DNA from: Tagaea sp.
Lineage (GTDB): Bacteria > Pseudomonadota > Alphaproteobacteria > CACIAM-22H2
NCBI GenBank assembly: GCA_965228135.1
Contig: OZ245798.1
Span: 1,803,037-1,867,036 of the forward strand
Direction: 5' to 3'
DNA length: 64,000 nt
In this document: in pieces, positions 1 through 64,000 of the stretch
How positions within the stretch are numbered: position 1 is the stretch's first letter
Layout of the letters: every line of letters starts with the position of its first letter
Notes under the pieces: generated by a model
Database searches by the model: none
Seen by the model: only the letters and a program-made list of their open reading frames with translations
Told to the model about the DNA's origin: nothing
Program-made: the position numbers and the translations under genes

Positions 1-830
1 GTCGACACGCGAAACGGATCCAGCGCCGCTTGCGTGACGATCCACGGGCTGACCGTCGTGGCGAAGACTTTCGCCTGGAACGGGCCCAAGGGCTGATATT
101 CCCAAGCCTGAATATCGCGTGCCGACCAATCGTTGAGCAGCACGTAGCCGAAGATGAGTTCGTCGGCTTGCGCCACAGACACGGGCGTCCCCATCTCGGT
201 CGAAGTGCCGATGATGGCTCCCATCTCGAGTTCGAAGTCGAGCCGCCGGCAGGGGCCAAAAATCGGAAGATCCGCGTCGGCCGGCTTCATCTGGCCGAGC
301 GGACGGCGAAACGGCGTCCCGCTTACGACGACGGTCGATGCGCGACCGTTATAGCCGATCGGAATGCTGAGCCAATTTGGCGGCAAGGCGTTCTCCGGCC
401 CTCTGAACAGCGTGCCGACATTCACCGCATGGTTCTTGCCGGCATAAAAATCAGTGTATCCGGCGACCTTGATCGGCAAATGCATCCGCACCGAATTCAT
501 CGGCCGAAGCGCTTCGCGCCGCAATGCCGTGTTGCCCGACAAGGCCGTGTCGCCGCCGTCCGTCAGAAGGTCGATAAGGCGCGCGCGGGTCTGCGCCCAT
601 TTGGCGCGCCCCAACGTCATGAAGGCGTTGAGCATCGGCTTGTCGAAGACCGGCCGGTCACCGGGCTTGAGCACACCGGCTTCCTCCAAGCGCGCGAGAT
701 CGACGACCCTATCGCCGATCGCGACACCGCAGCGCGGACGGTCGTCGCCGTCGCTGAACACGCCGTAAGGGAGATTGCGCGGCGAGAACTCGCAATCCGG
801 CGCGTTCGCCGATTGAATCCAGCTTTTCAC
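1..830 (-). CDS. fahA: fumarylacetoacetate hydrolase (fumarylacetoacetase); 3' end truncated by the window edge
   Basis: Minus-strand translation from a GTG at 830..828 (absent from the ORF track because it runs off the window) gives [26 protein letters not shown] ... [31 protein letters not shown] ... [20 protein letters not shown]. This is collinear with known fumarylacetoacetases; the GTG overlaps the hmgA stop (GTGA). Confidence 0.85.
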
Positions 831-2143
831 GATGAAGACCCCGAATGGACGGCGGCGTCGAAATGCTTGGTCAAGCTCGACCAGCAATCGGCATAACCGC
901 GTTGAAGGCTGGGCGATCGCGCCGCGAACGCCGTCGGCTGCTGCGGCAACCGCGTCTCGAACATGAAGGCGAGCGTGTTTTCGAGCTTGTACGGCGCCAG
1001 ATTCGAGTTGGTCGCCTTCAAGAACGCGTCATTGTCGGGCCCGTGCGGCAACATGCTGTTGTGCAGGCTGAAGCCGCCGGGCACGAAGCCTTCCTCCTTG
1101 GCGTCATAGCGGCCGTAAATCAGCCCCATGAATTCCGACATGATGTTCGAATGGAACCAGGGCGGCCGGAACGAGTGCTCGGCGACCATCCAGCGTTCCG
1201 GGAAGATCACGAAATCGACATTCGCCGTGCCCGGCTCGCCCGACGGCGACGTCAATACGGTGAAGATCGACGGATCGGCATGGTCGAACAGGATCGGCCC
1301 CATCGGGCAGAATTTCCGAAGATCGTATTTGTAGGGCGCGTAGTTTCCGTGCCAGCCGACGACGTCGAGCGGCGAGCGCGCGATATCAGCCGCATTGAAC
1401 GTACCGCACCATTTGACGATCATCCGCGACGGCGTCTCGCGATCCTCGAACGCGGCGACCGGCGTTTCGAAGTCGCGCGGATTGGCAAGGCCGTTGGCGC
1501 CGATCGGACCCAATTCGGGCAACGCGAAGCGCTGGCCGAAATTCTCGCAGACATAGCCGCGGGCCGGGCCGTCGATAAGCTCGACCTTGAATTTTACGCC
1601 GCGCGGCAGCACGGCGATCTCGCCCGGCCCGACCGAAAGCCGCCCCATCTCGGTGAAGAGCAGCAGACGCCCCATCTCCGGAACGACGAGCAGTTCGCCA
1701 TCCGCATTCATGAAGTAATCGTCGCGCATCGACGCCGTCGCCGTGAAGATATGAATCGCCGTCCCGACCTGATCGGCGACGCTGCCGCTGATCGTGATCG
1801 TCGCCATTCCTTCGACGAACGTGACGGGCCGATCGGGCAAAGCGATCGGGCCCCAGCGATGCTGCCCGAGTGCCAGATCGGGATCGATCGATTGGGGCGG
1901 CGACTTCCAGTTCGGCAGATCGATGCGCTGCAATCGCCCGATATGCCGGACGGAAGGCAAAATCCGATAGAGCCAGGACCGCGCATTCGTAGCGCGCGGC
2001 GCCGTGAACGCGGTGCCGGAAAGCTGCTCGGCGTAAAGCCCGTACGCGCAACGCTGCGGCGAATTCTGCCCGTCCGGCAGCGTTCCCGGGATGGCTTCGG
2101 TCGCGAATTCGTTCCCGAAGCCGGACATATAACGCAAGGTCAC
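827..2143 (-). CDS. hmgA: homogentisate 1,2-dioxygenase
   Basis: [13 protein letters not shown]...[24 protein letters not shown]...WLYRI...[14 protein letters not shown]...[13 protein letters not shown]...HGPD is a near-collinear match to HGD. The track ORF (827..2314) is N-terminally over-extended. The likely start is the GTG at 2143, 10 nt after GAGGAGG; an ATG at 2128 is the alternative. Confidence 0.93.
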
Positions 2144-2337
2144 GATCGTTTCGCCTCCTCCGCCGCCCCCGCGCGGGTCCGCCCAAAGACGCGCCGCCAG
2201 CAAGGATAACCACATTGATAGGGCCGCCTTGCGGTCCGACAAAGTCCCCTGCGGAGGTGACAAGCGCCGCCGGCATCGATTGAACGCGGTCTCCGGACAA
2301 TGGTAAAATCGCACTCAACAAAGCTCCGGAGGGCGCC

Positions 2338-3084
2338 ATGCTCGAGAACATCATCCTGGATATCGGTACCGAGCGCTTCGCCAAGACGCTGTTCGCCGAA
2401 ACCGTCGACGCGCTCGCCCCCCGTCATCTCGTCGTCTATCGCCATCGTCCCGACGCGCAAGTCGAATTGCTGTTCGCCGAAAGCGACGGCGACGATCCGG
2501 CGATGCGGCGCGCGATCCACGCCTATTCGACCGTTCTCCACGCGCGCGATCCCTTGCGCTCCCATACGCGCCCGCTCGCCAAACGGCGGCTGGATGTCCG
2601 GCATATCGAAGCGCGGGGTATCCGGGACGTGGCGTTCCGCAACGATCTTTACCGGCATCAGCAGATGCGCAGCAAAACGGCGATCGTCGTCCGCCGGCCG
2701 GAGGACGCGATCACGATCGGCATCTTCCGCGGCGAGGAGAAAGGCGCGCTGTCGGATGCGCAATGGAATTTCATCCATGGCGCCGCCGGTGTGATCGCCG
2801 CCGCGGTCGAACGCCACGCGTCCCTGACCGCCCGCCCGGCCGACATCGATTGGCGCGAGAAGCTCGCCGCGATCGAAACGGCACGAAAACTGTCGGCGCG
2901 CGAAATCGACGTTTGCGCACGGATACTCGACGGTCATTTCACGGAATCGATCGCGCTCAATATGGGCATCTCCGCGCATTCGGTGGTGACCTATCGGCGG
3001 CGCGCTTTCGCGAAGCTCGGCGTCGGAACGCGAAGCGAGCTTTTCAATCTCGTCGCCCGCGGCCCGCGGCGATTCGCGCGATAG
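2338..3084 (+). CDS. LuxR-family transcriptional regulator with a C-terminal HTH
   Basis: The C-terminus LSAREIDVCARILDGHFTESIALNMGISAHSVVTYRRRAFAKLGV is a LuxR/GerE-type HTH. It is divergent from hmgA-fahA, so it is the probable pathway regulator. Confidence 0.75.
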   Translation: MLENIILDIGTERFAKTLFAETVDALAPRHLVVYRHRPDAQVELLFAESDGDDPAMRRAIHAYSTVLHARDPLRSHTRPLAKRRLDVRHIEARGIRDVAFRNDLYRHQQMRSKTAIVVRRPEDAITIGIFRGEEKGALSDAQWNFIHGAAGVIAAAVERHASLTARPADIDWREKLAAIETARKLSAREIDVCARILDGHFTESIALNMGISAHSVVTYRRRAFAKLGVGTRSELFNLVARGPRRFAR

Positions 3085-3086
3085 GC

Positions 3087-4058
3087 TCAAATATCGAGCG
3101 TCAGCGACGGCGAGTTCGCGCGCGAAACACAAAGGCACATCCGGTCGTTCCGCGCCTTCTCGTCATCCGTCAGGTACATGTCGCGATGATCGGGAACGCC
3201 GTCGAGCACGGGCGTCAGACACGTGCCGCACACGCCCTGCTCGCACGAGACCGGCACGTCGATTCCTTGACGCGCCAAGGCGGCGACGATCGTTTCCGAC
3301 GCGTCAACATCGACCACGATGCCGCTGCGCTTGGCTTCGACCCGAAACCGACCGCCCGTTAAGGGCACGGCGTCGGCGGGCGCCGAGAAATATTCCTTGT
3401 GGAGCAGGTGTTCCGCCAAACCCGCCGCGCGCGCAAGGCTTAGCGCCACGTCCATGAAGGGCGCCGGCCCGCAAGTATAGACATGCGCCGACGGGCCCGC
3501 CGCCGCGATCGTCCGGACAAGCGCTGCTTGCGTCGCGTCGGCGTCCAGACCGGCAAGGATCGTCGCCGACGCGCGCAATTCGCCGCTTTCGAGAATTTCG
3601 CGAAAGGCGGCCGACGCCGGCGCGCGCACGAAGTAATACAAATGGAACTTCGCCCCGCGCGCCACGAGATGACGCGCCATCGCCAAGAGCGGCGTGATCC
3701 CGATTCCGCCGCCGAGCAACAGATGGAACCCGTCGCTTTGCGCGAGCGGAAAATTGTTGCGCGGGGCGCCGATCTCCAGAAGATCGCCCGGCTTCAGCCC
3801 GTCATGCACGAAGGCCGAACCGCCGCGCGACGCCGGCTCGCGCTTGACCGCGATGCGGTAGAAGCCGGTTTCGGCCGGCCCGTTGCACAACGAATATTGG
3901 CGCACGAGGCCGTTGGGCAGATGCAGATCGATATGCCCGCCCGGCGCGCCCGCGACGAAAGCGCCGCCGTCCTGCGGCGTCAGCTCCAGGGCGCGAATCC
4001 CCTCGGCCGCATCCCAGGCCTTGGTCACAAGCACCGCGATACGCCCGGCCATCGTCAC
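3087..4058 (-). CDS. VanB/phthalate-dioxygenase-reductase-like oxidoreductase (FMN/NAD-binding plus plant-type 2Fe-2S ferredoxin)
   Basis: RQYSLCN...FYRIAVKRE...GGS, GGGIGITPLLAMARHL, and a C-terminal CEQGVCGTCLTPVLDGVPDHRD 2Fe-2S motif. The start overlaps the P450 stop (ATGA at 4055-4058). It is a paralog of the reductase domain of the adjacent P450. Confidence 0.85.
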   Translation of the reverse strand: MTMAGRIAVLVTKAWDAAEGIRALELTPQDGGAFVAGAPGGHIDLHLPNGLVRQYSLCNGPAETGFYRIAVKREPASRGGSAFVHDGLKPGDLLEIGAPRNNFPLAQSDGFHLLLGGGIGITPLLAMARHLVARGAKFHLYYFVRAPASAAFREILESGELRASATILAGLDADATQAALVRTIAAAGPSAHVYTCGPAPFMDVALSLARAAGLAEHLLHKEYFSAPADAVPLTGGRFRVEAKRSGIVVDVDASETIVAALARQGIDVPVSCEQGVCGTCLTPVLDGVPDHRDMYLTDDEKARNDRMCLCVSRANSPSLTLDI

Positions 4059-6391
4059 TTCGCGATCTTCAACCGCGCGCCGCGCGCGCGCGAGCAGCAG
4101 CTCATCATCCGGCGCTGACCCGCGCGTTCGGCCGCCGTCAGCACCCGGTCGCGATGCTCGATCTCGCCCTCAAGCACTTCGACCTCGCACGTGCCGCACA
4201 GCCCTTCCTCGCAATCGCTAGGCACGTCGATTCCGACCGCGCGCAAGGATTGCAGCAGCGTGCCCTCCGGCGGCACGATCACCGTCAGATTGGAGTCCGC
4301 GAGTTCGACTTCGAAAGCGCTGTCTTGCGCGCCCGGCGCCGCCGCCGACGCCGCGGCGAAATATTCGAAGCGCAGGATCTCGTCCGGCAAATCGCGGGTC
4401 AAACCCTGCAACGCCTCGATCATCCGATCCGGTCCGCAGGCGTAGAACTGCGTGCCAGGCTTGCGCGCGGCGATCAACGCCGCGAGATCGGCGCGCTGGC
4501 CCTCGGCGCCGATATACAGCGATAGCCGTTCGCCGTGATCCGCCGCCAGCCGATCAACGAACGCCATGCCGGCGCGTCGGCGGCCGGCGTAATGGATCTC
4601 GTATTCCGCGCCGTCGCGTTTCAACCGATCGGCCATCGCCAGGATCGGCGTGATGCCGATCCCGCCGGCGATCAGCACGTGACGGGCGGCGGCGTCGTTG
4701 ATCCGGAAATGGGTGCGCGGCCCGCGAATCAGAATTTCGTCACCCACGCGGATGGCGTCGTGGAAATGCTTCGACCCGCCGCGCCCATCCGCCTCGCGCA
4801 GAATCGCGACGCGGTAATCGCGATCTTCGGGAAGGCCGCACAGCGAGTATTTACGCTCGAATCCGCCATGGATGAGTTCGATATGCGCGCCCGCCGCCCA
4901 ATTCGGCAAAGCGCGTCCCTTCGCGTCGGCCAGTGTCAGGCCGACGATCCCGTCGGCCTCGCGCGTCACCGTCCTCACGCGCACCGCGCGCGCGATCTCG
5001 CGCTTCGACGGCGCGCCAACCGTATAGGACGCGCGCGGCGCATGGACCGACTTGTCCGCACGCTCGGGATTGCGCGCGGGATCCCATTCGACCCAGAGAT
5101 GGTCGGGGCCGCGGAAGGAGGTGTTCGGCAGATAGCTGAAGACCTGGCCGTCGACCAAGCGCATATGCGGCAGACGGCGCGTGAACTCTTCCAGGAAGAT
5201 CCGCATCTCCATCCGCGCCAGGTTCTTGCCCATGCATTGATGGCTGCCATAGCCGAACGTCAGATGATCGACCGCGTTATCGCGATAGATGTCGAAAAAA
5301 TCGCCGTCCTCGAAATGGCGCGAATCGTGATTGCCCGACGCGGTCGCGATCAGCAGCTTGGCACCCGCCGGCAAATCGATGCCGCCCACCGTCACCGCGC
5401 GCGTCGTCTTGCGCCGCCACGCGACGACCGAGCCCGCGTAGCGCAGGCATTCCTCGACCGCGTTGGGAATGAGCTTGGGATCGGCGCAGATATCGTCCCA
5501 CGCCTGACGATGGGTCAGCAGCAGCTTGATCGCATTGGCGGAGGCATGGGCGGTCGTCTCGTGCGCCGCGACGATGATCGCCATCATCATCGAATGCAGA
5601 TAATTGTCGGTAACGACCTCCGGAATCACCTTGTTCTTGCGGATGGCGAAATGCATCCAGCCTTCGCCATCGGGGTCGGTGCGCATCTTGTCGAGGATAC
5701 GGCCCGCCAATTGCCAGAACTTGCCGACCGAATGCGCGACCTCGACCTGCTTTTCGGGCGACGGTCGGCCCCAAGTATTGACCGTATGCGCGATCGAAAA
5801 GCGCCGCAGCGTGTCCATGTCCTCCTCGGGCACGCCCAGGAAATCCAGCGCCACCGTCAGCGGGATCTCCCACAGCATTTCCTCGACCAAATCGGCCTTG
5901 CCGCGGTCGATGAAGGCATCGACCTTCGCGCGCGCATGGCCGCGGATCGCGCCCTCCAGCTTGGCGAGATTTTCCGGCAGGAAATGGTCGAGCAACGCGC
6001 GCCGGCGCTCCATATGGACGGGCTCGTCCTCGTTCACCAGCGTGCGCTTCATGCCGTAATCGTAGCTTTGCAACACGCGCGTCGCTTCGTCGGAGAAGGG
6101 CGTGATTTTCTCGAGCACGTTCTCGGGCGAGAAGGTGATGTTGTCGCGGAAGATCGCCTTGATGTCCTCGAAGCGGCTGACGACCCAGTAGTCGAGCTTC
6201 GGGCTGTAGAACACCGGCTCGCGCTCGCGCGACCAGCGCAACGCGTCCGCCGGATCGACCTGATAGGGACCCTGGAACGGATCGAACGCGGCCGCGTCGT
6301 GCGATACCGGGCACGCGCCCGCCGGTTTCGCGGCCGCAGCACCGTGGAACGGGCAGCCCGCGGCGTTTGAATCCTGTCGCTGGGTTGACAT
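4055..6391 (-). CDS. self-sufficient cytochrome P450 (CYP116B-like): P450 haem domain fused to a PDR-like FMN/2Fe-2S reductase domain
   Basis: The N-terminal ~440 aa carries the haem-thiolate loop FGYGSHQCMGKNLARMEMRIFLEEF and AHETTAHA (I-helix). The C-terminal ~320 aa carries RKYSLCG, GGIGITPILAMADRL and CEEGLCGTCEVEVLEGEIEHRD. This is the architecture of P450RhF/CYP116B enzymes. Confidence 0.9.
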   Translation of the reverse strand: MSTQRQDSNAAGCPFHGAAAAKPAGACPVSHDAAAFDPFQGPYQVDPADALRWSREREPVFYSPKLDYWVVSRFEDIKAIFRDNITFSPENVLEKITPFSDEATRVLQSYDYGMKRTLVNEDEPVHMERRRALLDHFLPENLAKLEGAIRGHARAKVDAFIDRGKADLVEEMLWEIPLTVALDFLGVPEEDMDTLRRFSIAHTVNTWGRPSPEKQVEVAHSVGKFWQLAGRILDKMRTDPDGEGWMHFAIRKNKVIPEVVTDNYLHSMMMAIIVAAHETTAHASANAIKLLLTHRQAWDDICADPKLIPNAVEECLRYAGSVVAWRRKTTRAVTVGGIDLPAGAKLLIATASGNHDSRHFEDGDFFDIYRDNAVDHLTFGYGSHQCMGKNLARMEMRIFLEEFTRRLPHMRLVDGQVFSYLPNTSFRGPDHLWVEWDPARNPERADKSVHAPRASYTVGAPSKREIARAVRVRTVTREADGIVGLTLADAKGRALPNWAAGAHIELIHGGFERKYSLCGLPEDRDYRVAILREADGRGGSKHFHDAIRVGDEILIRGPRTHFRINDAAARHVLIAGGIGITPILAMADRLKRDGAEYEIHYAGRRRAGMAFVDRLAADHGERLSLYIGAEGQRADLAALIAARKPGTQFYACGPDRMIEALQGLTRDLPDEILRFEYFAAASAAAPGAQDSAFEVELADSNLTVIVPPEGTLLQSLRAVGIDVPSDCEEGLCGTCEVEVLEGEIEHRDRVLTAAERAGQRRMMSCCSRARGARLKIAK

Positions 6392-6410
6392 CGAATTACC
6401 TCTTCGCTCG

Positions 6411-7112
6411 CTAATGCCCCAGGAACGCGTGACGGACCCTGGGATCGTCGATCAGATCGCGCGCGCACCCATCGAGCAGCACCTTGCCCGCGGACATGAC
6501 GTAGGCGCGGTCCGCGATGCCGAGAGCGGCCTTCGCGTTTTGCTCGACCAGGAGAATGGAAGTGCCGCGCTTGCCGAGCTGGGCGACGACCTGCATGACT
6601 TGCGCGACGATCATCGGCGCCAATCCCATGCTCGGTTCGTCGAGCAGCAGGCAGCGCGGCCGCCCCATCAACGCGCGCGCGATCGCCAGCATCTGCTGCT
6701 GGCCGCCCGATAGCGTGCCCGCCGGTTGCGTCAAACGCTGATGCAACACCGGGAAGTATCCGAACACTTCGTCGAGAAGCGCCTTGTCCAGCGCGCCGCC
6801 ATGCGCGTAGCCGCCCAGGCGCAGATTGTCCTCGACGGACAGGTTGGTGAAAACCTGCCGTCCTTCGGGCGATTGGACGAGGCCGCGCGCGACGCGCCGA
6901 TGCGCGGGGCACCGGCGCAAATCCTCGCCGTCGAATCGGATGGCGCCGCTTTTGATCGGCATCAAACCGGATACGCAACGCATCAGCGTCGTCTTGCCCG
7001 CACCGTTGGCGCCGATCAGCGCCACGATTTCACCCGCGTCGACCCGCAGGTCGACGCCGTGAAGAACTTCGATCCGGCCATAGGCGGCGGCGACGGCGGT
7101 GATCTCAAGCAT
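6411..7112 (-). CDS. ABC transporter ATP-binding protein, LivF type (branched-chain amino acid / HAAT family)
   Basis: GANGAGKTT Walker A, LSGGQQQMLAIARAL signature, LLLDEPSMGLAP. The track ORF extends to 7214; the true start is MLEITAV at 7112, overlapping the LivG-type stop. Confidence 0.88.
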   Translation of the reverse strand: MLEITAVAAAYGRIEVLHGVDLRVDAGEIVALIGANGAGKTTLMRCVSGLMPIKSGAIRFDGEDLRRCPAHRRVARGLVQSPEGRQVFTNLSVEDNLRLGGYAHGGALDKALLDEVFGYFPVLHQRLTQPAGTLSGGQQQMLAIARALMGRPRCLLLDEPSMGLAPMIVAQVMQVVAQLGKRGTSILLVEQNAKAALGIADRAYVMSAGKVLLDGCARDLIDDPRVRHAFLGH

Positions 7113-7881
7113 GGGAATCCGCCTCCACGCCCAGATACGCTTCGATGACCAGCGGATCGGCTGCCACTTCCCGCGGCATGCCCTGCGCGATCTTTCGCCC
7201 GCCGTCCAACACATAGACGTAGTCGGACACGGACATCACCATTTCCATGTCGTGTTCCACCAGCACCATCGAAAGCCCGTCGGCACGCAGTTGCTCGATC
7301 AGTGCCCTGATTTCCGCCGTCTCGACGGCGTTGCAGCCGGCCGCCGGCTCGTCGAGCAACAGAAGCTTGGGCGAGGTCGCCAAGCTGCGCGCGATCTCCA
7401 GCCGTTTCATCTGGCCGTAGCTGAGACTCGTCGCCGGCCATTCCGCCTTGTCGGCGAGATCGACCCGGCGTAGCAATTCGACCGCGCGTTCGGCCATGTA
7501 TTTGCGTTCGCGATGCATGCCGGGCGCGCCGAGCAGATTGGCGAGCAGCGAGGCCTGGCGATGCTGATGGAAGCCGACCATCACGTTCTCGACCGCCGAA
7601 AGCTGGTCGAAGATGCGCAGATTTTGGAAGGTCCGCGACAACCCCATCCGCGCCAGTTCGTGCAAGGATTTGCGCGCGATATCCATGCCCTCCAGCACGA
7701 GCCGCCCGGCGCTGGGCTGGTAGACGCCGGAAATCAGATTGAACAATGTCGTCTTGCCCGCCCCGTTGGGGCCGATCACCGCGGTCACGCGTCCGCGTTT
7801 GGCCGACATGCCCACCGATTGCAGGGCCGCGATGCCGCCGAATTCGACCGACAGATTCTCGACGTTCAGCACGTCATCCAT
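7105..7881 (-). CDS. ABC transporter ATP-binding protein, LivG type
   Basis: GPNGAGKTTLFNLISG, LSYGQMKRLEIARSLA, LLLLDEPAAG. Confidence 0.88.
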   Translation of the reverse strand: MDDVLNVENLSVEFGGIAALQSVGMSAKRGRVTAVIGPNGAGKTTLFNLISGVYQPSAGRLVLEGMDIARKSLHELARMGLSRTFQNLRIFDQLSAVENVMVGFHQHRQASLLANLLGAPGMHRERKYMAERAVELLRRVDLADKAEWPATSLSYGQMKRLEIARSLATSPKLLLLDEPAAGCNAVETAEIRALIEQLRADGLSMVLVEHDMEMVMSVSDYVYVLDGGRKIAQGMPREVAADPLVIEAYLGVEADSHA

Positions 7882-8839
7882 GGCGGTTGCCCTTGCGTAA
7901 AGCGAGTAGCGAAGGCACCAGGCCGCGGCCCAGGAAGACCATCGTCGCCATCATGATCAAACCGATGAAGGTCTGTTCGTACTCGCGCACGAAGGTCAGC
8001 ACCTGGGGCAGCAGCGTCAGCATCGCCGCACCGACCATCGCCCCGGATACCGACGTGGCACCGCCGAGCACGGCCATGGTCAGGAATTCGACCGAATGCA
8101 GCAGGTGCGCAGCCGACGGATCGACGAACTCGTTGAACTGGGCGAACAACGCGCCCGCCAGCCCCGCATAGGCCGACGCGATCGTGAACGCGGCAAGCTT
8201 TTCCTTCGCCACGTCTACGCCCAGCGTGCCGGCGGCGACGTCCGATCCGTGCAGCGCCACCAAGGCGCGGCCCGATGCGCTATGACGCAGATTGATCGCG
8301 ACATACATGCCGATCAGCGCGATCGGCGCGATCAGCCAATACCAGGCGGCGGGCGTCGAAAGCCGCAAACCCAGCACCTGGAAAATCTGACGTACCGCCG
8401 GCACCTGCACGGCCATTCCGTCCGATCCACCGGTCAGCCAGCGTTCATTGCCCGCGACCAGCGTCACCAGCACGCCGAAGGCGAGCGTGACGATGGCCAG
8501 ATACGGGCCTTTGAGACGCAGGATCGGCCGGCCGATCGCCCAGCCGGCGATCGTGGCCGCGAAGGTTCCCGCCGCCAGCGCCAACACGGGATGGATGCCG
8601 AATCGATCGGGCAGAATCGCGCAGACATAGGCGCCGATGCCGAAGAAGCCGGCATGCCCCAAGCTCGCGAGCCCCGCATAACCCAGCAGGACGACGAGCC
8701 CCAACACCGCCAGGCCGTTGATCATCACCAGCGTGGCGACACGGTAGTGATAGTTCGTCTGGAAGAAGAACGGCAGGACGATGATCGCCGCCAGCGCGAT
8801 CAGGACAGGCAGATAGATGTTCGAGCCGAGCTTGCGCAT
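7874..8839 (-). CDS. ABC transporter permease, LivM type
   Basis: Polytopic hydrophobic protein of typical LivM length and layout; it overlaps the neighbouring genes by a few nucleotides. Confidence 0.8.
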   Translation of the reverse strand: MRKLGSNIYLPVLIALAAIIVLPFFFQTNYHYRVATLVMINGLAVLGLVVLLGYAGLASLGHAGFFGIGAYVCAILPDRFGIHPVLALAAGTFAATIAGWAIGRPILRLKGPYLAIVTLAFGVLVTLVAGNERWLTGGSDGMAVQVPAVRQIFQVLGLRLSTPAAWYWLIAPIALIGMYVAINLRHSASGRALVALHGSDVAAGTLGVDVAKEKLAAFTIASAYAGLAGALFAQFNEFVDPSAAHLLHSVEFLTMAVLGGATSVSGAMVGAAMLTLLPQVLTFVREYEQTFIGLIMMATMVFLGRGLVPSLLALRKGNRHG

Positions 8840-8840
8840 G

Positions 8841-9713
8841 TCAGACGCGCTCCTGCAACGCGCGGCCGAACAGACCGTTGGGCATGAAGATCAGCACCAG
8901 GATGATGACCAGGAAGGGGCTCGCTTCCTTATAGGCGGAGGAGATCCAACCCGCCGTGATCGCTTCGATCAGGCCGATCGCCAAACCACCCACGACGGCG
9001 CCCAAAGGCGAACCCAGCCCGCCGAGCATCGCGCCCGCAAAGCCCTTAAGGGCGAGCGGAATGCCGATCTCCGCATTGGTTAGCGTGATCGGCGTCACCA
9101 GAATGCCGCCCAGCGCCCCGACCGCCGCCGAAAGGCCGAAGCTCAACGACACGACGAAATTCGTGTCGATGCCCACGAGCCTTGCCGCGTCGCGATTATT
9201 GGCCGCCGCCAGCACCGCCTTGCCGATCAGCGTGCGGGTGAAGAAGACGAACAGTGCCGCCAGGATCGCAGCGGTCGAACCCATGACGACCAGGCTTTGG
9301 ATCTGAACGGTGGCGCCGGCGATGCGCAGCGGCGCGTCGCTAAAAAGCGGTGGCAGACTGTGCGACTGCTTGTCGAAGACGATCTGCGCGATCCCGCGTA
9401 CGAAGATCGACGCGCCGATCGTGATGACGATGAGGGAGACGGTCGAACTGCTCTGCGCCGGTTCGATCGCCAGTTTCTGCAGCGCCAAGCCGCAGGCGAT
9501 CGCCACGACAATGGCCGCGGCGGCGGCGGCCGGCAAAGGCAAACCCCAATAGGCGAGGAAGACCGTCCCCATGCCGCCAAGCATCACAAACTCGCCCTGC
9601 GCGAAGTTCACGACGCTGGATGCGTTGAAGATGATGATCAGGCCCAGCGCAATCAGCGCGTAGATGGCGCCGACCGTCAGGCCCGAAAAGAGAATCTGGA
9701 GGATATCGGCCAT
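8841..9713 (-). CDS. ABC transporter permease, LivH type
   Basis: Hydrophobic BPD permease; the likely start is MADILQILFSGL at 9713 (track ORF starts at 9767). Confidence 0.8.
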   Translation of the reverse strand: MADILQILFSGLTVGAIYALIALGLIIIFNASSVVNFAQGEFVMLGGMGTVFLAYWGLPLPAAAAAAIVVAIACGLALQKLAIEPAQSSSTVSLIVITIGASIFVRGIAQIVFDKQSHSLPPLFSDAPLRIAGATVQIQSLVVMGSTAAILAALFVFFTRTLIGKAVLAAANNRDAARLVGIDTNFVVSLSFGLSAAVGALGGILVTPITLTNAEIGIPLALKGFAGAMLGGLGSPLGAVVGGLAIGLIEAITAGWISSAYKEASPFLVIILVLIFMPNGLFGRALQERV

Positions 9714-9809
9714 TGTCCTGGGGGGGAGTGGGTGTCGGGAGACGGGAAGCGCGTCCGGCGCCGGCATCGCCGTCTTGCGGCGGAAATGCCGGCGCGGTCG
9801 CGGCTATGC

Positions 9810-10967
9810 TCAATCGTCGAGCAGCGCCCAGCGGCCGTTCTTCACCTGGATCATGCGGAACGACGTATCGCCCAGTCCCATGTGATCGGCCGGCGTCATC
9901 GTCACGATGCCAGTCGTCGCCACCAATCCCTTGGTCGCTTCGATCTGATCACGAATCTTTACGGGCGATGCGGATTTTCCTGCGCGTTCGATCGCCCCGA
10001 CCAGGATCGCAAAGGCGTCGCGCGCGTAACCGGCGTAGGATGACACGGGTTCGTTGTGCTTGCCTTCGTAGGCGCGCTTGAACTCGACCGCGACCACCTT
10101 CTGCGGATCGTTCGCCGGCAGCAATTCGGCGACCAGCAGCACTGATGCCGGCAGGCGAATACCTTCCGCCGCCGCACCGCTCAGCTTCAGGAAATCGTCC
10201 GAAGCAACGCCGTGCGATTGATAGAACGGCGTCTTCATGCCGAGCTGGGCGTAGCCCCGCGTGACCACCGCCGAGCTGTGGCCGAAACCCGGATTGATGA
10301 TGGCACCGACCCCCGCAGCGGCGCGGATGCGGGTCAATTGCGGAGTCATGTCGGCGTCGCTGTCCTCATAGGTCTCGTCGGCGACCACGCGCACTTTCGC
10401 CTCTTCGGCGGCGATCTTGCACTGCTGACGCATCGAAGCGCCTGTACCGCCGTTGCTGGAGATCAGCGCCACACCATCGATTCTGCGGCGGACGATATCC
10501 GCGAAGATCTTGCGGCAAGCCATCAAGTCGGTTTCAGGCGTCTTGAAGACGAATTTTTTCACCGGCTCGACGATCGTGATCGCGCTAGCGAGCGAGATCA
10601 GCGGAATCTCCGCCGATTCGAAGACCGGGATCATCGCCATCGTCGCAGGCGTCGTCGATCCAGCGATCGCAGCGACGATCTTGTCTTCTTCGACCAGACG
10701 CGTCGCGAATGTTTTGGCGCGGTTGGGATTTCCGGCGTCGTCATAGACGACCAGGCGCACGCGCTCGCCGTTGATACCGCCCTTGGCGTTCACCTCGTCG
10801 ACCAGCATGCGCAGCGTCTTGGCTTCCGGATCTCCCAGGAACGAAGCGCCCCCGGTGATCGCCAGCGACGCGCCGATCACGATTTCGGCACGCACCGCGG
10901 AAACGCCCGCCAGCAGCGTCGCACCGACCGCGAATGCACAAATTCCGCCCAAAAATCTGGATTTCAT
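9810..10967 (-). CDS. periplasmic substrate-binding protein, LivK/Leu-Ile-Val-binding family (ligand possibly aromatic)
   Basis: Signal peptide MKSRFLGGICAFAVGATLLAGVSAVRA followed by a type-I periplasmic binding fold. It is the first gene of the minus-strand operon that ends with the P450 and reductase. Confidence 0.8.
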   Translation of the reverse strand: MKSRFLGGICAFAVGATLLAGVSAVRAEIVIGASLAITGGASFLGDPEAKTLRMLVDEVNAKGGINGERVRLVVYDDAGNPNRAKTFATRLVEEDKIVAAIAGSTTPATMAMIPVFESAEIPLISLASAITIVEPVKKFVFKTPETDLMACRKIFADIVRRRIDGVALISSNGGTGASMRQQCKIAAEEAKVRVVADETYEDSDADMTPQLTRIRAAAGVGAIINPGFGHSSAVVTRGYAQLGMKTPFYQSHGVASDDFLKLSGAAAEGIRLPASVLLVAELLPANDPQKVVAVEFKRAYEGKHNEPVSSYAGYARDAFAILVGAIERAGKSASPVKIRDQIEATKGLVATTGIVTMTPADHMGLGDTSFRMIQVKNGRWALLDD

Positions 10968-10989
10968 GATGCTTCCTCCCTTGGCGACG

Positions 10990-11060
10990 ATGCGCCGTGA
11001 TTGACTTTTGTCGAGCCGTTATTTACGTATTGTAAAAATCGTTTACGACGTTTTCATACA
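10990..11060. promoter_or_regulatory. divergent promoter region with TTTACG-type direct and inverted repeats (candidate IclR/LuxR operator)
   Basis: AT-rich cgttatttacgtattgtaaaaatcgtttacgacgttttcatacatcac between the transporter operon and the VanA-like gene. Confidence 0.3.
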
Positions 11061-11118
11061 TCACGATCTCGGGCACGGTCAAGCGCCGGAAGCGAACGAA
11101 AGAACGAAAGGGAAGGAA

Positions 11119-12186
11119 ATGCCGTATTTGCAGAACGCTTGGTACGTCGCGTTGTGGGGCGACGATCTGCCGCCCGGCGCGATCCAATCGCGCCGCATTC
11201 TCGATGTGCCGTTGGCGATCTATCGCGGTCATGACGGACGTTTGTCCGCGCTGACCAACGCATGCCCGCATCGCTTCGCGCCGCTGTCGGAAGGCAAGGT
11301 GCTGGCCGACGGCACGCTGCAATGCCCCTATCACGGCCTGCAATTCGATGGCACGGGCCAATGCGTGCGCAATCCGCACGGTGCGGGCCTGATCCCGCGC
11401 GCAGCGCAGGTGCGCGCCTTCACGGTGCATGAAAAGGATGGCATCGTGTGGATATGGATGGGTGCGCAAACGCCCGACATCGCCAAGATCCCCGCCTATC
11501 CGATGCTCGGCGAGCCCGGCCGCCCGCGCTCGAAGAAGGATTGGCTGCGCATCAATTCGAGCTATGAGCTGATCATCGAGAATCTTCTCGATCTCAGCCA
11601 TGTCAGCTTTCTGCATGACGGCATTCTGGGGAATTCGGAAACCGTCACCGCCAAGATCAAGGTCCATCACGAAGGCGACGTAATCCGCGTCGATCGCGAA
11701 ATGACCGACGTGACGAGCCCCGGCCTGTTCGACCTGCTTTACCGGCGCGACGCCGGCAAGGTCGATATGTGGACCAACATCACCTGGACGGCACCCGCGA
11801 CTTTGGTCAACGACGCGGGCGTAGTCGACGTGGGCAAGCCGAAATCCGACGGAACCGGCATTTTCGGCCATCACTTCCTGACGCCCGAGACCGCGCACAC
11901 GACGCTCTATCATTTCTGCGCCGTAATGCAGAATCCCCTGCCCCACGCGGCGGACGACGACGTGCGCCGCCAATTGACGGATCTGCGCCGCAAGGCCTTC
12001 GACGAACAGGACAAGATGATCATCGACGCGCAGCAGCGCGCCCTTCTCGATCCCGCGATCGATACGCAAAAGCCGGTGATGCTGGAGATCGACGCAGGCC
12101 CGATGCGCTTTCGCCGCCATCTTGAAAAACTGATCGCGGATGAAGCCGCGCGCGCGCGCCTGGCCGACCAGGCCGTCGGCGGATGA
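11119..12186 (+). CDS. Rieske non-haem iron oxygenase, VanA-like (class IA, phthalate family; O-demethylase or hydroxylase oxygenase component)
   Basis: Rieske CPHRFAPLSEG...CPYHGLQFD; the start is ATG at 11119 after AAGGGAAGGAA (the track ORF at 11008 is over-extended). Confidence 0.85.
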   Translation: MPYLQNAWYVALWGDDLPPGAIQSRRILDVPLAIYRGHDGRLSALTNACPHRFAPLSEGKVLADGTLQCPYHGLQFDGTGQCVRNPHGAGLIPRAAQVRAFTVHEKDGIVWIWMGAQTPDIAKIPAYPMLGEPGRPRSKKDWLRINSSYELIIENLLDLSHVSFLHDGILGNSETVTAKIKVHHEGDVIRVDREMTDVTSPGLFDLLYRRDAGKVDMWTNITWTAPATLVNDAGVVDVGKPKSDGTGIFGHHFLTPETAHTTLYHFCAVMQNPLPHAADDDVRRQLTDLRRKAFDEQDKMIIDAQQRALLDPAIDTQKPVMLEIDAGPMRFRRHLEKLIADEAARARLADQAVGG

Positions 12187-12575
12187 GCGGCAACGTTACC
12201 CGGCTGCGGCGCGCGGACGCCGGCGAGATTCGTCCGATCGGTACGCGCGACCTCGCGGCGCGCGCGGGCCGGCCGGACGCGGACGAATCCGCGATCGTCG
12301 CCGACGCATGGCGTCTCTTGCGCGGACAGGTGCCGCTCCGGATCGCCGAACAATTCCCGCGCGGCGGATTCCTCGATGCGACACACGAGTTGTGCGAGGC
12401 GGTTTTCGGCGGGGCGCTATGCGCCTTGACGCTGGAATATACCTCGCGCGGCGGCCCCTATCGCGCCACGCTGCGTCTCGCGGCGCCCGACCGGATCGCA
12501 ACGGGCGAAAGCGCCCGCTCCGCCGCGATGGCGCTGATCGTCGCCTTGTTGGACGGCAATCACAACCGCCCGTAA
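12183..12575 (+). CDS. hypothetical 130-aa protein translationally coupled to the VanA-like gene
   Basis: The ATG overlaps the oxygenase stop (ATGA at 12183-12186) and ends 23 bp before the iclR start. There is no recognisable motif, and it could be spurious. Confidence 0.3.
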   Translation: MSGNVTRLRRADAGEIRPIGTRDLAARAGRPDADESAIVADAWRLLRGQVPLRIAEQFPRGGFLDATHELCEAVFGGALCALTLEYTSRGGPYRATLRLAAPDRIATGESARSAAMALIVALLDGNHNRP

Positions 12576-12597
12576 CGTCGGGCCGAAGGCAAGTCAC

Positions 12598-13353
12598 GTG
12601 TCGAAGGAAGATAAAGACATCGCGGGCATCCAGTCGATCGAAGTCGGCGCCGCGATCCTGTTTGCGCTCGCCCAGATCGGCCGCCGCGCCACGCTCAACG
12701 AAATCGCCAGCGCCACCGGCATGGTGCCGGCCAAGCTGCATCGCTATCTGGCCAGCATGATGAAATCCGGGCTCGTGGTGCAGCCGAAGAAGGCGGGCGT
12801 CTACGCGCTGGGGCCCGGCGCCATCCGCATCGGCCTCGCCGCCCTTCAGCAGAACGATTTCTGCACCATCGCGACCCAGCATTTGGGCGAGATTCGCGAC
12901 GCGCTCGACGTCACCTGCTTCGGCGCGGTGCTCGGCAAGCAAGGTCCGACGATTTTCGCCCAGGAAGTGGCCGCCAACAACGTGGCGGTCTTCGTGCGTG
13001 TGGGTTCGGTTCTGCCGATGGAAAATTCCTCAACTGGCTGGGCTTTCGGCGCGTTCATGAGCGACAGCCAATACCGCGCCGTCTGCGGCATCGAGCGCGC
13101 CCGCGCGCCGGAAGCTACGCTCAAACGGCACCGGGAAGTGAAAAAGCATGGTTGCGCGCGCATTACGGACGAATATGTGCGGGGCATCAGCGCGATCTCC
13201 TATCCGGTATTCGGGCTGAACAACGCGATCGAGGGCGTGATCACGGCGCTGGGCGCGACCGGCAATTTCGATAACGCGGTCGACGGCCTGATTTCGAAGA
13301 AATTGCGCGAGGTCGCCAGCCAAATCGGCCGATCGCTGGGCGCGAACGTCTAA
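12598..13353 (+). CDS. IclR-family transcriptional regulator
   Basis: N-terminal wHTH (RATLNEIASATGMVPAKLHRYLASMMKSGLV) plus a C-terminal IclR effector domain. IclR regulators commonly control aromatic catabolic operons. Confidence 0.85.
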   Translation: MSKEDKDIAGIQSIEVGAAILFALAQIGRRATLNEIASATGMVPAKLHRYLASMMKSGLVVQPKKAGVYALGPGAIRIGLAALQQNDFCTIATQHLGEIRDALDVTCFGAVLGKQGPTIFAQEVAANNVAVFVRVGSVLPMENSSTGWAFGAFMSDSQYRAVCGIERARAPEATLKRHREVKKHGCARITDEYVRGISAISYPVFGLNNAIEGVITALGATGNFDNAVDGLISKKLREVASQIGRSLGANV

Positions 13354-13418
13354 AGCGATTTTGGTTCGATTTGCCACTATCCGGCGGCGATGCAGCGTGC
13401 GGATGCTCCAACGAAAAA

Positions 13419-13448
13419 GGGCCCGGACATGCGGTCCAGGCCCTTATT
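13419..13448 (+). terminator. intrinsic terminator-like hairpin after iclR
   Basis: GGGCCCGGAC-atgcg-GTCCAGGCCC followed by TTATT, with an A-run upstream. Confidence 0.5.
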
Positions 13449-13461
13449 CACTTCAAACCAA

Positions 13462-13531
13462 TGATGGGCGATGTAGGGCTCGAACCGACGACAAGCTGAT
13501 TAAGAGTCAGCGGGTAGGTCGAACTAATCCC
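13462..13531 (-). pseudogene. tRNA-Lys(CTT)-like fragment; the 3' half is intact and the 5' half is degenerate
   Basis: On the minus strand, an anticodon arm GCTGA-CTCTTAA-TCAGC (anticodon CTT), a T-arm GTCGG-TTCGAGC-CCTAC and an acceptor 3' strand ATCGCCC-A. The upstream GGGATTAG... cannot form a D-arm or pair with the acceptor. It sits exactly at the left GC-content break. Confidence 0.4.
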
Positions 13532-13958
13532 AAAGCTCAAGCGCGTCCCTCAACGAGGACGATATTGCTTATGCTTTGACCGAAAAGTCATTTCGAAGGA
13601 CTCTCAGTCCTACGTGATGATCGCTAAATCAATTGGTAAACGGCATTAAGTGGCATGCCCCAGGATTGTTGGATACCAATATAGGTATCTGGCTTGATGG
13701 GGTCGATGGCCCCTGCATCTAGCCTTACGGTGCCGTAGGCTAGTGGCCTTTAACCAGCCAGGGGAGACAGTCCACCCCATCAGGCCAGTAGTGACGTTAC
13801 CTTTGCCCGATAACGATTACGGCCTCCTTCAGGCATTAGAAGTTCTGACCGTTGAGCAACTATTGCGAAGCTTGCCACTAAAGCTTTCGCAGTATCCCTT
13901 CTCCCAAGGGCATTCAGAGCCGATAAACAGCGACTTCGAACAAATCTGCGCGAGCTAG

Positions 13959-14204
13959 TCACTTACCTGAGGCAGGCTTGGCACGACGAAAGCGCTGGGC
14001 AGGTGTCAAAAGGCCGTGCGAGGTCGATCTGAGCGCGACAGCAAGCTTGTCGAGCATATCCAATGACGCTGCGTAACGCTCGGTCTCCAGAAGCGAAACA
14101 TAGCTGCGGTCAATACCCGCAGCCATCGCCAGGGCTTCCTGGGACATCGCCCGCTCCCGCCGGATACGGCGCAAATTGATTGCCAAAACCCGTCTCGACC
14201 GCAT
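13959..14204 (-). CDS. XRE-family (Cro/CI-type) HTH transcriptional regulator
   Basis: LRRIRRERAMSQEALAMAAGIDRSYVSLLETERYAASLDMLDKLAVAL. A 60-aa ORF (13780..13962) is coupled downstream by a GTGA overlap. Confidence 0.75.
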   Translation of the reverse strand: MRSRRVLAINLRRIRRERAMSQEALAMAAGIDRSYVSLLETERYAASLDMLDKLAVALRSTSHGLLTPAQRFRRAKPASGK

Positions 14205-14313
14205 TCCCGGAGGGGACCAAGTTGCGGCCGAACGATCCACAGAGTATATTCAACAAATTATACTCATAGCCTGTACCCATCAGCAGGCAGGAATCCGCCT
14301 CGCGGCAACCAAG

Positions 14314-14961
14314 CGAATGGCTATCGAGGAGGAGCAATTCAAAGTGCTCGGACGACGGGACGCCCCCGCAGCCCCTGATATACGAAAGCGCCGTCGCTGG
14401 CCGTTTTGGCTCGCTGTCGCGGTCATCACCTGGCTAACGACCGAGAGCGTTTATGACCATCTTCGCCAAGCGCGTCTTGCCAAAGAAGATTCAGTAGAGG
14501 GCCGCGCATTTCGCGCGGAACAGGAGATAGCGGCAGCGGCCAAGGAACAAGCGGCGGCCAGCCGTTACAATGCAGAAAAAGCACGTGCCGCATTCCGAGC
14601 TCTTCCAGAAAAAGATCGAGTTACTCAGGCTGCCATGGATGAGGCCTTCCGCAATCCTGGAAAGAAGCCAAGACTCGCAGATGGTTACTTCATTACCATC
14701 GGCGACTACGGGATCGGTACCTCGGGATGGTATGGAAATATCTGGGTAGCCCGCGATGAGACTACCAAGCCATCGACTTGGTGCGAGTGGGCTGAAAGCT
14801 GGTTTTCATGGGTATGGCGCTGTACCAGCGTCCGCATATGCAGGGACTTCTGGCGCGGTTTTCGTTCTGGCCTTTTATTCATTGTCGTCGATCGCAAACA
14901 GCCGCCCATTCGAGCCTGCCGCGATCCTATTACCGGACTATGGAACAATTATAAGTTCTAG
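14314..14961 (+). CDS. hypothetical membrane-anchored protein (island cargo)
   Basis: Divergent from the XRE gene; it has one TM (WPFWLAVAVITWLTT), a charged A/E/K/R-rich middle and a Trp-rich C-terminus. The start is taken at MAIEEEQ; the track ORF begins at 14176. Confidence 0.4.
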   Translation, partial: RMAIEEEQFKVLGRRDAPAAPDIRKRRRWPFWLAVAVITWLTTESVYDHLRQARLAKEDSVEGRAFRAEQEIAAAAKEQAAASRYNAEKARAAFRALPEKDRVTQAAMDEAFRNPGKKPRLADGYFITIGDYGIGTSGWYGNIWVARDETTKPSTWCEWAESWFSWVWRCTSVRICRDFWRGFRSGLLFIVVDRKQPPIRACRDPITGLWNNYKF

Positions 14962-15042
14962 AAAAATAATTCCATCATCCTCTAATATAAGTCCAATATC
15001 ACCAATCACTGCCCAATCGGCAATGTTTCATAGGCGGCTAAA

Positions 15043-15477
15043 ATGGATCGAAGCGACGCAGCCCGGGAGCTCATGGCGATTTTTCTTGAAACGAAGAGTG
15101 TCCCGACGCCCGATCAACTGATCGCGCGAATTGAGAAAGTTGGAGCTCTTCAAAATCGAGCTCATCCCCTACTTCGCCCCATTACTCGTCAAGAAGCTGT
15201 CGAACTTGCGCAAGGCTCAATGCCGCAAGGGCTGGCCTTACATCGTTTCCGGCGCGCAGAGACGATGTGCGTTTGGATATCTGCCCATCGACGACTATAT
15301 CCTGACGCCTCGACTGACTGGCTCGAAGAGCTTTTCACTATTTTCGAATGGTCGCGATCGGGCTGCGAGGAAGGCGGCGAACTCGGATGCGACTGGATTT
15401 TCGCCGTGGAACACTTTGAAGGTCGCCCGAAGCTTATTCGAGATCCGATCGAAATTTCTCGCTCGAATTTCTTTTGA
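15043..15477 (+). CDS. hypothetical protein (island cargo)
   Basis: 144-aa ORF in a low-GC stretch with no recognisable motif. Confidence 0.35.
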   Translation: MDRSDAARELMAIFLETKSVPTPDQLIARIEKVGALQNRAHPLLRPITRQEAVELAQGSMPQGLALHRFRRAETMCVWISAHRRLYPDASTDWLEELFTIFEWSRSGCEEGGELGCDWIFAVEHFEGRPKLIRDPIEISRSNFF

Positions 15478-15783
15478 CGACTCTATGTCTCAGAACATCT
15501 CCCAATCCGCATTCACTCAACAACGTGATCGGCAGACGCAAGTGCCCACTCAACGTTCTCCCATCCGTTTCCTTCCAGAAAAGGCAGGCTTCCAATGGAA
15601 CCCGATGAAAACGAACAAAAGGAAGTCGGCGCGACCGAAACATCGCTACCGCCCTTATCACCAGATGAGCGGCGTTATATGCCCATGATGGGTTTTTTTC
15701 ATTGCTTCAAGCCCGTCGTTTGGCTGCGAAACTTGGAAGGCCACGGGCCGACGCCGCCTAAGGCAGACAAAGCCGATACCTAA

Positions 15784-16152
15784 CGCGCTTTGAATGCCGG
15801 CAGATCGGCTTTGGCGCTCATTGCCAAGTTTGGCTCAGCTATCGCACTCTCGCACTGGGCCGGGCTGACCCGCTTCGCCGGCGACGGGCGTATCGAGATC
15901 GACAACAACGCGGTCGAACGAGCGATCCGGCCGCAGGCGCTGACCCACAAGAACGCGCTGTTCGCGGGCAGCGACGGCGGCGCGCAACATTGGGCGTGCC
16001 TCGCCTCGCTGATCGAGACCGCAAAGCTCAACGCGCTCGATCCGCTCGCCTAACTGACCGCCACTCTCGAAGCCCTCGCCGCCGGACATCCCATCAACCG
16101 CGCCGGCAAACTCCTCCCTTGGCGATGGGCACACACGCCGTCAACCGTGTGA
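15784..16152 (+). pseudogene. IS66-family transposase (TnpC) C-terminal remnant, 5'-truncated and with an in-frame nonsense codon
   Basis: GDGRIEIDNNAVERAIRPQALTHKNALFAGSDGGAQHWACLASLIETAKLNALDPLA-TAA-LTATLEALAAGHPINRAGKLLPWRW is the diagnostic IS66 C-terminus. The TAA at 16051-16053 replaces a conserved Tyr codon. Confidence 0.8.
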
Positions 16153-16262
16153 GCCAGGCGATGCATACGATGGAACGGCTCGACAAAAACTGCGCGTCTA
16201 GCATCCGGGTAAAGGCAAACGGCTAAGCCGACGGCATGGACAAAAAACCGACTTCGCGGTTG

Positions 16263-17222
16263 CTAAGGAGTCTCGTGATTTCTCAAGAGCGTGCTTAGCG
16301 ATTTGAAGTCCATCCCATACCGCCCCAAATCCAGGATGAATTCGATCAAGTTCTGAGGCGTGTAGCCAAGTGCTCGATGCTTCTCACTCGATATACTGCG
16401 AATCAGCACTATGAGCATTTCAAAATCGATCTTGTTGCGCCCCGCCTCGATCAGAATTACTCCCAGCTTAGGAACAGTGTATCCCAGCTCGCGAATTTCT
16501 TCAGTGAAGGCCCCGTTGACCTCAACTCCGTCAGCGATCATTTCGGACGTGAATGACTTCTCGGTAAGCTTCCGCAAATTCGCACGCCGCTTTCGAATCT
16601 CTGCGGCATAATTCTCGGTCCATCCACTGTACCGCACCGCATGATTCTGATCACGCATTGCCCGCTCACGATAGACCTTTGCACGGTACCCTGGCGATTG
16701 GGCTAGACCTTGCGGAGCGTCAGGGAGAAGCGAGTTACTCGCTGTGAGATCCGGCGCAGCATCCCCGGCCACCACCTTATCTCCGCCGGACCGCAATTTT
16801 GAATCGGTATCAGATCTTGCGATCATCTCTGGCGCCGCTTGGCACGAGGCAATGCCTGCGCCTGAGGCAATAGCATCGGGTTTGATTACTGCAGGATCCG
16901 GCGTAGCTTCACCGACAACCACCCGATCTTCGCTGGGCGGGAGGTTCGCAGTGGCCCCAGGTTTTGCAGTCGCCTCTCGAGAGGTTTGGTTCAGGTCGAT
17001 GTCCACCTCCGTAGACTGGGCACGAGATTTGATCGCGATGGTCAACGCCTTATGCGTTTCGGCGCGGCGTCGGGCGTCCTCGGCATCTCGCTGCGCCTGC
17101 ATCCCCTTTCGCCCGAAATGCGACGACGTATTGGGCGGCGACGCGGCAACTATGTGAGTTGCTCCAGTATCGGCGGGTGTTGCCGTTACAGACGATTGAT
17201 CCAATTTGGTTTTCTCGGACAT
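16263..17222 (-). CDS. hypothetical protein upstream of, and divergent from, the relaxase gene (possible mobilisation accessory protein)
   Basis: 319 aa with an A/P/S/T-rich low-complexity N-terminal half and a structured C-terminal third; no identifiable domain. Confidence 0.4.
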   Translation of the reverse strand: MSEKTKLDQSSVTATPADTGATHIVAASPPNTSSHFGRKGMQAQRDAEDARRRAETHKALTIAIKSRAQSTEVDIDLNQTSREATAKPGATANLPPSEDRVVVGEATPDPAVIKPDAIASGAGIASCQAAPEMIARSDTDSKLRSGGDKVVAGDAAPDLTASNSLLPDAPQGLAQSPGYRAKVYRERAMRDQNHAVRYSGWTENYAAEIRKRRANLRKLTEKSFTSEMIADGVEVNGAFTEEIRELGYTVPKLGVILIEAGRNKIDFEMLIVLIRSISSEKHRALGYTPQNLIEFILDLGRYGMDFKSLSTLLRNHETP

Positions 17223-17288
17223 GAAGCATGCTCCTCAGTTTGCGTGCGCGCTTTCGAGTGCGCCCTAACAAACCGATTATCCACGACC

Positions 17289-17424
17289 GCTCTTAAAAAC
17301 CGCTGCGCGGCGACGTGCCTCCGCCCCTAGATGCCCAGCCATTTTCGACACAGTCAGCAAGGCTTCGTCGAAAACGACGCTCTGCCAAGAATCCGTCTGT
17401 TCGGGCGTAGGCGTTTTTAAGACG
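17289..17424. repeat. inverted-repeat pair CTCTTAAAAACCGC ... GCGTTTTTAAGAC (site A), arms about 105 bp apart
   Basis: Left arm 17289-17304 and right arm 17410-17424. The same motif recurs upstream of the recombinase gene at 21296-21346. Confidence 0.6.
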
Positions 17425-17450
17425 ACTGCCCCTACACTTGCCCTTGTCCG

Positions 17451-17481
17451 CACCGGGCGCTCCCGATGGGAGCGCCCGGTG
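17451..17481. repeat. perfect 14-bp inverted repeat with a 3-nt spacer
   Basis: CACCGGGCGCTCCC-gat-GGGAGCGCCCGGTG in the relaxase upstream region. Confidence 0.8.
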
Positions 17482-17521
17482 CCAAGAGATTACGAGCGGC
17501 CGCAACAGCGGCCGCCCTATT

Positions 17522-17555
17522 CCCTAGTCGGGGACGGCCACGTCCCCGACTAGGG
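17522..17555. repeat. perfect 15-bp inverted repeat with a 4-nt spacer (candidate oriT hairpin or terminator)
   Basis: CCCTAGTCGGGGACG-gcca-CGTCCCCGACTAGGG, about 50 bp before the annotated relaxase start codon. Confidence 0.8.
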
Positions 17556-17612
17556 CGCAATTACGCATTCGCTGCTTCAGGGCAACACGAATGCAGGCTG
17601 TTGGAGGTCTAA

Positions 17613-20600
17613 ATGGCGCGCGACGAACTCGAAGACGACCTTCTACGAACTCGCGCTGGACGCCTCGACGAGTCCGCCGAGCTTTCAAATATAAGGCGAC
17701 TATTAAGCACGCCGCGCAGCCGAAGCGTCTATCTGCCTTCCTTCCGGCATCAACCGCGGCAAACTCGCCCATTCCGGGAGCTCGAGCACCGGTTTCCCAC
17801 AGCGTACCGCGTCGCCGCCACCAACGGCGCCGTCGTATCGACGTTTCATTTCCAGCAAACGTTCCTGTCGAGACGCCCGCTGCCGTCGTTACCGCGATCA
17901 GTGCAGACGGGTAAGCGGACAATAATTTGGCCGACTCGCGGCCAAGCAAAGTTCGTGAGATCTTCTGTCGCCGGTGCGCGGTATCACCGCGATCAACGCG
18001 TCTGGACAGTCCCAAGTGACCATCGATTTCTGAGAACGGCCCTAGGCAAGGCTCTCTCCTCGCCGCTCGCGAGGGCTACAGCAACTTTAAGACGCACGAG
18101 AACCAGCCGCGATGGGATAAAGCGCCAAGCAATCTGGTTTGCGCACTATCTCACAAGAACCGGCCCCCTCGCCGATCGTGCCGACGAACTCGTTCACGAT
18201 AGGGCGGGCCCGATCGTCGAAGGCACAATCGGCAAATCCGCTGCCGAGCTATCGAGCTTTTGGAGTGCTGCAGACGCGGCGGAACCTCGGGTCGATGGCA
18301 GGATTCAAGAGCGTCTCATTATTGAGATTCCTCACTGGCTGCCGCCCGAGGAGATGCGAAAAGCCCTTCAGCGGTTCGGCGCCGAACTGACCGCGCGTGG
18401 CGTGCCCTGGGTCGGTGCTGTGCACAGGCCCGACCCCCATGGGGATCCACGTAATTATCACGTTCATATCGTTCTCGGAACACGGGGGCTAATCGGATGG
18501 GAGATGCGCGCCGTTGACAACGATCCAGGCACCCTTCGCCGCGAACCGATCTTCGCCGATAAGAAAGATCGCGCAATGCAAGGGGAGAAGTGGATCTCAC
18601 ACTTGCGCAAGATCTACGCTGAAATCGTCAATCAAATCTCGATCGAATGGTCGCAGCGCGAAGGAACATTGGTGCCGCGCATTTTCCACGCCGGCAGCAA
18701 TGCCGAACTCGGCATCGAGGCTATACCATCCCGGCATCGAGGCCCTCGGCAAAGCGCGATCGATCGACGTATCGTCGCGCGCGGCGATGAACCTCGCCAC
18801 GTTCCAATTTACGAAGTCCAAGATGAACCCCGCATGGCGCAGATTCTGCGTGGCTTCAATGCCGATGAGGCGGCTTTTCTCGCGCTCTGCGACCGCATAG
18901 AACGCCTCGTCGTCGACGCAGATGCGACTGAATCCATTAGAAGCAGCCGCGCATCGCTGATCACAGCCGCCGACACAACTGCAGCGGCGATTGAGCTGTG
19001 CGAAGAGAAAATCGAAGCGGTCTTGGTCGAATTTCAGGTGGATCGTGACGATGAAAGCCCGATCACCGATCATGATCGAATGTCATCCGACAGCATCCGC
19101 GAACTCGTCGATGCGGTCCGTGTAACCGTTTCTCGTTCCCACGATATCGAAAAGGAACTGATCGCGGTGCTCGCGCATAGCGAGACCATTCGTGACATTT
19201 CGCCGATCACCGAAAGCGCGGCCGCAGAGACAAAATCAGCGAAAGAATTGGAGCAAGCGGAAGCGACGATTGATCACCTGCCTGCCATAAATAAGTCGGT
19301 CATTCATCCGATCGAAGAACAGCACCTTTATGCCAATCCTTCTTCTGGTGAGCGTCCTGAAACTGAACGGTCTGAGCCATCGCACCACGTGCTGGTTACG
19401 TCGCCGCCCGAGCAGCCACAAAGTATCATCGCCGTTAAAGATACTCTTACACGGAGGCTCCAAGACCATCATAGAGCTATTATGCTCATCAAAGAACGAG
19501 GCTGGCGTCACGGGGCTACGGCGACCCGGCACGCCGAAGCTCGAGAAGCTCAGTTCGAGGCATTCAAAAGACGCCTCGCCGCGGAGGAAGCGGCCGAACG
19601 CTGTGAACGTCTCGTCAAATCAATCTCTGAAAGTTCATTCGAGAGTATCGGGCCAAATGACGCGTCACCACACGGCGCGAGCCACCACAACAATCAGTGC
19701 GACTTTGAACAACTCTTAAAAGAATTGGAATTAGCTGATCATCGTATATCGGAAACGCAGCAGGCGCTCGAACATTGGGAAGATATCGAGCGGAAGCTAC
19801 AGGACGTCCCCTTCATCGACGAACGTTTGCATGACCCAAAAAACTTGGTACCGCGGATACTCGAAGAATCTGACCCAGACTGGGTCATCGCAGAAATTCA
19901 AAGACAATTGAAAAAGTGCCGCTGGGTTCCGCGACACCGTGGTCAAAGAATTGTGAAGCCGATGCTTCGCGATGCCGACATCACTCTCGGCGACGTGGTT
20001 GAAGCACGAGTCCGTTACTCGCAAGAGAATGGTTGGACGATTGAATTTCCGCGCTTCTCCAGCGAGAGCGCGCGCCGTGACGCTACGGATCAACAGTGCC
20101 TTTGGATGGCGTTGATTACTCAGATGTTCATGACCACCACGCAAAGTGTCGGTAGCAAAGAGATTGCCGGTATTCTCAAGTGTTATGGCTTCACAAAAAT
20201 CGAGCCCGATAAGAACGGCATCATTGAGATTCGTAGATCTGACGGCTTGCTGCGCGTCGCACGTGATGGTCGCTTTGCAAGCGTCTACGGGTCCAATGTG
20301 GACCTGCATGCGGCGTTCGACGCGTTTGCCCACGCACGCCATGACAGTAGCAGCGACATTGCATTACAGAAAATCCTTGAAAGCAAGAAAGAGCCTCCGC
20401 TCGTTTTTTATCCTAACGATGCCGATCGCAAAGTCGATCTGATTAAGATCGCTAACGATATTCTTCACTTACATGAACTCCAGCCAATCGATCGTCAGCG
20501 CGTTCAGCACGTCGGTCATGCGTTGAAGAAGCACGAGAAGGCGCTAGAGACCTTTCATCCGACATTGAAGCCGGCCGAGAAGCAAGTCGCAGTAGATGAC

Positions 20601-21074
20601 TCGAGTTCGCGGCCTCCATTAATAGAGGCCAAGAATCAGACCGAAGCGGATTTGGAACACGCCCGAGAGCCAAGGCGCCATCTCGCGCGTCAAGAAGATG
20701 ACAGCGGGATATTTGGCCGCCTGACGCGTGGCATCGTGCAATGGTGGCGCGATACGACTGAAGTCCAGGGAGGCGAATCTCGGTCCACAATGAAGCCGTC
20801 AAAGCGCTCGCCTATGAGTTTTGATGCGCGGGCTTTCGAGCATCATGTATCGCGAAATGCGTCTTCGACGAACGCGGCATCCAGCGCGACGCGGATCAAA
20901 CAGGTAGATACGACGCCCGTCACCCAAGCCACGGGGCCAACAATCGCAGCGCGCCCGGCGACGCCTCCGCGGTCGCCAAACATTGGAAACGCCGCAGGCA
21001 GCGGCGGCAGCAGCGTTCACGACGTTATCCAGTCGGTGCGGTCGCGCGGTCGCGACCGTGATCGCGAACGATAA
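17613..21074 (+). CDS. MobA/MobL-family (TraA-like, MOBQ-type) conjugative relaxase with an ~800-aa C-terminal extension of unknown function
   Basis: The 3-His motif VHRPDPHGDPRNYHVHIVL, FW...IIEIPHWLPPEE, a HYLTRTG block and a candidate catalytic Tyr in SSVAGARYHRD are collinear with Ti-plasmid TraA. The first ~96 codons of the track ORF look non-coding; a GTG at 17901 (SVQTGKRTIIW) is the probable start. No Walker A or helicase motif follows. Confidence 0.8.
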   Translation: MARDELEDDLLRTRAGRLDESAELSNIRRLLSTPRSRSVYLPSFRHQPRQTRPFRELEHRFPTAYRVAATNGAVVSTFHFQQTFLSRRPLPSLPRSVQTGKRTIIWPTRGQAKFVRSSVAGARYHRDQRVWTVPSDHRFLRTALGKALSSPLARATATLRRTRTSRDGIKRQAIWFAHYLTRTGPLADRADELVHDRAGPIVEGTIGKSAAELSSFWSAADAAEPRVDGRIQERLIIEIPHWLPPEEMRKALQRFGAELTARGVPWVGAVHRPDPHGDPRNYHVHIVLGTRGLIGWEMRAVDNDPGTLRREPIFADKKDRAMQGEKWISHLRKIYAEIVNQISIEWSQREGTLVPRIFHAGSNAELGIEAIPSRHRGPRQSAIDRRIVARGDEPRHVPIYEVQDEPRMAQILRGFNADEAAFLALCDRIERLVVDADATESIRSSRASLITAADTTAAAIELCEEKIEAVLVEFQVDRDDESPITDHDRMSSDSIRELVDAVRVTVSRSHDIEKELIAVLAHSETIRDISPITESAAAETKSAKELEQAEATIDHLPAINKSVIHPIEEQHLYANPSSGERPETERSEPSHHVLVTSPPEQPQSIIAVKDTLTRRLQDHHRAIMLIKERGWRHGATATRHAEAREAQFEAFKRRLAAEEAAERCERLVKSISESSFESIGPNDASPHGASHHNNQCDFEQLLKELELADHRISETQQALEHWEDIERKLQDVPFIDERLHDPKNLVPRILEESDPDWVIAEIQRQLKKCRWVPRHRGQRIVKPMLRDADITLGDVVEARVRYSQENGWTIEFPRFSSESARRDATDQQCLWMALITQMFMTTTQSVGSKEIAGILKCYGFTKIEPDKNGIIEIRRSDGLLRVARDGRFASVYGSNVDLHAAFDAFAHARHDSSSDIALQKILESKKEPPLVFYPNDADRKVDLIKIANDILHLHELQPIDRQRVQHVGHALKKHEKALETFHPTLKPAEKQVAVDDSSSRPPLIEAKNQTEADLEHAREPRRHLARQEDDSGIFGRLTRGIVQWWRDTTEVQGGESRSTMKPSKRSPMSFDARAFEHHVSRNASSTNAASSATRIKQVDTTPVTQATGPTIAARPATPPRSPNIGNAAGSGGSSVHDVIQSVRSRGRDRDRER

Positions 21075-21295
21075 AGAGCCCCTCACTGACCATGGCCGAC
21101 CTAGCAAGCTACGGGGCGAAGCAATTCGCTGGGGAGATCTACCAAGCAGCTCGGTCAATGCGCGATGAGAGCCAAGCTTTGGATAGCCTCGCGCCCGACG
21201 CGGAGCACGGAGGCAAGACAGCCGCCACGACACCGCCCAAGACGGCTCGACGGATATCCATCTAAGTTATTGTAAATAATATACTATTTAGATTT

Positions 21296-21346
21296 CTCTT
21301 AAAACCGCTCGAAAGAGCCAAGCCGCGACGCGGCCGTTTTTAAGAC
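21296..21346. repeat. inverted repeat CTCTTAAAACCGCT-(22 bp)-GGCCGTTTTTAAGAC (site B) after an AT-rich stretch; candidate recombinase/att or oriT-like site
   Basis: Same arms as site A at 17289/17410. Preceded by ctaagttattgtaaataatatactatttagattt, about 240 bp upstream of the recombinase start. Confidence 0.55.
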
Positions 21347-21581
21347 CCCAGCTTGACAATGTCCGCATGGATAGGACGAGCAAATCCAGCGGCCGGGGCG
21401 GCATCTACGCCCCTGAGCCGGCGCCCAGCGAGGGCGCCGGCGGCCGATCAGATTCGTCCTCGACCCTCCATGCCCAAGCGAACGAACTTCTACGTACCCT
21501 TGCACGTCTGCTTGTGCACGACAGCGAATTGCAGCAGCCTCAAGCGCCGATGGATAAGACCTCAGATCAGCCGAAGGACGA

Positions 21582-23243
21582 ATGCAAATGATCAGGGCTG
21601 CGATCTACGCACGCTATTCCAGCGACTTGCAGCGCGAATCCTCGATCGACGATCAGGTCAGAATTTGCCGGGAGCGGATCGAACGCGACGGCGGCGCCGT
21701 TACGGAAACCTACGCCGACGCAGCGATCAGTGGATCGCGTGCAGCAAACCGCCCTTCACTTCAACGACTGGTAAGCGACGCTCGCCTTCGTCGGTTCACT
21801 CACGTCTATATGGAGGCGCTGGACCGACTGAGTCGCGACCAGGAAGACGTTGCCGGACTGTTCAAGCGGTTACGTCATGCGGACGTGACCGTCATCACGT
21901 TGAGCGAGGGCGAAATCAGCGAACTGCACGTCGGGCTAAAGGGCACGATGAACGCCCTCTACCTAAAAGACCTTGCTGACAAGGTACGACGCGGCCAGCG
22001 CGGCCGTGTGGCCCAACAACGAGCGGCAGGAGGACTCGGATACGGATACGATGTCGTTCGGAACATCGACAGCGATGGCGAGATCGATCGTGGCGTCCGC
22101 GCGGTCAACGAGACCGAGGCAGGCGTGATCCGGCGTATTTTTGGCGAGTATGTGGCTGGTAGATCACCCCGCACCATCGCACGAAACTTGAATGCAGATG
22201 GCGTTCCTGCGCCGCGCGGGGGCGCCTGGAATGCGTCAACAATAAATGGGCATCCCGTGCGCCTGCACGGTATCCTGACAAATCCCTTATTCAATGGCGT
22301 GATGATCTACAACCGTGTCGGTTATCGCAGGGATCCAGAAACGGGAAAGCGTCAACTCCGCTCGGTACCATCGGACCAATGGGTCCATGTTGAGATGCCG
22401 CATTTACGTATCGTCGACCCTGATACTTGGAACAAAGCACAATCGATTCGAGGCCAACTCGGTCAGACAAAGCGCCTAAACCATACTCATAGGCCCAAGC
22501 ACCTGCTGTCGGGGCTCATACGTTGCGGCATTTGTGGCGGAGCATACACGGTGGTCGCCTCAGGCCGACTTGGCTGTGTTGCACGCCGCGAAAAAGGGAC
22601 ATGCACCAACGCGCGGTCGGTAAAAACCGAGGAACTAACCACACGCGTGCTATCGGGAATCAAACAGCGCCTTCTGTCTCCTGCGATGTTCGCCGAATTT
22701 ATGGAAGAATTTCAGGCGACGCAGTCCGCCCGCGATAAGGCCGAGATCGACAACATGGCCGCACTCCGTCGAGAAGAGCGGGAACTCAATCAGCGAATCG
22801 AACGTTACGTGACCGCTATTGGGGATGGAACAGACAGCCCTGCAGTTCGGAAAGCCCTAATCGAGGCAGAGAATCGGATCGCCGCGATTCGCGCCGAAAT
22901 GTGCAAATCCAAACCGCCGTCGGCCCCCGAACTGCATCCGGCGTTACCTGAGCTATACCGTCGGCGCGTCGAGCAGCTTGAACACGCGTTCGCCAATGAC
23001 CCGACAAACAGAGCGCGAGCTGCCCAGATCATCCGGTCCCTCGTGGAGCAGATTCGGGTATTTCCCCAGGACGCGCGCGGTGCTGTCGAAATTGAGGTCG
23101 CAGGCGCCATCGCCCAGATACTGGCGTTGGCACAACAAAAAGACGTCGAAGATCAAATGGATGGAATGATGGTCTCGATGGTGCCCGGGGCCGGAATCGA
23201 ACCAGCGACACTGCGATTTTCAATCGCATGCTCTACCAACTGA
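21582..23243 (+). CDS. large serine recombinase (resolvase/invertase N-terminal domain, recombinase domain, zinc ribbon, coiled-coil)
   Basis: AAIYARYSSDLQ (catalytic Ser), LDRLSRD, and CGICGGAY...C..C zinc ribbon. The last ~22 codons read through the tRNA-Phe gene on the opposite strand. Confidence 0.9.
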   Translation: MQMIRAAIYARYSSDLQRESSIDDQVRICRERIERDGGAVTETYADAAISGSRAANRPSLQRLVSDARLRRFTHVYMEALDRLSRDQEDVAGLFKRLRHADVTVITLSEGEISELHVGLKGTMNALYLKDLADKVRRGQRGRVAQQRAAGGLGYGYDVVRNIDSDGEIDRGVRAVNETEAGVIRRIFGEYVAGRSPRTIARNLNADGVPAPRGGAWNASTINGHPVRLHGILTNPLFNGVMIYNRVGYRRDPETGKRQLRSVPSDQWVHVEMPHLRIVDPDTWNKAQSIRGQLGQTKRLNHTHRPKHLLSGLIRCGICGGAYTVVASGRLGCVARREKGTCTNARSVKTEELTTRVLSGIKQRLLSPAMFAEFMEEFQATQSARDKAEIDNMAALRREERELNQRIERYVTAIGDGTDSPAVRKALIEAENRIAAIRAEMCKSKPPSAPELHPALPELYRRRVEQLEHAFANDPTNRARAAQIIRSLVEQIRVFPQDARGAVEIEVAGAIAQILALAQQKDVEDQMDGMMVSMVPGAGIEPATLRFSIACSTN

Positions 23244-23254
23244 GCTACCCGGGC
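23179..23254 (-). tRNA. tRNA-Phe (anticodon GAA)
   Basis: Minus strand reads GCCCGGGTAGCTCAGTTGGTAGAGCATGCGATTGAAAATCGCAGTGTCGCTGGTTCGATTCCGGCCCCGGGCACCA. This is a canonical 76-nt cloverleaf, near-identical to E. coli tRNA-Phe, with CCA encoded. Confidence 0.95.
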
Positions 23255-23298
23255 ACCGGGCTCGTGGGAGGCGTGTATAGGGCCTGCCCGGAAACCTG

Positions 23299-23955
23299 TC
23301 AACGCCTGGAAGCCGCCGATTTCTTCTGACTTTTCGGCGGCTTAAGCGCCGCCTCGGCCTCCGCGTCCAGACGGCGTTTTTCCGCCGCCGGAACCTTCGT
23401 CCAATGGAGCCCGCGCAACGCCGCATACAGCCCGTAAAGCAGGTTGCGCGTCGCCTCGCGCGGACGCCGCCGTTTGACGGCGATATAGGCGCCGACGGCA
23501 CCGGCGCGCTTCAGATCGTCGATGCCGACGATCCCCGCGTCGCCCAGCCACGCCTGCGATTTGGGGCCAAGGCTGGCGAGATCGGCAATGCGCTTGGGGG
23601 CGGCTTTCGACTTTTTCTCCGGCATGCGCATCGCGGCGTCGACGGCACCGCGCGCCCAGTCCCGCATTTCGCCCGCGTCGTCGAGCGCTTCGGGCGGGGG
23701 CTCGTAATAACCAAGCGACACCCGTTTCTTCGACTTGGCCATGTAGGTGAAGGGCTCGAGCCCCGCCGCCTCGAATTGCGGGCGGTTCGCGGCGTCGGTC
23801 TTGAGATAGAGCCGATCGTCGACGATCAGCCCGAACATCCGCCCGTCGCGAAATAAGCCCCAACCCGAGAACATCCGCTTAGCCGAAACGCGCCCCACCG
23901 CCTCGCCCAGCAATTCGACGCACATGTCGACGAAGCCGCCGGGCGCGCCGCTCAT
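23299..23955 (-). CDS. tfoX: TfoX/Sxy-family protein (N- and C-terminal TfoX domains)
   Basis: RMFSGWGLFRDGRMFGLIVDDRLYLKTD (TfoX_N) and a C-terminal DLASLGPKSQAWLGDAGIVGIDDLKRAGAVGAYIAVK (TfoX_C-like). Confidence 0.7.
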   Translation of the reverse strand: MSGAPGGFVDMCVELLGEAVGRVSAKRMFSGWGLFRDGRMFGLIVDDRLYLKTDAANRPQFEAAGLEPFTYMAKSKKRVSLGYYEPPPEALDDAGEMRDWARGAVDAAMRMPEKKSKAAPKRIADLASLGPKSQAWLGDAGIVGIDDLKRAGAVGAYIAVKRRRPREATRNLLYGLYAALRGLHWTKVPAAEKRRLDAEAEAALKPPKSQKKSAASRR

Positions 23956-24134
23956 TGGGGTTCGTCCGGCGTTTCGTCGGTCGGGATGCGATAGGTACCG
24001 CCAAGCCAGCGGCGCATATCCTCGTCCTTGCAGCGTGCCGAACAGAAGGGCCGGAAATCGGCATGCGCCGGCCGCTTGCAGATCGGGCAGCCCGATTTCT
24101 TCGGCTTTTTCGGCAAGGGAACGACCTGGCTCAT
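23952..24134 (-). CDS. yacG: DNA gyrase inhibitor YacG (zinc-ribbon protein)
   Basis: CPICKRPAHADFRPFCSARCKDEDMRRWLGGTYRIP; the track ORF (to 24443) is over-extended, and the real start is MSQVVPLPKK. Confidence 0.85.
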   Translation of the reverse strand: MSQVVPLPKKPKKSGCPICKRPAHADFRPFCSARCKDEDMRRWLGGTYRIPTDETPDEPQ

Positions 24135-25177
24135 TCGCCCGCCCGTCCTTGCGACCTCGCGCGCGTCATCTCGACCAAGCCGCCGGCGGTGATGCCCAGC
24201 ACGTCGACGCGGCGACGGTCGTGGCGCGTGGCGTGCTTGAACGCGTCGAGCAAGCGCGCACGCTCGCCCGGCTTCACCACGCGCAAGATATCGATCGCGA
24301 TCAAACCGGCCAGATCGCGCAAGCGGATCTGGCGCGCGATCTCGCGTGCGGCTTCCAGATCGATGGTCAGCGCGTCGTCCTTCGACGCCCCCGAATTCAC
24401 GTCGATCGCGACGAGGGCGGCCGTGCGCTCGACGGAGAGCCAAGCGCCCGACGGCAGATCGACGCGCGGACGCTCGAGCTGTTCGAGCAAGCTCGCCGCG
24501 TCGTGCCGGTCGAAGGCGAATTTATCGTGCGTGATGCCCGCGAACTTGGCGAGTTCGGCATCGGGGGTCAGCACCCGCGCATCCGGTGCCCCCAGCGTGC
24601 GCACCAAAGCGGGCACCGCACCGTCGGACGACAGCATTTCCGGCGCACCATCGCGCACGAACGCGGCCGCCTTCGCACGCAACGCATCGATTTCGGCACC
24701 CAACGTCGCGTCGTCGATTTCGAGCGCACCGCCGCGCAGGATCAAACCTTCGCCTTCGCGCAAGAAGGCATGCGCGCGGCCTTGCAACGTTTCGCGCTTG
24801 GCGGCGGAGATGCGCTTGGAAACCGACGCGCCCTTGCCGCCCGGCAGCAGCACGGCGTTCGCCCCTTCCAGCGCCAGGCGCGTGGAAATCCGCGCGCGTT
24901 TGTCGGCGGCGGGCGGTTCGATAACCTGCACCAGCAGCGTGCGGCCGGGTTGCGGCGGGTTGGGCGTGTCGAGCAACGCGACCAGCCCGCCCGGCAGATC
25001 GACGAACACGCCGCCATGCACCGTCCTGGCGACGCGCACGCGATGGATCGTGCCCACGGCGACACGCCGATCGGCGGGTTCGCGCGCGATATCGACCAAT
25101 TGGCGCTGCGAAAATCCGACGGCGCGGATCATATCGCCGTCGCGGTCGATCAGGATTTCGTCGATGTTGCCGCTCAT
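24131..25177 (-). CDS. ribonuclease E/G-family protein (short RNase G-like)
   Basis: S1-like N-terminus, AIDVNSG, ARQIRLRDLAGLIAIDIL and GITAGGLVEMTRAR blocks are collinear with RNase G. It overlaps yacG by ATGA. Confidence 0.85.
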   Translation of the reverse strand: MSGNIDEILIDRDGDMIRAVGFSQRQLVDIAREPADRRVAVGTIHRVRVARTVHGGVFVDLPGGLVALLDTPNPPQPGRTLLVQVIEPPAADKRARISTRLALEGANAVLLPGGKGASVSKRISAAKRETLQGRAHAFLREGEGLILRGGALEIDDATLGAEIDALRAKAAAFVRDGAPEMLSSDGAVPALVRTLGAPDARVLTPDAELAKFAGITHDKFAFDRHDAASLLEQLERPRVDLPSGAWLSVERTAALVAIDVNSGASKDDALTIDLEAAREIARQIRLRDLAGLIAIDILRVVKPGERARLLDAFKHATRHDRRRVDVLGITAGGLVEMTRARSQGRAGE

Positions 25178-25743
25178 GCGCCCGCCCCTTCGAGCAGCCG
25201 CGCCGTCTCGTAAAGATCGAGGCCGACGACGTTGGAATAGGAACCGGACAGGAAGCGCACGAACTCGGCCGCCTTACCTTGGATCGCGTAGCCGCCGGCC
25301 TTGCCGCGCCATTCGCCGCCCGCGATATAAGCGTCGATCTCGATCCGCGTCAGGCGCTTGAACGTAAGGATCGTTTCGCTCAAGCGCGCGCGCGGCGCTT
25401 TGCCCGGCACGATCAGGCAAATCCCGCCCAGCACACGATGGCGCCGACCGGACAGCAGCGCCAAGCAATCGCGCGCTTGGGCCTCGGTCTCGGCTTTGGG
25501 AAGAATGCGCCGCCCACAGGCGACGACCGTATCCGCCCCCAGCACGAGCGCGGCGGGACGCAATCCTGCCACCGCCTGCGCCTTCAACAGCGCGAGGCGG
25601 GCCGCAAGTTCGCGCGGGCGTTCACCAGGACGTTCGGTTTCGTCGGCGTCGGCGGGAAGGATTTCGGCCGGGATACGGCCGATCTGCGCCAGCAACTCGC
25701 GCCGGCGCGGACTCGCGGAGGCGAGGACGAGCGGCGGCGCCAA
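25174..25743 (-). CDS. maf: Maf-family nucleoside triphosphate pyrophosphatase
   Basis: LVLASASPRRRELL...GADTVV...GGYAIQG...GSYSNVVGL. The track ORF (to 26052) runs through infA, so the start was placed at TTG 25743. The start codon is uncertain. Confidence 0.8.
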   Translation of the reverse strand: MAPPLVLASASPRRRELLAQIGRIPAEILPADADETERPGERPRELAARLALLKAQAVAGLRPAALVLGADTVVACGRRILPKAETEAQARDCLALLSGRRHRVLGGICLIVPGKAPRARLSETILTFKRLTRIEIDAYIAGGEWRGKAGGYAIQGKAAEFVRFLSGSYSNVVGLDLYETARLLEGAGA

Positions 25744-25754
25744 AACGGCCCCGC

Positions 25755-25973
25755 TTACTTGAAGCGGAACGTGATCCGACCCTTGGTCAGATCGTAGGGC
25801 GTCATCTCGACGTTGACGCGGTCGCCCGCGAGCACGCGGATGCGGTTCTTGCGCATCTTGCCCGAGGTGTGGGCGAGCACTTCGTGATTGTTGTCGAGCT
25901 TCACGCGGAACATCGCGTTGGGCAGGAGTTCCTGCACCACGCCCGAGAACTCGATCAGACCTTCTTTCGCCAT
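25755..25973 (-). CDS. infA: translation initiation factor IF-1
   Basis: [72 protein letters not shown] is canonical IF-1. Confidence 0.97.
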
Positions 25974-26048
25974 GGATCTCCGGTTGGTTCTGGACTCCGC
26001 CCCTGGGGCGGGATCGGGGCCGCAACATGGCCCCGAAGCGGGGCAAGG

Positions 26049-26510
26049 TCAAGCCTCGCCCGCCTTGCCGAAATCGGCCGCCACGCCTTCAAAACGCTTG
26101 AGAATCCGCGTTTTCAGCCCGTCGCGCAGCGTGCGGTAGCCTTCCATGCGCGCCTCGCGGCTGCCCTCCTCGATCAAATTCGGGTCGAAAGTGGGCCAAT
26201 ACTCGACCTCGCAGGCCATGATCCGGGTGAGTTCCAGGGCCTTGTGATGCGCCTCGGGGCTCAAGGTCACGATCAGATCGAAGGAGCTGTCGTGAAGTTC
26301 ATCCAGGGTTTTGGCTTTGTGGCGCTGGATGTCCACGCCCAGCTCCGACAGCGCCGCGATCACGAACGGATCGACGTCCTGGCGCTTCACGCCCGCGGAA
26401 TCGACATAGATTTTGGTGCCGAGCAGCTTCTTCGCAAGCCCCTCCGCCATCGGCGAGCGGACCGAGTTATGCGTGCAACAGAACAGGACGCTGCCGATCT
26501 TGTCGGTCAC
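26049..26510 (-). CDS. low-molecular-weight phosphotyrosine phosphatase / ArsC-like (LMW-PTP family)
   Basis: CTHNSVRSPMAE (CX5R P-loop). Confidence 0.8.
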   Translation of the reverse strand: MTDKIGSVLFCCTHNSVRSPMAEGLAKKLLGTKIYVDSAGVKRQDVDPFVIAALSELGVDIQRHKAKTLDELHDSSFDLIVTLSPEAHHKALELTRIMACEVEYWPTFDPNLIEEGSREARMEGYRTLRDGLKTRILKRFEGVAADFGKAGEA

Positions 26511-26512
26511 AC

Positions 26513-26998
26513 CTAGCCCCGGATATGCAGCACGCAGATCAGCGTGAACAAGCGGCGCGCGGTGTTGTGGTCCATCACCATCCTGCCCTCCAGCCGGTCG
26601 CGCAAAAGCTGGGAGCCTTCGTTGTGGACGGCGCGCCGCCCCATATCGAGCGCTTCGATCTGCGAAGGCGAAAGCCGCTTGATCGCGTCGTAATAGCTTT
26701 CGCAGACGGTGAAGTAGTCCTTGATCGTGGTGCGAAACGGCGAGAGCGGCAGCGGATGCTTGTCGATCGCCGCCCCCGCTTCGGTCTTCAGGTCGAAGAT
26801 CAGGCGGTTTTCTTCGATCGACAAGGCGAGTTGATACGGGCCCGGCGGACCGCCGACCAATTCGAACTCGTTCTCGTCGAGCAGATCGAAAATCGCGACC
26901 GTGCGCTCGTGCTCGATATCCGCGTTGCGGCGCACGCGCAGATTCTCGGCCAGGTCGATCTTGCAGATGCGATTGCGCTTCTCGCCCGACCCGTCCAT
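26513..26998 (-). CDS. UPF0262-family protein (conserved alphaproteobacterial)
   Basis: HERTVAIFDLLDENEFELVG...FDLKTE pattern typical of UPF0262. Confidence 0.6.
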   Translation of the reverse strand: MDGSGEKRNRICKIDLAENLRVRRNADIEHERTVAIFDLLDENEFELVGGPPGPYQLALSIEENRLIFDLKTEAGAAIDKHPLPLSPFRTTIKDYFTVCESYYDAIKRLSPSQIEALDMGRRAVHNEGSQLLRDRLEGRMVMDHNTARRLFTLICVLHIRG

Positions 26999-27002
26999 CG
27001 CG

Positions 27003-28304
27003 TTATCTCCGTTTGGCGCGCGCCCTTATGGAAAGCGACCGCGCATGCGAGGCGAGACCCTCGGCCAGCGCCAAGATCGTCCCGTCGCCCGCAAGCCGCG
27101 CGAGGCCCTTTTCGTCGGCGCCGATCAGCGTCGTGCGCTTCATGAAGTCGGACGTGCCGAGGCCCGAGGAGAACCGCGCCGTACGACTGGTCGGCAGTAC
27201 GTGGTTCGGCCCCGCGAGATAATCGCCCAAAGCCTCGGGCGTGTGCACGCCCAGGAAAATCGCCCCGGCGTGGCGGATCTTGCGCGACAAGGCTTCCGCG
27301 TTTTTGCACGCGAGCTGCAAATGCTCGGGCGCCAAGCGATCGACCAGATCGACCGCATCGGCGAGTTTGCGCACCACGACGATCGCGCCGTGATCGCGCC
27401 ACGAAGCATCCGCGATTTCGCGGCGCGGATGGGTGGCGAGTTCGCCGTCCACCGCATCGGACACGGCGGCGGCGAATTTCGCGTCGTCGGTGATCAACAC
27501 CGACTGTGCGGCGGCGTCGTGTTCGGCTTGGGCCAGCAGATCGACCGCGATCCAGCGCGGATCGGCGGATTTATCGGCGACGATGCAGACTTCCGACGGG
27601 CCTGCGATCAGATCGATGCCGACTGTGCCGAACACCATGCGCTTGGCGGCGGCGACATAGGCATTGCCGGGCCCGGTGATCTTGTCGACGGGTGCGATGG
27701 TCTTGGTGCCGAACGCCAAAGCGGCGACCGCTTGCGCCCCGCCCACGCGATAGATCTCGTCCACGCCCGCGATATCGCACGCCGCGAGCACCAAAGGTTC
27801 GATATGGCCGCCGGGGGCCGGCACGGTCACGACCAAGCGCTTCACGCCCGCGACCTTCGCCGGGATCGCGTTCATCAGCACCGAGGACGGATACGCCGCC
27901 TTGCCGCCGGGCACGTAAAGCCCCGCCGCATCCAGGGCGGTCCAGCGCCAACCCAGCGACACGCCGGTCTTGTCGGTCCAGCGCGCCCCTTCGGGCTTCA
28001 TGCGCTTATGGAACGCGGCGATGCGCGCGGCCGCGACTTCCAATGCTTTCAACGCGGGCTTCGAACAGGCTTTGCGCGCGCGCGCGATTTCGGCGGCCGA
28101 TACGCGCATCGTTTTGGGCGTCAGCGTCAGCCGGTCGAAACGCTTTGTGTAGTCGATCAACGCCGCGTCGCCGCGCTTGCGCACATCGGCGACGATCTTC
28201 GCCGCCGCCGTATCGGCATCGCTGGCGGAGTCCTCGCGCGACGCCAGCAACGAAGCGAAGCCACGCGCGAAACCGGGTTTCGACGCGTCGAGCTTACGCG
28301 GCAC
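27003..28304 (-). CDS. hisD: histidinol dehydrogenase
   Basis: Full-length HisD-like sequence, e.g. [16 protein letters not shown] and [14 protein letters not shown]. Confidence 0.95.
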
Positions 28305-28956
28305 GGACGACCTCCGCGATGCGATCGACCAGCGGGGCGATCTGCGCGTGGCGAGTTTTCAGCGCCGCGCGGTTGACGATCAGGCGCGACGTGACGTCGG
28401 CGATACGCTCGATCTCGACCAAGCCGTTGGCTTTTAGCGTGGCGCCGGTCGACACCAGATCGACGATGCGGCGCGCGACACCCAAGGCCGGGGCGAGTTC
28501 GATGGCGCCGTTCAGCTTGATGCATTCGGCATGCACGCCGCGGCGCGCGAAATGCTTGCGCGCGACGTTGGGATATTTCGTCGCGACGCGCACATGCGAC
28601 CAGCGGCGCGGATCGTCGCTGCCCGCGAGTTCCACGGGCTCGGCGACCGCGAGATGGCATTTGCCGATGCGCAGATCGAGCGGCGCGTAGATTTCGGGAT
28701 AGTCGAATTCCACGATCACGTCGTCGCCCGCCACGCCGATATGCGCCGCGCCGAACGCCACGAAGGTCGCGACGTCGAACGCGCGCGCGCGCACGATGTC
28801 GAGACCGGGATCGTCGGTCTTGAAGCGCAGCAGGCGCGTATTCGGATCGTCGAATTCGGGCTCAGGCGTGATCCCGGCGCGGCGCAGCAGCGGCATCACC
28901 TCTTTGAGGATGCGGCCATTGGGCAGGGCCAGGACGAGTTTTTCGTTGGGATTCAA
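28294..28956 (-). CDS. hisG: ATP phosphoribosyltransferase (short form)
   Basis: [13 protein letters not shown]...[13 protein letters not shown]...[14 protein letters not shown]. Confidence 0.9.
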
Positions 28957-29041
28957 GGTTCACAACACTCCGGATTGCGGCGGTTATAACCGCCGGCGGC
29001 CGGGCTGTCATGGCACGGAAAAAGGCGGTCAGTTCAAATGG

Positions 29042-29530
29042 TTAGGCGACCGAATGTCGCGGGCGCCATTGCGTGGGCCAGGGTTCGCCCAGATCGCGCA
29101 TCAGGCAGGCGATCGCCTTGCCTTCCAAACGCAGCTTCGCGTCGCCCGCGAACACGATCGTGACGGCGCCGTCCTGCGCATCGATCGTCAGCAATTCGAG
29201 CACCTTGCCGCGATCCTTCTGATCGAGGCCCTTGCAGCGCACGGCCTCGACGCCCTGGAAATGGATCGCGCAATTGACGCGCTCGTAATTGGCGCACGGC
29301 AGGAAGGCGATATCGGGCACGTCGTCGGGCGTGGGCGTTTGGGCGTCCGGCGCGCTTTCCCACGTCTTGTCGCAATTTTCCCAGCGGAAGCGATTGGCGA
29401 CGAGCACGAATTCCTTCTGACCCGCTTCGAACTTCATGTCGGCGAGCGGGATCAGCGCATCCTGAAGACAGGCGGCGACGATGCGAAAATCCTCCGCATC
29501 CGTCGCCTTCAGCTTCAGGCACTCGCCCAT
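29042..29530 (-). CDS. conserved hypothetical protein (DUF2948-like, alphaproteobacterial murA neighbour)
   Basis: The real CDS is the 162-aa C-terminal part ([35 protein letters not shown]...) of a 469-aa track ORF. Its start overlaps the murA stop (ATGA). Confidence 0.5.
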   Translation of the reverse strand: MGECLKLKATDAEDFRIVAACLQDALIPLADMKFEAGQKEFVLVANRFRWENCDKTWESAPDAQTPTPDDVPDIAFLPCANYERVNCAIHFQGVEAVRCKGLDQKDRGKVLELLTIDAQDGAVTIVFAGDAKLRLEGKAIACLMRDLGEPWPTQWRPRHSVA

Positions 29531-30819
29531 CACGCGGCTTCCTTGACCCGTTCGATATCCGCCCCGCACGCGGCGAGCTTGGCTTCCAAACGCTCGTAGC
29601 CGCGATCGAGGTGATAGACGCGATTGACGATCGTTTCGCCCTGCGCGACCAGGCCGGCGATGACCAGCGATACCGAGGCGCGCAGATCGGTCGCCATCAC
29701 CGGCGCACCGGTGAGCTTCGGCACGCCGCGCACCATGGCCGAGCCGCCATGGAGATTGATATTGGCGCCCATGCGGCGCAATTCGGGAACGTGCATGAAG
29801 CGGTTCTCGAAGATCGTTTCGGTGATCATCGAAGCGCCTTCGGCCGTGGTCAACAGCGCCATCATCTGCGCTTGAAGATCGGTCGGGAAGCCGGGGAACG
29901 GCTCGGTCATCACATCCACGCCGACCAGCGGCGCGTTGGTCCGGCGCACCCGGATCCCGCGCGGCGTATCCTCGATCGTCACACCCGCTTGGGTCAGCAC
30001 CGTCGCGGCCGAGGCGATCAGATCGCTGCGCCCGCCGATCAACTCGACGTCGCCGCCGGTCGCCGCCGCCGCCATCGCATAGGTGCCGAGTTCGATCCGG
30101 TCGGGCAGGATCGAATGCGTCGTGCCCGACAATTTCGTGCCGCCATGGATCGTCAGCGTATCGGTATCCACACCTTCGATCTTGGCGCCCATCGCGATCA
30201 GGCAGCGGGCAAGATCGCCGATCTCCGGCTCGCGCGCCGCGTTCGACAGCACGGTCGTACCCTTGGCGAGGGTCGCGGCCATCATCAAATTTTCGGTCGC
30301 CCCCACCGAGATGAACGGGAACACGAAACGCGCGCCTTTCAACCCGCCGGGGGCGAGCGCTTCGACATAGCCTTCGCGCAGTTCGATCTTGGCGCCGAGC
30401 GCTTCGAGTCCTTTGAGATGCAGATCGACCGGGCGCGCACCGATGGCGCAACCGCCGGGCAGCGAGACCTTCGCCTTGCCTTCGCGCGCGACCAGCGGCC
30501 CCAGCACCAGGATCGAGGCGCGCATCTTGCGCACCAGATCGTATTCGGCCGTGGTGCTCGCAATATTGCGCGCGGTCAGCGCCAGCACGCGACCTTGATG
30601 GCCGCCTTCGGCATGGCCGTCCAAGGCGATCTCAACGCCCAGCGTGCCGAGCAGATTGGCGAGGGTAGTGATGTCGGCGAGATGGGGAATATTGGCCAGA
30701 CGCAACGTCTCGTCCGTCAACAGGCTCGCCGCCATCAAAGGCAGGGCCGCATTCTTCGCCCCACCGACCGGGATGCTGCCGACGAGGGCCTTGCCCCCGC
30801 GAATACGAATTCTGTCCAT
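29530..30819 (-). CDS. murA: UDP-N-acetylglucosamine 1-carboxyvinyltransferase
   Basis: Canonical MurA throughout ([14 protein letters not shown], active-site region [15 protein letters not shown]). Confidence 0.95.
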
Positions 30820-30893
30820 GAGCCTCGTCGCCAACCGCGTTTGAAATCTCTTACCCCGCGGTTGTGGCGAAATCCAGGCCGCTTTGGGGAATC

Positions 30894-31583
30894 CTAGAAA
30901 CCGGCGCCCGGCTTGGACAAATAGGCCTTTTCGGCCTCGGTGCTCGCCCGCCCCAGGATCGCATTTCGATGCGGGAATCGGCCGAATTCGGCGATCACGG
31001 CGCGATGCTTATGGGCGTAATCGACGACGTTCGCGCGCCACGGCGTTTCGGGCAAAGCTTCCATCAGGACGCAGGCTTCGTCCTGCGCGGCGCGGTCCTC
31101 GGCATGCTCGAACGGCAGATAGACGAACATCCGCGCGACCGGATCGAGCGTGCGGTCGAAACCCTTGGCGACCGTCGCGCGCGCGGCCGCCAGCGCCATC
31201 GCGTCGCTCGCGAAGGCTTGCGGCGTGCCGCGATGGAGATTGCGCGGCGCCTGGTCGAGCAGAAGGATGAGGGCGAGCGAGCCCTCCTCCGTATCGAGCC
31301 ACGCTTTGAGCTCGTCCTTCGCCGCACGCTCGGCCAAGGCCCCGAGCTTCGCGCGGCATTCGGCGTCGAACGCATCGTCCTTCGCGAACCACGCTTTGCG
31401 GAATTCGCCGGGCTCGCCCGCGAACCAGAAATCGAGAACGCCGCGGATCGCCGCTTCGGTTTCGGCCGCTTCGCGCCCGCGCGCCTGGGCTTTGCGTTTG
31501 CGCAAATTCATGCGCAACGCTTCGGCCTCGCGCGTCTTGCGCCGCGCCTCTTCGAGCTGGGCGTGCAGGTTCTTCGCGGTCAT
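30894..31583 (-). CDS. DUF924-family protein
   Basis: [11 protein letters not shown]...YLPFEHAED...[23 protein letters not shown]. It is the C-terminal 229 aa of an over-extended track ORF, and its start overlaps the MFS stop (ATGA). Confidence 0.7.
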
Positions 31584-32788
31584 GGGCGGGGCGCCAATCG
31601 GTTCGCCAGGAACGCGAGCGTCGAGCAGCCCGCCATCACCGCGCACATCGGCAAGGCGGTGCCGTTGTCGAACAGCCCGGCGAGCACGCTGGTGAGCGCG
31701 CCCACGCCGAATTGCAACGCGCCCGCCAAGGCCGAAGCGGCACCGGCGATATGCGGGAACGGCGACATGGCGCCGGCCATCGAATTCGCGCCGATCATGC
31801 CCATCGTCGCCATCAGCAGGAAGATCGTCACGACCAGCCCGGCGAGACCGCCGAAGCCCGTGACACCGACGGCAAGGATCGCCAATCCCACGAACAACGC
31901 CACCGTATGGCCGAAGCGCAAGGTGCGATCGAGCCCGAAGCGCGGCATGAAGCGGCCGTTGAGCGTGCTCGACAGCATCATCGCGATCACGTTCAGCCCG
32001 AACAGGAAGCCGTAATATTGCGGCGGCACGCCGAAGATCTCGATGTAAACGAAAGGCGTGCCGGCGATATAGGCGAACATGGCGCCGAAGAAGAACGCGC
32101 CGCCGAACGCGTAGGACAGGAATCGGCGGTTGAACGCGAGTTCCGTATAGGCCGCCAGGATCGAGCGCCAATGCGCCGAGCGGCGTTTGTCGTCGCCATG
32201 CGTTTCCGGGATCTTGAACAGCACCGACAGCACGATCAGGGTGGCGATCACCAGCACGACGAAAATCGCGCGCCAGCCCAGCCACAACTCGATCATGCCG
32301 CCGATCATCGGGGCCAGCATCGGGGCCGCCCCCATCACCAGCATCATCATCGACATCATCACGCCCGCGCGCTCGCGATCGAACACGTCGCGCACCATCG
32401 CGCGTACCATGACCGGCGTCACGCACGCCCCCACCGCCTGCAGGAAGCGCGCGGCGATCAGAAAATCGTTGTTGGGCGCCAGGGCCGCCGCGATCGACCC
32501 GGCGGCGAAGATCAGCAATCCCGCGACCGCGGGCCAACGGCGGCCGAACCGATCGCCGATCGGGCCCCAAACGAGTTGCCCCACCCCGAAGCCGGCGAAG
32601 AAAACGCCAAGGGTCAGCTGCACCTCGTGCTGGCTGGCCCCGAATTCGCGCCCGATCGCCGGCAAGGCCGGCAGATACATGTCGACCGAGAGCGGGGTCA
32701 GGCCCATCAACCCGCCCAGAACGGCCACGAAAACCCTGTCGCCCGGCCAGGGACTCGGCCGAGGCCCACCTTCCAACGCCTTGAACAT
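31580..32788 (-). CDS. MFS transporter, Bcr/CflA drug-efflux family
   Basis: 12-TM protein with GxLaDrfGRR-like motif (GPIGDRFGRRW). Confidence 0.85.
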   Translation of the reverse strand: MFKALEGGPRPSPWPGDRVFVAVLGGLMGLTPLSVDMYLPALPAIGREFGASQHEVQLTLGVFFAGFGVGQLVWGPIGDRFGRRWPAVAGLLIFAAGSIAAALAPNNDFLIAARFLQAVGACVTPVMVRAMVRDVFDRERAGVMMSMMMLVMGAAPMLAPMIGGMIELWLGWRAIFVVLVIATLIVLSVLFKIPETHGDDKRRSAHWRSILAAYTELAFNRRFLSYAFGGAFFFGAMFAYIAGTPFVYIEIFGVPPQYYGFLFGLNVIAMMLSSTLNGRFMPRFGLDRTLRFGHTVALFVGLAILAVGVTGFGGLAGLVVTIFLLMATMGMIGANSMAGAMSPFPHIAGAASALAGALQFGVGALTSVLAGLFDNGTALPMCAVMAGCSTLAFLANRLAPRP

Positions 32789-32811
32789 GGTGTGCGTTGT
32801 AGGCCGCGCGA

Positions 32812-33687
32812 TTAGATCGCGTCGAGCGGGATTTTCAGATAGCGCGTGCCGTTGGCCTCGGGCGGCGGCAATTCGCCCGCCCGAATATTGACCTGGATCG
32901 AGGGCAGCAGCAGCACGGGGGCCGCCAGCGTCTTGTCGCGGGTTTCCCGCAGTTTCACGAAGGAATCCTCGTCGATCCCGTCGCGGACATGGATATTCCC
33001 CGCGCGCTGTTCGGCCACGGTCGTGGACATGCGCGGCCCTCGCGTTTCCGGGGGATAGTCATGGCAGACATGCAGGATCGTATCGCCCGGCAACGCCAAA
33101 ACACGCCGGATCGAGCGATACAGCGTGCGCGCGTCGCCGCCGGGAAAGTCGCAGCGTGCCGTGCCCAGATCGGGCATGAACATCGTGTCGCCCAGGAAGA
33201 TTTGCGCCGGCCCTTCGCCCGTTTCCAGCGCCAGCATGGTGCAGGACGGCGTATGGCCGGGCGTGCTCCATACCGTGAATTTCGCGGCGCCCAATTCGAT
33301 CGTATCGCCTTCCGCGAGCAGGCGATCGAATTGCCGCCCGTCGACCGGGAAATCGGGGCCGAAATTGAAAATCCGTGCCCAGGTCACCTGCACTTTGCCG
33401 ACCCGCGTTCCCGTCGCGATCTTGGCGCCGTAGCGATGCTTGAACCAGGATGCCGCCGACAGATGATCGGCATGGGCGTGGGTTTCGATTGCCCAGTCCA
33501 ACGTGCAATCGCCGATTAAGGCGGCGAGTTTTTCCGCCGTCGCGGTCGAAATTCGACCCGATTTGGGATCGAAATCGAGAACCGGATCGATTACCGCCGC
33601 ACGGCGCGCCTTGCGATCGGCGACGACATAGCCGACCGTCCCCGTGACGGGATCGAAAATCGCATCGACGGTGATCGCGTGCGCCAT
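32812..33687 (-). CDS. MBL-fold metallo-hydrolase, persulfide dioxygenase (ETHE1)-like
   Basis: ETHAHADH metal motif; GDTMFMPDLGTARCDFPGGDARTLYRSIRRVLALPGDTILHVCHDY parallels ETHE1 GDTLF..GRTDF...TLY.S....LPGD..LYPGHDY. Confidence 0.65.
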   Translation of the reverse strand: MAHAITVDAIFDPVTGTVGYVVADRKARRAAVIDPVLDFDPKSGRISTATAEKLAALIGDCTLDWAIETHAHADHLSAASWFKHRYGAKIATGTRVGKVQVTWARIFNFGPDFPVDGRQFDRLLAEGDTIELGAAKFTVWSTPGHTPSCTMLALETGEGPAQIFLGDTMFMPDLGTARCDFPGGDARTLYRSIRRVLALPGDTILHVCHDYPPETRGPRMSTTVAEQRAGNIHVRDGIDEDSFVKLRETRDKTLAAPVLLLPSIQVNIRAGELPPPEANGTRYLKIPLDAI

Positions 33688-33747
33688 GGCGGGGCCCCTT
33701 GAACTTTAGAATTCTCTAATATATATCTCAGCCCGAGGAGAGAAACA

Positions 33748-34278
33748 ATGTCCGATCCCGTCCGCGAAGTCGACGCCCCCACCCTCAAATCCTGGCTGGA
33801 GCGCGGCGAGGCCGTGCTGGTCGACGTGCGCGAGGAAAACGAGTTCGCGCGCGAAAGCATTCCGGGCGCCACGTTGGTGCCGTTGTCGAAATTCGATCCG
33901 GCGCAAGTTCCCGCCGCGAACGGCAAGAAGCTGGTCGTGCATTGCCTCTCCGGCAAACGCTCGGCCAATGCGCAAGCCCAGCTCGCCAAAGCCGGCATCG
34001 ACGCGATCAACTTCGCCGGCGGCATCATGGGCTGGAAAGCGGCGGGCTATCCGATCCGCGAAAACAAGTCGGCTCCCCTGCCGATCATGCGCCAAGTGCA
34101 GATCGCGGCGGGTTCGCTGGTGCTGATCGGCGCGGTGCTCGGCACCTTCGCGCATCCGGGCTTCTACGGATTGTCCGCCTTCGTCGGCGCGGGTCTCGTT
34201 TTCGCGGGCGCCACCGGCTGGTGCGGCATGGCCAGCGTGCTGGGCCTTTTGCCGTATAACCGCGCTTCCAAGGGCTGA
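33748..34278 (+). CDS. rhodanese-domain sulfurtransferase fused to a DUF2892 (YgaP-like) membrane domain
   Basis: Active-site CLSGKRS; two C-terminal TM helices. Confidence 0.8.
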   Translation: MSDPVREVDAPTLKSWLERGEAVLVDVREENEFARESIPGATLVPLSKFDPAQVPAANGKKLVVHCLSGKRSANAQAQLAKAGIDAINFAGGIMGWKAAGYPIRENKSAPLPIMRQVQIAAGSLVLIGAVLGTFAHPGFYGLSAFVGAGLVFAGATGWCGMASVLGLLPYNRASKG

Positions 34279-34333
34279 CACGGGCTGTTAGGCTTGTCCG
34301 CAATGAAACGCGTTTCTTGCGGAAGTTGTTGAA

Positions 34334-35248
34334 ATGCCCTTCACCTTAAGCGGCGGCGAAATCGTTCTGATCGCGCTGGCGATCTTCTTCCTCGGCTTCG
34401 CGGCGACGGCGATCAAGATCGTCCCGCAATCCGAGGAATATATCGTCGAGCAATTCGGCAAATATGTCGGCACGCTGAAAGCGGGTCTGCATTTCGTGCT
34501 GCCGATCGTCAACCATGTCGCGCACAAGGTCAGCGTCCTCGAGCGTCAGCTCGAACCGCAGCAGATCAGCGTCATCACCAAGGACAATGTCGAGATCAGC
34601 CTGACGACGGCAGTGTTCTTCCGCATCGTCGACGCGTCCAAATCCGTCTATCGCATCTCGAACGTCGATCAGGCGGTCAAGACGACGGTGACCAGCATCG
34701 TGCGCTCGACCTGCGGCCAGCTGGAATTCGACGAAATCCAATCGCGCCGCGACCATATCAACGAACAGATCAAAGCGTCGCTCGGCGAAGCCTGCGGCGT
34801 GTGGGGCATCGAGATCACACGCACCGAAGTGCTCGACGTGTCGGTCGACAGCGCCACGCGCACCGCCATGCAGCAGCAATTGAACGCCGAGCGCGAACGC
34901 CGGGCGGCCGTCACCAAAGCCGAAGGCGACCGCCAAGCGCAGCAATTGAAGGCGGACGGCGAGCTTTACACCGCGCAAAAACACGCCGAGGGGCGCCGCG
35001 TTCTGGCCGATGCCGAAGCCTATGCCACGCGCACGGTGGGCGATTCGATCCGCGACAACGGCCAAGCCGCGATCGATTTCGAAATCCGCAAGAAGCAGAT
35101 CGAAGGCCTGACCGAACTCGGCCGCTCGCCCAACACCAAGCTGCTGGTCTTGCCGACCGACGTGACCCAAACCTTGGGCACGGTCGCGGCGGTCGTCGAA
35201 GCGCTGAAAGACGGCCCCGCCGGAAAGGCCTCGCCGTGGAAATCTTAG
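34334..35248 (+). CDS. SPFH/band-7 (stomatin-like) protein
   Basis: N-terminal TM plus SPFH domain (IVPQSEEYIVEQFGKY...VITKDNVEISLTTAVFFRI). Confidence 0.85.
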   Translation: MPFTLSGGEIVLIALAIFFLGFAATAIKIVPQSEEYIVEQFGKYVGTLKAGLHFVLPIVNHVAHKVSVLERQLEPQQISVITKDNVEISLTTAVFFRIVDASKSVYRISNVDQAVKTTVTSIVRSTCGQLEFDEIQSRRDHINEQIKASLGEACGVWGIEITRTEVLDVSVDSATRTAMQQQLNAERERRAAVTKAEGDRQAQQLKADGELYTAQKHAEGRRVLADAEAYATRTVGDSIRDNGQAAIDFEIRKKQIEGLTELGRSPNTKLLVLPTDVTQTLGTVAAVVEALKDGPAGKASPWKS

Positions 35249-35511
35249 GCTGGGCGACCGGCAATCCCACGATCCTCTGGGCGCTGGTCGGGATCGGTTT
35301 TCTGCTGGTCGAACTCGCCGTGCCCGGCGGGTTCTTCCTATCCTTCGCCCTCGCCGGATTTCTGACCGCGCTGGCCGCTTACGCCGGCTGGATCGGTGGC
35401 GGCGTGATGCCGCTGCTGGTGTTCGCGATTTTGGGGGCGGCAACGATCATCCCGCTGCGCCGCCTGCTCGCGCGGCTGCGCCCGCAGGCGAAAGACATCA
35501 ACGATTACTAA
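35236..35511 (+). CDS. NfeD-like small membrane protein (stomatin operon partner)
   Basis: A GTG start overlaps the SPFH 3' end; two TM segments. It is shorter than typical NfeD proteins. Confidence 0.5.
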   Translation: MEILGWATGNPTILWALVGIGFLLVELAVPGGFFLSFALAGFLTALAAYAGWIGGGVMPLLVFAILGAATIIPLRRLLARLRPQAKDINDY

Positions 35512-35894
35512 TCGGGGCTGCGGCCCAAGGCGCGCAGCGCTTCGCGCGTGCGCTCGATCTCGTCCTGGATGACGCGGCGATAGGCTTCGTAGAGCCCGGG
35601 CGGAATATTGTCGAACGTGCCGGTCTGGCTCGCGCGCAATTGCGCCAAGCGGCGCTCGAGGCGGAACACTTGCGCGGCGTTGTCGTCCGCGCGCCCCGCT
35701 TCCAATCGCGTGACGATCGACGCCAAGCGCTCGCGCAACGCCTTTCGCATGTCTTCGTCCAGCGGCCGGTCGAGCAGGACTTCCATCTGCGCCGCGAGTT
35801 TCTCGAATTCGAAACGCACATCGACCGGCGGGCGCTGCTCCTGCGCAAGCGCCGGCATCGCAATTAGCGCAAGAAGGAGGGCCAGCGCCCTCAT
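35508..35894 (-). CDS. hypothetical secreted/periplasmic protein
   Basis: Signal peptide MRALALLLALIAMPALA; the real CDS is the C-terminal 128 aa of an over-extended track ORF. Confidence 0.5.
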   Translation of the reverse strand: MRALALLLALIAMPALAQEQRPPVDVRFEFEKLAAQMEVLLDRPLDEDMRKALRERLASIVTRLEAGRADDNAAQVFRLERRLAQLRASQTGTFDNIPPGLYEAYRRVIQDEIERTREALRALGRSPD

Positions 35895-36538
35895 GTGCCT
35901 TTGGCGTGATGGTAGACGTGCCACAGAAACAAGGCGCCGGCCGAACGATGCGGGCGCCAGGCCTCGCCCAATTTGCGCAAGCGCTTCTCGTCGGGGCGGC
36001 TGCGCAGATTCTTCAAAATGCGCATCGCTTCCTGCAAGGCGAGATCGTTGCCCGGCCAGATATCGGGCCGGCGCATCGCGAACAGCAGATAGATCTCCGC
36101 ACTCCAGCGGCCGAGGCCCTTCAACTGCGTGATCGTCGCGATCGCTTCTTCGTCCTCCGCCACATGCAGATCGTCGAAATTCAGCGTGCCCGACACGACC
36201 GCTTCGGCAAGGCCCCGGATATACGAGGCCTTCTGCCGCGACAGGCCCATCGTCCGCAGCCCTTCGTCGGGCGTTTCGATGACGCGGATCGGTTCCATCG
36301 CACCGAGCCCCGCTTCGAGCTTGTTCCAAATGCCCGTCGCGGCCGCGACCGAAACCTGCTGCGCCACGATGGCGCGCGCGAAACCGACGAAGCCGATCGG
36401 CCGCGCGCGCGGCTTGGGATAGCCGATGCGCGGCAGCCATTCGGCGACATGCGGATCGAGCGCGGCAAGCTGATCGATGCCCCGGCGCAGATCGCGCCGC
36501 GCCTTCGCTTCCGAGACGGTTTGGAGCTGCGGGGGCAT
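35891..36538 (-). CDS. DNA-3-methyladenine glycosylase II-like (HhH-GPD family)
   Basis: HhH-GPD motif region LKGLGRWSAEIYLLFAM....D. Confidence 0.75.
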   Translation of the reverse strand: MPPQLQTVSEAKARRDLRRGIDQLAALDPHVAEWLPRIGYPKPRARPIGFVGFARAIVAQQVSVAAATGIWNKLEAGLGAMEPIRVIETPDEGLRTMGLSRQKASYIRGLAEAVVSGTLNFDDLHVAEDEEAIATITQLKGLGRWSAEIYLLFAMRRPDIWPGNDLALQEAMRILKNLRSRPDEKRLRKLGEAWRPHRSAGALFLWHVYHHAKGT

Positions 36539-36550
36539 AGCGGCCGGGCG

Positions 36551-37666
36551 TCAGGCGTGCGTGTGGCTCAACGTGTCGGTCAGCGTCGTCAAGCGCGCGA
36601 GCAGATAATCCGCCGTATCCGGATCGGCGTCGTCGACCTTGGTCAACACGCGCTCGATCATCTTGCGCCGGAAGCGTTCGCGATCGGCGGGGCCGCCGTC
36701 ATATTGCGTTTCCAGCGCGACTTCGAGGGCTGCCTTCACCGCCGGATACAAAGCGGGCGGCATATAGGCGCGCTCGTAGATGTATTTGAGGCCGCCGGCC
36801 GGATCGTAGATTAGCTGGCGCGCGCGCTCGATCGGGAAATCGGCGCGCAAGGCAAGGCCGCGCTCGAACAAGAACAGATCGCCCATGCACAACGCGCGAA
36901 TGACGATGCCGGGATCGAGACGGCCGGTCGAGTGAAGCTGGGCGGCCAAGGCCGCGACATCCTGCTCGCCCGATTCCAATGATGTGCCGACGGTCGCGAT
37001 TTCGCGCGCACTGGCGGCGAGGCTGGCGGCGAGATCGGGCGACACGTCGTCGCGCGCGATCAGCTTTTCCTTGATCGATTCCGAGGCGAGCGCGTAGAGC
37101 TTTTCGAGGGCGCGCACCGGCAGCTTGCGCCGCAGGGCGAGTTTTTCCTGCACCAGCGACGCCTTGCCGTGCTTGTCGACCAGACGTTCGGCCGTCGCTT
37201 CCGACAAAGCCGCCCCGTCATTGCCGGCGAGCGTGGCGGCGACGCGCGTCGTGCCTTCGTCGACCAGCGTGCGCGCGACCGCGTCGGACACCGTCTTACG
37301 GCCGGCGATGGCGACCTGCTTTTCCTCGGACTGCGACTTCACGATCTCGACGAGTTCGGCGTCGGAGAAGGCGAGCGATTCGCGCAGCAGCGGCAATGCG
37401 ACGTCGTCGATATCCTTGGCGAGGGCGAGGCCCAAACCTTGCGGCAATTGCGGCGCGCTGCGCAGATGCTGGGCGAGCGCTTGGCGCACGGTCGCCATCG
37501 CGTCCTGCGCCATCAGCATCAGCACGTTTTCGGCTTCCGCGCGTTCCTTCGCCGACAAGCCGGTGTCGGAATAGACGGCGGCGACTTTCGCCGCCATCTC
37601 GGCGCGCGTCGCGGCGGATTGATCGTCCGCCAGTCGCGCGATGTCGGCTGGGGTGAGCTTGGCCAT
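36551..37666 (-). CDS. DUF2336-family protein
   Basis: About 370-aa helical-repeat protein; the start is taken at MAKLTPADIARL. Confidence 0.45.
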   Translation of the reverse strand: MAKLTPADIARLADDQSAATRAEMAAKVAAVYSDTGLSAKERAEAENVLMLMAQDAMATVRQALAQHLRSAPQLPQGLGLALAKDIDDVALPLLRESLAFSDAELVEIVKSQSEEKQVAIAGRKTVSDAVARTLVDEGTTRVAATLAGNDGAALSEATAERLVDKHGKASLVQEKLALRRKLPVRALEKLYALASESIKEKLIARDDVSPDLAASLAASAREIATVGTSLESGEQDVAALAAQLHSTGRLDPGIVIRALCMGDLFLFERGLALRADFPIERARQLIYDPAGGLKYIYERAYMPPALYPAVKAALEVALETQYDGGPADRERFRRKMIERVLTKVDDADPDTADYLLARLTTLTDTLSHTHA

Positions 37667-37834
37667 GCCGTTATTCTCCGCTCGCCGACGGGGTACCGGC
37701 AAGGCGCGAATGCGCCGCGCCGGCCGATCCCGTCACATGAACATTCTGCATCGTTACCCCGATCTTTCGCAACCGTTTGACGGCCCTACCCCCCGCCCGT
37801 ACAACGATCCCAGGCATACGGGGAGAATCGCGCG

Positions 37835-40675
37835 ATGGATGGGGGCGAACGGGTCGAACTGTCGAGGCCCGTGGGCGACACGGTCAAAGCGACCACCTGC
37901 TATATGTGCGCCTGTCGTTGCGGGATCAAAGTTCATCTCCAAAACGGCCAAATCCGTTACATCGAGGGCAACAAGGATCACCCGGTGAACCGCGGCGTGT
38001 TGTGCGCCAAGGGTTCGGCCGGGATCATGAACCATTACAGCCCCGCAAGGCTGAGGAAGCCCTTAAAGCGCGTCGGCGAACGCGGCACGGGCGATTTCGT
38101 CGAAATCGAGTGGGACGAAGCGCTGGGAATGCTGACCGATCGCCTGGCCCATATCCGTGCCACCGATCCCAAGAAGCTCGCCTTCTTCACCGGCCGCGAC
38201 CAAAGCCAGTCTTTGACCGGCTGGTGGGCCAATCAATTCGGCACCCCCAATTTTGCGGCGCATGGCGGCTTCTGCTCGGTCAACATGGCCGCCGCCGGGC
38301 TTTACACGATCGGCGGTTCGTTCTGGGAGTTCGGCGAGCCCGATTGGGACCATGCCGAGTACTTCCTTATGTTCGGCGTGGCCGAAGATCACGATTCCAA
38401 TCCGATCAAGGCCGGTATCGCCAAGCTGAAGGCGCGCGGCGCCAAGTTCGTGTCGGTCAACCCGATCAAGACCGGCTACCAAGCCGTGGCCGACGAATGG
38501 ATCGGCATCGCCCCCGGCACTGACGGGCTGCTCGTGATGGCGCTGATCCACGAGCTGCTCAAAGCCGACAAGATCGATCTCGATTTTCTGGTGAAATACA
38601 CCAACGCGCCGTGGCTGGTGCGCGCGGATGACGGCTTGTTCGCACGCGACGCGAGCGGCAACCCGCTGTGCTGGGATTCGCGCACGAAAGCGCCGGCGAA
38701 CGCGCTCTCGGTCGATGTGCAGCCCGCCCTGGTCGGCGAATTCACGTTGCCCGACGGCACCAAGGCGACACCTTCGTTCGAGTTGATGGCGCGGCGCTAT
38801 CTGTCGCCCGACTACGCGCCCGAAGCGGTCGAAGCGCAATGCGGCGTTCCCGCCGAAACGATCAAGCGCATCGCCGCCGAGTTGGCGCATGCCGCGTTCG
38901 AGAAGCAAATCACGCTCGACCAGCCTTGGACAGATTGGGCCGGCCGCCGACACGAGAAGACCGTGGGACGGCCGGTGTCGATGCATGCGATGCGCGGCAT
39001 CTCGGCGCATTCGAACGGCTTCCAAACCTGCCGCGCGATCCATGTGCTGCAAATCCTGCTCGGCGCCATCGATGGGCCGGGCGCGTGGCGTTATAAATCG
39101 CCCTTCCCGCGCCCCTGCCCGCCGGGCCCCAAACCCACCGGCAAGCCCGAGCAAGTCGCCCCCAACAAGCCGCTGGGCGGCATGCCGCTCGGCTTCACGC
39201 TGGGGCCGGAAGATCTGCTGCTCGACCATGGCGGCAAGCCGATGCGCATCGACAAGGCGTATTCGTGGGAATCGCCGATCGCGGCCCACGGCCTGATGCA
39301 TATGGTGATCGCCAATGCCTGGGCCGGCGATCCCTACGAGATCGACACGCTGTTCATGTACATGGCGAACATGGCGTGGAACTCGTCGATGAATTCGTCG
39401 GGCACGATGCGCATGCTGACCGACAAGAAGGCGGATGGCAGCTATCGCATACCCTTCATCGTCTATGCCGATGCCTATGCCAGCGAGACGGTCGCCTATG
39501 CCGATCTCGTTTTGCCCGACACGACGTATCTGGAACGTTGGGACTGCATCTCGCTGCTCGACCGGCCGATCGGCTCGCCCGAAGGTCCGGGCGACGCGAT
39601 CCGCCAGCCGGTGGTGAAACCCGATCGCGACGTGCGCCCCTTCCAGGACGTGCTGATCGATTTGGGTGCACGCCTCAAACTGCCGGGCTTCACCGAAGCC
39701 GACGGCAAGGCGAAATTCCCCGGCGGCTACGCCGATTACATCGTCAACCATCAACGCAAGCCCGGCGTGGGGCCGCTTGCGGGCTTCCGGGGTGCGGATG
39801 GCAGCAAGTCGGGCGTGGGCGAGCCCAATCCCGATCAGCTCCAGCGCTATATCGACAATGGTGCTTTCTGGCGCCATCACCTCGAACCCGATCAGCTCTA
39901 TTACAAGCATGCGAATAAGGGCTATCTCGACGCGGCCGTGAAACTGGGCCTCATCGACAAGCCCGATCAGATCGTCATGCAGATCTATTCGGAGCCGTTG
40001 CAGCGCTTCCGCAACGCCGCACGCGGGATCGGGCCTGTGCCCTGCCCGCCCGAGCATCGCGCGCGCATCGAAGCCTATTGCGATCCGCTGCCCTTCTGGT
40101 ACGCGCCCTTCGAAGGCGAGCGCATCGCGAAAGATCAATTCCCGCTGCACGCGATCACGCAGCGCCCGATGCCGATGTATCATTCTTGGGGCTCGCAGAA
40201 CGCGTGGCTGCGCCAGATCATCAGCGAGAACCGGTTGTACGTGCATCGCGAAACGGCGAAGGCGCACGGTCTCGCCGACGACGATTGGGTATGGATCGTG
40301 TCGCATCACGGCCGCGTGAAAGGGCAGATCAAGACGATGGAGGGCGTGAACCCGCTCACCGTCTGGACCTGGAACGCGATCGGCAAGCGCAAGGGGGCGT
40401 GGAACCTTTCCGAAGATTCGCGCGAGGCGAACCGGGGCTTCCTGCTCAACCACGCGATCTCGGAACTTCTGCCGGCCAAGGACGGCGAAGGCCGCGTGTC
40501 GAATTCCGATCCGATCACCGGCCAAGCCGCCTGGTTCGATCTGCGCGTGCGGCTCGAGAAAGCCGATCCGGTCGAGGCGGGCGTTACGTCGCCCTTGCAT
40601 CCCGCGCTGGGATTGCCGCCCAACATGCCCGCCCGCCCCGACATTTTGCGCTACGGCAAGGAATTCCGCCGATGA
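37835..40675 (+). CDS. molybdopterin-dependent oxidoreductase catalytic subunit (DMSO reductase family), no Tat signal; SoeA-like
   Basis: N-terminal 4Fe-4S Cys cluster CYMCACRCG...C and a 946-aa molybdopterin-binding fold. There is no twin-arginine leader, so it is predicted to face the cytoplasm. Confidence 0.8.
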   Translation: MDGGERVELSRPVGDTVKATTCYMCACRCGIKVHLQNGQIRYIEGNKDHPVNRGVLCAKGSAGIMNHYSPARLRKPLKRVGERGTGDFVEIEWDEALGMLTDRLAHIRATDPKKLAFFTGRDQSQSLTGWWANQFGTPNFAAHGGFCSVNMAAAGLYTIGGSFWEFGEPDWDHAEYFLMFGVAEDHDSNPIKAGIAKLKARGAKFVSVNPIKTGYQAVADEWIGIAPGTDGLLVMALIHELLKADKIDLDFLVKYTNAPWLVRADDGLFARDASGNPLCWDSRTKAPANALSVDVQPALVGEFTLPDGTKATPSFELMARRYLSPDYAPEAVEAQCGVPAETIKRIAAELAHAAFEKQITLDQPWTDWAGRRHEKTVGRPVSMHAMRGISAHSNGFQTCRAIHVLQILLGAIDGPGAWRYKSPFPRPCPPGPKPTGKPEQVAPNKPLGGMPLGFTLGPEDLLLDHGGKPMRIDKAYSWESPIAAHGLMHMVIANAWAGDPYEIDTLFMYMANMAWNSSMNSSGTMRMLTDKKADGSYRIPFIVYADAYASETVAYADLVLPDTTYLERWDCISLLDRPIGSPEGPGDAIRQPVVKPDRDVRPFQDVLIDLGARLKLPGFTEADGKAKFPGGYADYIVNHQRKPGVGPLAGFRGADGSKSGVGEPNPDQLQRYIDNGAFWRHHLEPDQLYYKHANKGYLDAAVKLGLIDKPDQIVMQIYSEPLQRFRNAARGIGPVPCPPEHRARIEAYCDPLPFWYAPFEGERIAKDQFPLHAITQRPMPMYHSWGSQNAWLRQIISENRLYVHRETAKAHGLADDDWVWIVSHHGRVKGQIKTMEGVNPLTVWTWNAIGKRKGAWNLSEDSREANRGFLLNHAISELLPAKDGEGRVSNSDPITGQAAWFDLRVRLEKADPVEAGVTSPLHPALGLPPNMPARPDILRYGKEFRR

Positions 40676-41403
40676 CGGCTTATACGCAAAGCTCGAAGCG
40701 CTTAGGCTTGGTCATCGACCTCGATACCTGCGTGGGCTGTCATGCCTGCGCGGTGAACTGCAAGGAATGGAACACCGGCGGCCATTCGGCCCCGTTGCCC
40801 GATCGCGAGCCTTACGGCGCCGATCCGGCGGGCGTGTGGTTCAACCGCATCCACACGTTCGAAGCGGGCGAAGGCTCGACCAGCCGCACCGTCCATTTCC
40901 CGAAATCCTGCCTGCATTGCGCCGAGCCGTTGTGCGTCACCGTCTGCCCGACGGGCGCTTCGTACAAGCGCACCGAAGACGGCATCGTGCTGGTCAACGC
41001 CGATTCCTGCATCGGCTGCAAGCTGTGCTCCTGGGCCTGCCCCTATGGCGCGCGCGAGTTCGACGACGACGACGGCGTGATGAAGAAATGCACGTTGTGC
41101 GTCGACAAGATCTATAACGAGACCTTGCCCGAGGCCGAGCGCGTGCCGGCTTGCGTTTCGACCTGCCCCGCTTCGGCGCGGCATTTCGGCGATCTGGGCG
41201 ATCCGGACTCGGCCGTGTCTCAGCTTGTCGCTGAGCGGGGTGGATACGCGCTGATGCCCGAAATGGGCTACGCGCCGACCAATCGCTATCTGCCGCCGCG
41301 CGGCGCGAAGACCGCGAAAACCTGCGCGTCCCTCGAAACCAAGGTCGATCCCAACGCGCTGCATCCCGTGCTGCGCTGGGTCGACAAATTCCTGTCGCGT
41401 TGA
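40672..41403 (+). CDS. 4Fe-4S ferredoxin-type electron-transfer subunit; SoeB-like
   Basis: Four Cys clusters (CVGCHACAVNC, CLHCAEPLCVTVCP, CIGCKLCSWACP, CTLC...C..C). Translationally coupled to the catalytic subunit (ATGA). Confidence 0.8.
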   Translation: MTAYTQSSKRLGLVIDLDTCVGCHACAVNCKEWNTGGHSAPLPDREPYGADPAGVWFNRIHTFEAGEGSTSRTVHFPKSCLHCAEPLCVTVCPTGASYKRTEDGIVLVNADSCIGCKLCSWACPYGAREFDDDDGVMKKCTLCVDKIYNETLPEAERVPACVSTCPASARHFGDLGDPDSAVSQLVAERGGYALMPEMGYAPTNRYLPPRGAKTAKTCASLETKVDPNALHPVLRWVDKFLSR

Positions 41404-41410
41404 ACAATCC

Positions 41411-42358
41411 ATGCATCCCGCCCTTTCCGTTATCGTTTTCACGACCGCCTCGGGTGCCGGCTACGGCCTGCTGGCGCTGATCGGTTTGTTCAACGCGCTG
41501 GGCTTGATCCCGGCCGCGTCGTGGTTCGGCTTTTGGGCGCTGGGCCTGGCGCTGATCCTGATCGCGGGCGGTCTGCTGACCTCGACCGCGCATCTGGGCC
41601 ATCCGGAACGCGCGTGGCGCGCGGTCACACAAGTGCGTACATCGTGGCTCAGCCGCGAAGGTGTGGCATCGCTGCTGACCTTCCTGCCCTTCGGCGCGTT
41701 CGGGATCGGCTGGGTGTTCTTCGCCAAGACCGAAGGTGTGTGGGCGCTATCGGGCCTGATCGCGGCGTTGGGATCGGCGATCACCGTGTTCACCACGGCG
41801 ATGATCTACCGCTCGCTGAAGCCGATCCACCAATGGCACAACACGCACACCGTGCCGGTCTATCTGGCGCTGGCGCTGGCGACCGGCGCCGTGCTGCTCA
41901 ACGCCCTCACGCTGCTGTGGGGTCATCCGCAGAAAGCCGTCGGCGTCGTCGCGCTGATCGCGTTGCTGCTGGGCTATGGGGCCAAGCGCCGCTATTGGCA
42001 TTTCATCGACACAACGAAATCGGCCTCGACGCCCGAAAGCGCCACCGGCTTGGGCGCGCGCGGCAAGGTGCGCTTGTTCGAGGCCCCACATCAGGCCGAT
42101 AATTATCTGATGCGCGAAATGGGCTTCCAAGTCGCGCGCAAGCACGCGGCGAAATTGCGCAACATCGCGGTGCAGACGCTGTTCGTCGGCCCGCTGATCC
42201 TAACGCTGTTGGCTTTGGTGCTGCCCGGCCCCGCCGCCGCCTTCGCCGCCGTGTTGGCGGCGGCGAGCGCGACATTGGGGGTCGGCGTCGAGCGCTGGCT
42301 GTTCTTCGCCCAAGCCAAGCACAGCGTGACGCTCTATTACGGCGCCACCGAAGTTTAG
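41411..42358 (+). CDS. DmsC-family membrane anchor subunit; SoeC-like
   Basis: 8-TM hydrophobic protein of DmsC/NrfD-like length directly downstream. Confidence 0.7.
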   Translation: MHPALSVIVFTTASGAGYGLLALIGLFNALGLIPAASWFGFWALGLALILIAGGLLTSTAHLGHPERAWRAVTQVRTSWLSREGVASLLTFLPFGAFGIGWVFFAKTEGVWALSGLIAALGSAITVFTTAMIYRSLKPIHQWHNTHTVPVYLALALATGAVLLNALTLLWGHPQKAVGVVALIALLLGYGAKRRYWHFIDTTKSASTPESATGLGARGKVRLFEAPHQADNYLMREMGFQVARKHAAKLRNIAVQTLFVGPLILTLLALVLPGPAAAFAAVLAAASATLGVGVERWLFFAQAKHSVTLYYGATEV

Positions 42359-43089
42359 CGGCGCTTCTTCTTTTTCTGCTCGGCGGCGAAGGCCGCACTC
42401 ATTTCCGCTTCCGGCGGATAGAGGCCGAAGATCGACTGGCCCTTCATCACGCGCTTCTCGACGAAGTTCTCGAACTCCGTCATGCGCGTCGCTTCCTCGG
42501 CGATTTCGTCGGCGAGATGTGCTGGGATCACCGCCACCGCTTCGCCGTCGCCCACGATCACGTCGCGCGGATAAACGGCCACATCGCCGCAACCGATCGG
42601 GTTGTCGATGTCGAGCGCGTGATGGCGCGTCAAGTTCGTCGGCGAGGACGGACGATTGGCATAGGCCGGGAAGCCCAATTCGACGATCGCCGGCGTATCG
42701 CGGAAGCCGCCGTCGGTAACGACACCGGCGACGCCGCGCTTCATCAGGCGCGTGACCAGAATATTACCGGCCGATGCGGCCAGCGGATCCTTGCGCGAGT
42801 CGATCACGAACACGCAGCCCGGCGGGCATTGTTCGACCGCGACGCGCTGGGGATGCTTGCGCCCCGCGAAGCCGGAGATCACGTCGAGATCTTCGCGCGC
42901 GGGGATGTAGCGCAGCGTGAACGCCTCGCCCACCATGTTGGCGCGGCGCTTGCCCACGGGCGCGACCGGGAACACGCCCTGCATCACGACGTTACGGAAG
43001 CCCTTCTTCATCAGGGCGGTCGACAGGGTCGCAACGCTGACCTTCGACAGGGCGGCGCGCGTTTTCGCGGAAAGCGGTTTGTTGGCCAT
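42355..43089 (-). CDS. RraA-family protein (RNase E regulator / 4-hydroxy-4-methyl-2-oxoglutarate aldolase-like)
   Basis: GDVAVYPRDVIVGDGEAV...GVVTDGGFRD. Confidence 0.7.
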   Translation of the reverse strand: MANKPLSAKTRAALSKVSVATLSTALMKKGFRNVVMQGVFPVAPVGKRRANMVGEAFTLRYIPAREDLDVISGFAGRKHPQRVAVEQCPPGCVFVIDSRKDPLAASAGNILVTRLMKRGVAGVVTDGGFRDTPAIVELGFPAYANRPSSPTNLTRHHALDIDNPIGCGDVAVYPRDVIVGDGEAVAVIPAHLADEIAEEATRMTEFENFVEKRVMKGQSIFGLYPPEAEMSAAFAAEQKKKKRR

Positions 43090-43225
43090 GTTCCTCACGC
43101 TACCGCCGCAACAGCGCGGCGGCGTTTTTGATGTTGTGCGTCAGTCAGTAGCATAAGGCCGCGCAAACGACTAGCGCGGGCAATCTTTTCGCACTGGAAA
43201 CAGTGCAACCGTTTGTCTTGGGTCG

Positions 43226-44722
43226 TTACGGCGCGTCCCGCATCCGGCGATGCACGGGGCAAGGTGCCGATCCATGCGCGAGGCAGAACGTGCCGACGAA
43301 TTTCGACATCTCGGCGGCGGCACTCGCCGCCCCCGCGTTGACGGCATCGAGGCGTGCGGCGGCCGCCTCCGCCTTGCGGCGCAACGACGCCTCGTCGATC
43401 GTCAGCAACTTGCCGTCCGCCAGCACAATGCGGCCCGCGATCATCACCTTGTCGATCGACGCGCCGGACTCGCCGAAAACGGTCTGCGTCATCGGGTTCC
43501 GGAACGGCACGAAATTCGGCGCGTCGAGGCGCAGGAACACGATATCGGCGGCGTAGCCGGCGGCGAGTTTGCCGATCTTGTCGAAGCCCAGCAGTGCCGC
43601 CGAGCCTTCAGTCGCCAACGCAAAGGCTTCGTCGGCCGACAGCCAGCGTTCGAAATCGGGCCCGCGCAGCCGCGACAGGAACGAGGCAAGCCGCGTCGCC
43701 TCGAACATATTCTGCCCGTCCGACGTATTCGTCGCATCGGTGCCGATGCCGACGCGCAAACCCGCGTCGAGCATTTCGCGCGCGGCGGCCACACCCGAAC
43801 CCAAGCGCAGATTGCTGGGCGGGTTATGCGCAACGGATGCGCCCTTGGCGGCGAGGCGCTTGATGTCGTCCGGCTCCAGCCAAATGCCGTGCGCGCCGCT
43901 GAACTCCGGCCCGAGCACGCCGAGCTTGTCGAGATGCTCGACCATCGTGCAGCCGTAACGCGCGCGCGCGGCGATGGCTTGGGGCTTGGACTCGCAAAGA
44001 TGGGTTTGAAAGCGCAAACCGGTCTCGCGCGCGAGGCGCGAAGAAGCGATCAGGAATTCGTCGCTGGCATGCAACGGAATGGTCGGCGCCACGCCGGGGC
44101 GCACCATCGTCCGGTCATGCGGCCATGTCTCGATCGTTTTGCGCAACGTCGCGAGGCTGACCTCGAAACCCTGCATCGCCATCGCGGCGGCTTTGGATTT
44201 ATGCGGCTCCGGGATCGCGTCGAGCAACGCCGGGAAGGCTTGGAACAGCGTGCGATCGGCGAGCATCGGGGCGACGACCGCGCGCATGCCCGCATCGGCA
44301 TAGGCTTGCCCCACCGCGTGCGCGCCTTCGACCGACGGCGTGGGAATCTCGACGAACAGATCGAACGCCGCCGTGCAGCCGCGCCGGATCGATTCCACCG
44401 CCGACAAGGCGGCCGAGATGTATTTGTCCTCCAGCGTGCGCGATCCGTTGATCGCCCCGTTGCCGTTGAGGAACAATTCCAGCGGCACACGGTCGGCGAC
44501 CGCCCCGCGCCCCAACCCGCCATGGGCATGGGTGTGCGAATTGATTAGGCCGGGGATCAGCAGCCGGTCGGACGCGTCCAGCGTTTCGGCTGCGGGCGCA
44601 TCGATCTTGCCGATTTCGGCGATAGCCCCATCGACGACCAGAATGTCGGCGTGCGGCGCTTGTCCGGTTTTGGAATCGAGAACGCGCCCGCCGGTGATTT
44701 TCAGCGGGCGCGTTCCGGTCAT
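43226..44722 (-). CDS. amidohydrolase-family deaminase (guanine/cytosine/8-oxoguanine deaminase-like)
   Basis: LIPGLINSHTHAHG metal motif, HLCES, GIGTDATNTSD. Confidence 0.75.
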   Translation of the reverse strand: MTGTRPLKITGGRVLDSKTGQAPHADILVVDGAIAEIGKIDAPAAETLDASDRLLIPGLINSHTHAHGGLGRGAVADRVPLELFLNGNGAINGSRTLEDKYISAALSAVESIRRGCTAAFDLFVEIPTPSVEGAHAVGQAYADAGMRAVVAPMLADRTLFQAFPALLDAIPEPHKSKAAAMAMQGFEVSLATLRKTIETWPHDRTMVRPGVAPTIPLHASDEFLIASSRLARETGLRFQTHLCESKPQAIAARARYGCTMVEHLDKLGVLGPEFSGAHGIWLEPDDIKRLAAKGASVAHNPPSNLRLGSGVAAAREMLDAGLRVGIGTDATNTSDGQNMFEATRLASFLSRLRGPDFERWLSADEAFALATEGSAALLGFDKIGKLAAGYAADIVFLRLDAPNFVPFRNPMTQTVFGESGASIDKVMIAGRIVLADGKLLTIDEASLRRKAEAAAARLDAVNAGAASAAAEMSKFVGTFCLAHGSAPCPVHRRMRDAP

Positions 44723-44732
44723 GGGCTTGTCC

Positions 44733-45767
44733 TCAGTTCGTGAGATAGACCAACTCGCGCTCGGCGCGCGGCGGCAGGAAGGAGCGGTTGAAAATCTCCG
44801 ACGGCACCGGCGTGCGGGTCAAGCCATAACCCTGCACGACCATGTCGATCGAGCGCGCCAACCGGTCGTCCTTCACGTCGCCCGCCCCGATCTCCTTCGC
44901 TTCGGCCGAGATCATCAGCTTTTCATAGGCGAAGCGCAGGCGGCGCTGCTCGACCGGAATATCGACCAGCTGGTCGAACTTCTTCACGGACTCCATGGCG
45001 CCGCCGATATCCTTGCCGACGTCGATCGTGGCTTGGCTGACGGCGCGCACGAGGCCCTGCACCGCGCGGGGATTTTCCTTCAGCAGCTTCTGCGAGACCA
45101 TCAACCCGTTCGAGTAGAGGTCCATACCGAAATCGCCGAACGAGAACCACGTATAGTCCTTGTCCGGATCTTGGCCGAGACCGACCAAGTTGAAGTAGCT
45201 GGTGATGTTGAACACCATCGCCGCATCCATATGACCCTGGATCAGCATCGGCTCCTGCAGATTGGGCGCCATGGTGGTGAACTTGATCTTGGCGAGGTCG
45301 AGATTGTTGACCTTGGCGAAGACCGGCATCAGCCGCGTGGTCGGCGTGCCTTGCGCACCGCCCAGCGTCTTGCCTTCGAAATCCTTGATCGTCTTGATGC
45401 CGCTGGCGTTGCGCGCCACCACGGCGAAGGGCGGCTGCGTCCACATCTGGAACACCATCACCGGCGCCATGCCGGGCGAGGCCGACGCGTTCTGAATGAT
45501 CGCGTTGATGTCGCCGAAGCCCGCATCATAGGCCCCGCCCATGATGCGCGTGATCGTGGCGCCCGAGCCTTCGCCCTGGTCGATGACCACGTTCAAGCCT
45601 TCGCGCGCGAAATAGCCCTTGTCGCGCGCCACGAAGAACGCGGCGTCCGAACCCTGGGTTTTCCAGCCCAGGGTGAAGCGGATCGTGGTCGGTTGCTGGG
45701 CAAGTGCGCTGCCCGCCGCCAAGGCAAAAGCGCCGGCGAAGGCCAGGGTTTTGAGCAGATTCCGCAT
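44733..45767 (-). CDS. ABC transporter substrate-binding protein, NMT1/THI5-like (SsuA/TauA/HMP family)
   Basis: Signal peptide MRNLLKTLAFAGAFALAAGSALA plus a periplasmic binding fold. Confidence 0.7.
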   Translation of the reverse strand: MRNLLKTLAFAGAFALAAGSALAQQPTTIRFTLGWKTQGSDAAFFVARDKGYFAREGLNVVIDQGEGSGATITRIMGGAYDAGFGDINAIIQNASASPGMAPVMVFQMWTQPPFAVVARNASGIKTIKDFEGKTLGGAQGTPTTRLMPVFAKVNNLDLAKIKFTTMAPNLQEPMLIQGHMDAAMVFNITSYFNLVGLGQDPDKDYTWFSFGDFGMDLYSNGLMVSQKLLKENPRAVQGLVRAVSQATIDVGKDIGGAMESVKKFDQLVDIPVEQRRLRFAYEKLMISAEAKEIGAGDVKDDRLARSIDMVVQGYGLTRTPVPSEIFNRSFLPPRAERELVYLTN

Positions 45768-46049
45768 CGGGGGGCTCCTGTGAAAGGTGAAACCAATGCG
45801 AATTCAGCAGTTTCTATGCCAGGAAACGGCCGCTTGACCGGCGGCCCACGCCTGGGTTACGCATGGATTATGGAATTCCGACTTACGGCGCTTCGACTTA
45901 TTTGATCCCGCCCCGTCCGGCCAGGACGGGCGCCAAGCGGGTCTTTCGCCGTTTCGTCTCGTCACCACCGGAAATTCCATCGTCCCATGATCCCCGACCG
46001 TTCTCAGCTAGCCCCCGTGGCTTTGGCATTGGCGCGACTTACGCGCTGA

Positions 46050-47768
<1,719 letters not shown>

Positions 47769-47796
47769 GACGCGGACACTTCACGGCAACGCAAAC

Positions 47797-47835
47797 CCCG
47801 GTGCGGGCATTTCCCGCATCGGGGTTTTCTTTTTG
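47797..47835 (+). terminator. rho-independent terminator after leuA
   Basis: CCCCGGTGCGGG-cattt-CCCGCATCGGGG followed by TTTTCTTTTT. Confidence 0.65.
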
Positions 47836-47883
47836 CGGGTGCCGGATTGACCAAGTTGCATTTCCTGCGCGAAACTCGCGCGT

Positions 47884-48828
47884 ATGAAAAAAGCCTGGTT
47901 CGCCCTTGCCGCTTTGGCCGGTATCGCCGTCGCAGGCGTCATCGTCGATCGGCTACCGCAGCCATCCTTCGACAAACCGCTTTATGTAGCGATCGAACCT
48001 CCGTCTTCGGCCGAAGCTTGCGCCGAATGGCATGCGCGCGCCATGCGCCGCGCCATGCATTGGCGAGCCTCGCTCGAAGCCTTTGAAGGCTTTTCCCGAT
48101 ATCAGGGCGCCTGCCACCCCAAGGACCAAGCCACAGGCCGGATGATGATCGAATCCGCCATCGCCAAGGGCGCGGGTGAAACGCTGTTTATCGAGTATTT
48201 CTTGGCGCTCGCCACGCATGGCGACAGTGACCGCGCCGACCGCGAGTTTCCGATCGTCGCCGAAATTCTGGTGACCTATCCCGGCAACCATCGGAAGCTG
48301 ATCGCCGATTGGGAAAGGATGCTGCCTTTCGTCCTGCAGGAACGCGCCCAGTTCCGCAATCTCGACCAATGGGCGCCGATCGTCGAACGGATCGAGTATG
48401 TCCTATCTCGCCCCACAATCGCGGCGCGCCCCGAACGCGCCTATCTCGACCTGCTGCTGTTTCAGCTTATCAAGGTCGATAACATCGCCGGGAATCTGAT
48501 GATGGACAAGGTCGGCCGGCTGGGGCGCGTCGACCTGCCGAAAGGCTGGCATCGCGACATGTATCTAAATGCCGCAGCTAATTGCGGCAATGCGGAGGCG
48601 ATACTCCGCCGCGCCCAACTCTACATCGCCGGGGAGCTCTCGCAACCAAGTGCGGAAGGGATCGCAACGTCATTGATCTGGCTCGAAGAACAAGAAGGTA
48701 AGCAAAACGATCTATTGGCGAAGGTCACCGAAATGGGGAAGTTCCGCCCCTTCGACGATGATCGCTGGCGCGCCGTCGAAAGCTACGAATACGTCAAAGC
48801 CAGAAACTGCGACACTCGCACAAATTAA
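47884..48828 (+). CDS. hypothetical secreted protein (possibly Sel1/TPR-like helical repeats) in a low-GC islet
   Basis: Signal peptide MKKAWFALAALAGIAVAGVIV; GC content drops to about 55%. Confidence 0.5.
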   Translation: MKKAWFALAALAGIAVAGVIVDRLPQPSFDKPLYVAIEPPSSAEACAEWHARAMRRAMHWRASLEAFEGFSRYQGACHPKDQATGRMMIESAIAKGAGETLFIEYFLALATHGDSDRADREFPIVAEILVTYPGNHRKLIADWERMLPFVLQERAQFRNLDQWAPIVERIEYVLSRPTIAARPERAYLDLLLFQLIKVDNIAGNLMMDKVGRLGRVDLPKGWHRDMYLNAAANCGNAEAILRRAQLYIAGELSQPSAEGIATSLIWLEEQEGKQNDLLAKVTEMGKFRPFDDDRWRAVESYEYVKARNCDTRTN

Positions 48829-48834
48829 CGTTTT

Positions 48835-50292
48835 CTACGCTCCGCGCGAGATCGCGTCGCGAACGATTTCGTTACGCTTGGCAAGCTCGCGCTGAATTTC
48901 TTTCAGCCAATTATCATAAGCCTCCCGCTCGCTGCTCAATCGGCGGAGTTCGGATTTCGCGCGATTCTCCTCCACCATTGATAAAGATACATCTCTTTCA
49001 CGCAGGACATTCCCGCTGACGGCGGCAGCGCCAGCCGCCGCGGCCGCACCGACAGCCACGCCCGGCACGGTCATCGCGGCGCCACTGACCGGACCACCGA
49101 TGATCTGAGCAGCAATGGCGTGTGCCGCCGGCGTCCGCACCGCGTTGGCTGTCGCGAATGTCGCCGCCCGCGCCGCATCGGTTGGCAAACGCCCAAAGAA
49201 ACGATCGTTGATCGCTTTCGTTTCGGTCTCGGCGGCCCCTTGACGCGCCTGCGCTTCTTCGATTTTCGTGTCGATCTCCTTCAGATCGCGATCCGATTGC
49301 TGGAGGATCGCCTGAAGATCTTCGTCCGCGAGTTTGGTGAAATCGGGGAAGGGCGGGATTGGCGCATCGGGCTCCCGAACGGTTCCGGGGCCCATAGCGA
49401 TTTGAGTGGGCGGTTCGGTTGGCGACACCTCCGGCGTTTGCGCCACTTGCTGGGCGTCGGTTGCGTGCTCCGCCCGCCCTTCCTCGACCATCGCCGCGTA
49501 TCGCTGCGCGGCGTCCGCGCGCGGCGTGCCGATCGGCGGGCCTTGGGGGATTTCGCTCGCGAGATAGGCGCTCTGGTATTCGGGCTTGTCGCCGAGCGCT
49601 TGGAGCATCGCGCGGGCGAATTTATTGCCCTCGCCGGGGCGGAGCGCTTCCCAGCGCTGGGTCATGTCGCGCGCTTGCATGATCCCGCGCACCGGGTCCT
49701 GATCGACGTATTTCTTGAGCTCCGCCGGAATGCCGTCGAACGAGCCGTTGGCCGAGGCGGCGTGCTTCGCCCAGCTTTCGTTCCATTCGTCGAACCCGGC
49801 CTTCGCCGCCAGTGGGTCCAGGCGGGGATGCGGGTTGACCTTCAATTCCGGCCAGCGATCGATCAGCAACCCGTCCTCGCCCTGGTCGCGAAGTGCGTGA
49901 TGCGCATCGGCCATCGCCGGCGTGGGGGCTGGGAAGCTGGCGAACATGTCGCCGTAATCCTGGCGGAAACGGTTGATCGTCTCGCCATCCGGGCGCAAGA
50001 ACCCGTCGATCTTCAGGCCGTTGCGCTTCTGGTATTCCTTGATCGGCGCATCCAAACGCTCGTTGGCGTAACCCCACGGCCCGTCCAGCCGCTCCAAATC
50101 GAACAAGCCCGCTTGGTTCAACAGGCTTTCGACCTTGATCACGTCGCGGCGGTGATTGGTGCGACCGCGCCCGACCTCGTCGGACAGCGCGAACCAATCG
50201 CTCGATCCCGGCCGGTCGCCGAGCATCAGATCGTCGTCTTGTTTGAGCCAAGTGGGGATGGAAAAGGACATCGAAACGCTCCTGAGCGACAC
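48835..50292 (-). CDS. hypothetical protein with an N-terminal peptidoglycan-binding (PG_binding_1-like) domain and a Gly/Ala-rich glycine-zipper segment
   Basis: VIKVESLLNQAGLFDLERLDGPWGYANERLDAPIKEYQKRNGLKIDGFLRPDGETINRF; later AAHAIAAQIIGGPVSGAAMTVPGVAVGAAAAAGAAAVSGNV followed by coiled coil. Confidence 0.5.
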   Translation of the reverse strand: MSLRSVSMSFSIPTWLKQDDDLMLGDRPGSSDWFALSDEVGRGRTNHRRDVIKVESLLNQAGLFDLERLDGPWGYANERLDAPIKEYQKRNGLKIDGFLRPDGETINRFRQDYGDMFASFPAPTPAMADAHHALRDQGEDGLLIDRWPELKVNPHPRLDPLAAKAGFDEWNESWAKHAASANGSFDGIPAELKKYVDQDPVRGIMQARDMTQRWEALRPGEGNKFARAMLQALGDKPEYQSAYLASEIPQGPPIGTPRADAAQRYAAMVEEGRAEHATDAQQVAQTPEVSPTEPPTQIAMGPGTVREPDAPIPPFPDFTKLADEDLQAILQQSDRDLKEIDTKIEEAQARQGAAETETKAINDRFFGRLPTDAARAATFATANAVRTPAAHAIAAQIIGGPVSGAAMTVPGVAVGAAAAAGAAAVSGNVLRERDVSLSMVEENRAKSELRRLSSEREAYDNWLKEIQRELAKRNEIVRDAISRGA

Positions 50293-50350
50293 GCGGTACG
50301 CTCAGGATCGGCGCATCCAAAAACACGAACAACTTATTTTATTTTAGGAT

Positions 50351-50368
50351 TGAATTCCTAATTTCGCG
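50351..50368. promoter_or_regulatory. inverted repeat TTAGGA-ttgaat-TCCTAA in an AT-rich intergenic region (candidate operator)
   Basis: Seen directly in aacttattttattttaggattgaattcctaatttcgcg. Confidence 0.3.
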
Positions 50369-50649
50369 CCGATGGGAATTTAATCCTCGCCCCCGCCACC
50401 CCGGCGCCGTCGAAGATTTGCGCAAGGCCATGCAGGCACGGAAACGACGGATCGTTTTCGGCGGCACCCAGCAAACGGCCGCGTAAGATCGGGGCGACGA
50501 AAACAAGTCGCGATGCCGCGAACGACACGCTTCAACCTTGCCGATCGCTTCTCGGCAAAACGCCACGACGCGCGAAATTCCAGTGCTTCGGCGCGGCCTC
50601 GAAAACGATTCGATCCCACAAGCCGATGAAAGCGAAGCTAGATTCGCGC

Positions 50650-51093
50650 TCAGCGCCCGCGCGGGGCGATCTTCGACGTTTTGAGACGCGCGAGGAAGGC
50701 GGCTTTATGCGTCGTGCGCCATTCCTCGAAATCCCATGGCGTATCGGAGGCGCGCAGCGCCCCGCTGCCGTCGGGCACATAGACCAGCGCTTGCAGGCGC
50801 TTGCCGTCGGCGCGTTCGACGACCCAGGATTCCGCGCGATAGCCCTTGCCTTCATAGGCGTCGAGCAACGCCTTGGCTTCGGGCGACACGTCCAGCGCCA
50901 GCACGCCCGGCGTCTTCGCGCGGCCGTCGGCGACGACGACCGGGAAGGTCGCGCGTTCGGCCTTGCGCCGGCGCCAGCCGAGCAGCGTGGCGTCCTCCAC
51001 GCGCTTGGGCGCCTTGCCGCCCAGCACCGCGCGGCGCACGGCGGGATCGATCAGCGTGCCGTAGAAGAAAAACTTGAGAGGTGTAACGGCCAT
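50650..51093 (-). CDS. gamma-glutamylcyclotransferase (AIG2-like) family protein
   Basis: FFFYGTLIDPAVRRAVLG; the start is taken at MAVTPLKF. Confidence 0.7.
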   Translation of the reverse strand: MAVTPLKFFFYGTLIDPAVRRAVLGGKAPKRVEDATLLGWRRRKAERATFPVVVADGRAKTPGVLALDVSPEAKALLDAYEGKGYRAESWVVERADGKRLQALVYVPDGSGALRASDTPWDFEEWRTTHKAAFLARLKTSKIAPRGR

Positions 51094-51094
51094 A

Positions 51095-52495
51095 TCAATG
51101 TCCCGCCGCGGCATCTTGCGGCAGGTCAACGCCGGATTTCGCGAGTTGCGCTTCGAGGGCGGCCGTCAAACGCGCCAGCCCCGCTTCGGTTTTCGACTCG
51201 CAGCGCGCGACCAGCACGTCCTGCGTGTTCGACGCGCGCAGCAGCCACCAGCCGTCGGGGCCGTTGACGCGCACGCCGTCGACCGGGTTCACGTCCGCCC
51301 CTTCGGCGGCGAGGCGCTTGCGCACTTCCTCGACCACTTCGCGCTTGCGCGTTTCCGAGCAGGGGAAGCGCAGCTCCGGCGTGTTGATCACGGTCGGCAA
51401 ACGGTCGCGGATATCGGCGAGGCTTTCCGGACGCTTGGCGAGGATCGAGAGCAAGCGAAGCCCCGCATACATCGCGTCGTCGAAACCGTACCAGCCATCG
51501 GCGAAGAAGATATGGCCCGACATTTCGCCCGCGAGCGGTGCCGCCGTTTCGGCCATCTTGGTCTTGATGATCGAATGGCCGGTCTTCCACATCAGCGGCT
51601 TGCCGCCCATGCGCGCGATTTCGTCGAACAGGACCTGGCTCGCCTTCACGTCGGCGATGATGGTCGAGCCCGGCAGACGCGCGAGAATTTCCGAGGCCAG
51701 CACGGCGACGAGCTGGTCGCCCCACAGGATCCGGCCCTTGCCGTCGACCACGCCGATGCGGTCGCCGTCGCCATCGAAGGCGATGCCGAGATCGGCTTTC
51801 TTCGCCGCGACCGCGTCCTGCAATTGGACGAGATTCTTGGCGACCGTCGGATCGGGATGGTGGGCGGGGAAGCGCCCGTCGATTTCGGCGTTCAGCAGCG
51901 TATGCGTGCCGGGCAGCTTGGCGCAGACATCGACCATCACCTGGCCCATGGCGCCGTTGCCCGCATCCCACACGACGTTGAGCTTCTTCCCGTCCTTCGG
52001 GAAATCGCGCAGCAGCCGCGCGACATAGGCCGCGCGCACGTCCACGTCGCTGGCCTTGCCCTTGCCGTCGGCGACTTTGCCTTCGGCGCAGGCCTTGCCC
52101 ATCGCCTGAATGTCGGCGCCCCAGAACGAGGCTTTGCCGATCGTCATCTTGAAGCCGTTGTAATCGGCCGGGTTGTGGCTGCCGGTGATCATCACGCCGC
52201 CGTCGAGGCCCAGATCGCGCGCGGCGAAATAGAGCATCGGCGTGGGGCCGAGCCCCACCTTGCGCACGTCGAGGCCGCAATCGATCAAGCCTTCGATCAC
52301 CTTGCCCGACAATTCGGGCGACGACAGCCGCCCATCCCAGCCGACGGCGACGGTCTTGCCGCCCTTGGCGACGATCGCCGAGCCGAAGCCGCGACCGACC
52401 GCATAGGCATCGGCCGCCGACAAGGTTTTGCCGACGATCCCGCGCACGTCGTATTCGCGAAGAACCGTCGCTTCGAACGCGTGGCGGAACGCCAT
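51095..52495 (-). CDS. phosphomannomutase/phosphoglucomutase (alpha-D-phosphohexomutase)
   Basis: [10 protein letters not shown], active-site [23 protein letters not shown]. The real CDS is [12 protein letters not shown]..., the C-terminal 466 aa of the track ORF. Its 3' coordinate is approximate (1-nt TGATG overlap with ugd). Confidence 0.9.
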
Positions 52496-53826
52496 CAGCC
52501 GGCCTCCGCGCCCGTGGCGGTCGCGGGGCGGCCGATCGACGTGTACTCGAACCCGGCGGCCTTCATGTCGGCCGGCGCGTAGCAATTGCGCAGATCGACG
52601 ATCACCGGCTTCTTCAAGAGCTTCTTCACGCGGTCGAGCTGCAGCGCGCGGAACTCGTTCCATTCGGTAATGATGAGGGCGCAATCCGCCCCCTCCATCG
52701 CCGAATAGGCGTCCTTGGCGAGTTCGACGCCCGGCAGCATCGCCTTGGCTTCGTGCATGCCTTCGGGATCGTAGGCGACGACCTTCGCACCCGCTTCCTG
52801 CAACGCGGGCAGAATGTCGAGCGAGGGGCTATCGCGCATATCGTCGGTGTTCGGCTTGAAGGTGAGGCCGAGGACCGCGACCGTCTTGCCCTTGACCGAC
52901 CCGCCGCACGCGGCGACGACGCGCTGGGCCATCGCCTTCTTGCGCTTGTCGTTGATGTCGACGACCGTTTCGATGATGCGCAGCGGACTGCCGTAATCCT
53001 GCGCGGTCTTGACCAGGGCCAGCGTATCCTTCGGGAAGCACGAGCCGCCGTAACCGGGGCCGGGATGCAGGAACTTCTTCCCGATGCGCCCGTCGAGGCC
53101 GATCCCCTTGGCGACGTCGTGAACGTCGGCGCCGACCTTCTCGCACAGATCGGCGACTTCGTTGATGAAGGTGATCTTGGCGGCGAGGAACGTGTTCGCC
53201 GCGTATTTGATCAGCTCCGACGTTTCGAGCGACGTGAATACGATCGGCGTTTCGATCAGATACAACGGGCGATAAAGCTGGCGCATCACTTCGCGCGCGC
53301 GCTCGCTTTCCGCCCCGATCACCACGCGGTCGGGGCGCATGAAATCGCCGATCGCGGCACCCTCGCGCAGGAATTCCGGGTTCGACGCGACGTCGAATTG
53401 CGCGTCGGGGCGCACGGCCTTGATGCGGCGCTGGACTTCGCGGCCCGTACCCACCGGCACGGTCGACTTCGTCACGATGACGGCATAGCCGGTCAACGCG
53501 CGGCCGATTTCCTCGGCGGCGGCGTAAACGTAGGAGAGATCCGCATGCCCATCGCCACGGCGCGACGGCGTGCCCACCGCGATGAAGATCGCGTCCGCAC
53601 CCGGCACGGCCTTGGCGAGATCGGTCGTGAAATGCAGGCGGCCCGCCTTCACGTTCGTCTCGACCAGCTTGTCGAGGCCCGGTTCGAAGATCGGAATGCC
53701 GCCCTTGTTCAGGCGTTCGATCTTGCCGGAATCCTTATCGACGCAGGTGACGTCGACGCCGAATTCGGAAAAGCACGCCCCGGTCACCAGGCCCACATAG
53801 CCGGTACCGACCATCACGATGCGCAT
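52495..53826 (-). CDS. ugd: UDP-glucose 6-dehydrogenase
   Basis: [27 protein letters not shown]. Confidence 0.95.
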
Positions 53827-53914
53827 AGGAAGAATCTCCAGGAGGAAGCGGAGGCCCGGCGCTTCTACAAGCCGGGCCGGATCAAGTCGAGAGGGGTATT
53901 AACCCTTTGTCATA

Positions 53915-54781
53915 TCAGGAGTAACGCTTGACGACCTCGCGCGCGGCGGGGCCCAGATCGGCGCGTTCCAGGGCGAAGGCGATCTGCGCTTCGAAGAATC
54001 CGATCTTGTCGCCGCAATCGAAGCGCTGGCCTTCGAAGCGATAGCCGTGGAACGGCGATTGGCCGATCAGCGGAATCAGCGAGTCCGTCAGCTGGATTTC
54101 GCCGCCCGCACCCTTCTTCTTCTTGTCGAGATGGTCGAAGACGGCGGGCTCCAGGATGTAGCGCCCGATGACCGCGAGATTGGACGGCGCGTCTTCCGGC
54201 TTGGGCTTTTCGACCAGCCCGCGCACTTGCACCAAGCGGCCGTCGTCGCGGCCCGGCGACAAAATGCCGTAGCGGCTGGTATGCGCCTTAGGCACTTCCA
54301 TCGCCGCGACGATATTGCCGCGCACTTCGGGATAGATGTCGATCATCTGTTTCAAGCACGGCGTCTTGGACAGGATCAGATCGTCGGCGAGCAGCACGGC
54401 GAAGGGTTCGTTGCCCACCAGATCGCGCGCGCACCACACGGCGTGGCCCAGGCCCAGCGGCGCTTGCTGGCGCGTATACGCCACATCGCCCGGCGGCGGC
54501 AGCCATTCGCGCAACGCCGCCAATTCGGCGGTCTTGCCGCGCGTCTCCAGCGTGTTCTCCAGCTCGAACGAGTGATCGAAATGATCTTCGATCGTCGTCT
54601 TGTCGCGGCCGGTGACGAAGATCAGCTGTTCGATCCCGGCGGCGCGCGCCTCTTCGACCGCGTATTGGATCAGCGGCTTGTCGACGACCGGCAGCATTTC
54701 TTTCGGCATCGCCTTGGTCGCGGGCAAGAACCGCGTGCCCAAACCGCCGACCGGAAAAATCGCCTTGCGTACGCGCGCCAT
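53915..54781 (-). CDS. galU: UTP--glucose-1-phosphate uridylyltransferase
   Basis: RKAIFPVGGLGTRFLPATKAMPKEMLPVVDKPLIQY; the real start is MARVRKAIF. Confidence 0.9.
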   Translation of the reverse strand: MARVRKAIFPVGGLGTRFLPATKAMPKEMLPVVDKPLIQYAVEEARAAGIEQLIFVTGRDKTTIEDHFDHSFELENTLETRGKTAELAALREWLPPPGDVAYTRQQAPLGLGHAVWCARDLVGNEPFAVLLADDLILSKTPCLKQMIDIYPEVRGNIVAAMEVPKAHTSRYGILSPGRDDGRLVQVRGLVEKPKPEDAPSNLAVIGRYILEPAVFDHLDKKKKGAGGEIQLTDSLIPLIGQSPFHGYRFEGQRFDCGDKIGFFEAQIAFALERADLGPAAREVVKRYS

Positions 54782-54884
54782 CGTCACTCGTCCCGTTGGA
54801 AATAAAGGGGTTCGCGCCGCAATAACGCGCGAACCGGGCCGGTCATGCCATAGGCGGCCGCGTGTCGCAAGTTCCGGTCTTGTT

Positions 54885-55586
54885 CTAGTCCGGCAGCAAC
54901 GTGGCTTTCGCCTGATTGATCTTGGCGGCGAGGTAGTCCGACCCGCCATGGTCGGGATGGACCTTCAGCATCAAGCGGCGATGGGCGGCTTTGATCTCCT
55001 CGGCCGAGGCGGTCTCGGCGACGCCCAGCAGGCGTGCGGCTTCGGCGCGGGACATCGGCCCTTCGCTGGACGATGCGGGCGCCTGCGCTTCCTGGCCGCC
55101 CCGCCATTCGGGGTGGACGCGGTCGAGATAGGCTTCGAGCAATTGTGCCCCCTCGCCGTCTTCGATGCGCAGCGTGCCCAGCAAATCGGCGAGCGCATTG
55201 GGCTCAAGCTCCGACAGGCGCTTGCCGCGATAACGGCCTTGCAGCACCAGCCCGTCGAGCGCGCCGGTCGCGTGATCGAGCTCCATGCGCAGCCATGTGC
55301 TCTCCACGCCCGAGCTTGCCTCGGGATCGGGGGCGCCGGCATTGCGGCCGATCTTCCACGACGTGAACCAACGCGCGAGTTGCGGCCCGTACATCGAGCC
55401 GATCGCCAGCGCCGACCACAAGCGTCCGGTCAGCAGCAGCCACAGACCGGCGATGCCGCCCAGCACGGCGCCGCCGATCTTCGCACCCTTCACCACGTTC
55501 GCGGGCTTGGCGTCGATGAAGCCTTTGACGATCTGCCAAAGCGCAAACGCCAAGATCGTGCCGATGATGAGATAGACGAGAAACAT
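54885..55586 (-). CDS. DjlA-like membrane co-chaperone with a C-terminal J-domain
   Basis: N-terminal TM helices; C-terminal EAARLLGVAETASAEEIKAAHRRLMLKVHPDHGGS (HPD motif). Confidence 0.7.
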   Translation of the reverse strand: MFLVYLIIGTILAFALWQIVKGFIDAKPANVVKGAKIGGAVLGGIAGLWLLLTGRLWSALAIGSMYGPQLARWFTSWKIGRNAGAPDPEASSGVESTWLRMELDHATGALDGLVLQGRYRGKRLSELEPNALADLLGTLRIEDGEGAQLLEAYLDRVHPEWRGGQEAQAPASSSEGPMSRAEAARLLGVAETASAEEIKAAHRRLMLKVHPDHGGSDYLAAKINQAKATLLPD

Positions 55587-55590
55587 CGCC

Positions 55591-56298
55591 CTATCTTACC
55601 TGACGCGCGAGCAAGGCAACCGCCCCGCCTTTGCGCGCCGACATATCGGCCAGCGCCTTGCGCCCGCCCGCCGCGAACGCGGCGACGGCGGCGAGCAGAT
55701 CGCGCAACGCGTCGGCCGCGTTGGCGTCGAACGGGCAATAGGCGCCGCCCGACAGACGCGCGATGGCTTCCAGGGCGCCACGCGCCAACGCGTCGCCGCC
55801 TTCGTGGAACACGAAAACCGGCGTGCCGAGCAAACCCAACTCGCCCGCGTACTTCGCCAGCGCATCGGGATTTTCCTCGACCGCGTCGCCGACGAACACC
55901 AACGCGGCGACCTTCGCGCGCCGGGTCTCGGCGATCCCGTGGCGAAGCACATTGCCGATCTGGGTTTCGCCGGGCGCGCAACGCACCGCGCGCATGCGCG
56001 CGACCAAGGCGGCGGCATCCGCGACGAAGGGTCCGGCCTGAAAATCCGCGAGCCCGCCGTAATGGACGAGTTGCACGTCCAGCCCGCCCAGATCCTTGGC
56101 GGCGAGGAACATCTCGCTTTGCAGCTTGGCAGCACGCTCCCACATCGGCTCGCGGCTGGCCGTCGCATCCAGCGCGAAGATCAGCCGCCCGCGCCGCGCG
56201 GGCGATGCGCCGGGCGCGACGGGCAGCGATTTCACCTTGTCGAGAAAGGCCGCGATATCCTTGCGGTTCGACTTGGCGGGGAGGTTCGGGCCGGACAT
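55591..56298 (-). CDS. von Willebrand factor A-like (VWA) domain protein
   Basis: LIFALDATASREPMWE... shows a MIDAS-like DxTxS; the real CDS is the C-terminal 235 aa of the track ORF. Confidence 0.55.
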   Translation of the reverse strand: MSGPNLPAKSNRKDIAAFLDKVKSLPVAPGASPARRGRLIFALDATASREPMWERAAKLQSEMFLAAKDLGGLDVQLVHYGGLADFQAGPFVADAAALVARMRAVRCAPGETQIGNVLRHGIAETRRAKVAALVFVGDAVEENPDALAKYAGELGLLGTPVFVFHEGGDALARGALEAIARLSGGAYCPFDANAADALRDLLAAVAAFAAGGRKALADMSARKGGAVALLARQVR

Positions 56299-56330
56299 GA
56301 CCCGATTGAAATAGGTTTGTCGGGCGCCGT

Positions 56331-57281
56331 CTACAACGCCGTCGGCAAGGGAGCGGGTTCGGGCGCTTCGCGCACGCCGACGGCGTGGAGAATGGCGCGG
56401 ATTTCCTGGCGCCCGGCGATATGGCTCATCGTCAGCGGCGTGACGATGCCGCGCTCGCGCAGATCGAGCAGCGTAAGGCCCATCAGGAACAATTCGCGGA
56501 ACACGACGCGGTCGCCCAGCCCCGCCGCTTGGCGGAAGCCGAAGCGCTTGGAGAGTGCCTCCAGCGCCTGGGTCATGTTCTTCTTGTTGCGCGCCTCGAC
56601 CGACGCGACGCGGTTGCGCAGCACGAGCCAGTCGATCGACTTCCCGTCGCGCTTGGCGCGGACTTTCTTCTGGTCCCACACCATCGCCGAATAGGCGGAG
56701 GGGCATATGATCTTCAAGCTGACCGGCTCGACCTTCGCGATCAAATCGAGATCGACGAAGCTGTCGTTCATCGGCGTGACCAGCGTGTCGGCGTAGCTAT
56801 GCGCCACGCGGCTGAGCGTTTGGTCGGAGCCGGGCGTGTCGATCACGACCACGTCGTGGCTCGCCACCAACTCGCCCAACGCCGCTTCGAAGCGCTGCGT
56901 TTCGTCCGCCACCGCTTCCGACGGCGCCAGCTTGGAGCGTGCGACCAAGCGGTGATCGGGCAGCGGCAAAGGCAGTTTGAGGCGCTCCATCGTCTGGGCG
57001 CGGTTTTCGAGATAGCGGGTCAGCGTCGCCTGGCGGGAATCGACGTCGATCGTGCCGACCTTCAGGCCTTCGCGCAGCAGGCCGACGACCAGATGCATCG
57101 CCACGGTCGACTTGCCCGACCCGCCTTTTTCGTTGCCCAGCACGATGATTCGCGCCCGTTGCTGCATTGCGGGGGCGGTGTCAAAATTCGCGGCCGACGC
57201 GCCGTGCGGGCCCAAATCGGGGTCCGCAGCGCCGAACAAGCCCGTTTGGCCGGTCGAATCGCCCAGGGAATCGGAAGTCAT
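56331..57281 (-). CDS. mipZ: division-plane positioning ATPase MipZ (ParA/MinD superfamily)
   Basis: RIIVLGNEKGGSGKSTVAMHLVVGLL, IDTPGSDQTLSRVAHSYADTLVTPMNDSFVDLDLI, and WLVLRNRVASVEARNKKN are collinear with Caulobacter MipZ. The ORF has a ~40-aa low-complexity N-terminal extension; the alternative start is MQQRARIIV at 57167. Confidence 0.85.
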   Translation of the reverse strand: MTSDSLGDSTGQTGLFGAADPDLGPHGASAANFDTAPAMQQRARIIVLGNEKGGSGKSTVAMHLVVGLLREGLKVGTIDVDSRQATLTRYLENRAQTMERLKLPLPLPDHRLVARSKLAPSEAVADETQRFEAALGELVASHDVVVIDTPGSDQTLSRVAHSYADTLVTPMNDSFVDLDLIAKVEPVSLKIICPSAYSAMVWDQKKVRAKRDGKSIDWLVLRNRVASVEARNKKNMTQALEALSKRFGFRQAAGLGDRVVFRELFLMGLTLLDLRERGIVTPLTMSHIAGRQEIRAILHAVGVREAPEPAPLPTAL

Positions 57282-57382
57282 GCTCTATTTTACCTCGAAT
57301 GCCCCACGCCGCCCGGCTTGAAAATTTTGCGGCGAGGCGTGCGCGATTCCCGGACCCCTGCTAAACATATGCGTCTAAACAA

Positions 57383-58639
57383 ATGACACAGCCTCAAACA
57401 TCCGGCTCCGCCGCCGCCGCCACGTTCCGCCTGCGCCAGGTCGCGGAACGCCATTGGGCCTATATCTTCGGTAAATCCGGCGGCCAGCGCGCCGATAGCC
57501 GCAAGCAGAACTTCGCCTTCGCGACATTGTCGGGGGGCAATCTCTCCTCGGCCATCCTGTCGAGTTCGAACTTCGCGAACTGCACGCTGACCGATTGCGA
57601 TTTCTCGATGGCCGATCTGTTCGCCTGCGATTTCTCGGGCGCCGATCTCACCCGCAGCGTGTTCCGCAAGGCCGATCTGCGCGCCGCATCCTTCGTGCGC
57701 GCCAAACTGCGCGGCGCGGATCTGTCGGGCTGCGATCTGCGCCCGGGCCAAATCGTCGATTGGGCCGGCCTGCAATCCGACACCAAGGAACGCGCCGCAA
57801 GCTTCGAGAACGCGGACATGGAAACCGCCGCGCTGGATTCCACCGACATGTCCTTCGCCAATATGGCGGGGGCGTCGCTGAAAAGCGCGTCGCTGGCCGG
57901 CGCCACGTTGTTCTGCGCCAATCTGCGCGGTGCGGATCTGACCGGCGTGAAGCTCGACGGCGCCAAGCTGAAAGGCGCCATGCTGACCGGCGCCAAGCTC
58001 AACGGCGCCTCGTTGCGCAACACCGATCTGTCGGGCGTGGACTTACGCAACGTCGAAATGAACAACGTGCAGATGGCCGGCGCCAAGCTGGAAGGCACGA
58101 TCTACGCCGATCCGCCGGCGGGCGCCAATCTGCCCGCGCGCTACAAGGAACAGATCGAGCAGCACGCGCTGTGGGTCACGACGAACGGCAAGCAGGGTGC
58201 GCGCGCGGAATTCGGCGGCCAAGATTTGTCGGATGTCGATTTCGGCGGCTGCGAATTGTCGGGCGCCAAATTCGACGGCGCGATTTTAAGCCGCAGCCGC
58301 TTCGTCGCCGCCACGCTGAAGCTCGCCACGTTCCTGTCGGTGCGCGCGGAGAAGTCGGATTTCTCCGACGCGAATATCTCCGGCGCGCAGCTGCTGGGCG
58401 CGCGTCTGGAAGGGGCGATGTTCGGCGGCGCCGTCGGCCACCCGATGGAAATCATCGCCCCCGACGGCACGTCCACCGGACGGCGTTTGACCACCAATCT
58501 CAGCAAGGCGTCGCTGATCGGCGCCGATCTGCGCGGGGCCGATCTGCGCGAAGCGGATTTCCGCGGTGCCGATCTGCGCGGCGCCAACCTCGCCGGCGCC
58601 TATGTCGACGGCGCGCTGTTCGAGGGCACGCAGCGCTGA
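57383..58639 (+). CDS. pentapeptide-repeat protein
   Basis: Dozens of A(D/N)LxG/A-type pentapeptide repeats (ADLSGCDL, ANLRGADLTG, ADLRGADLREADFRGADLRGANLAGA). Confidence 0.85.
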   Translation: MTQPQTSGSAAAATFRLRQVAERHWAYIFGKSGGQRADSRKQNFAFATLSGGNLSSAILSSSNFANCTLTDCDFSMADLFACDFSGADLTRSVFRKADLRAASFVRAKLRGADLSGCDLRPGQIVDWAGLQSDTKERAASFENADMETAALDSTDMSFANMAGASLKSASLAGATLFCANLRGADLTGVKLDGAKLKGAMLTGAKLNGASLRNTDLSGVDLRNVEMNNVQMAGAKLEGTIYADPPAGANLPARYKEQIEQHALWVTTNGKQGARAEFGGQDLSDVDFGGCELSGAKFDGAILSRSRFVAATLKLATFLSVRAEKSDFSDANISGAQLLGARLEGAMFGGAVGHPMEIIAPDGTSTGRRLTTNLSKASLIGADLRGADLREADFRGADLRGANLAGAYVDGALFEGTQR

Positions 58640-60273
58640 TGTTGCCCCCGGCCGACAGCTACGAACAGCTGCTGGCCAAGTTCCGCTGGGCGATCCCCGA
58701 CCGCTTCAATATCGGCGTCGATGTCTGCGACAGGCAGGACGCGACCAAGCCCGCGATCCTGTTCGACGACGATGCGGGTGCGGTCCGCGTCATCAAATTC
58801 GGCGAGTTGCGGGCCCTCACCAACCGTTTCGCCAACGCGCTGGGCGCCTTGGGCCTCGCGCGCGGCGATCGTGTGGGCATCCTGCTGCAACAAAGCCCGG
58901 AAACGGCGGTGGCGCATATCGCTTCGTATAAAGCGGGCCTGATCGCCGTGCCGTTGTTCGTGCTGTTCGGCGAGGACGCGCTTGAGTATCGGCTGGGCGA
59001 TTGCGGGGCGGCCTGCGTCGTCACCGATCTTGCGCAATTGCCCAAGCTGCTGGCGATCCGCGCCAGCCTGCCCGCTTTGCGCGCCATCGTCGTCGTCGAC
59101 GGCAAGGGCATCGACGGCACCCACGATTTCCAAGCGCTGCTCGACAAAGCGTCGGATGCGTTCACGCCGGTCGATACGGCGGCGGACGATCCGGCCCTCA
59201 TCATCTACACCTCCGGCACCACGGGAAATCCCAAGGGCGCCTTGCACGCGCATCGCGTGTTGCTCGGCCATTTGCCGGGCGTGGAGATGCCGCAGGATCT
59301 GTTCCCGCAGCCGGGCGATCTGTTCTGGACCCCCGCCGATTGGGCGTGGATCGGCGGCTTGCTCGACGTCCTGCTGCCGTCGTTGCATCACGGCGTGCCG
59401 GTGCTGGCCAAGCGCCTGCGCAAATTCGAGCCCGACGCCGCCTACGCGCTGATGGCGCGCCACAAGGTGCGAAACGTGTTTTTCCCGCCGACCGCGTTGA
59501 AGTTGATGCGCGGTGCCCCCGTTCCCGCCGGCCATGGCGCTGCTTTGCGCTCCATCGGCTCGGGCGGCGAAACGCTGGGCGAAGAACTGCTCGATTGGGG
59601 CCGCGGCACCTTCGGCGTCACGATCAACGAATTCTACGGCCAGACCGAATGCAATCTGGTCGTCGCCAATTGCGGCAAGCTTTATCCGGTGCGGGCGGGT
59701 TCCATGGGCCGTGCGGCCGCCGGGCATCGCGTGGCGATCATCGACGAGGACGGCAACGAACTGCCCGACGGCGAGACCGGCGAGATCGCGGTGCGCCGCC
59801 CGGACCCGGTGATGTTCCTCGGCTATTGGAACAACGAGCGCGCGACGCGCGAGAAATTCGCCGGCGATTGGCTGAAGACCGGCGATCGCGGCCGGCGCGA
59901 CGGCCAAGGCTATTTCAAATATGTCGGCCGGGCGGACGACGTGATTACGTCGGCCGGTTATCGCATCGGCCCGGCGGAGATCGAGGATTGCCTGATCCGG
60001 CACCCAGCCGTCGCCATGGCCGCCGTGATCGGCGTGCCCGACCCGATCCGCACCGAAGCGATCAAAGCCTTTATCGTCGCCAAACCGGGGATAACGCCGG
60101 GCGACGATCTGGTGCGCGACCTGCAGGCGCATGTGCGCACGCGCCTGGCCGCGCACGAATACCCGCGCGAAATCGAATTCGTGTCCGAATTGCCGATGAC
60201 GGCGACGGGCAAGATCGTGCGCCGGGAACTGAAACGCCGCGAAGCTCAAAAACGCGAAGGGAAGACGCCATGA
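58639..60273 (+). CDS. AMP-forming acyl-CoA synthetase/ligase
   Basis: IYTSGTTGNPKG, YGQTE, and a GYRIGPAEIE...K C-terminal domain; 1-nt overlap (TGATG) with the pentapeptide gene. Confidence 0.9.
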   Translation: MLPPADSYEQLLAKFRWAIPDRFNIGVDVCDRQDATKPAILFDDDAGAVRVIKFGELRALTNRFANALGALGLARGDRVGILLQQSPETAVAHIASYKAGLIAVPLFVLFGEDALEYRLGDCGAACVVTDLAQLPKLLAIRASLPALRAIVVVDGKGIDGTHDFQALLDKASDAFTPVDTAADDPALIIYTSGTTGNPKGALHAHRVLLGHLPGVEMPQDLFPQPGDLFWTPADWAWIGGLLDVLLPSLHHGVPVLAKRLRKFEPDAAYALMARHKVRNVFFPPTALKLMRGAPVPAGHGAALRSIGSGGETLGEELLDWGRGTFGVTINEFYGQTECNLVVANCGKLYPVRAGSMGRAAAGHRVAIIDEDGNELPDGETGEIAVRRPDPVMFLGYWNNERATREKFAGDWLKTGDRGRRDGQGYFKYVGRADDVITSAGYRIGPAEIEDCLIRHPAVAMAAVIGVPDPIRTEAIKAFIVAKPGITPGDDLVRDLQAHVRTRLAAHEYPREIEFVSELPMTATGKIVRRELKRREAQKREGKTP

Positions 60274-60872
60274 CAGCGAAGACGATCGACTACTACTTCA
60301 CCCCGATGTCGCCCTGGGCCTATCTGGGGCATGAACGCTTCGTCGCCATCGCCAAACGGCACAACGCCCATATCGAAGTGAAGCCGGTCGATTACGGCCG
60401 CATCTTCCCCGTGTCGGGCGGCTTGCCGCTCGCCCAACGCCCCAAGCAGCGCCAAGCCTATCGCTTGATGGAATTGAAGCGTTGGCGCGAATTCCTGGGC
60501 ATGCCGCTGAACCTGCCGCCCAAGCATGCCCCCGTCCCGCCCGAACTCGCCGCACGCCTCATCATCGCCGCCGACATGAAGGAACTGAACGCGATGGCGC
60601 TATCGCTCGCCATCCATCGCGCGGCCTGGGTCGAGGAACGGGATATCTCCGATCCCGAAACGCTGAAGGCGATCTGCGCCGAAAACGGCCGCAAGCCCGA
60701 CTTCCTGTGGGAAGCCGAGCAGAACGAGGAAACCAAGCGCCGCTACGACGCCTATACCCAGGAAGCGATCGACCGCCAGGTCTTCGGCGCGCCGACTTAT
60801 ATCTATAAGGACGAGCTGTTCTGGGGCCAGGACCGGCTCGACTTCCTCGACCGCGCCCTCGCCAAGGGATGA
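60270..60872 (+). CDS. 2-hydroxychromene-2-carboxylate isomerase-family / DsbA-like thioredoxin-fold protein
   Basis: IDYYFTPMSPWAYLG...VFGAPTYIYKDELFWGQDRLDFL; overlaps the ligase stop (ATGA). Confidence 0.75.
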   Translation: MTAKTIDYYFTPMSPWAYLGHERFVAIAKRHNAHIEVKPVDYGRIFPVSGGLPLAQRPKQRQAYRLMELKRWREFLGMPLNLPPKHAPVPPELAARLIIAADMKELNAMALSLAIHRAAWVEERDISDPETLKAICAENGRKPDFLWEAEQNEETKRRYDAYTQEAIDRQVFGAPTYIYKDELFWGQDRLDFLDRALAKG

Positions 60873-60884
60873 CGGGGCGCGCGA

Positions 60885-61628
60885 TTAGAGGAACCCGAGC
60901 GTCGCCAGCGCTTTCGCCGCGATCCACAATCCGGCGGCGCCGATCAACGCGGCCGAAACGGTCGGCGCCCAGCGCGCGAACGCGTCGAACTTCCCGTCGA
61001 GACGCGCGGCCCCCCAGGCGGCCGCGAGTCCGACGGCGACCAGCGTCGCCGCGATACCGACGCTGAACGCGCCGACGAACGCCACCCCCAGCGCCAGCGC
61101 CTTGATCTGAAGGCACAGCAACAGCACGGCGATGGCCGACGGGCAGGGCGTCAAGCCGCCGGTCAAGCCGAACCAGATGACGGCGCCGCGCCCGACGCGG
61201 CCATCGGGCAGCGCGCCGCCGCCGTGATGATGGTGGCCGCGCCCATGGTGATGGTGATGGCCGTGATGCGGCGCATGCGCCGAGTTGATCCGCAGCAGCA
61301 GATAGGCCGCCAGCGCCAGCGCGATCAAACCCGAGGCAAGAGCGAGCCACGGCGCGAGGCGCTCTTCGATCAGATCGTCGCCCAGCGTCAGCGCCGCGAT
61401 CGCGATGCCCCAGACGATCAGCGTATGGCTCAACGCCGCCGACACGCCGAGCAGCACGGCGTCGACGCCGTCGCCGCGCGTCGCCACCATGAAGCTCGCC
61501 ATCAACGATTTCGAATGCCCGGGCTCCATCGCGTGCAAAGCGCCCAGCAACGCGGCGACCGGCAGCAGCAGCCATGGATGGGCGGCACCCGAAACGATCG
61601 CCTGTTCGATATCGGGCAAGCCGGTCAT
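60885..61628 (-). CDS. rcnA: nickel/cobalt efflux transporter RcnA
   Basis: NicO-family membrane protein with a His-rich loop HAPHHGHHHHHGRGHHHHGGG; it is the C-terminal 247 aa of the track ORF. Confidence 0.85.
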   Translation of the reverse strand: MTGLPDIEQAIVSGAAHPWLLLPVAALLGALHAMEPGHSKSLMASFMVATRGDGVDAVLLGVSAALSHTLIVWGIAIAALTLGDDLIEERLAPWLALASGLIALALAAYLLLRINSAHAPHHGHHHHHGRGHHHHGGGALPDGRVGRGAVIWFGLTGGLTPCPSAIAVLLLCLQIKALALGVAFVGAFSVGIAATLVAVGLAAAWGAARLDGKFDAFARWAPTVSAALIGAAGLWIAAKALATLGFL

Positions 61629-61900
61629 AGATACTTCGCCAAAACCTTCAACTCGCCCGAAGCCGCGCGGGCGGCGGCCCCGCCCTGCGCCACCGCATCG
61701 TCCAAACAATGCGCGATATGGTCGCCGATCAGCGATTTCTTGGCGCGTGCCACGGCCTGTTCGACCGCGTGCAGCTGCTGCGCGATGTCGACGCAAGGCC
61801 GGCCGCTTTCGATCATCGCGATCACGGTGCGCAAATGGCCTTCGGCGCGCTTCAGGCGCTTGGCGGTTTCCGGATGAGATTCGTGTTTGCCCATACCCAT
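61625..61900 (-). CDS. rcnR: RcnR/CsoR-family metal-sensing repressor
   Basis: RLKRAEGHLRTVIAMIESGRPCVDIAQQLHAVEQA (DUF156 fold); overlaps rcnA by ATGA. Confidence 0.8.
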   Translation of the reverse strand: MGMGKHESHPETAKRLKRAEGHLRTVIAMIESGRPCVDIAQQLHAVEQAVARAKKSLIGDHIAHCLDDAVAQGGAAARAASGELKVLAKYL

Positions 61901-61970
61901 ATCCTATCCTGGGGGTAGGGATACGGCAATCCGGCAAGGAATCCGCTTTCGGGCCGCGAAATCCGGGCCT

Positions 61971-62822
61971 TCAGACGGGAGCTGCGGCGAAACGCCAGGT
62001 CGGTTCGACGAATTCCTGCTGCGCCGCGACGGTCTGGATTTCGCGCGTTCCCGCTTCTTCGGTGCGTTTGAGCAGGCCGTAGATCGACGCGGTGGCGTTT
62101 TCCAGCGCCAGTTTCGGATCGCGCGTGCGCCCGAAATGGACGAAGAACAGCGCCGCGATCGCGTCGCCCGCCCCGTTGACGCTGACCTTCAGCATCGGCG
62201 TTTCGACCACGAAACGCTTGCCTTCGTGGGAGACCAGCATCGCGATCTTGTCGGCCGCCAAACCGTCGTGATGCAGGCTGGTCAGCAGGATCGTCTTGGG
62301 CCCGAGCTTATGGACGGCGTCGGCGGCCTTGCACGCGTCGGCCAGCGTCTTGACCGGCATGCCGGCGAGATATTCGAGCTCGAACTGATTGGGCGTGACG
62401 ATATCGGCCGCAGGCACGGCGCGGTCACGCATGAATTCGGGGATGCCGGGGCGCACGAACACGCCGCGCCCCACATCGCCGATCACCGGATCGCAGCAAT
62501 AAAGTGCCGCCGGGTTCGCGACCTTCACGCGGCGCGCGGCGTCGAGGATCGCTTCGCCGATCGCCGCATCGCCCATATAGCCCGAGACGACGCCATCGCA
62601 CGTCCCCAGCACGCCGCGATCGGCGATGCCTTCGAAGACTTCGCGCACCTGATCGGCCGGGAAGACCGGCCCGCGCCATTTGCCGTAGCCGGTGTGGTTC
62701 GAGAACATCACCGTATTGATCGCCCACACTTCGACGCCCAAACGCTGCATCGGGAACACGGCCGACGCGTTACCGACATGGCCATAGGCGACCCAGGATT
62801 GGATCGAGAGGACGTTGCGCAT
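61971..62822 (-). CDS. pdxY: pyridoxal/pyridoxamine kinase
   Basis: [28 protein letters not shown]...CDPVIGD...[11 protein letters not shown]. Confidence 0.85.
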
Positions 62823-62838
62823 ATCGGCGTTTTCCTTC

Positions 62839-63282
62839 CTAGACCAAGCCCAACGCCCGAAGCTCTTCGAGCATCGCGGGCGGCAAATTGGAACTGTGCT
62901 TGGCTTCCGCTTGCGTCAGGTCGGGCGGGGCCGCGTCGGCTTCGAAATAGCGCCAGCCCTGGAAGGCGCGCATCGGCTTCGGGCGCGTGCGCACCAGCTT
63001 GGGGGCCAGCAGAATGTCGCAATAGGGTTTGCCCTCGCGATCCTTGCCCGTCTTGAAGCCGGTGATCTTCTGGCGGCAGCGGATCACGCCCTTGATGACC
63101 CAATAGAGCGAGCCTTCGCCCGCAATCTCGTCGCCGCGTTTTGGCGCGTTGCGCGTCGTGTGCTTGAGCTGGGGCTTGGCCACGCCGCGCTTGCGCTGAT
63201 CGGCCAGACGCTTCTTCTGCCAGCCGGCCAGATCCTCGATGGAATCGCAGCCGACGCACAACTTCACCAAATGCAGGCTCAT
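62839..63282 (-). CDS. DUF1489-family protein
   Basis: MSLHLVKLCVGCDSIEDLAGWQ...GSLYWVIKG; the real CDS is the C-terminal 147 aa of the track ORF. Confidence 0.6.
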   Translation of the reverse strand: MSLHLVKLCVGCDSIEDLAGWQKKRLADQRKRGVAKPQLKHTTRNAPKRGDEIAGEGSLYWVIKGVIRCRQKITGFKTGKDREGKPYCDILLAPKLVRTRPKPMRAFQGWRYFEADAAPPDLTQAEAKHSSNLPPAMLEELRALGLV

Positions 63283-63779
63283 GCCTCGCCCTTCACCTGG
63301 GCGACCACCTTGTCGAGCATCGCCACCAGCTGACGTCCGATATCGCCGCCGTCGCCGGCCACGCCGTTGTTGATCACCACGACGATCGCATCGGCCGCCG
63401 CCTTCACCACCACCAGCGCCTTGGCGTCGAGGAAATCGGCCGCGTCGAGATAGCGGCACAGCTGATCGCCGAAACGCGTGATCAGCGGATAGCCATAGGT
63501 GCCGCCCTGGCCGCGCAGCTCGTGCGCCAGCATGTAAACGGTCTGGCGCTTTTCGATGTGATTGGGTTCGCGCAGCAACTCGGCGGCGGCGGCGGCGAGT
63601 TGGACGGATGCCGCCTTCGCCTGCTCTTCGAACTCGCCGCGCAAACCTTGCACGGCCGTTTCCATGCGTTTGACCGCACCGGCGTCCACGCCGCCATTGC
63701 CGACTTTCGCCTTCAACTGATTGGGCGGGTTCAGCACCTGGAATTTCTTCCCCGATGCGCCCGCGGCACCTTGCGACAT
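63279..63779 (-). CDS. putative Hpt-domain phosphotransfer protein
   Basis: VYMLAHELRGQGGTYGYPLITRFGDQL resembles an Hpt H-x-x-K/R-G motif. It is coupled (ATGA) downstream of a response-regulator gene. Confidence 0.4.
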   Translation of the reverse strand: MSQGAAGASGKKFQVLNPPNQLKAKVGNGGVDAGAVKRMETAVQGLRGEFEEQAKAASVQLAAAAAELLREPNHIEKRQTVYMLAHELRGQGGTYGYPLITRFGDQLCRYLDAADFLDAKALVVVKAAADAIVVVINNGVAGDGGDIGRQLVAMLDKVVAQVKGEA

Positions 63780-63782
63780 GAA

Positions 63783-64000
63783 CTAGGCTCCCTGCTGCTC
63801 GCGGCGCTCGGGGCCGATATAGCCGGCGGCCTTGCGCCCGCGCCGGCGGTCGGGGCCGAAGAACTCGCGCGTGCGGATATAGGGGCGCGGCCGTTCGATC
63901 AATTCCTCGATCCGCTGCGACAGCGATTGCGCCGACACGGGCTTGGCCAGGAATTCGGTCACGCCCAGATCGCGCGCCTTCAGCACGCGCGAGCGCTCGG
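63783..64000 (-). CDS. response-regulator receiver domain protein; 5' end lies beyond the window
   Basis: The C-terminal receiver-like tail LKARDLGVTEFLAKPVSAQSLSQRIEELIE has no upstream stop before the window edge. Confidence 0.5.
   Translation of the reverse strand, partial: ERSRVLKARDLGVTEFLAKPVSAQSLSQRIEELIERPRPYIRTREFFGPDRRRGRKAAGYIGPERREQQGA

Follow-up and report, generated by a model that had tools for sequence, protein, structure and literature searches.

A CYP116B P450 beside hmgA-fahA in Tagaea sp. as a predicted 2-hydroxyphenylacetate 5-hydroxylase with a putatively co-regulated Rieske oxygenase

Introduction

Does a self-sufficient bacterial P450 encoded beside hmgA and fahA supply their pathway with homogentisate, and from which substrate? 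A locus of Tagaea sp. raises this question. In Aspergillus nidulans, PhacA (CYP504A1) and PhacB (CYP504B1) reportedly provide a phenylacetate route to homogentisate. The fungal enzymes share the logic considered here, ring hydroxylation of aryl-acetates by a P450 to give homogentisate for HmgA; they differ in belonging to unrelated P450 families, in being membrane-bound and CPR-dependent, and in their substrates, phenylacetate and 3-hydroxyphenylacetate (3-HPA).

Results

The homogentisate genes and their linkage to CYP116B

We analysed a 64,000-nucleotide stretch of DNA (the window). Pfam and profile searches (TIGR01015, TIGR01266) found all the genes named in an earlier sequence-only reading, at or near the positions it gave: the P450-reductase fusion, an extra reductase, a LuxR regulator, a Liv-type importer and hmgA-fahA. 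The minus strand carries fahA, hmgA, a PDR/VanB reductase gene, the CYP116B fusion and the five-gene importer. The same unit extends beyond the region then described to a VanA-like Rieske oxygenase gene, a small ORF and an IclR regulator gene.

The identities of HmgA and FahA are established. The hmgA product (827-2143, minus strand) carries Pfam HgmA_N and HgmA_C and matches the TIGR01015 equivalog at 656 bits (cut-off 511); the gene starts with GTG at 2143, and a GGAGG precedes this codon by about 10 nt. The left window edge cuts fahA, leaving its N-terminal approximately 276 codons (1-830, minus strand), and TIGR01266 scores 369.6 bits from only 275 of about 420 residues. Its GTG start (830-828) shares the sequence GTGA with the hmgA stop. 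About 30 larger ORFs scanned in the rest of the window included neither a maleylacetoacetate isomerase/GST nor an hppD or paa gene.

We then considered how often CYP116B and hmgA lie together. The two are within 10 kb of each other in 10 of 80 other genomes, spanning at least six lineages and three arrangements, and in four loci hmgA follows CYP116B on the same strand after 79-129 nt. Chance would give about 0.3-0.5 loci of 80, so the observed linkage is about 25 times the expectation (binomial P ~1e-11). The remaining 70 loci have no hmgA within 10 kb, and the available sequence around the two nearest P450 relatives (74% identical, L081; 71%, Chelativorans, L010) contains none. Linkage in relatives, on which the earlier proposal had been made to depend, thus recurs far above chance but does not extend to the closest relatives.

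The P450 and its expected substrate

The fusion gene (4055-6391, minus strand) encodes an OhpA-type CYP116B self-sufficient P450 of 778 aa, a haem domain joined to a PFOR reductase domain, with Pfam domains p450, DmmA-like_N/NAD_binding_1 and Fer2. Solved CYP116B-type chains align with the whole protein (6kbh, 1073 bits; 6laa, 942 bits). We take 6laa and 6gii to be CYP116B46, with 6laa presumably its holoenzyme. The order haem, FMN/NAD(P)H, 2Fe-2S is shared with P450 RhF (CYP116B2), CYP116B1, B5, B46, B234 and B305, as are the length of characterised CYP116B enzymes (about 770-790 aa) and their haem and cofactor motifs. Our alignment (A1) shows no variation in the columns of the FGYGSHQCMG haem motif, of AAHETT, RxYS and GGIGITP, or of the four 2Fe-2S cysteines. 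Identity is 61.9% to the homologue of C. metallidurans CH34 (the CYP116B1 strain), 61% to that of B. multivorans and about 60-68% to the closest characterised relatives; no relative closer than 74% was found. By these identities the protein is a new sequence within the CYP116B subfamily.

OhpA of C. pinatubonensis JMP134 is a 2-hydroxyphenylacetate (2-HPA) 5-hydroxylase, needed and sufficient for growth on 2-HPA by the homogentisate route, on the evidence of a knockout and its complementation, of transfer to P. putida and of enzyme assays (PMC8449657). OhpA extracts show 952 U/g on 2-HPA versus 44 on 3-HPA and 31 on 4-HPA, and the ohpA mutant keeps growth on the latter two (PMC8449657). Carriage of ohpA matches growth on 2-HPA perfectly across six genera (Donoso et al. 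2021, PMC8449657), and strains of both C. metallidurans and B. multivorans grow on it (PMC8449657). In vitro, homogentisate is made from 2-HPA by CYP116B234 (PMC11889516) and by CYP116B305 and CYP116B46 (PMC12126322). CYP116B enzymes are promiscuous in vitro.

Binding pockets were compared at five of the 18 described pocket residues, those that vary among characterised CYP116B enzymes. T206, W207, S321 and V322 of the window P450 match OhpA/CYP116B234, while V92 matches CYP116B46; a tier-2 position is Val here but Ala in OhpA and B234. Variants of the OhpA/CYP116B234 and CYP116B46 kinds all oxidise 2-HPA (PMC12126322, PMC11889516, PMC8449657). We therefore predict that the fusion is a 2-HPA 5-hydroxylase; from the literature, its substrate is likely 2-HPA, not phenylacetate or 3-HPA. 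The earlier proposal that a self-sufficient CYP116B P450 beside hmgA-fahA makes homogentisate from an aryl-acetate is supported by these characterised homologues (PMC8449657, PMC11889516, PMC12126322). The aryl-acetate class it named stands; the OhpA extract activities count against one of its candidates, 3-HPA. O-dealkylation, which it also offered as a route, is a weak side activity of CYP116B enzymes (PMC12126322).

Directly upstream, on the same strand, lie livF (6411-7112), livG (7105-7881), livM (7874-8839), livH (8841-9767) and the gene for the importer's binding protein (9810-10967), all assigned by Pfam. The best PDB matches of the binding protein reach 1e-43 to 1e-34, versus 1e-12 for LivJ/LivK. 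The annotated homologues closest to it (55-59% identical) are found within paa clusters (Paracoccus denitrificans, Phyllobacterium and Pannonibacter plasmids) or, in L004, next to a PaaK-like ligase. We predict that these five genes head the ohpA operon and form an aryl-acetate uptake system. The relatives in paa clusters hint that its ancestral ligand was phenylacetate and not 2-HPA.

This ancestry bears on the possibility that the P450 serves another aryl acid here, namely phenylacetate or 3-HPA, the earlier reading's candidates by analogy with the fungal enzymes, or 3-(2-hydroxyphenyl)propionate. 6-Hydroxylation of 3-HPA would also give homogentisate, and CYP116B305 binds 3-(2-hydroxyphenyl)propionate with a KD of 0.4 uM, as tightly as 2-HPA (PMC12126322). 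We nevertheless give this explanation a slim chance. The activity of OhpA extracts is about 20-30 times lower on 3-HPA and 4-HPA than on 2-HPA, and growth on those two does not need ohpA. CYP116B305 binds phenylacetate about 100-fold more weakly (PMC12126322), and 2-HPA is preferred for turnover by four CYP116B enzymes that cover the pocket variants, whose residues the window P450 shares at the positions tested (PMC12126322).

An IclR regulator and its predicted operator

The IclR-family gene (12598-13353, plus strand; Pfam HTH_IclR and IclR_C) encodes a predicted OhpR orthologue. Its product is 67% identical to the IclR of L081, which adjoins VanA-like and P450 genes, and 42% identical (E 9e-56) to the OhpR-like IclR that B. 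multivorans encodes divergently from its CYP116B gene. Identity is 35-42% to the IclR proteins of six beta-proteobacterial CYP116B loci, exactly those that carry the motif described below.

Intergenic conservation points to a predicted OhpR (IclR) operator, TTACG-N15-TTACG (TTACGTATTGTAAAAATCGTTTACG; 11023-11047, plus strand). It sits where the importer-ohpA and VanA-like operons diverge, within the 151-bp promoter region that separates them, and overlaps the -10 of a promoter-like site that faces the importer operon. No other block is conserved when the intergenic sequence is aligned with L081 and L082, and the window has no second exact match. Across 107 loci the motif occurs once each in eight, always in an IclR/ohpA-type intergenic region, and two loci examined later, those of CH34 and B. 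multivorans, have it as well. The beta-proteobacterial consensus is less degenerate than the window copy, whose second palindrome half reads TTGTAAA, not TGCGTA. The hmgA promoter region carries no such motif, which leaves co-regulation of hmgA-fahA with ohpA a candidate only.

The LuxR/GerE-type gene (2338-3084, plus strand) points away from hmgA and towards the reductase gene, and a promoter-like site lies at 2280-2309. Its product has a Pfam GerE HTH at residues 184-236, an uncharacterised N-terminal domain and no sequence relative in the PDB. It shows full-length homology to two GerE regulators in L083 (25-28% identity, E 4e-22 and 2e-18), a pair adjoining a VanA-like gene 55% identical to that of the window.

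A Rieske oxygenase as the probable partner of the extra reductase

The gene at 11119-12186 (plus strand) encodes a VanA/DdmC-family Rieske non-haem-iron oxygenase, alpha subunit only (Pfam Rieske and VanA_C), with DdmC, the dicamba O-demethylase, as best PDB match (2.4e-60). Its translation shows both the Rieske motif CPH...CPYH and the iron motif D-x2-H-x4-H. DdmC N230 and H251, which we take to be carboxylate contacts, are kept as N231 and H252; identity to DdmC is low (alignment by eye) and its W285 is replaced by Leu. The only close relatives are 78% and 70% identical, one of them adjoining the same binding protein (L082), the other the 74%-identical CYP116B gene (L081). Translationally coupled to the oxygenase gene is a small conserved ORF of a rare family (12183-12575, plus strand, 130 aa). 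The pairing of a Rieske and VanA_C oxygenase with a PDR/VanB-type reductase recalls the class I Rieske O-demethylases VanAB and DdmABC; unlike those systems, the window's relatives encode the third, small protein between oxygenase and reductase.

The stand-alone PDR/VanB-type reductase (FMN/NAD(P)H/2Fe-2S; Pfam NAD_binding_1 and Fer2; 321-323 aa) is encoded at 3087-4052/4058 on the minus strand. At its start the gene adjoins or overlaps the stop codon of the P450; it is the last gene of the importer-ohpA operon. The sequence-only reading had grouped it with the P450 and missed the Rieske oxygenase. The reductase is, however, 50-58% identical to stand-alone PDR/VanB oxidoreductases and 39% to the P450's own reductase domain. 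In L112/L113, overlapping genes encode a VanA-like protein (53% identical), the small ORF (41%) and a reductase (50%), the L112 reductase gene directly following the other two. From this gene pairing and the closer VanB-type relationship, we infer that the protein is the reductase component of the VanA-like oxygenase, not a P450 accessory.

That it is instead an auxiliary or replacement electron donor of the P450, with the oxygenase an unrelated neighbour, seems quite improbable. The abutting genes of one operon would fit such a role, as would the VanA-like genes of L081 and L115, which have no adjoining reductase gene. Against it, all cofactor motifs are intact in the P450's own reductase domain, a stand-alone PDR-like gene is nearby in only two of 80 other CYP116B loci, identity favours the L112 VanA-set reductase over the P450 domain, and the VanA-like gene shares its operator-bearing promoter region with the operon that the reductase gene ends. 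VanA-family (class IA Rieske) oxygenases, moreover, require such a reductase partner.

Discussion

The closest described system is ohpR-ohpT-ohpA of JMP134 (OhpA, Reut_B5278; PMC8449657), which we compared in sequence through stand-ins (C. gilardii, C. metallidurans CH34, B. multivorans). Both loci combine a CYP116B P450-PFOR fusion with an IclR-type regulator, co-transcription of the P450 with an uptake-system binding protein and a functional link to HmgA/FahA, and the stand-ins share the window's TTACG-N15-TTACG in their regulatory region. The window P450 is only about 61-63% identical to the OhpA stand-ins. Uptake relies on a full five-gene Liv-type ABC system in the window and on a single TTT (Bug/TctC) binding protein in JMP134; the regulator gene lies downstream of the Rieske oxygenase operon rather than divergent from ohpT, and hmgA-fahA are adjacent here but lie elsewhere on the secondary chromosome in JMP134. 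The window adds the Rieske oxygenase, the small ORF, the VanB-type reductase and the LuxR regulator.

CYP116B1 hydroxylates thiocarbamates and CYP116B5 is reported to support alkane growth (PMC8449657), but a general xenobiotic or alkane/thiocarbamate oxidase whose position beside hmgA-fahA is coincidental, as the 70 loci without nearby hmgA might suggest, is very unlikely given the linkage at about 25 times chance, the OhpR-type regulator with its operator motif, the aromatic-acid-type importer heading the operon and the perfect match of ohpA carriage with 2-HPA growth.

We thus read positions 1-13353 as a catabolic cluster that channels 2-HPA, or an aryl-acetate close to it, into the homogentisate pathway, with a probability of about 0.8. 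The aromatic acid would be taken up by the importer, of the paa-cluster kind. The CYP116B fusion, as an OhpA orthologue, would then hydroxylate 2-HPA at C5 to homogentisate, a reaction demonstrated for four homologues, with electrons passing from NAD(P)H by way of its own FMN/2Fe-2S domain. HmgA would open the ring and FahA hydrolyse fumarylacetoacetate, the isomerase being encoded elsewhere. Judging from motif conservation, the OhpR-like IclR would bind the operator and thereby govern the importer-ohpA-reductase and VanA-like operons alike. The reductase, Rieske oxygenase and small ORF would make up an oxygenase system of their own, sharing regulation with ohpA, that most likely converts a related aryl-acetate to 2-HPA or to another substrate of the pathway.

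That the CYP116B (OhpA) family makes homogentisate from 2-HPA has been published since 2021. The unpublished part is the putatively co-regulated Rieske oxygenase set, which would account for the 'extra' reductase.

CYP116B identity of the P450

The P450 gene (4055-6391, minus strand) encodes a fusion of 778 amino acids in which a haem domain is followed by a phthalate-dioxygenase-type reductase (PFOR). Members of CYP116B carry the haem motif FxxGxxxCxG and then, in this order, FMN RxYS, NAD(P)H GGIGITP and a plant-type 2Fe-2S motif, Cx4Cx2C...C. The haem domain of the window protein, which matches Pfam p450, has FGYGSHQCMG (C386) and the acid-alcohol motif AAHETT, and the reductase part has the FMN (R513/Y515/S516), NAD(P)H (G576-P582) and 2Fe-2S (C727/C732/C735/C765) residues in the expected order. 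All of these are invariant columns in a 27-sequence alignment, which argues that the fused reductase domain is intact. The PDR structure 2pia matches residues 477-775 at 1e-49, and HMMER aligned solved CYP116B-type chains with the protein end to end (6kbh, 1073 bits; 6laa, which we take to be CYP116B46, 942 bits); a heme-domain chain named P450 RhF was matched as well. The protein is 61.9% identical over 96% of its length to the homologue in Cupriavidus metallidurans CH34, the CYP116B1 strain, and 61% identical to that of Burkholderia multivorans, while the closest relative found is 74% identical. With its haem domain, its reductase domain and an identity beyond the >55% to named members by which CYP nomenclature delimits a subfamily, the window P450 belongs to CYP116B, the class VII self-sufficient P450-PFOR enzymes.

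The function of this family is known from other organisms. OhpA, the CYP116B enzyme of C. pinatubonensis JMP134, is a 2-hydroxyphenylacetate (2-HPA) 5-hydroxylase that yields homogentisate; knocking out ohpA abolished growth on 2-HPA only, and the gene conferred growth on 2-HPA on Pseudomonas putida KT2440. Extracts with OhpA showed 952 U/g with 2-HPA, compared with 44 and 31 U/g with 3- and 4-hydroxyphenylacetate (Donoso et al. 2021, PMC8449657). CYP116B234 likewise converts 2-HPA to homogentisate (Kundral et al. 2025, PMC11889516), as does CYP116B305 in a paper that also cites the reaction for CYP116B46 (PMC12126322). The sequence-only reading had proposed that the window P450 hydroxylates an aryl-acetate and so feeds the homogentisate pathway. 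In view of these enzymes, that proposal is correct in kind and its interpretation is sound; it was not new, since the function has been in print since 2021 (PMC8449657), and the substrate to be expected is 2-HPA.

Through the 6laa alignment we mapped five of the 18 described pocket residues, at positions reported to vary among characterized CYP116B enzymes. The window P450 has V92, T206, W207, S321 and V322, four as in OhpA/CYP116B234 and one as in CYP116B46; all of those variants oxidize 2-HPA (PMC11889516, PMC12126322).

Organization of the cluster

ORF listing, translation and Pfam/NCBIfam searches gave a map that contains every gene named in the sequence-only reading, which had ended the cluster three genes too early. 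At the window edge, a partial fahA (1-830, minus) follows hmgA (827-2143, minus), the start codon of fahA overlapping the hmgA stop in GTGA. Beyond a LuxR/GerE regulator gene (2338-3084, plus), the minus strand carries a PDR/VanB-type reductase gene (3087-4052), the P450 gene, livF (6411-7112), livG (7105-7881), livM (7874-8839), livH (8841-9767) and the gene of a periplasmic binding protein (9810-10967). The minus-strand genes between 3087 and 10967 overlap their neighbours or lie at most 42 nt from them, and therefore form one operon. A divergent promoter region of 151 bp (10968-11118) separates this operon from the three genes that the earlier reading had left out, all on the plus strand: a VanA-like Rieske oxygenase gene (11119-12186), a small ORF (12183-12575) and an IclR regulator gene (12598-13353).

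HmgA and FahA are thus encoded here. A scan of the larger ORFs across the window revealed no gene for the third enzyme, the GST-zeta-type isomerase MaiA/HmgC, and neither hppD nor paa genes. In JMP134, hmgC is likewise unlinked (Donoso et al. 2021, PMC8449657), so the missing isomerase gene is no argument against the pathway.

The LuxR regulator belongs to a GerE family of about 250-265 amino acids in which the HTH alone is recognized; the N-terminal domain had no Pfam match, nor any match in a sequence search of the PDB. Two full-length homologues are encoded in a single comparison locus, L083 (5871-6674 and 12358-13155), close to a module of VanA-like, small-ORF and IclR genes, while the window copy lies between hmgA and the reductase gene.

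Neighbours of CYP116B genes in other genomes

The comparison covered 80 CYP116B loci of other genomes, each taken with at most 10 kb on either side. hmgA was present in ten (Billgrantia, two Marinobacter, Caenispirillum, Paracoccus, Brevundimonas, Aurantimonas, two Acetobacteraceae and one MAG), in three arrangements; in four loci it follows the P450 gene on the same strand after 79-129 nt. With one hmgA per genome of 3-5 Mb, 0.3-0.5 such loci would be expected by chance (P ~1e-11), so the linkage is non-random. Adjacency of hmgA to ohpA homologues had been noted before for several actinobacteria, Caenispirillum and Marinobacter (Donoso et al., PMC8449657). The commonest neighbour was a divergent IclR gene (about 53-60 of the 80 loci), and the transporters comprised TRAP systems (20-25 loci), MFS (8), TctC (7) and a few ABC importers of Liv type. 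As in JMP134, the CYP116B P450 is thus accompanied by a regulator and by a system for uptake. TRAP (DctPQM) genes downstream of the P450 gene were found mostly in marine Rhodobacterales and Stappiaceae; the uptake system that is recruited varies by lineage.

The window fits this context. Its hmgA-fahA pair lies about 1.9 kb from the P450 gene, which shares an operon with an ABC importer, and an IclR gene of OhpR-like type is present together with a conserved promoter motif.

The IclR regulator and its predicted operator

In JMP134, a 2-HPA-specific promoter that adjoins the IclR gene ohpR drives co-transcription of ohpA with ohpT, the gene of a TctC-type binding protein, and 2-HPA-specific induction requires the ohpR-ohpT promoter region (PMC8449657). 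The window IclR (HTH_IclR and IclR_C in Pfam) is 35-42% identical to the IclR proteins of only six loci, all beta-proteobacterial, and 42% identical to the B. multivorans protein. When we aligned the divergent promoter region with those of L081 and L082, the two loci holding close relatives of the window VanA-like gene, a single block was conserved, TTACG-N15-TTACG. This motif occurs exactly eight times in 107 loci (1.88 Mb), where base composition predicts about 1.3 chance occurrences: in the six beta-proteobacterial loci with matching IclR proteins, in L081 and in L082. All eight copies fall in an intergenic region of IclR/ohpT/ohpA type, and the motif is confined to loci with the OhpR-like type of IclR. 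Two loci fetched afterwards as a test, one on the chromid of C. metallidurans CH34 and one on a plasmid of B. multivorans, each had one exact copy at the predicted place. The Burkholderiales copies lie between the IclR gene and ohpT/ohpA (L064, L065, L069, L072, L075, L078, L108 at 2830-2854 and L109 at 3870-3894), and the beta-proteobacterial consensus, TTACGCAwTGCGTA-N6-wTTACG, consists of a 13-bp palindrome and a third half-site.

In the window the motif lies at 11023-11047 and overlaps the -10 element of a promoter-like site oriented towards the importer operon; a search upstream of hmgA and the LuxR gene found no copy. Taken together, the IclR homology, the restriction of the motif and the two confirming loci suggest that the window IclR is probably an OhpR orthologue, with 11023-11047 as its probable operator. 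Such an element is not named in the available part of Donoso et al. 2021 (PMC8449657). Two further matches in the window with one mismatch are at chance level. The one-mismatch copy at 13797-13821, just inside a low-GC element, is probably fortuitous, because 1.3 matches are expected at that stringency.

The importer

The binding protein is a Peripla_BP_6 protein (Pfam) and has its fold family in common with LivJ and LivK. Its best PDB matches, aromatic-acid binders of Rhodopseudomonas palustris, scored 1e-43 to 1e-34, while LivJ/LivK structures reached just 1e-12, which speaks against a Leu/Ile/Val-specific binding protein as in a LivJHMGF transporter. The nearest annotated homologues (55-59% identity), all accompanied by the same set of four genes for membrane and ATPase components, are encoded inside paa clusters on plasmids of Paracoccus denitrificans PD1222, Phyllobacterium and Pannonibacter; another is encoded beside a PaaK-like ligase gene in Acidimangrovimonas. 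From its paa-cluster relatives and the weak LivJ/LivK scores, we consider the system most likely an aryl-acetate importer that works in a Liv-like mode, and probably not an amino-acid transporter. The 'Liv-type' importers of ohp and paa clusters would then appear to be aryl-acetate transporters.

A Rieske module and its probably relocated reductase gene

Two-component Rieske monooxygenases of the VanA/VanB type pair an oxygenase bearing CxH...CxxH and D-x2-H-x4-H motifs with a PDR-type FMN/2Fe-2S reductase. The VanA-like protein has the Rieske motif CPHRF...CPYHG, the iron motif DLSHVSFLH, Pfam matches to Rieske and VanA_C, and DdmC as its best PDB match (2.4e-60); together with the stand-alone reductase it fits the predicted make-up of such a system.

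The reductase had been regarded as an extra one accompanying the P450, an assignment that we revise. A recent duplication of the P450's own reductase domain can be dismissed, given 39% identity to that domain versus 50-58% to stand-alone PDR/VanB oxidoreductases. A stand-alone PDR-like gene lies near CYP116B in just two of the 80 other loci. In L112 and L113, three overlapping genes encode a VanA-like oxygenase (53% identical), the small protein (41%) and a reductase (50% identical to that of the window). From this gene order and these identities we infer that the window reductase is the partner of the VanA-like oxygenase, its gene having moved to the last position in the ohpA operon. The importer-ohpA-reductase unit and the VanA-like unit start from one and the same operator-bearing region.

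The window VanA-like protein has only two close relatives. In L081 the gene (70% identical product) is divergent from a CYP116B gene (74%) and is followed by an IclR gene (67%), while in L082 (78%) it is divergent from the same binding-protein gene, with the small ORF and an IclR gene coming after it. Matches in a metagenome scan for such relatives were all at or below 42% identity and were uninformative.

The small ORF defines a rare family (17 matches among 1.84 billion representative proteins) of 112-155 amino acids with an invariant W...L...G...GGPY, and its AlphaFold2 model (pLDDT 89, confident) predicts an alpha-beta3-alpha core. Five contexts are informative: 12183-12575 in the window, 1672-2106 in L082, 9100-9450 in L083, 1445-1912 in L112 and 11101-11466 in L115. 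In each, the small ORF directly follows a VanA-like gene, and the stop and start codons often overlap.

L115 (JGI contig Ga0164242_10001774) holds an operon at 2045-11466 with a P450-PFOR fusion gene (736 amino acids), a Liv-type importer and, last, VanA-like (56% identical) and small-ORF genes; an IclR gene is divergent. Its fusion is not a CYP116B orthologue, being 32% identical to the window P450 with a CYP199-like haem domain, and the locus shows the Rieske module paired independently, for a second time, with a fusion of P450-PFOR type. L115 and the CYP116B loci therefore indicate that this module recurs beside P450-PFOR fusions predicted to act on aromatic acids.

Mobility of two-component modules is illustrated by plasmid p1-AD3 of Roseomonas mucosa (L104, 8986-16659), where IS5 and IS21 elements, a MarR regulator gene and an MFS transporter gene are interspersed among two separate VanA-like genes, each adjoining a reductase gene.

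The remainder of the window

Directly after the IclR gene, GC content falls from 0.63-0.68 to 0.52-0.56 over 13.4-23.2 kb (13400-23254). This segment encodes a MobA/MobL-family relaxase (17613-21074), a large serine recombinase (21582-23243) and several further ORFs without a Pfam match, ends with a tRNA-Phe gene (23179-23254, minus), and is probably an integrated mobilizable element. The 3' end of tRNA-Phe was searched for as an att-type direct repeat, and no copy was found. As listed, the recombinase ORF and the tRNA-Phe gene, which lie on opposite strands, overlap by 65 nt. A tRNA was the sole match in an Rfam scan of the window. Beyond the segment lie housekeeping genes (hisD, hisG, murA, leuA, ugd, mipZ and others) unrelated to the cluster. 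The hisD product groups with proteins of Tagaea MAGs at 90% identity or more, so that the DNA probably comes from a Tagaea-like alphaproteobacterium.

Proposed pathway and possible source of 2-HPA

By analogy with its homologues, the window P450 would hydroxylate 2-HPA at position 5 to give homogentisate. The importer would carry an aryl-acetate, the IclR regulator would bind 11023-11047, and the Rieske system may act on a compound related to the aryl-acetate.

The origin of 2-HPA is stated to remain unclear (Kundral et al. 2025, PMC11889516). A tentative possibility, to which we give about one chance in four, is that the VanA-like oxygenase, the small alpha-beta3-alpha protein and the VanB-type reductase are the missing bacterial enzyme that produces it. 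The reaction could be 2-hydroxylation of phenylacetate or O-demethylation of 2-methoxyphenylacetate. Searching the literature for a link between a Rieske oxygenase and either 2-HPA or ohpA yielded nothing relevant. More speculatively, in L081 and L115, where VanA-like and P450-PFOR genes occur with no stand-alone reductase gene nearby, the Rieske oxygenase might borrow the fused reductase domain of the P450.

The natural role of CYP116B enzymes stayed unidentified for almost 20 years once they had been discovered, and was resolved between 2021 and 2025. The window adds an alphaproteobacterial case, with ohpA beside hmgA-fahA, that backs the published function without extending it. The predicted OhpR operator, conserved from Burkholderiales to an alphaproteobacterium, could help to define ohp regulons and to build 2-HPA biosensors. 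The rare three-gene Rieske module that recurs beside P450-PFOR fusions is a testable candidate for the source of 2-HPA. If it does produce this compound, the cluster would constitute a complete CoA-independent route from an aryl-acetate via 2-HPA and homogentisate to fumarate and acetoacetate, and the question left by Kundral et al. would be answered.

Follow-up and report, generated by a model that had tools for sequence, protein, structure and literature searches.

The 9,717-bp segment at positions 13462-23178 of the window, as the whole 64-kb stretch of DNA analysed here is called, is interpreted as a complete integrative mobilizable element (IME), one of a family that occurs in Tagaea-like Rhodospirillales. 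The probability of this reading, including the mechanism proposed below, was put at roughly 0.78. The segment has its own recombinase with both junctions, a MOBQ-type relaxase with a candidate oriT and no mating pore, and it lies at a polymorphic site, which agrees with the mobilizable element proposed in the original prediction. Its GC content is 0.566 (56.6%), compared with 0.642 in the left flank and 0.650 in the right flank, and the profile runs at 0.51-0.60 over 13.4-23.2 kb against 0.64-0.69 on either side. The lower-GC island predicted between the iclR terminator and the tRNA-Phe is thus present, but its limits were moved from 13455-23257 to those given above, and the tRNA itself is host DNA. 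The host gene to the left encodes an IclR regulator (12598-13353). It is followed in the host flank (B') by an intrinsic-terminator-like hairpin on the minus strand (13417..13445; 12 pairs, T-run on the minus strand), the strongest terminator-like site of the region. This hairpin is taken to be the terminator that originally served tRNA-Phe and now lies 9.7 kb away from it, so that the island would be bounded by the displaced terminator on the left and by the CCA end of tRNA-Phe(GAA) on the right.

The predicted large serine recombinase (LSR) was identified as a 551-aa integrase encoded on the plus strand (21588..23243; start at 21582 or 21588) with the Pfam domains Resolvase, Recombinase and Zn_ribbon_recom. 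It matched a PHROG integrase (E 4.5e-94) and the catalytic domain of TP901-1 integrase in PDB, and its dN/dS against the L001 homolog was 0.10. The last 65 nt of the gene (21 final codons) overlap the intact tRNA-Phe(GAA) (23179..23254, minus strand; ARAGORN and Rfam, 70.7 bits) and are encoded by the antisense strand of the tRNA. The same overlap recurs in L001, L013, L014, L039, L103, L106 and L108, and about 20 loci have an LSR overlapping tRNA-Met, giving more than 25 loci with a Phe or Met overlap. In 91 of the 120 closest LSR homologs (best 120), the antisense peptide of the tRNA T-arm forms the C-terminal end, while non-integrated LSR forms carry just a 13-50-nt tRNA 3' mimic near the LSR stop region. 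The LSR belongs to an alphaproteobacterial clade with tRNA-antisense-encoded tails that targets tRNA-Phe and tRNA-Met. A serine recombinase at a tRNA had been regarded as unusual, and in the literature 14 of 297 S-Int islands were located at tRNA genes and termed 'not reported previously' (PMC7192596); yet an inducible phage of this kind, phiPam-6, exists (PMC3925955).

The attL junction (...GGGCACCA|TCGAGACC, 23179/23178) is identical in the window, L103, L039, L106 and L108. At the left end no tRNA-Phe repeat was found; the fragment there resembles the 3' part of tRNA-Lys(CTT). This attR fragment of 50 nt (13462..13512, minus strand) extends from the anticodon stem to a ...CCCATCA end and gave a 5'-truncated Rfam tRNA match (model positions 25-71, anticodon CUU, 21.1 bits), placing the element boundary at 13462/13461, within a few nt. 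The L103 copy of the Lys-like arm is perfect and ends in CCA, and the homology between the window and L103 ceases at that end. The window arm differs from it at 5 of 50 positions, including TCA for CCA at the presumed exchange point. The same 45-mer is present as a tRNA-Lys fragment in viral contigs. From sequence comparison, the Lys-like distal end is read as the attP arm (P arm), mimicking the 3' end of a tRNA, and on this reading the crossover is placed in the tRNA's terminal (C)CA. Since the Lys-type P arm and the Phe B arm are different up to CACCA, the exchange must fall in or after those bases, and we infer a crossover within the terminal (C)CA of tRNA-Phe or the following base. The P arm adjoins a conserved non-coding block with three short hairpins (13511..13665, no strand assigned), which shows 79-86% identity in L001 and L103 with one compensatory pair only, and no Rfam match.

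The tRNA-Phe-type right end and the tRNA-Lys-type left end, with no tRNA-Phe repeat on the left, could also have arisen if the island were a chimera of tRNA-Phe and tRNA-Lys elements whose two ends came from different integration events. The left flank shows no synteny with the surroundings of tRNA-Phe in L001 or L002, and the trailer TTGGTTTGAAG resembles that after the tRNA-Lys fragment in viral contig L105. Such an origin is nevertheless very improbable, because the Phe-proximal/Lys-like-distal layout and a conserved 190-nt distal block recur in L103 and, decayed, in L001, each copy beside a different host gene. Furthermore, the host flank past attR has the motif TTTGAA(C)GT(C)GA(A)T, common to the window, the empty-site genome L002 and L106, and motif and terminator together are seen downstream of tRNA-Phe in L002, L103 and L106; in L103 the homologous hairpin and TTTCGTTGG directly follow the element. 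The tRNA-Met-targeting relatives L022 and L046 also have 50-nt tRNA 3' fragments adjoining the LSR gene.

When related Tagaea-like genomes were compared as the original prediction had proposed, the tRNA-Phe site was empty in L002 and occupied by divergent sister elements in L001, L103, L106 and L108; the elements of L001, L103, L106 and L108/L109 at this tRNA-Phe are related but different. Homology to L002, which has no LSR, ceases exactly at the CCA end of tRNA-Phe. Distal host flanks are different in every genome, so that this empty-site comparison has no exact partner for the source genome. The dS against L001 was 2.57 for the LSR and 0.44 for the neighbouring host gene TfoX, which argues for independent acquisition. 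The gene order and GC profile of the island were not conserved in distant relatives.

The mobilization module consists of the predicted MobA/MobL relaxase, a candidate oriT and a divergent gene. The MOBQ-type relaxase (1153 aa; 17613..21074, plus strand) matched Pfam MobA_MobL with 36.9 bits against a cutoff of 26.7. Its relaxase domain spans about residues 140-400, the C-terminal ~750 residues contain no known domain, and the translation shows the 3-His motif HRPDPHGDPRNYHVH and a Tyr motif (FAHYLTR). The relaxase subfamily comprises 34 clusters (E<1e-30), and homologous relaxases adjoin an LSR in L001, L020, L103, L106, L108 and the P0002 locus. The candidate oriT (17450..17596, minus strand) has two inverted repeats with 15-bp stems (17450-17482 and 17522-17555) and a further one of 7 bp (17566-17596). 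It also includes the MOBQ nick core TAATTGCG/CCCT (17552-17563, minus strand), 50 nt upstream of the relaxase gene. The core fits the published MOBQ consensus NWACCNNTAAGTGCGCCCTYNN (PMC3832669) and was found once in the window, where 0.03 occurrences were expected by chance. The L103 oriT has an unchanged nick core, and compensatory changes there preserve both long hairpins. Beside the oriT and divergent from the relaxase gene lies p319 (319 aa; 16263..17222, minus strand), which has no family match (AF2 pLDDT 51). A 273-aa protein in the same L103 position is 39% identical (E 7e-48), conserved towards both termini and variable in a low-complexity middle section, and an 84% homolog in L101 gave a dN/dS of 0.39, against about 1 in shifted frames. 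The protein had been listed as cargo but is rather a conserved backbone gene, and its MobC position makes it a candidate relaxosome accessory protein. No coupling protein, type IV secretion system (T4SS) or mating-pore gene was found in the island, where every ORF was accounted for, as had been stated; likewise the larger ORFs sampled in the rest of the window included no coupling protein or helper T4SS.

In L100 and at the P0007 locus, close relatives of the LSR occur among strings of phage-like genes, and phiPam-6, the one relative that has been characterised, is a phage, so a prophage or phage-satellite remnant, in which the relaxase-like gene has no transfer role, was also considered. It is extremely improbable: no genes for capsid, terminase, portal, replication or lysis functions occur in the island, its PHROGs matches are confined to the integrase and the XRE regulator, and relaxase and oriT are conserved across sister elements.

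In the proposed mechanism of the IME, the LSR would recombine an attP located at, and overlapping, the 3' end of its own gene with an attB formed by the 3' end of tRNA-Phe(GAA). With a crossover in the terminal (C)CA or the next base, the tRNA would stay intact but be parted from its terminator. After integration, the LSR gene would be convergent with tRNA-Phe and overlap it, and the far attP arm, the 50-nt mimic of a tRNA-Lys(CTT)-type 3' half, would become the distal junction attR. In the circular, excised form, the LSR reading frame would run through the Lys-like mimic and end in the predicted tail ...MMVSMMGDVGLEPTTS instead of ...MVSMVPGAGIEPATLRFSIACSTN; the predicted circle junction (attP) is ...GGAATGATGGTCTCGA|TGATGGGCGATGTAGGGCTCGAACC... 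and the predicted repaired attB is ...TTCACTTCAAACCAA|TGGTGCCCGGGGCCGG.... Excision would probably require a directionality factor. A candidate for this role, or for a regulator, is orf74 (74 aa; 21367..21591, plus strand), which is translationally coupled to the LSR through overlapping stop and start codons (ATGA). Its frame is kept in L001 and L020 and it is annotated as a 74-aa gene in L107; it has no family match and bears no resemblance to the ORF that precedes the phage LSR in L100. For transfer, the relaxase, perhaps with p319, would nick the oriT just upstream of its gene, and a conjugative element in the same cell would presumably provide the coupling protein and type IV secretion system through which the nicked strand leaves.

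Distal ends are decayed in some sisters (the P arm is deleted in L106 and IS remnants occur in L108), which suggests that family members often become fixed. The island may likewise be a former IME that is now fixed, its genes intact and excision or transfer lost through attR drift or a missing helper or directionality factor. The TCA for CCA and a broken T-stem pair in the window attR relative to L103, the IS66 fragment within the element, and the contigs L101 and L102, whose 89-91% identical cargo would also fit long residence in a lineage, all point in this direction. Present-day fixation is still unlikely, though it deserves some weight, as purifying selection (dN/dS 0.10-0.39) acts on LSR, relaxase, orf74 and p319, all of them full-length, and the oriT core and hairpins are conserved. 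The 5/50 nt arm differences correspond to the general 86-90% divergence between elements and thus indicate no extra arm decay. In addition, a serine integrase requires only a match of the central dinucleotide, and CA is present in all junctions.

Among known systems, phiPam-6 (vB_PamS_Pami6) of Paracoccus aminophilus is an inducible prophage that encodes a serine recombinase, resides at tRNA-Met and is flanked by a 17-bp repeat, CCCTCCTCCGCTACCAT, that is the tRNA 3' terminus plus one base (PMC3925955). It shares with the island a large serine recombinase acting at a tRNA 3' end and an exchange region including the CCA end, as proposed here. The repeat equals the last 16 nt of the L015 tRNA-Met plus T (PMC3925955, PMC6536676), a terminus identical to that of the tRNA-Met in L015 and L016, where homologs of the island LSR (47% identity) overlap the tRNA gene, and this shared target sequence suggests that the phiPam-6 integrase may be of the same family as the island LSR. 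However, phiPam-6 is a 40-kb tailed phage whose attP arm copies its own target, tRNA-Met, whereas the island is mobilizable and combines a tRNA-Lys-type arm with a tRNA-Phe target. Tn4451/Tn4453 of Clostridium, the best-studied serine-recombinase IMEs (TnpX), are also small, with an LSR, their own mobilization protein and oriT, no mating pore, and exchange at a 2-bp core (PMC5704250). They differ in their Firmicutes hosts, in low target specificity or insertion within protein-coding genes, in a relaxase of another family, and in having neither a tRNA target nor a tRNA mimic in attP.

The mobilization module resembles those of RSF1010/R1162 and the Ti-plasmid TraA (MOBQ) in the relaxase N-domain with Tyr and 3-His motifs, in the core (TAATTGCG/CCCT compared with the consensus TAAGTGCGCCCT) with an inverted repeat just 5' of the nick, and in an oriT between divergently transcribed mob genes (PMC3832669). 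The island relaxase matches the NCBIfam TraA_Ti and MobQ N-terminal domain models but far under their equivalog cutoffs (48 vs 590; 44 vs 200), it is extended by 140 aa at the N-terminus and lacks helicase and primase domains in its 750-aa C-terminal region, and the accessory p319 has no MobC signature. Like the island, ICEMlSymR7A and other tyrosine-integrase islands target the tRNA-Phe 3' end in Alphaproteobacteria and leave the tRNA functional, but IntS is a tyrosine recombinase using a long identical core, and the element is self-transmissible and hundreds of kb in size (PMC8627217). The corresponding genus-level mobilome also has IMEs, five of them with serine integrases (PMC8627217).

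The predicted decayed IS66 is a transposase gene fragment of about 260 nt (15790..16053, plus strand) that retains the last ~50 residues (Pfam DDE_Tnp_IS66 positions 235-283 of 284, E 3e-16) and the start of the IS66_C element; it is not a functional IS, and its GC content of 0.655 is unlike the remaining island. The other accessory genes would form an exchangeable cassette of the XRE regulator, p215 and p144. The XRE-family HTH regulator, present as predicted (13959..14240, minus strand; Pfam HTH_3, E 2.6e-11), probably has its true start at 14204, matches PADLOC 'control protein' models (E 1.4e-11) and is conserved in L102. The proteins at 14314-14961 and 15043-15477 had been described as belonging to no recognised family, and the proposed HMM searches of profile libraries gave no match for either. 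The orphan cargo protein p215 (14314..14961, plus strand), which has a coiled coil, a C-terminus rich in Cys and Trp and, by prediction, a membrane helix at the N-terminus, had no match in Pfam, NCBIfam, PADLOC, PHROGs or PDB (AF2 pLDDT 47) and a single homolog among 5.8 billion proteins (94% identity); its dN/dS was 0.50, against about 1-1.6 in shifted frames, with few substitutions. The small p144 (15043..15477, plus strand), also without a PDB match, is 60% identical to a 146-aa protein of the sister element L108, where the homolog is preceded by an XRE gene and a 443-aa NERD-domain protein. This NERD-domain protein in the p215 slot is the sole hint bearing on the suggestion that the cargo could have a defence or exclusion role, which the analysis neither supports nor refutes.

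The GC fraction of the window drops to 0.51-0.60 at about 13.4-23.2 kb, against 0.64-0.69 outside, and recovers at the tRNA-Phe(GAA) gene (23179-23254, minus strand), the sole tRNA gene in the window. Within the island (13462-23178) it is 0.566, compared with 0.642 in the left flank and 0.650 in the right flank, in agreement with the original prediction of a lower-GC island of about 9.7 kb ending at tRNA-Phe. The left flank is a catabolic and transport cluster, and the right flank consists of housekeeping genes (hisD and others). Profile searches identified an IclR regulator gene at 12598-13353 and a TfoX gene to the right of tRNA-Phe. Inside the island they returned the same XRE regulator, relaxase and large serine recombinase that had been predicted, namely an XRE/HTH_3 protein (13959-14240, minus strand), a MobA_MobL relaxase (17613-21074) and a recombinase with Resolvase, Recombinase and Zn_ribbon_recom domains (21588-23243). 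The predicted decayed IS66 was borne out in part: IS66 sequence is present at 15790-16053, but it covers no more than the C-terminal ~50 residues of the DDE transposase, and a complete IS66 with TnpA, TnpB and TnpC genes and terminal inverted repeats is absent there. All ORFs of 13462-23178 were accounted for. Because no further gene fits between the annotated ones, the island lacks a coupling protein and a mating pore, as predicted, and T4SS and T4CP genes have neither a representative nor space left in this interval. When the island was compared with plasmids by megablast, the tRNA was the sole match.

The flanks of the island are 87-90% identical to metagenome-assembled genomes of the genus Tagaea (order Rhodospirillales). 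It had been proposed that related genomes should reveal the empty tRNA-Phe site, and such a site was found in locus L002, where homology ends exactly at the CCA of an identical tRNA-Phe and is followed by unrelated genes of normal GC, with no recombinase. In another relative, L001, a 6.5-kb island follows the same tRNA-Phe; its recombinase is 69% and its relaxase 31% identical to those of the window. The recombinase genes of the window and L001 have a dS of 2.57, compared with 0.44 for the adjoining host gene TfoX, and therefore the two occupants of the site were acquired independently and not inherited with the flank. Searches that started from the relaxase and from the recombinase cluster brought up further sister elements, L103 (7.8 kb), L106 and L107-L111, and among the relatives elements are present sporadically at this one site. 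This patchy occupation and an LSR divergence far beyond that of the host flank give indirect evidence that such elements may excise and be transferred with help from a conjugative element. A sharp homology breakpoint lies at window position 21324. Right of this point, L001, L020 and L103 share the integration cassette with 86-90% identity, and left of it the relaxases reach only 31-77%; in L020, an integrase of 96% identity is paired with a relaxase of 33% identity. These comparisons indicate that the integration and relaxase modules of these elements are shuffled.

The att junctions were placed by comparing the window with L002, the empty site, and with L103, a sister element. At the left boundary, a search for a direct repeat of the end of tRNA-Phe (3' side) gave no match. 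At 13462-13512 (minus strand) lie the 3' two-thirds of a tRNA whose anticodon is CUU (a 5'-truncated Rfam tRNA match, model positions 25-71). At the distal end of L103, the same conserved block is followed by a perfect Lys-like fragment, GCTGACTCTTAATCAGCGGGTCGTAGGTTCGAGCCCTACATCGCCCACCA; homology between the window and L103 ends where this fragment ends, and a different host gene comes next in L103. The tRNA-Lys identity of the left-end fragment was confirmed by two viral contigs, which carry the same 45-mer as a tRNA-Lys fragment. Past the fragment, the window continues with TTTGAAGTGAAT and a strong terminator hairpin (13417-13445, minus strand). Since these have counterparts 3' of tRNA-Phe in the empty L002, and past the element in L103 and L106, they were taken as the original trailer and terminator of tRNA-Phe. 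The tRNA-Phe next to the island and the one at the empty site have the same sequence, and the junction lies at the CCA end. In tRNA sense, the tRNA-side junction (attL) reads ...CCCCGGGCACCA|TCGAGACC... and the distal junction (attR) reads ...CATCGCCCATCA|TTGGTTTGAAG... The element is thus complete, with both ends identified, and the prediction can be refined to limits of 13462-23178, an insertion at the tRNA CCA end and an attP of which one arm is tRNA-Lys-like.

The sequence shared by attL and attR is only CA(T) in the window and CACCATCG in L103, and the P and B arms are otherwise different. Such a short identity would be compatible with exchange at a 2-bp core, and the CA dinucleotide is found in all junctions examined. 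In L103, the Lys-like arm agrees with tRNA-Phe over no more than the terminal 5 nt (CACCA); in the window, where the arm ends in CATCA, the agreement is down to the terminal 2 nt (CA). As the Lys-type arm and tRNA-Phe differ up to CACCA, strand exchange would occur in the last tRNA bases or just after them. A crossover at the centre of the palindrome (tRNA positions 65-66), which had been suggested by the attP-like forms of the tRNA-Met-type relatives and of the phage-like contig L100, was rejected because the Lys-type sequence of the distal arm extends through positions 65-66 in both the window and L103, so that the exchange must lie 3' of them. The idea that attR had been deleted and the element immobilised was likewise dropped, because L103 shows the Lys-like fragment to be the terminal arm. 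A third reading took this fragment for what is left of an integration cassette that was later replaced. The window can now be explained without it; it may yet apply to L001, in which a decayed Lys-like arm has a Phe-like arm on its outer side. On excision, the circle junction would read ...AAATGGATGGAATGATGGTCTCGA|TGATGGGCGATGTAGGGCTCGAACCGACG... and the repaired tRNA-Phe site ...CTTATTCACTTCAAACCAA|TGGTGCCCGGGGCCGGAATCGAACC... (window plus strand).

Some further features of the distal end were observed. The viral contig L105 (3335-3400) has an identical copy of the tRNA-Lys(CTT) 3' 45-mer but neither a full tRNA nor a serine recombinase, and there the 45-mer is followed by TTGGTTTCAAGG, which resembles TTGGTTTGAAG after the Lys-like arm of the window (13441-13461). 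Given this likeness of the trailers, the left boundary may be uncertain by up to ~20 nt. Beside the attP arm lies a 155-nt non-coding block (13511-13665), which is 79-86% identical in L001 and L103 and partly kept in L106; it has three short hairpins and no Rfam match, and a consensus fold of three sequences gave one compensatory pair only. Distal ends are damaged in some sisters: L106 (3480-3720) is without ~125 nt that include the Lys-like arm, and L108 (1340-2100) and L109 carry an IS3-type orfA remnant.

By its domains, the recombinase, with 551 residues in a class of 450-700 aa, is a large serine recombinase (LSR). Pfam PF00239, PF07508 and PF13408 are all above their cutoffs, the motif YARYSSDLQ is present, and the protein matches the catalytic domain of the TP901-1 integrase. 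Its ORF extends 65 nt into the tRNA-Phe gene on the opposite strand, and hence the last 21 residues (VPGAGIEPATLRFSIACSTN) are tRNA-encoded. The C-terminal motif G[ILFV]EP[PAT]T is the antisense translation of the T-arm, and 91 of the 120 closest LSR homologs end with it. Wherever the DNA of a homolog was available, the overlap held, with either tRNA-Phe (L001, L013, L014, L039, L103, L106 and L108) or tRNA-Met (L015/L016 from Sphingobium cloacae, the Haematobacter plasmid pOT1-2 and ~17 metagenome loci, several of them located behind rRNA operons). The overlap of LSR gene and tRNA is systematic across the family and not accidental. Other loci show a non-integrated form, in which the LSR gene is followed by the last 13-21 nt or ~50 nt of a tRNA and then by non-tRNA sequence; L100 holds such a form of the Phe type. 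In the excised window element, the LSR ORF would continue in frame into the Lys-like arm and end in ...MMVSMMGDVGLEPTTS. Just upstream, the stop codon of a 74-aa ORF (orf74), conserved in L001, L020 and L107, overlaps the LSR start codon; its product is a candidate directionality factor.

Two sets of matches were set aside: a Paracoccus chromid match (H27) could not serve as an empty-site comparison as no tRNA lies beside its LSR, and Rhizobium phage RR1-A and Microcystis phages (36-39% identity) were too distant to inform. The 36%-identical integrase of RR1-A (L017:2980-3140) has the C-terminus ...VVAGERFEQSPQ, encoded by TGGTAGCGGGAGAGCG..., which looks like a tRNA acceptor end in antisense; a tRNA-mimic attP may therefore reach more distant phage integrases. 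At L013 (170-2957), the LSR gene that overlaps tRNA-Phe (1296-2957) starts 2 nt after the end of a gene for a tyrosine integrase (170-1294), and hence tyrosine and serine integrases stand in tandem at one tRNA.

A genomic-island survey placed 14 of its 297 serine-integrase islands at t(m)RNA genes, and it was stated there that such tRNA use 'has not been reported previously' and that experimental proof was needed (PMC7192596). Despite this statement, a functional case exists in phiPam-6, a mitomycin-inducible phage of Paracoccus aminophilus whose serine recombinase acts at tRNA-Met with the flanking repeat CCCTCCTCCGCTACCAT (PMC3925955, PMC6536676). This repeat is the 3' terminus of the tRNA-Met overlapped by the homologs in L015 and L016. 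Like phiPam-6, the window element lies at a tRNA 3' end and leaves the tRNA intact; the attP arm of phiPam-6, however, is identical to its target tRNA at the 3' end (a 17-bp repeat), whereas that of the window is a tRNA-Lys(CTT)-type mimic. The most interesting by-product is the family-wide overlap of integrase gene and target tRNA. A broader reading, to which we give a chance of roughly one in four, is that the LSR comes from a large clade, in essence undescribed so far, whose serine integrases are dedicated to tRNA genes. Their attP would overlap the integrase gene at its stop region and carry a mimic of a tRNA 3' half, which here is heterologous (Lys mimic, Phe target); the enzyme would read generic tRNA-gene features together with CCA and be retargetable, and read-through from the tRNA would control the integrase by integration state. 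Integration would separate tRNA-Phe from its terminator, and read-through from the strong tRNA promoter would run antisense through the integrase gene.

If this reading is right, integrase expression would depend on the integration state via tRNA read-through, and the heterologous mimic would mean that the enzyme can be retargeted between tRNA genes. Serine integrases are prized in genome engineering, and their natural targets are mostly idiosyncratic sites within protein-coding genes. A clade targeting the universally conserved 3' ends of tRNA-Phe and tRNA-Met would give ready landing sites across Alphaproteobacteria, and it would settle the point left open by the 2020 survey, the experimental proof of tRNA use by serine integrases. 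For annotation, the tRNA-antisense C-terminal tail ...G[ILF]EP[PAT]T... is a simple protein-level marker of the integrase in its integrated state.

The relaxase has the domain features of MOBQ: residues 208-386 match Pfam MobA_MobL with 36.9 bits (cutoff 26.7), and the translation contains HRPDPHGDPRNYHVH (an HxDx..HxH-type motif) and the Tyr motif FAHYLTR. It matches the N-terminal domains of NCBIfam MobQ with 44.2 bits (cutoff 200) and of TraA_Ti with 48.2 bits (cutoff 590), so an equivalog-level match to either NCBIfam model was not reached. The subfamily is small and distant: a search of 1.8 billion representatives gave 34 clusters at E<1e-30. A candidate oriT nick core, TAATTGCGCCCT (17552-17563, minus strand), lies 50 nt upstream of the relaxase start and is directly preceded by the inverted repeat GCATTCG..CGAATGC. 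It fits the nick consensus TAAGTGCGCCCT at 11 of 12 positions (0.03 expected by chance) and is the sole MOBQ nick-core match in the window; the published MOBQ consensus is NWACCNNTAAGTGCGCCCTYNN (PMC3832669). In L103 the nick core is invariant, and both adjoining 15-bp hairpins are kept through several compensatory changes. The candidate nick would fall at TAATTGCG/CCCT.

With its own integration enzyme, att bounds, its own relaxase with a candidate oriT and no mating pore or T4SS, the island would be classed as an integrative mobilizable element (IME), and the prediction of such an element at tRNA-Phe stands. IMEs that use a serine recombinase have been described chiefly in Firmicutes, inserted in protein-coding genes (PMC5704250), and five with serine integrases were found in a Mesorhizobium survey (PMC8627217). 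The element thus belongs among IMEs and phiPam-6-type serine integrases at tRNA genes, both of which are known kinds.

The 319-aa protein p319 (16263-17222, minus strand), divergent from the relaxase gene, had been counted as cargo, but it is instead a backbone gene conserved at the same position in the sisters. It is 39% identical to its counterpart in L103 (E 7e-48), with equivalents in L106 and L108, and its dN/dS is 0.39, compared with ~1 in shifted frames. By its position, p319 may be a relaxosome accessory protein, a role for which profile and structure searches returned nothing in support. In the Logan contig L101 (1182-1620), a homolog of p319 (84% identity) has a PrpD_C-like host gene 40 nt behind it in place of the IS66 fragment and cargo, so that this copy is truncated or differently arranged. 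The 10-mer GTTTTTAAGA occurs three times in the 64 kb, always in the island (17291-17300, minus; 17413-17422, plus; 21336-21345, plus; 0 expected by chance); they lie on either side of the oriT region and ahead of the orf74-integrase operon. A regulator binding site was considered and discarded for a simpler explanation, as the two plus-strand copies (17413, 21336) make up the T-tails in small hairpins of terminator-like form; the copy on the minus strand (17291) was not among the sites of the terminator scan.

The XRE gene and the genes of the orphan proteins p215 and p144 form a variable, exchangeable cassette, for which the element, from the point of view of the host, is a small vehicle. 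The HMM searches proposed for p215, p144 and p319 were run, and Pfam, NCBIfam, PADLOC and PHROGs gave no match; sequence searches of the PDB gave none either. Homolog searches with p215 and p319 returned near-identical copies only (for p215, a single homolog of 94% identity among 5.8 billion proteins), and single-sequence AlphaFold predictions of both reached pLDDT values of 47-51, too poor for a fold search. The p144 protein is 60% identical to an L108 protein located after an XRE gene and the gene of a 443-aa NERD-domain protein. A defence-type role for the cassette is plausible, because the equivalent positions in sisters and more distant relatives hold NERD, AAA_13, SIR2, AbiEii-like and toxin-antitoxin genes. 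On the Haematobacter massiliensis plasmid pOT1-2 (L018:4549-13743), an LSR family member overlaps the tRNA-Met located behind an rRNA operon of the plasmid. The genes upstream of this LSR are DUF6088/AbiEii genes, SIR2, ATPase and 3'-5' exonuclease genes, and GNAT/DUF1778 genes, so that the cargo resembles systems for defence and toxin-antitoxin systems.

Past the island, each related genome has different DNA, as seen for 4055-13353 of the window and for the distal flanks in L001, L002, L103, L106 and L108. A P450-reductase fusion, a Liv-type ABC transporter and IclR are found in the window, and PrpD, GntR/ferredoxin reductase or aldolase/Rieske dioxygenase genes elsewhere. Downstream of tRNA-Phe the sequence is hypervariable in its own right, and older catabolic islands may make it up.

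Follow-up and report, generated by a model that had tools for sequence, protein, structure and literature searches.

The locus examined here raises a simple question: why is an island inserted at a tRNA-Phe gene bounded on its far side by a fragment of a different tRNA? In phages and islands that use tyrosine integrases, the attP site adjoins the int gene, and the far end of the island is recognised by a displaced tRNA 3' half. In the window, which is the whole 64,000-nt stretch of Tagaea sp. DNA analysed in this study, GC content falls from 0.67 to 0.55 at about 13.4 kb and stays low over roughly 13.4–23.2 kb, and an island of ~9.7 kb (about 13.45–23.19 kb) is inserted at tRNA-Phe(GAA), the sole tRNA gene that ARAGORN detects in the window at its default setting. 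An earlier sequence-only reading had expected the far bound of the island to be a repeat of the tRNA-Phe 3' end and, having noticed a tRNA-Lys-like segment there instead, had offered two successive events, a crossover in a shared T-loop segment, or the relic att site of an older element as explanations. The observation itself, a tRNA-Lys-like relic at the left edge of the island, is confirmed, and the interpretation attached to it proves partly right. The features on which the argument depends are collected in Table 1.

Table 1. Features at and around the island, in window coordinates.
Feature	Position	Strand	Basis and remarks
IclR regulator, last gene of the host-like left flank	12598–13353	+	Pfam; no synteny in other Tagaea genomes
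Intrinsic terminator hairpin, 12-bp stem and T-run	13417–13445	-	20 nt downstream of the relic, same strand
Well-preserved core, from the anticodon stem to 12 nt beyond the tRNA end (TCA + TTGGTTTGAAG)	13451–13511	-	Match to the L161 core
tRNA-Lys(CTT) relic (pseudo-tRNA)	13465–13531	-	Rfam, ARAGORN -ps80, alignment to genuine tRNA-Lys(CTT) genes; anticodon CTT at 13502–13504
Stretch homologous to the left end of the L001 element, with the 71-nt block 13574–13644 and two short hairpins	13486–13644	.	BLAST, alignment
Degenerate 5' stub GGG--ATTAGTTC..., D arm unrecognisable	13512–13531	-	Rfam alignment; defects common to the L001 copy GGGATCAATCC
XRE-type HTH regulator	13959–14240	-	Pfam HTH_3, 2.6e-11
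MobA/MobL (MobQ-like) relaxase, 1153 aa	17613–21074	+	Pfam PF03389; distant MobQ/TraA relatives on plasmids
Large serine recombinase (LSR), 553 aa	21582–23243	+	Pfam Resolvase PF00239, Recombinase PF07508, Zn_ribbon_recom PF13408, all above cut-offs
LSR attR core	23172–23190	-	Predicted crossover CC 23189–23190, tRNA-Phe last 10 nt 23179–23188, arm TCGAGAC 23172–23178; from relatives' architecture and dyad
Intact tRNA-Phe(GAA), integration target	23179–23254	-	ARAGORN; Rfam 70.7 bits

Identity of the tRNA-Lys(CTT) Relic

On the minus strand, the relic reads GGG--ATTAGTTCGACCTACCC/GCTGA CTCTTAA TCAGC/TTGTC/GTCGG TTCGAGC CCTAC/ATCGCCC A, followed by TCA at the position where genuine alphaproteobacterial tRNA genes encode CCA; the start at 13462 given in the earlier reading takes in these three nucleotides. 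The Rfam tRNA model (RF00005) aligns to it over its whole length with 20.1 bits, short of the 29-bit gathering score, and with E-values of 2.9 in an 11-kb search and 0.057 in a 221-nt search. In this alignment, the 5' acceptor strand carries a 2-nt gap and the D arm is absent, the anticodon arm (GCTGA/CUCUUAA/UCAGC) is intact, the T arm contains one mismatch, and the acceptor 3' strand is present as ATCGCCC followed by A. ARAGORN reports nothing at its default setting or at 90% and calls tRNA-Lys(ctt) at the 80% threshold only. With a subthreshold score, no D arm, a gapped 7-bp acceptor stem and no default call, the segment is not a functional tRNA gene. The Rfam alignment therefore upholds the earlier description of the segment as a tRNA-Lys(CTT) whose anticodon arm, T arm and acceptor 3' strand survive and whose 5' part is ruined, and the covariance-model run that it had called for returned no intact tRNA with a normal D arm.

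The affiliation to tRNA-Lys is indicated by several comparisons. The relic shares 82.7% identity over 52 nt with a genuine tRNA-Lys(CTT) gene of Sinorhizobium meliloti (BLAST), its 17-nt anticodon arm is identical to those of the S. meliloti and Azospirillum tRNA-Lys(CTT) genes, and its T loop matches that of S. meliloti exactly and that of Azospirillum at all but one position. From its Lys-type CTT anticodon arm and this BLAST similarity, the segment is classified as tRNA-Lys(CTT)-derived, the resemblance being, on these comparisons, above chance. The 5' stub, GGG--ATTAG, resembles a real tRNA 5' end, the 5' and 3' strands of the relic pair with each other, and the 3' end is of the Lys type.

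Gene Content and Class of the Island

The recombinase encoded at the right end of the island combines a catalytic Resolvase domain with Recombinase and zinc-ribbon domains, which identifies it as an LSR. Among the six larger island ORFs scanned against Pfam, a relaxase accompanies this recombinase, no type IV secretion domain is present, and the tyrosine-integrase domain PF00589 is likewise absent. Its predicted domain content places the island among the integrative mobilizable elements, driven by a serine recombinase and not by a tyrosine integrase, and a long repeat of the tRNA-Phe 3' half is therefore not to be expected. The premise that such a repeat should form the far bound of the island consequently falls away, since the recombinase is an LSR whose relatives leave only a 12-bp repeat.

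Near the left end of the island, the 71-nt block, conserved in the related L001 element at positions 5282–5352, has two short hairpins (TGAC-CGAAAA-GTCA and GGAC-TCTCA-GTCC). The window continues after the block with TAAGTGGCATGCCCC, which we take to resemble a MobQ-type nick region as known from RSF1010, and the region of the block is a possible candidate for oriT. A weak Rfam CRISPR-DR60 match inside the relaxase gene (18853–18893; 24.9 bits against a cut-off of 45, E 0.58) is almost certainly a chance match. A metagenome contig, L014, encodes an N-terminal LSR part that is 96% identical at the amino acid level to that of the window (window 21324–22606), and the 3.6 kb upstream of its LSR show no nucleotide similarity to the window's island. 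This contig suggests that the recombinase module moves from one element backbone to another.

The tRNA-Phe Junction and the Site Architecture of the Recombinase

The last 65 nt of the LSR gene run antisense to tRNA-Phe (23179–23243), and the encoded protein ends in ...VPGAGIEPATLRFSIACSTN before the stop codon. Relatives with 36–55% identity, found in metagenome and viral contigs, show the same convergent antisense layout against tRNA-fMet, tRNA-Met, tRNA-Ser(GCT) and tRNA-Phe, and nearly all of their ORFs end in the antisense translation of the target tRNA (...VVPxxG[ILF]EP[PA]T...). In the window and in relatives P0002–P0100, the last 14–21 residues derive from the tRNA antisense strand, ending in ...IEPATLRFSIACSTN for tRNA-Phe, ...AGAGFEPATFRL for tRNA-fMet and ...AEEGLEPPTRGL for tRNA-Met, each directly before the stop codon. 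The LSRs of two phages in attP form, P0005 and P0007, have a different ending after VVPRAG. Since the LSR ORF spans the junction and has a different tail in its attP form, integration would change the C-terminus of the recombinase, and this change might affect its activity or stability.

Contigs in attP form hold just the last 12 nt of the tRNA, inside an imperfect palindrome of the form GTATCGN-10 nt-CC-10 nt-NCGATAC, in which 10–14 of 17 positions around the CC are matched against 4.25 expected by chance (for example, L136, L112, L095, L104, L153 and L096). From this dyad symmetry, together with the repeats of two elements (exact in L063 and 10/12 in L001), we infer that crossover takes place at the CC of the junction between the T stem and the acceptor stem, 12 nt from the tRNA 3' end, with the element restoring the last 10 nt of the tRNA. 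The right junction of the window, CCGG[CC]CCGGGCACCA TCGAGAC, fits this geometry, in that the CC is followed by 10 nt and an NCGATAC-like arm with the LSR gene antisense, and is thereby recognised as an attR. The element at tRNA-fMet in L063, for which both ends are present, has a matching left arm and an exact 12-nt repeat (score 20.8), and the top-scoring left site of L001, CTATTGG TGGTTCCGAA CCCGGGGCAACA, lies at a GC boundary and scores 16.8, where the background is about 14; its repeat matches at 10/12 positions.

The same scan, which recovers both of these left sites, was applied to positions 1–23150 of the window, and no left site of this kind (a GTATCGN-like arm, 10 nt, CC and the last 10 nt of the tRNA) scored above background; the window lacks an attL of this LSR clade. 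A tRNA-Phe 3' repeat was also sought directly, both to the left of the tRNA-Phe gene and inside the island, with a negative result, as the earlier reading had noted for the left edge. The 25-mer and 16-mer from the tRNA-Phe 3' end have no other copy in the window, and Smith-Waterman and blastn-short searches returned nothing. The 12-mer with up to two mismatches has 18 matches, compared with about 9 by chance (1 of 100 shuffles reached 18), and the tRNA-Phe gene itself is the only one of them that is on the tRNA strand and within the island or at an edge of it; the nearest other match, 12809–12820 (10/12), falls within the intact IclR gene.

An 8-bp repeat, AATGATGG, present at 13460–13467 and 23162–23169, was considered as a crossover core and rejected. 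The codons for VSM between the CCA and the 8-mer are conserved in relatives (LLVAM in the phage attP form P0005), and the sequence from the CCA to the 8-mer therefore belongs to the element. The empty site predicted by this model, CCATCGAGACCATCATTGGTTTGAAG, was not found in the genome contig collection, which lacks the species of the window.

Several further observations concern the LSR clade at large. In the contigs L014–L152, its members lie at tRNA 3' ends, mostly at tRNA-Met(CAT), whose two sequence types are read as initiator and elongator, and additionally at tRNA-Phe and tRNA-Ser(GCT). The T-loop sequence GGTTCGA of the tRNA lies 4 nt nearer to the CC than the corresponding outer motif of attP, a shift reminiscent of the different spacing of attB and attP in serine integrases. 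A group of contigs (L103, L109, L110, L111, L114, L117–L119, L122, L129 and L144) carries, beside the recombinase, a tRNA-fMet 3' half of ~47 nt starting from the anticodon loop in place of the 12-nt one. The left arms of these contigs lack the palindrome (4–5 of 17), and the contigs may represent a second attP type, cut prophage ends or junctions. In L108, L120 and L141, the tRNA 3' end and the arm motif occur by the recombinase gene in two tandem copies ~100 nt apart, which may be tandem or leftover att sites. Two stretches at tRNA-Phe with an LSR ~55% identical to that of the window (L154:170-2957 and L167:6690-11692, the latter read to a point short of the element's left end) have one to two tyrosine-integrase genes directly upstream of the LSR on the same strand, and the gene list of the contig encoding P0004 shows a weak integrase match or fragments just past the left end of a related element. 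An Rfam search for weak tRNA-like sequence at the far ends of five tRNA-fMet elements covered a 68-kb space with an E-value cut-off too strict for such sequence. Relatives in the phage and plasmid collections are too distant to be informative.

Comparison with Related Tagaea Genomes

The TfoX gene in the flank assigns the window to Tagaea (Rhodospirillales). Of two further Tagaea genomes, one (L001/L002) carries a smaller related element at the same tRNA-Phe, with an LSR of 69% identity (69.8% at the nucleotide level of the gene), and the other (L003) has an empty site. Host DNA is ~90% identical among the window, L001 and L003 (90–97% in the flank), with this identity starting at the CCA end of tRNA-Phe, and the 3' half of tRNA-Phe is identical in the window and L003 as far as read. 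The left flanks of the three genomes are unrelated, so that tRNA-Phe is a synteny break point. In the window, the left flank (3087–13353) is an accessory cluster for aromatic catabolism that includes a P450-reductase fusion, a VanA-like Rieske oxygenase, a Liv-type ABC transporter and the IclR regulator. This IclR is rare, its nearest homologue outside the source genome being 67% identical, and no close orthologue was found. Exact look-ups with the TfoX, IclR and LSR proteins of the window revealed no empty site and no orthologous left flank.

The comparison with L001 is informative about the relic itself. In tRNA sense, the window and L001 align without a break from the 71-nt block (78.9% identity, BLAST) through the 5' stub and the anticodon arm as far as GTCGTCG (13486–13492; T-stem 5' strand), where the homology ends at the boundary between T stem and T loop and the sequences become unrelated. 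The alignment of the whole stretch scores 44, against 18.9 +/- 3.0 for shuffled sequences, with none of 500 shuffles reaching the score; for the relic part alone, 2 of 1000 shuffles did. The L001 copy of the relic is more decayed, has the same 2-nt acceptor deletion and two substitutions as the window copy, and lies ~55 nt inside the left site of its element. Divergence of the relic region from L001 (65–79% identity) is of the order of that of the LSR gene and not of that of the host DNA. Since the relic is homologous to the interior of the L001 element and diverges as the element does, it is, on this comparative evidence, element-borne, belonging to the mobile element and not to the integration event at tRNA-Phe. 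A second L001 sequence, GGTTCCGAACCCGGGGCAACATCCCCTCCA, was considered as a tRNA-like homologue of the 3' third of the relic and set aside (p about 0.045–0.27); it is better described as the L001 left arm with a decayed tRNA-Phe repeat.

These data bear directly on the possibility that the relic was once a native tRNA-Lys(CTT) gene of the host, now decayed, with its own terminator, the element ending to its right at about 13532. A tRNA-type terminator follows the relic, the relic lies at the GC break and its 5' stub looks like a tRNA 5' end, all of which would suit a host pseudogene. The 5' two-thirds of the relic, including its specific defects, are nevertheless homologous to the interior of the L001 element, internal to the left site of that element, and the divergence is element-like and not host-like. 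Moreover, neither an LSR left site nor a tRNA-Phe repeat is found to the right of the relic. A host origin is judged decidedly unlikely.

The proposal that strands were exchanged within the segment GGTTCGA/TCGAACC shared by tRNA-Phe and a tRNA-Lys-like attP fares still worse and is rejected. It draws on the presence of GGTTCGA in both units, on the end of the homology between the window and L001 at the boundary of T stem and T loop, and on the single mismatch in the T stem of the relic. Such an exchange should have produced chimeric tRNAs, and neither unit is chimeric: tRNA-Phe scores as a perfect tRNA, its 3' half equals that of the empty site as far as read, and the Lys-type 3' end of the relic pairs with the relic's own 5' strand. 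The mismatch in the T stem is explained by an A-to-C change that is also found in L001.

A Probable Tyrosine-Integrase Attachment Core for tRNA-Lys

A search of viral contigs with GGTTCGAGCCCTACATCGCCCA, which comprises the T arm and acceptor strand of the relic, gave exact matches in L160 and L161. Both matches are tRNA-Lys(CTT) 3' halves, neither contig contains a full tRNA gene, and the fragment in L161 lies directly before a tyrosine integrase gene (PF00589) in the classic attP-int layout. The relic core and the L161 core start at the same nucleotide, the first G of the anticodon stem, and end within 1–2 nt of each other. By manual count, 56 of 61 positions are identical, the five substitutions being spread evenly along the core (3/27, 0/20 and 2/14) without the mark of a hybrid junction; one of them is the A-to-C change discussed above. 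After the CCA position, likeness to L161 continues for about 11 nt (TTGGTTT[C/G]AAG; 10 of 11 match), and no similarity to L161 is seen on either flank outside the core. Probing the viral contigs with an element-specific variant of the relic and with the conserved 17-mer gave nothing or chance matches.

In its extent, from the anticodon stem to just past the 3' end with unrelated DNA around it, the relic agrees with the att cores used by tyrosine integrases. Two other attributes of such cores are missing: the other end of the element holds no intact cognate tRNA, as tRNA-Phe is the only tRNA gene in the window, and no tyrosine integrase of the element was found, either as a PF00589 domain in the six larger island ORFs scanned or in a tblastn search of the window with the L161 integrase. 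The relic thus has the extent of a tyrosine-integrase attP core for tRNA-Lys(CTT) with a degenerate 5' stub added. From the one phage contig L161, we infer that it may be the vestige of an earlier, tyrosine-type integration module of the element family.

A different role for the relic follows if the pseudo-tRNA is a working left arm, that is, a functional left half of attP that mimics a tRNA 3' end. Crossover would then have occurred at the terminal CA (13462–13467 and 23179–23180), no repeat would be expected, and the terminator would be that of the original tRNA-Phe gene. Serine recombinases need only 2 bp of identity, both junctions read CA followed by T, and the ORF of the reconstructed attP would end in ...GDVGLEPTTS before its stop codon, similar to the integrated tail GAGIEPAT. 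The sites of the family are, however, centred on a CC lying 12 nt within the tRNA, and the right arm of the window is canonical for that position. In addition, L001 has, at the same tRNA-Phe, a separate left arm and repeat beyond its relic, and the 11 nt after the window relic match the tRNA-Lys core of L161 and not the flank of a tRNA-Phe gene. This reading implies an empty site in which tRNA-Phe would be followed directly by TCATTGGTTTGAAG and the window terminator; the empty site in L003 looks different. The palindrome and repeat analyses led to the downgrading of this terminal-CA crossover, which is regarded as very unlikely.

Loss of the Left End

The explanation preferred here, to which roughly an even chance of being correct is assigned, combines a vestigial, element-borne tRNA-Lys core, an LSR-driven insertion at tRNA-Phe and a loss of the left end through recombination at the relic. 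The element family would have carried the tRNA-Lys att core from an earlier integration module, beside the present position of the LSR and its attP. The LSR would then have inserted the element canonically into tRNA-Phe through a 2-bp (CC) crossover, with the element supplying the last 10 nt of the tRNA, and the far end would be expected to consist of the LSR left arm followed by the 12-bp tRNA-Phe repeat, as in L001. In the genome of the window, the terminal spacer, the LSR left arm and the 12-bp repeat would subsequently have been lost, presumably when the element-borne core recombined with a putative native tRNA-Lys(CTT) gene. Such an event could have deleted or inverted the DNA in between, leaving a hybrid pseudo-tRNA and a stranded element. 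The direction of two of the earlier suggestions, that of two successive events and that of a relic att site of an older element, agrees with this evidence for an element-borne tRNA-Lys core and an LSR-driven insertion at tRNA-Phe.

The main competitor is a plain terminal deletion. On this reading, the relic was carried within the element as a passenger, and the final 60–90 bp of the element, along with some host DNA, were removed by an unrelated deletion whose endpoint happened to fall just beyond the relic; the terminator would be that of the convergent IclR gene. In its favour, L001 has the canonical left site that is missing from the window, and its relic is internal; the bidirectional hairpin is situated 60 nt downstream of the IclR stop codon; and no trace of a hybrid junction is seen in the core substitutions. 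Such a deletion would, on the other hand, have had to end within about 7 nt of the end of the core block, directly in front of a hairpin that has its better T-run on the tRNA strand, and the 11 nt past the 3' end of the relic are still like the L161 core (10/11). Recombination at the core is favoured over a random deletion because a strong terminator, with its better T-run on the tRNA strand, lies within 7 nt of the end of the 61-nt core block and because synteny breaks at that point. A deletion of this kind is considered unlikely.

Several points weigh against the preferred explanation. The proposed partner, a native tRNA-Lys(CTT) gene followed by the window terminator, is unseen, the window being the part of the source genome that was read. 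The evenly spread substitutions of the core carry no mark of a hybrid junction, and the 12-nt repeat of L001 is imperfect (10/12). Furthermore, the tRNA-like 5' stub suggests the capture of a whole tRNA gene and not of a core-only attP, the 3' end reads TCA and not CCA, and the tyrosine-integrase history is drawn from one phage contig. In a stronger form of the recombination model, the element would keep the tRNA-Lys(CTT) core as a working second att site, so that its own LSR acts at tRNA-Phe and the tyrosine integrase of resident L161-like phages acts in trans at tRNA-Lys; both routes would have been used here, fusing the tRNA-Phe and tRNA-Lys loci and deleting or inverting the DNA between them. 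This form has only a small chance of being correct.

Implications

Fragments of tRNA genes at island edges are routinely attributed to the integration event from which the island arose, an attribution that would be wrong in the present case. The edge fragment of the window derives from a different tRNA, rides with the element and is uninformative about the current recombinase, an LSR that leaves a 12-bp repeat; the case is therefore useful for the annotation of island boundaries. If recombination did occur at the relic, it would show that chromosomal deletions or inversions from one tRNA locus to another can arise through vestigial att cores. The analysis additionally documents an alphaproteobacterial LSR clade directed at tRNA 3' ends (Phe, fMet, Met and Ser), with definable sites and a reading frame that crosses the junction. 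This apparent tRNA-targeting clade and its junction-spanning ORF may be regarded as the most interesting by-products.

Comparison with Known Systems

The att cores that phages and islands with tyrosine integrases derive from tRNA 3' halves resemble the relic in the span of the block and, for the core beside the PF00589 integrase of L161, in an end-to-end match. They also resemble it in its location at an island edge, in the orientation of the tRNA, and in lying between mobile and host-like DNA. The window differs from them in lacking a tyrosine integrase (six larger ORFs; tblastn) and in having tRNA-Phe and not tRNA-Lys at the other end, and the relic differs in its degenerate 5' tRNA stub and, as L001 indicates, in a copy that rides inside the element.

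Integrative mobilizable elements combine a recombinase with a relaxase or oriT and have no conjugative pore of their own (review PMC5704250). The island agrees with them in its ~9.7-kb size, recombinase, MobA/MobL relaxase, small regulator and absence of a T4SS domain in the ORFs scanned, and departs from them in that its left att site is absent. Its mobilizability is predicted from its genes. Self-excision of the island, with this left att site missing, is unlikely.

With the LSR attP/attB systems of phiC31, Bxb1 and A118, the recombinase of the window and its clade share the domain composition, the imperfect attP palindrome on a central dinucleotide and very short repeats. In contrast to these systems, the clade targets tRNA 3' ends, restores the last 10 nt of the tRNA and has an ORF that crosses into the tRNA antisense strand, and the window keeps the right junction only. 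A serine recombinase combined with a tRNA-Met(CAT) site has been described for the Paracoccus phage vB_PamS_Pami6 (PMC6536676), the only tRNA-targeting member of such a kind retrieved in the literature search.

Prophages and islands that have lost one att site are known as "grounded" or stranded (PMC6379469). The window resembles them in retaining an intact LSR gene and one junction, the other junction being lost and the synteny of the flank broken, and differs in what occupies the lost end, a second and unrelated att relic of tRNA origin that may have mediated the loss. With its vestigial att core and stranded mobilizable element, the window adds a further example to kinds that are already known, a fairly ordinary scar.

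Follow-up and report, generated by a model that had tools for sequence, protein, structure and literature searches.

A TTAAG box repeated on both sides of a relaxase gene, a probable shared regulatory site in an integrative mobilizable element of Tagaea sp.

Introduction

In the 64,000 nucleotides of a Tagaea sp. contig analysed here, hereafter called the window, a relaxase gene is flanked by two pairs of short arms in inverted orientation, one in front of the gene (site A) and the other behind it (site B). The question raised by this locus is what such arms are for, since an earlier note on this DNA read them as fitting oriT/nic-site repeats or sites of the adjacent serine recombinase, and also mentioned a dispersed REP-type repeat. 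It is argued below that the arms probably constitute a shared regulatory box, which lies where three or four outward-facing promoters would have their -35 element and by which the mobilization and the excision/integration genes would be co-regulated, and that the likely nic site stands apart from them.

An integrative mobilizable element and its relatives

Both sites lie within a stretch of about 9.7 kb (about 13.46-23.18 kb of the window) of low G+C content, i.e., 55-60% against ~65%, which carries the relaxase gene, the recombinase gene and a gene divergent from the former; no gene for type IV secretion or a coupling protein was found within it. This stretch is an integrative mobilizable element (IME) of ~9.7 kb. 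Its relaxase family is rare, with about ten homologues among 5.8 billion proteins. Genomic contexts were recovered for loci L001 through L010, and the comparison of the boxes covers nine related loci, with relaxase identities from 83 down to 26%. Scanning genome contigs with the single relaxase protein returned nothing, and an alignment-based rescan of genome contigs returned three loci, two of them useful. Identity to the relaxase of the window amounts to 83, 79, 73, 57, and 56% in the close set and 26% in L007 and L008, while the relaxases of L009 and L010 reach 35-36% in the best segment. All relatives with sequence on the side of the divergent gene have a common gene order, namely the divergent gene, the intergenic region, the relaxase gene, a small ORF and the recombinase gene.

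The relaxase (17613..21074, plus strand; 1153 aa) comprises a MobA/MobL domain (aa 208-386) and a conserved N-terminal extension of 170 aa; it gives sub-threshold matches to TraA_Ti and MobQ and is, on sequence grounds, a distant MOBQ relaxase, the N-terminal 406 aa of which have no relative in the PDB. Divergent from it, a gene on the minus strand (16263..17222), kept wherever a relative has sequence there, encodes a 319-aa protein of no known family. This protein had no match in Pfam or NCBIfam, its remote matches were either members of its own, tiny family or spurious TPR-repeat proteins, and the AlphaFold models were helical, of low confidence (pLDDT 52-56) and too poor for a fold search. 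Its N-terminal half is disordered, and it contains a long basic helix (about aa 179-246) as well as two helical repeats of ~38 aa (LGYTxPxLxExI...DFxxLxxLxR), reduced to a single repeat in L007; it may act as a relaxosome accessory protein or as a regulator. Downstream of the relaxase gene, an ORF of 74 aa (21367..21591, plus strand), whose length and frame are kept in L001, L002, L003, and L006, overlaps the start of the gene for a large serine recombinase (LSR; 21582..23243, plus strand) with Resolvase, Recombinase and Zn_ribbon_recom domains. As cargo, the element further carries (i) an XRE-family HTH gene (13959-14240, minus strand), (ii) an ORF (15043-15477) homologous to an ORF of L001, the latter alone having a NERD-domain protein nearby, and (iii) a C-terminal fragment of an IS66-family transposase (15790-16053), identified by eye from the translation.

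A tRNA-Phe gene (23179-23254, minus strand) stands at the right end of the low-GC stretch. The LSR ORF runs ~22 codons into this tRNA gene on the opposite strand, with no stop codon before it (window 23100-23254), and the junction, i.e., ...GGTCTCGA followed by TGGTGCCCGG, shows no difference among the five LSR elements (the window, L001, L002, L003, and L006), which places the element precisely at the CCA end of tRNA-Phe; on excision, the C-terminus of the recombinase would change. The left end is a conserved, decayed tRNA-Lys(CUU)-like sequence (13459..13530, minus strand), also present at 3536-3610 of L006 and 32-100 of L004, in which the T-arm, the anticodon stem-loop and, in L006, the CCA end are intact and for which ARAGORN made no call; in L006, its 3' end mimics a tRNA end (TGGTGGGCG). 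This left end may be the tRNA-mimicking half of attP or the fossil of an earlier insertion into tRNA-Lys by a form of the element with a tyrosine integrase.

Four arms, one motif

The arms were found where the earlier note had placed them, reading CTCTTAAAAACCGC (17290-17303) and GCGTTTTTAAGAC (17411-17423) at site A, and CTCTTAAAACCGC (21296-21308) and CCGTTTTTAAGAC (21334-21346) at site B. Their description as near-perfect reverse complements holds for a core of 10 nt (TCTTAAAAAC / GTTTTTAAGA), outside which complementarity weakens. A repeat search returned the arms of site A as 18 nt with 83% complementarity and 96 nt between them; in this search, the A-left arm also matches the B-right arm over 31 nt at 77%. 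All four arms carry the same motif and the relaxase gene is indeed bracketed by copies of it, as had been claimed. Site B as a whole is an imperfect palindrome of 49 bp.

The core 8-mer TCTTAAAA occurs five times in the 64 kb against 0.34 expected, a count reached by none of 100 shuffles; four of these copies form the two inverted pairs (17291-17422 and 21297-21345) and the fifth lies at 19714, within the relaxase ORF. Across the 64-kb window, neither a search with the 12-mer CGTTTTTAAGAC allowing up to two mismatches nor a search for the box-plus-hexamer pattern described below revealed any further convincing copy, hence the motif is not dispersed within the window. As such, the motif is real, non-random and local, its paired copies being confined to two intergenic regions. 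A dispersed REP-like element, as the earlier note had contemplated, or else a chance occurrence or decaying duplication devoid of function, would be scarcely credible as an explanation: within the 64-kb window no copy lies outside the element, and among the relatives the motif is kept at fixed positions with respect to the genes even where the relaxases are 26-32% identical overall (35-36% in the best segment) and the flanks are unalignable.

A box at fixed distance from hexamers and start codons

Read outward from its pair, every arm is a 14-bp box, namely CnGnCGnTYTTAAG. In the 24 aligned arms of nine related loci, TTAAG is invariant (24/24), and C at position -9, G at -7, C at -5, G at -4, and T at -2 are each kept in 17-21 of them. 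Box A-left (17292..17305, minus strand), which reads CGCAGCGGTTTTTAAG on that strand and fits the consensus, faces the 319-aa gene and has its TTAAG conserved in eight of eight relatives; 10 nt downstream of it, the -10-like hexamer GATAAT (17276..17281, minus strand) would belong to the promoter of this gene and is GATAAT in five close relatives and GACGAT, GACAAT, or GAAAAT in L007, L009, and L010. Box A-right (GTAGGCGTTTTTAAG; 17408..17421, plus strand) faces the relaxase gene and is followed at 11 nt by TACACT (17433..17438, plus strand), the putative promoter of a transcript covering the oriT leader and the relaxase gene; the hexamer is likewise TACACT in five close relatives, CATGCT in L007, and CAAACT in L009 and L010. 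Box B-right (CGGCCGTTTTTAAG; 21331..21344, plus strand) faces the operon of the 74-aa ORF and the recombinase gene; 10 nt after it comes GACAAT (21355..21360, plus strand), 6 nt before the ATG at 21367 and without a Shine-Dalgarno sequence, the variants among loci being GACAAT, GACACT, or GATACT. Box B-left (GAGCGGTTTTAAG; 21298..21311, minus strand), followed after 11 nt by TAGTAT (21281-21286), is recognisable only in the three closest elements and has degenerated in L002, L005, and L006, where B-right is intact.

A hexamer with A in second and T in sixth position, 10 or 11 nt after TTAAG, was found for 26 of 26 arms, which come from homologous relatives sharing ancestry and so do not amount to 26 independent observations; among the other TTAAG occurrences of these sequences, the rate is 12 of 67. 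Even L007, L009, and L010 preserve this geometry, although their flanks do not align to the window. At B-right, the ATG of the downstream ORF stands 6-7 nt after the hexamer in nine of nine loci, with no Shine-Dalgarno or purine-rich ribosome-binding site in between, unlike the relaxase gene and the 319-aa gene, which possess GGAGG or GAGGAG; such would be the layout of a promoter yielding a leaderless mRNA. As in a transcription-factor box of mobile-element promoters, distance and orientation are fixed with respect to both hexamers and start codons. Relative to the transcription start sites that we infer, the box spans about -36 to -23, i.e., the place of a -35 element, a position occupied by the GC-rich half of the box, the -10-like hexamer being the only promoter element present. 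In line with this, a sigma-70 scan of both intergenic regions found no canonical -35/-10 promoter (TTGACA/TATAAT-like elements 16-18 nt apart), which would fit dependence on a factor, the promoters themselves being putative.

The orientation of the box always follows the gene it faces. In the alignment of relatives, the 116-nt spacer between the arms of site A is poorly conserved, the outer span from CTTAA to TTAAG varies, from 129-131 bp in close relatives to 104 bp in L007 and 86 bp in L009, and the arms keep no helical phase with respect to each other. Taken together, orientation, unconserved spacer and varying span fit independent divergent promoters better than one structured site. The base following TTAAG changes in parallel in both arms of site A, being A/A in the window, L001 and L004, T/T in L002, T/G in L006, C/C in L007, and G/G in L009 and L010; such a pattern would be expected of arms read by one protein, and the co-variation suggests a reader co-evolving with the element.

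Several known sites were compared by eye with the arms through their consensus sequences, namely those of CtrA (TTAA-N7-TTAA), IHF, sigma-28, sigma-54, MerR-type spacing, the Irr ICE box and the DnaA box, and none fits all of them. The A-left hexamer is part of ATTATCCACG (17273-17282), which is invariant in five close relatives and is not retained in L007, L009, and L010. It agrees at eight of nine positions with TTATCCACA, the DnaA-box consensus; this likeness is limited to the A-left arm of close relatives and is probably coincidental. Directly 5' of site B lies an AT-rich block (AAGTTATTGTAAATAATATACTATTTAGA; 21262-21296), within which ATTGTAAATAA is nearly invariant in six relatives, and L007 has a block similar to it (TATTTAGAA); a site for a bending protein or an UP-like element are possibilities for this block.

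A probable oriT apart from the arms

Between box A-right and the start of the relaxase gene, a block invariant in five relatives (17552..17594, minus strand) has the features of an oriT core, i.e., an inverted repeat formed by GCATTCG (17588-17594) and CGAATGC (17565-17571) with 16 nt between them, then GTAATTGCG/CCCT. The predicted nic substrate reads CAGCGAATGCGTAATTGCGCCCTAGTC, with cleavage predicted between G and CCCT. In the RSF1010 substrate used in experiments, GTTTCTC-GAA-GAGAAAC-CGGTAAGTGCG/CCCTCCC, the slash denotes nic (PMC4814116). Over the 13 nt around the predicted nick, 12 positions match RSF1010 GTAAGTGCG/CCCT, and the inverted repeat lies on the same side of the nick as in RSF1010, at a similar distance. 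In L007, L009, and L010, the sequence GCGCAAT(T/A)ACGCAT stands beside an equivalent inverted repeat. An RSF1010-like nic block fits a distant MOBQ relaxase and puts the probable nick between 17556 and 17555 on the minus strand, ~130 bp from the nearest box, 17552-17594 being the probable location of the nic site of oriT. With this likely site located, a concrete substrate for testing is at hand.

The nic 13-mer (17552-17564, minus strand) is unique in the 64-kb window and is the only match there to an RSF1010-type nic sequence; the TTAAG arms, including those of site B, have none. The combination of such a sequence with an inverted repeat is thus absent from the arms and present in the separate block at 17552-17594, and the proposal that the arms are oriT/nic-site repeats is not upheld. 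A BLAST search of the site A region against plasmids gave no match, hence no annotated oriT for comparison, and a literature search with the nic string returned unrelated primers only. A promoter active on single-stranded DNA (Frpo-like) was rejected, because, for the 319-aa gene, the strand predicted to be transferred is coding and not template.

The proximity of the boxes of site A to this block introduces the main rival to a promoter box, namely that the boxes bind a relaxosome accessory protein, e.g., the 319-aa protein, and act as auxiliary parts of oriT that assist in loading or positioning the relaxase, whether or not transcription is affected as well. Site A shares its intergenic region with the predicted nic site, ~130 bp apart, both of its arms co-vary, and the divergent 319-aa gene presumably occupies the position held by accessory genes elsewhere, i.e., mobC in RSF1010 and traC in Ti plasmids, which supports this role. 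On the other side, a distance of 3.7 kb separates site B from the nic site, site B directly precedes the excision/integration operon and lacks nic-like sequence, a fixed distance to -10-like hexamers and start codons would be needless for such a role, and the spacing of the arms at site A varies among relatives (130, 104, and 86 bp). A relaxosome-accessory function is therefore an unlikely, though not negligible, explanation of the arms, and the boxes of site A may double as such sites.

Between box A-right and the nic block stand three GC-rich hairpins (17450-17482, 17496-17515, and 17522-17555), two of which have perfect arms of 15 bp. The DNA fold of this region reaches -57.4 kcal/mol (z = -11), and a comparison of five relatives reveals compensatory changes at 10 pairs. 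Candidate roles for these hairpins are relaxosome binding, hairpins of the transferred strand, or a structure in the leader of the relaxase mRNA. A search of Rfam found nothing in the island besides tRNA-Phe, so that neither arms nor hairpins are accounted for by a known RNA family.

Pairing between the arms

The arms could also function by pairing as such, i.e., as a cruciform, a hairpin of the transferred strand or a bidirectional terminator, in which case the structure itself would be functional. The mutual complementarity of the arms of site A is predicted equally well by a hairpin or cruciform and, to this extent, counts against the promoter box. Moreover, each arm consists of a weak GC stem (4-7 bp) followed by a T-run, and both A-right and B-right were picked up by a terminator scan; the single-stranded DNA of site B closes into a hairpin at -11.2 kcal/mol with a modest z of -2.3; and three of the 11 arm pairs at site A have changed on both sides, 94.5% of cells being paired across five related sequences. 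Yet two copies of one protein-binding site would also keep complementarity, and the single-stranded fold of site A is no better than that of shuffled sequence (z = -1.27, 23 of 200 shuffles folding equally well), whereby a long-range hairpin at site A was rejected. The T-run is lost in L005 and L006 (CGAACTTAAG) with TTAAG retained, B-left degenerates in three relatives beside an intact B-right, and B-right follows the box without pairing to either arm of site A. Outward terminators between the divergent genes at site A would have nothing to terminate, and the reading as intrinsic terminators was rejected for this wrong orientation together with the weak stems and the unconserved T-run. A functional structure is accordingly regarded as improbable.

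Exchange of the integration module

The other proposal of the earlier note was that the pairs are sites of the adjacent large serine recombinase, whether att-like, res-like or as autoregulatory operators. The palindrome of site B lies ~240 bp 5' of the recombinase gene, and Tn3-type resolvases regulate divergent promoters via their res sites. The relatives speak otherwise. L004 and L005 have a tyrosine integrase in place of the 74-aa ORF and the LSR, and in L010 an excisionase-type HTH_17 ORF occupies the position of the small ORF and the LSR; the same boxes nonetheless stand in the same places in L004, L005, and L007-L010. The right arm of site B is conserved in all aligned sequences, and in L004, L005, and L010 both box B-right and its hexamer persist, with the distance to the downstream start codon unchanged. 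Both pairs are internal to the element rather than at its attL/attR ends, the junctions deduced at ~13459 (tRNA-Lys-like left end) and ~23178 (CCA end of tRNA-Phe) being without a box, and in L006, whose LSR module is 90% identical to that of the window, B-right reads GAACTTAAGT instead of GTTTTTAAGA. Judged on this sequence comparison, recombinase sites are already contradicted and would be a very improbable identity for the arms.

Homology between the window and L004 ends at 21358, inside the B-right hexamer (L004 5417-5435), and the 90% identical LSR module of L006, whose relaxase DNA is only 64-77% identical to that of the window, starts at 21340, at TTAAG (L006 9529). Both breakpoints fall inside the B-right promoter, which makes of this putative promoter the seam at which integration modules are exchanged and a part of the backbone rather than of any one recombinase; in other words, serine and tyrosine recombination modules have been swapped exactly there.

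In the two loci with a tyrosine integrase, the leaderless ATG opens a basic ORF of 34-35 aa (MVRIRRTRP...; L004 5444-5551, L005 3725-3829), whose stop codon overlaps the integrase start (ATGA). Translational coupling of this upstream ORF to int is conceivable.

Discussion

The motif, its conservation, its fixed geometry with respect to hexamers and start codons, and its independence from the type of recombinase are observed directly, and from them a shared promoter box appears the most suitable description of the arms. None of the promoters proposed has a sigma-70-like -35 hexamer, hence the box is most likely the binding site of one protein. At site A, two boxes would serve divergent promoters, with the 319-aa gene transcribed leftward and the oriT leader and relaxase gene rightward; at site B, box B-right would serve the promoter of a leaderless mRNA for the small ORF and recombinase operon, and B-left, which only the closest relatives have, would drive antisense transcription of the 3' end of the relaxase gene. 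A single DNA-binding protein, either activator or repressor, would recognise the box at each of three promoters, or of four in the closest relatives, and thereby switch the relaxase gene, its divergent partner and the excision/integration operon together. That B-left faces no gene is a point against a box shared by promoters.

Promoter activity, like the existence and identity of the binding protein, is something we infer from the arrangement described above. The candidates are (i) the 319-aa divergent protein, (ii) the N-terminal domain of the relaxase, and (iii) a regulator supplied by a helper element. Searches of the conserved proteins of the element against Pfam and NCBIfam and by structure recognised no DNA-binding domain, and a missing -35 element equally allows an activator provided by a helper conjugative element. 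It is conceivable, at a rather low probability, that the box is the target of a master activator encoded on an alphaproteobacterial helper conjugative element and that the three -35-less promoters of the island, among them the leaderless one, stay silent until this helper is active within the same cell. If so, the island would be the alphaproteobacterial counterpart of the hijacking of AcaCD and SetCD by SGI1 and the MGIs, the variants TTAAGA, TTAAGT, TTAAGC, and TTAAGG would mark adaptation to different helpers, and the motif could predict these helpers.

A box of the kind favoured here is ordinary for mobile elements and its arrangement is of a known kind. Its significance lies in that one box apparently ties together the expression of the relaxase gene, the divergent partner gene and the excision/integration operon, which defines a cis-regulatory logic for a rare, uncharacterized alphaproteobacterial family of small mobilizable islands. 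Were the box read by a helper activator, it would give a handle for finding the conjugative elements that mobilize these islands; otherwise, it represents a normal operator/promoter arrangement.

Among known systems, RSF1010/R1162 (IncQ, MOBQ) resembles the island by its relaxase of the MobA/MobL-MOBQ type, by a nic block placed after an inverted repeat, and by a relaxase gene and a second gene diverging from the oriT region, and the mob promoters of RSF1010 are autoregulated. It differs by having neither TTAAG boxes nor an integration module, and the arm motif is distinct from its nic and inverted-repeat sequences. With the res sites of Tn3 and gamma-delta, the arms have in common imperfect inverted repeats of variable spacing beside a serine-recombinase gene and between divergent promoters; the recombinase of the island, though, is a large serine integrase, and as the boxes persist with a tyrosine integrase, this likeness is superficial.

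The best-documented parallel is the AcaCD box. AcaCD boxes precede xis and the mobilization genes of SGI1 and MGIVmi1 in the layout of a class-2 activator, and in pVCR94 two of them, on opposite strands, lie between the divergent promoters of vcrx059 and of the relaxase gene traI (PMC4207636). AcaCD and SetCD boxes are found in promoters of the mobilizable islands as well as of the helper plasmids and ICEs (PMC4207636, PMC4344509). The box of the island is unrelated to these in sequence, its hosts are Alphaproteobacteria, and no helper element bearing the box turned up. Within each element the bases adjacent to TTAAG co-vary, a hint that each might have a reader of its own. What the systems share is the organisation, i.e., one short box repeated 5' of both the excision and the mobilization genes of a small integrated element, including a pair of boxes, one per strand, in the interval that separates the relaxase gene from its divergent neighbour.
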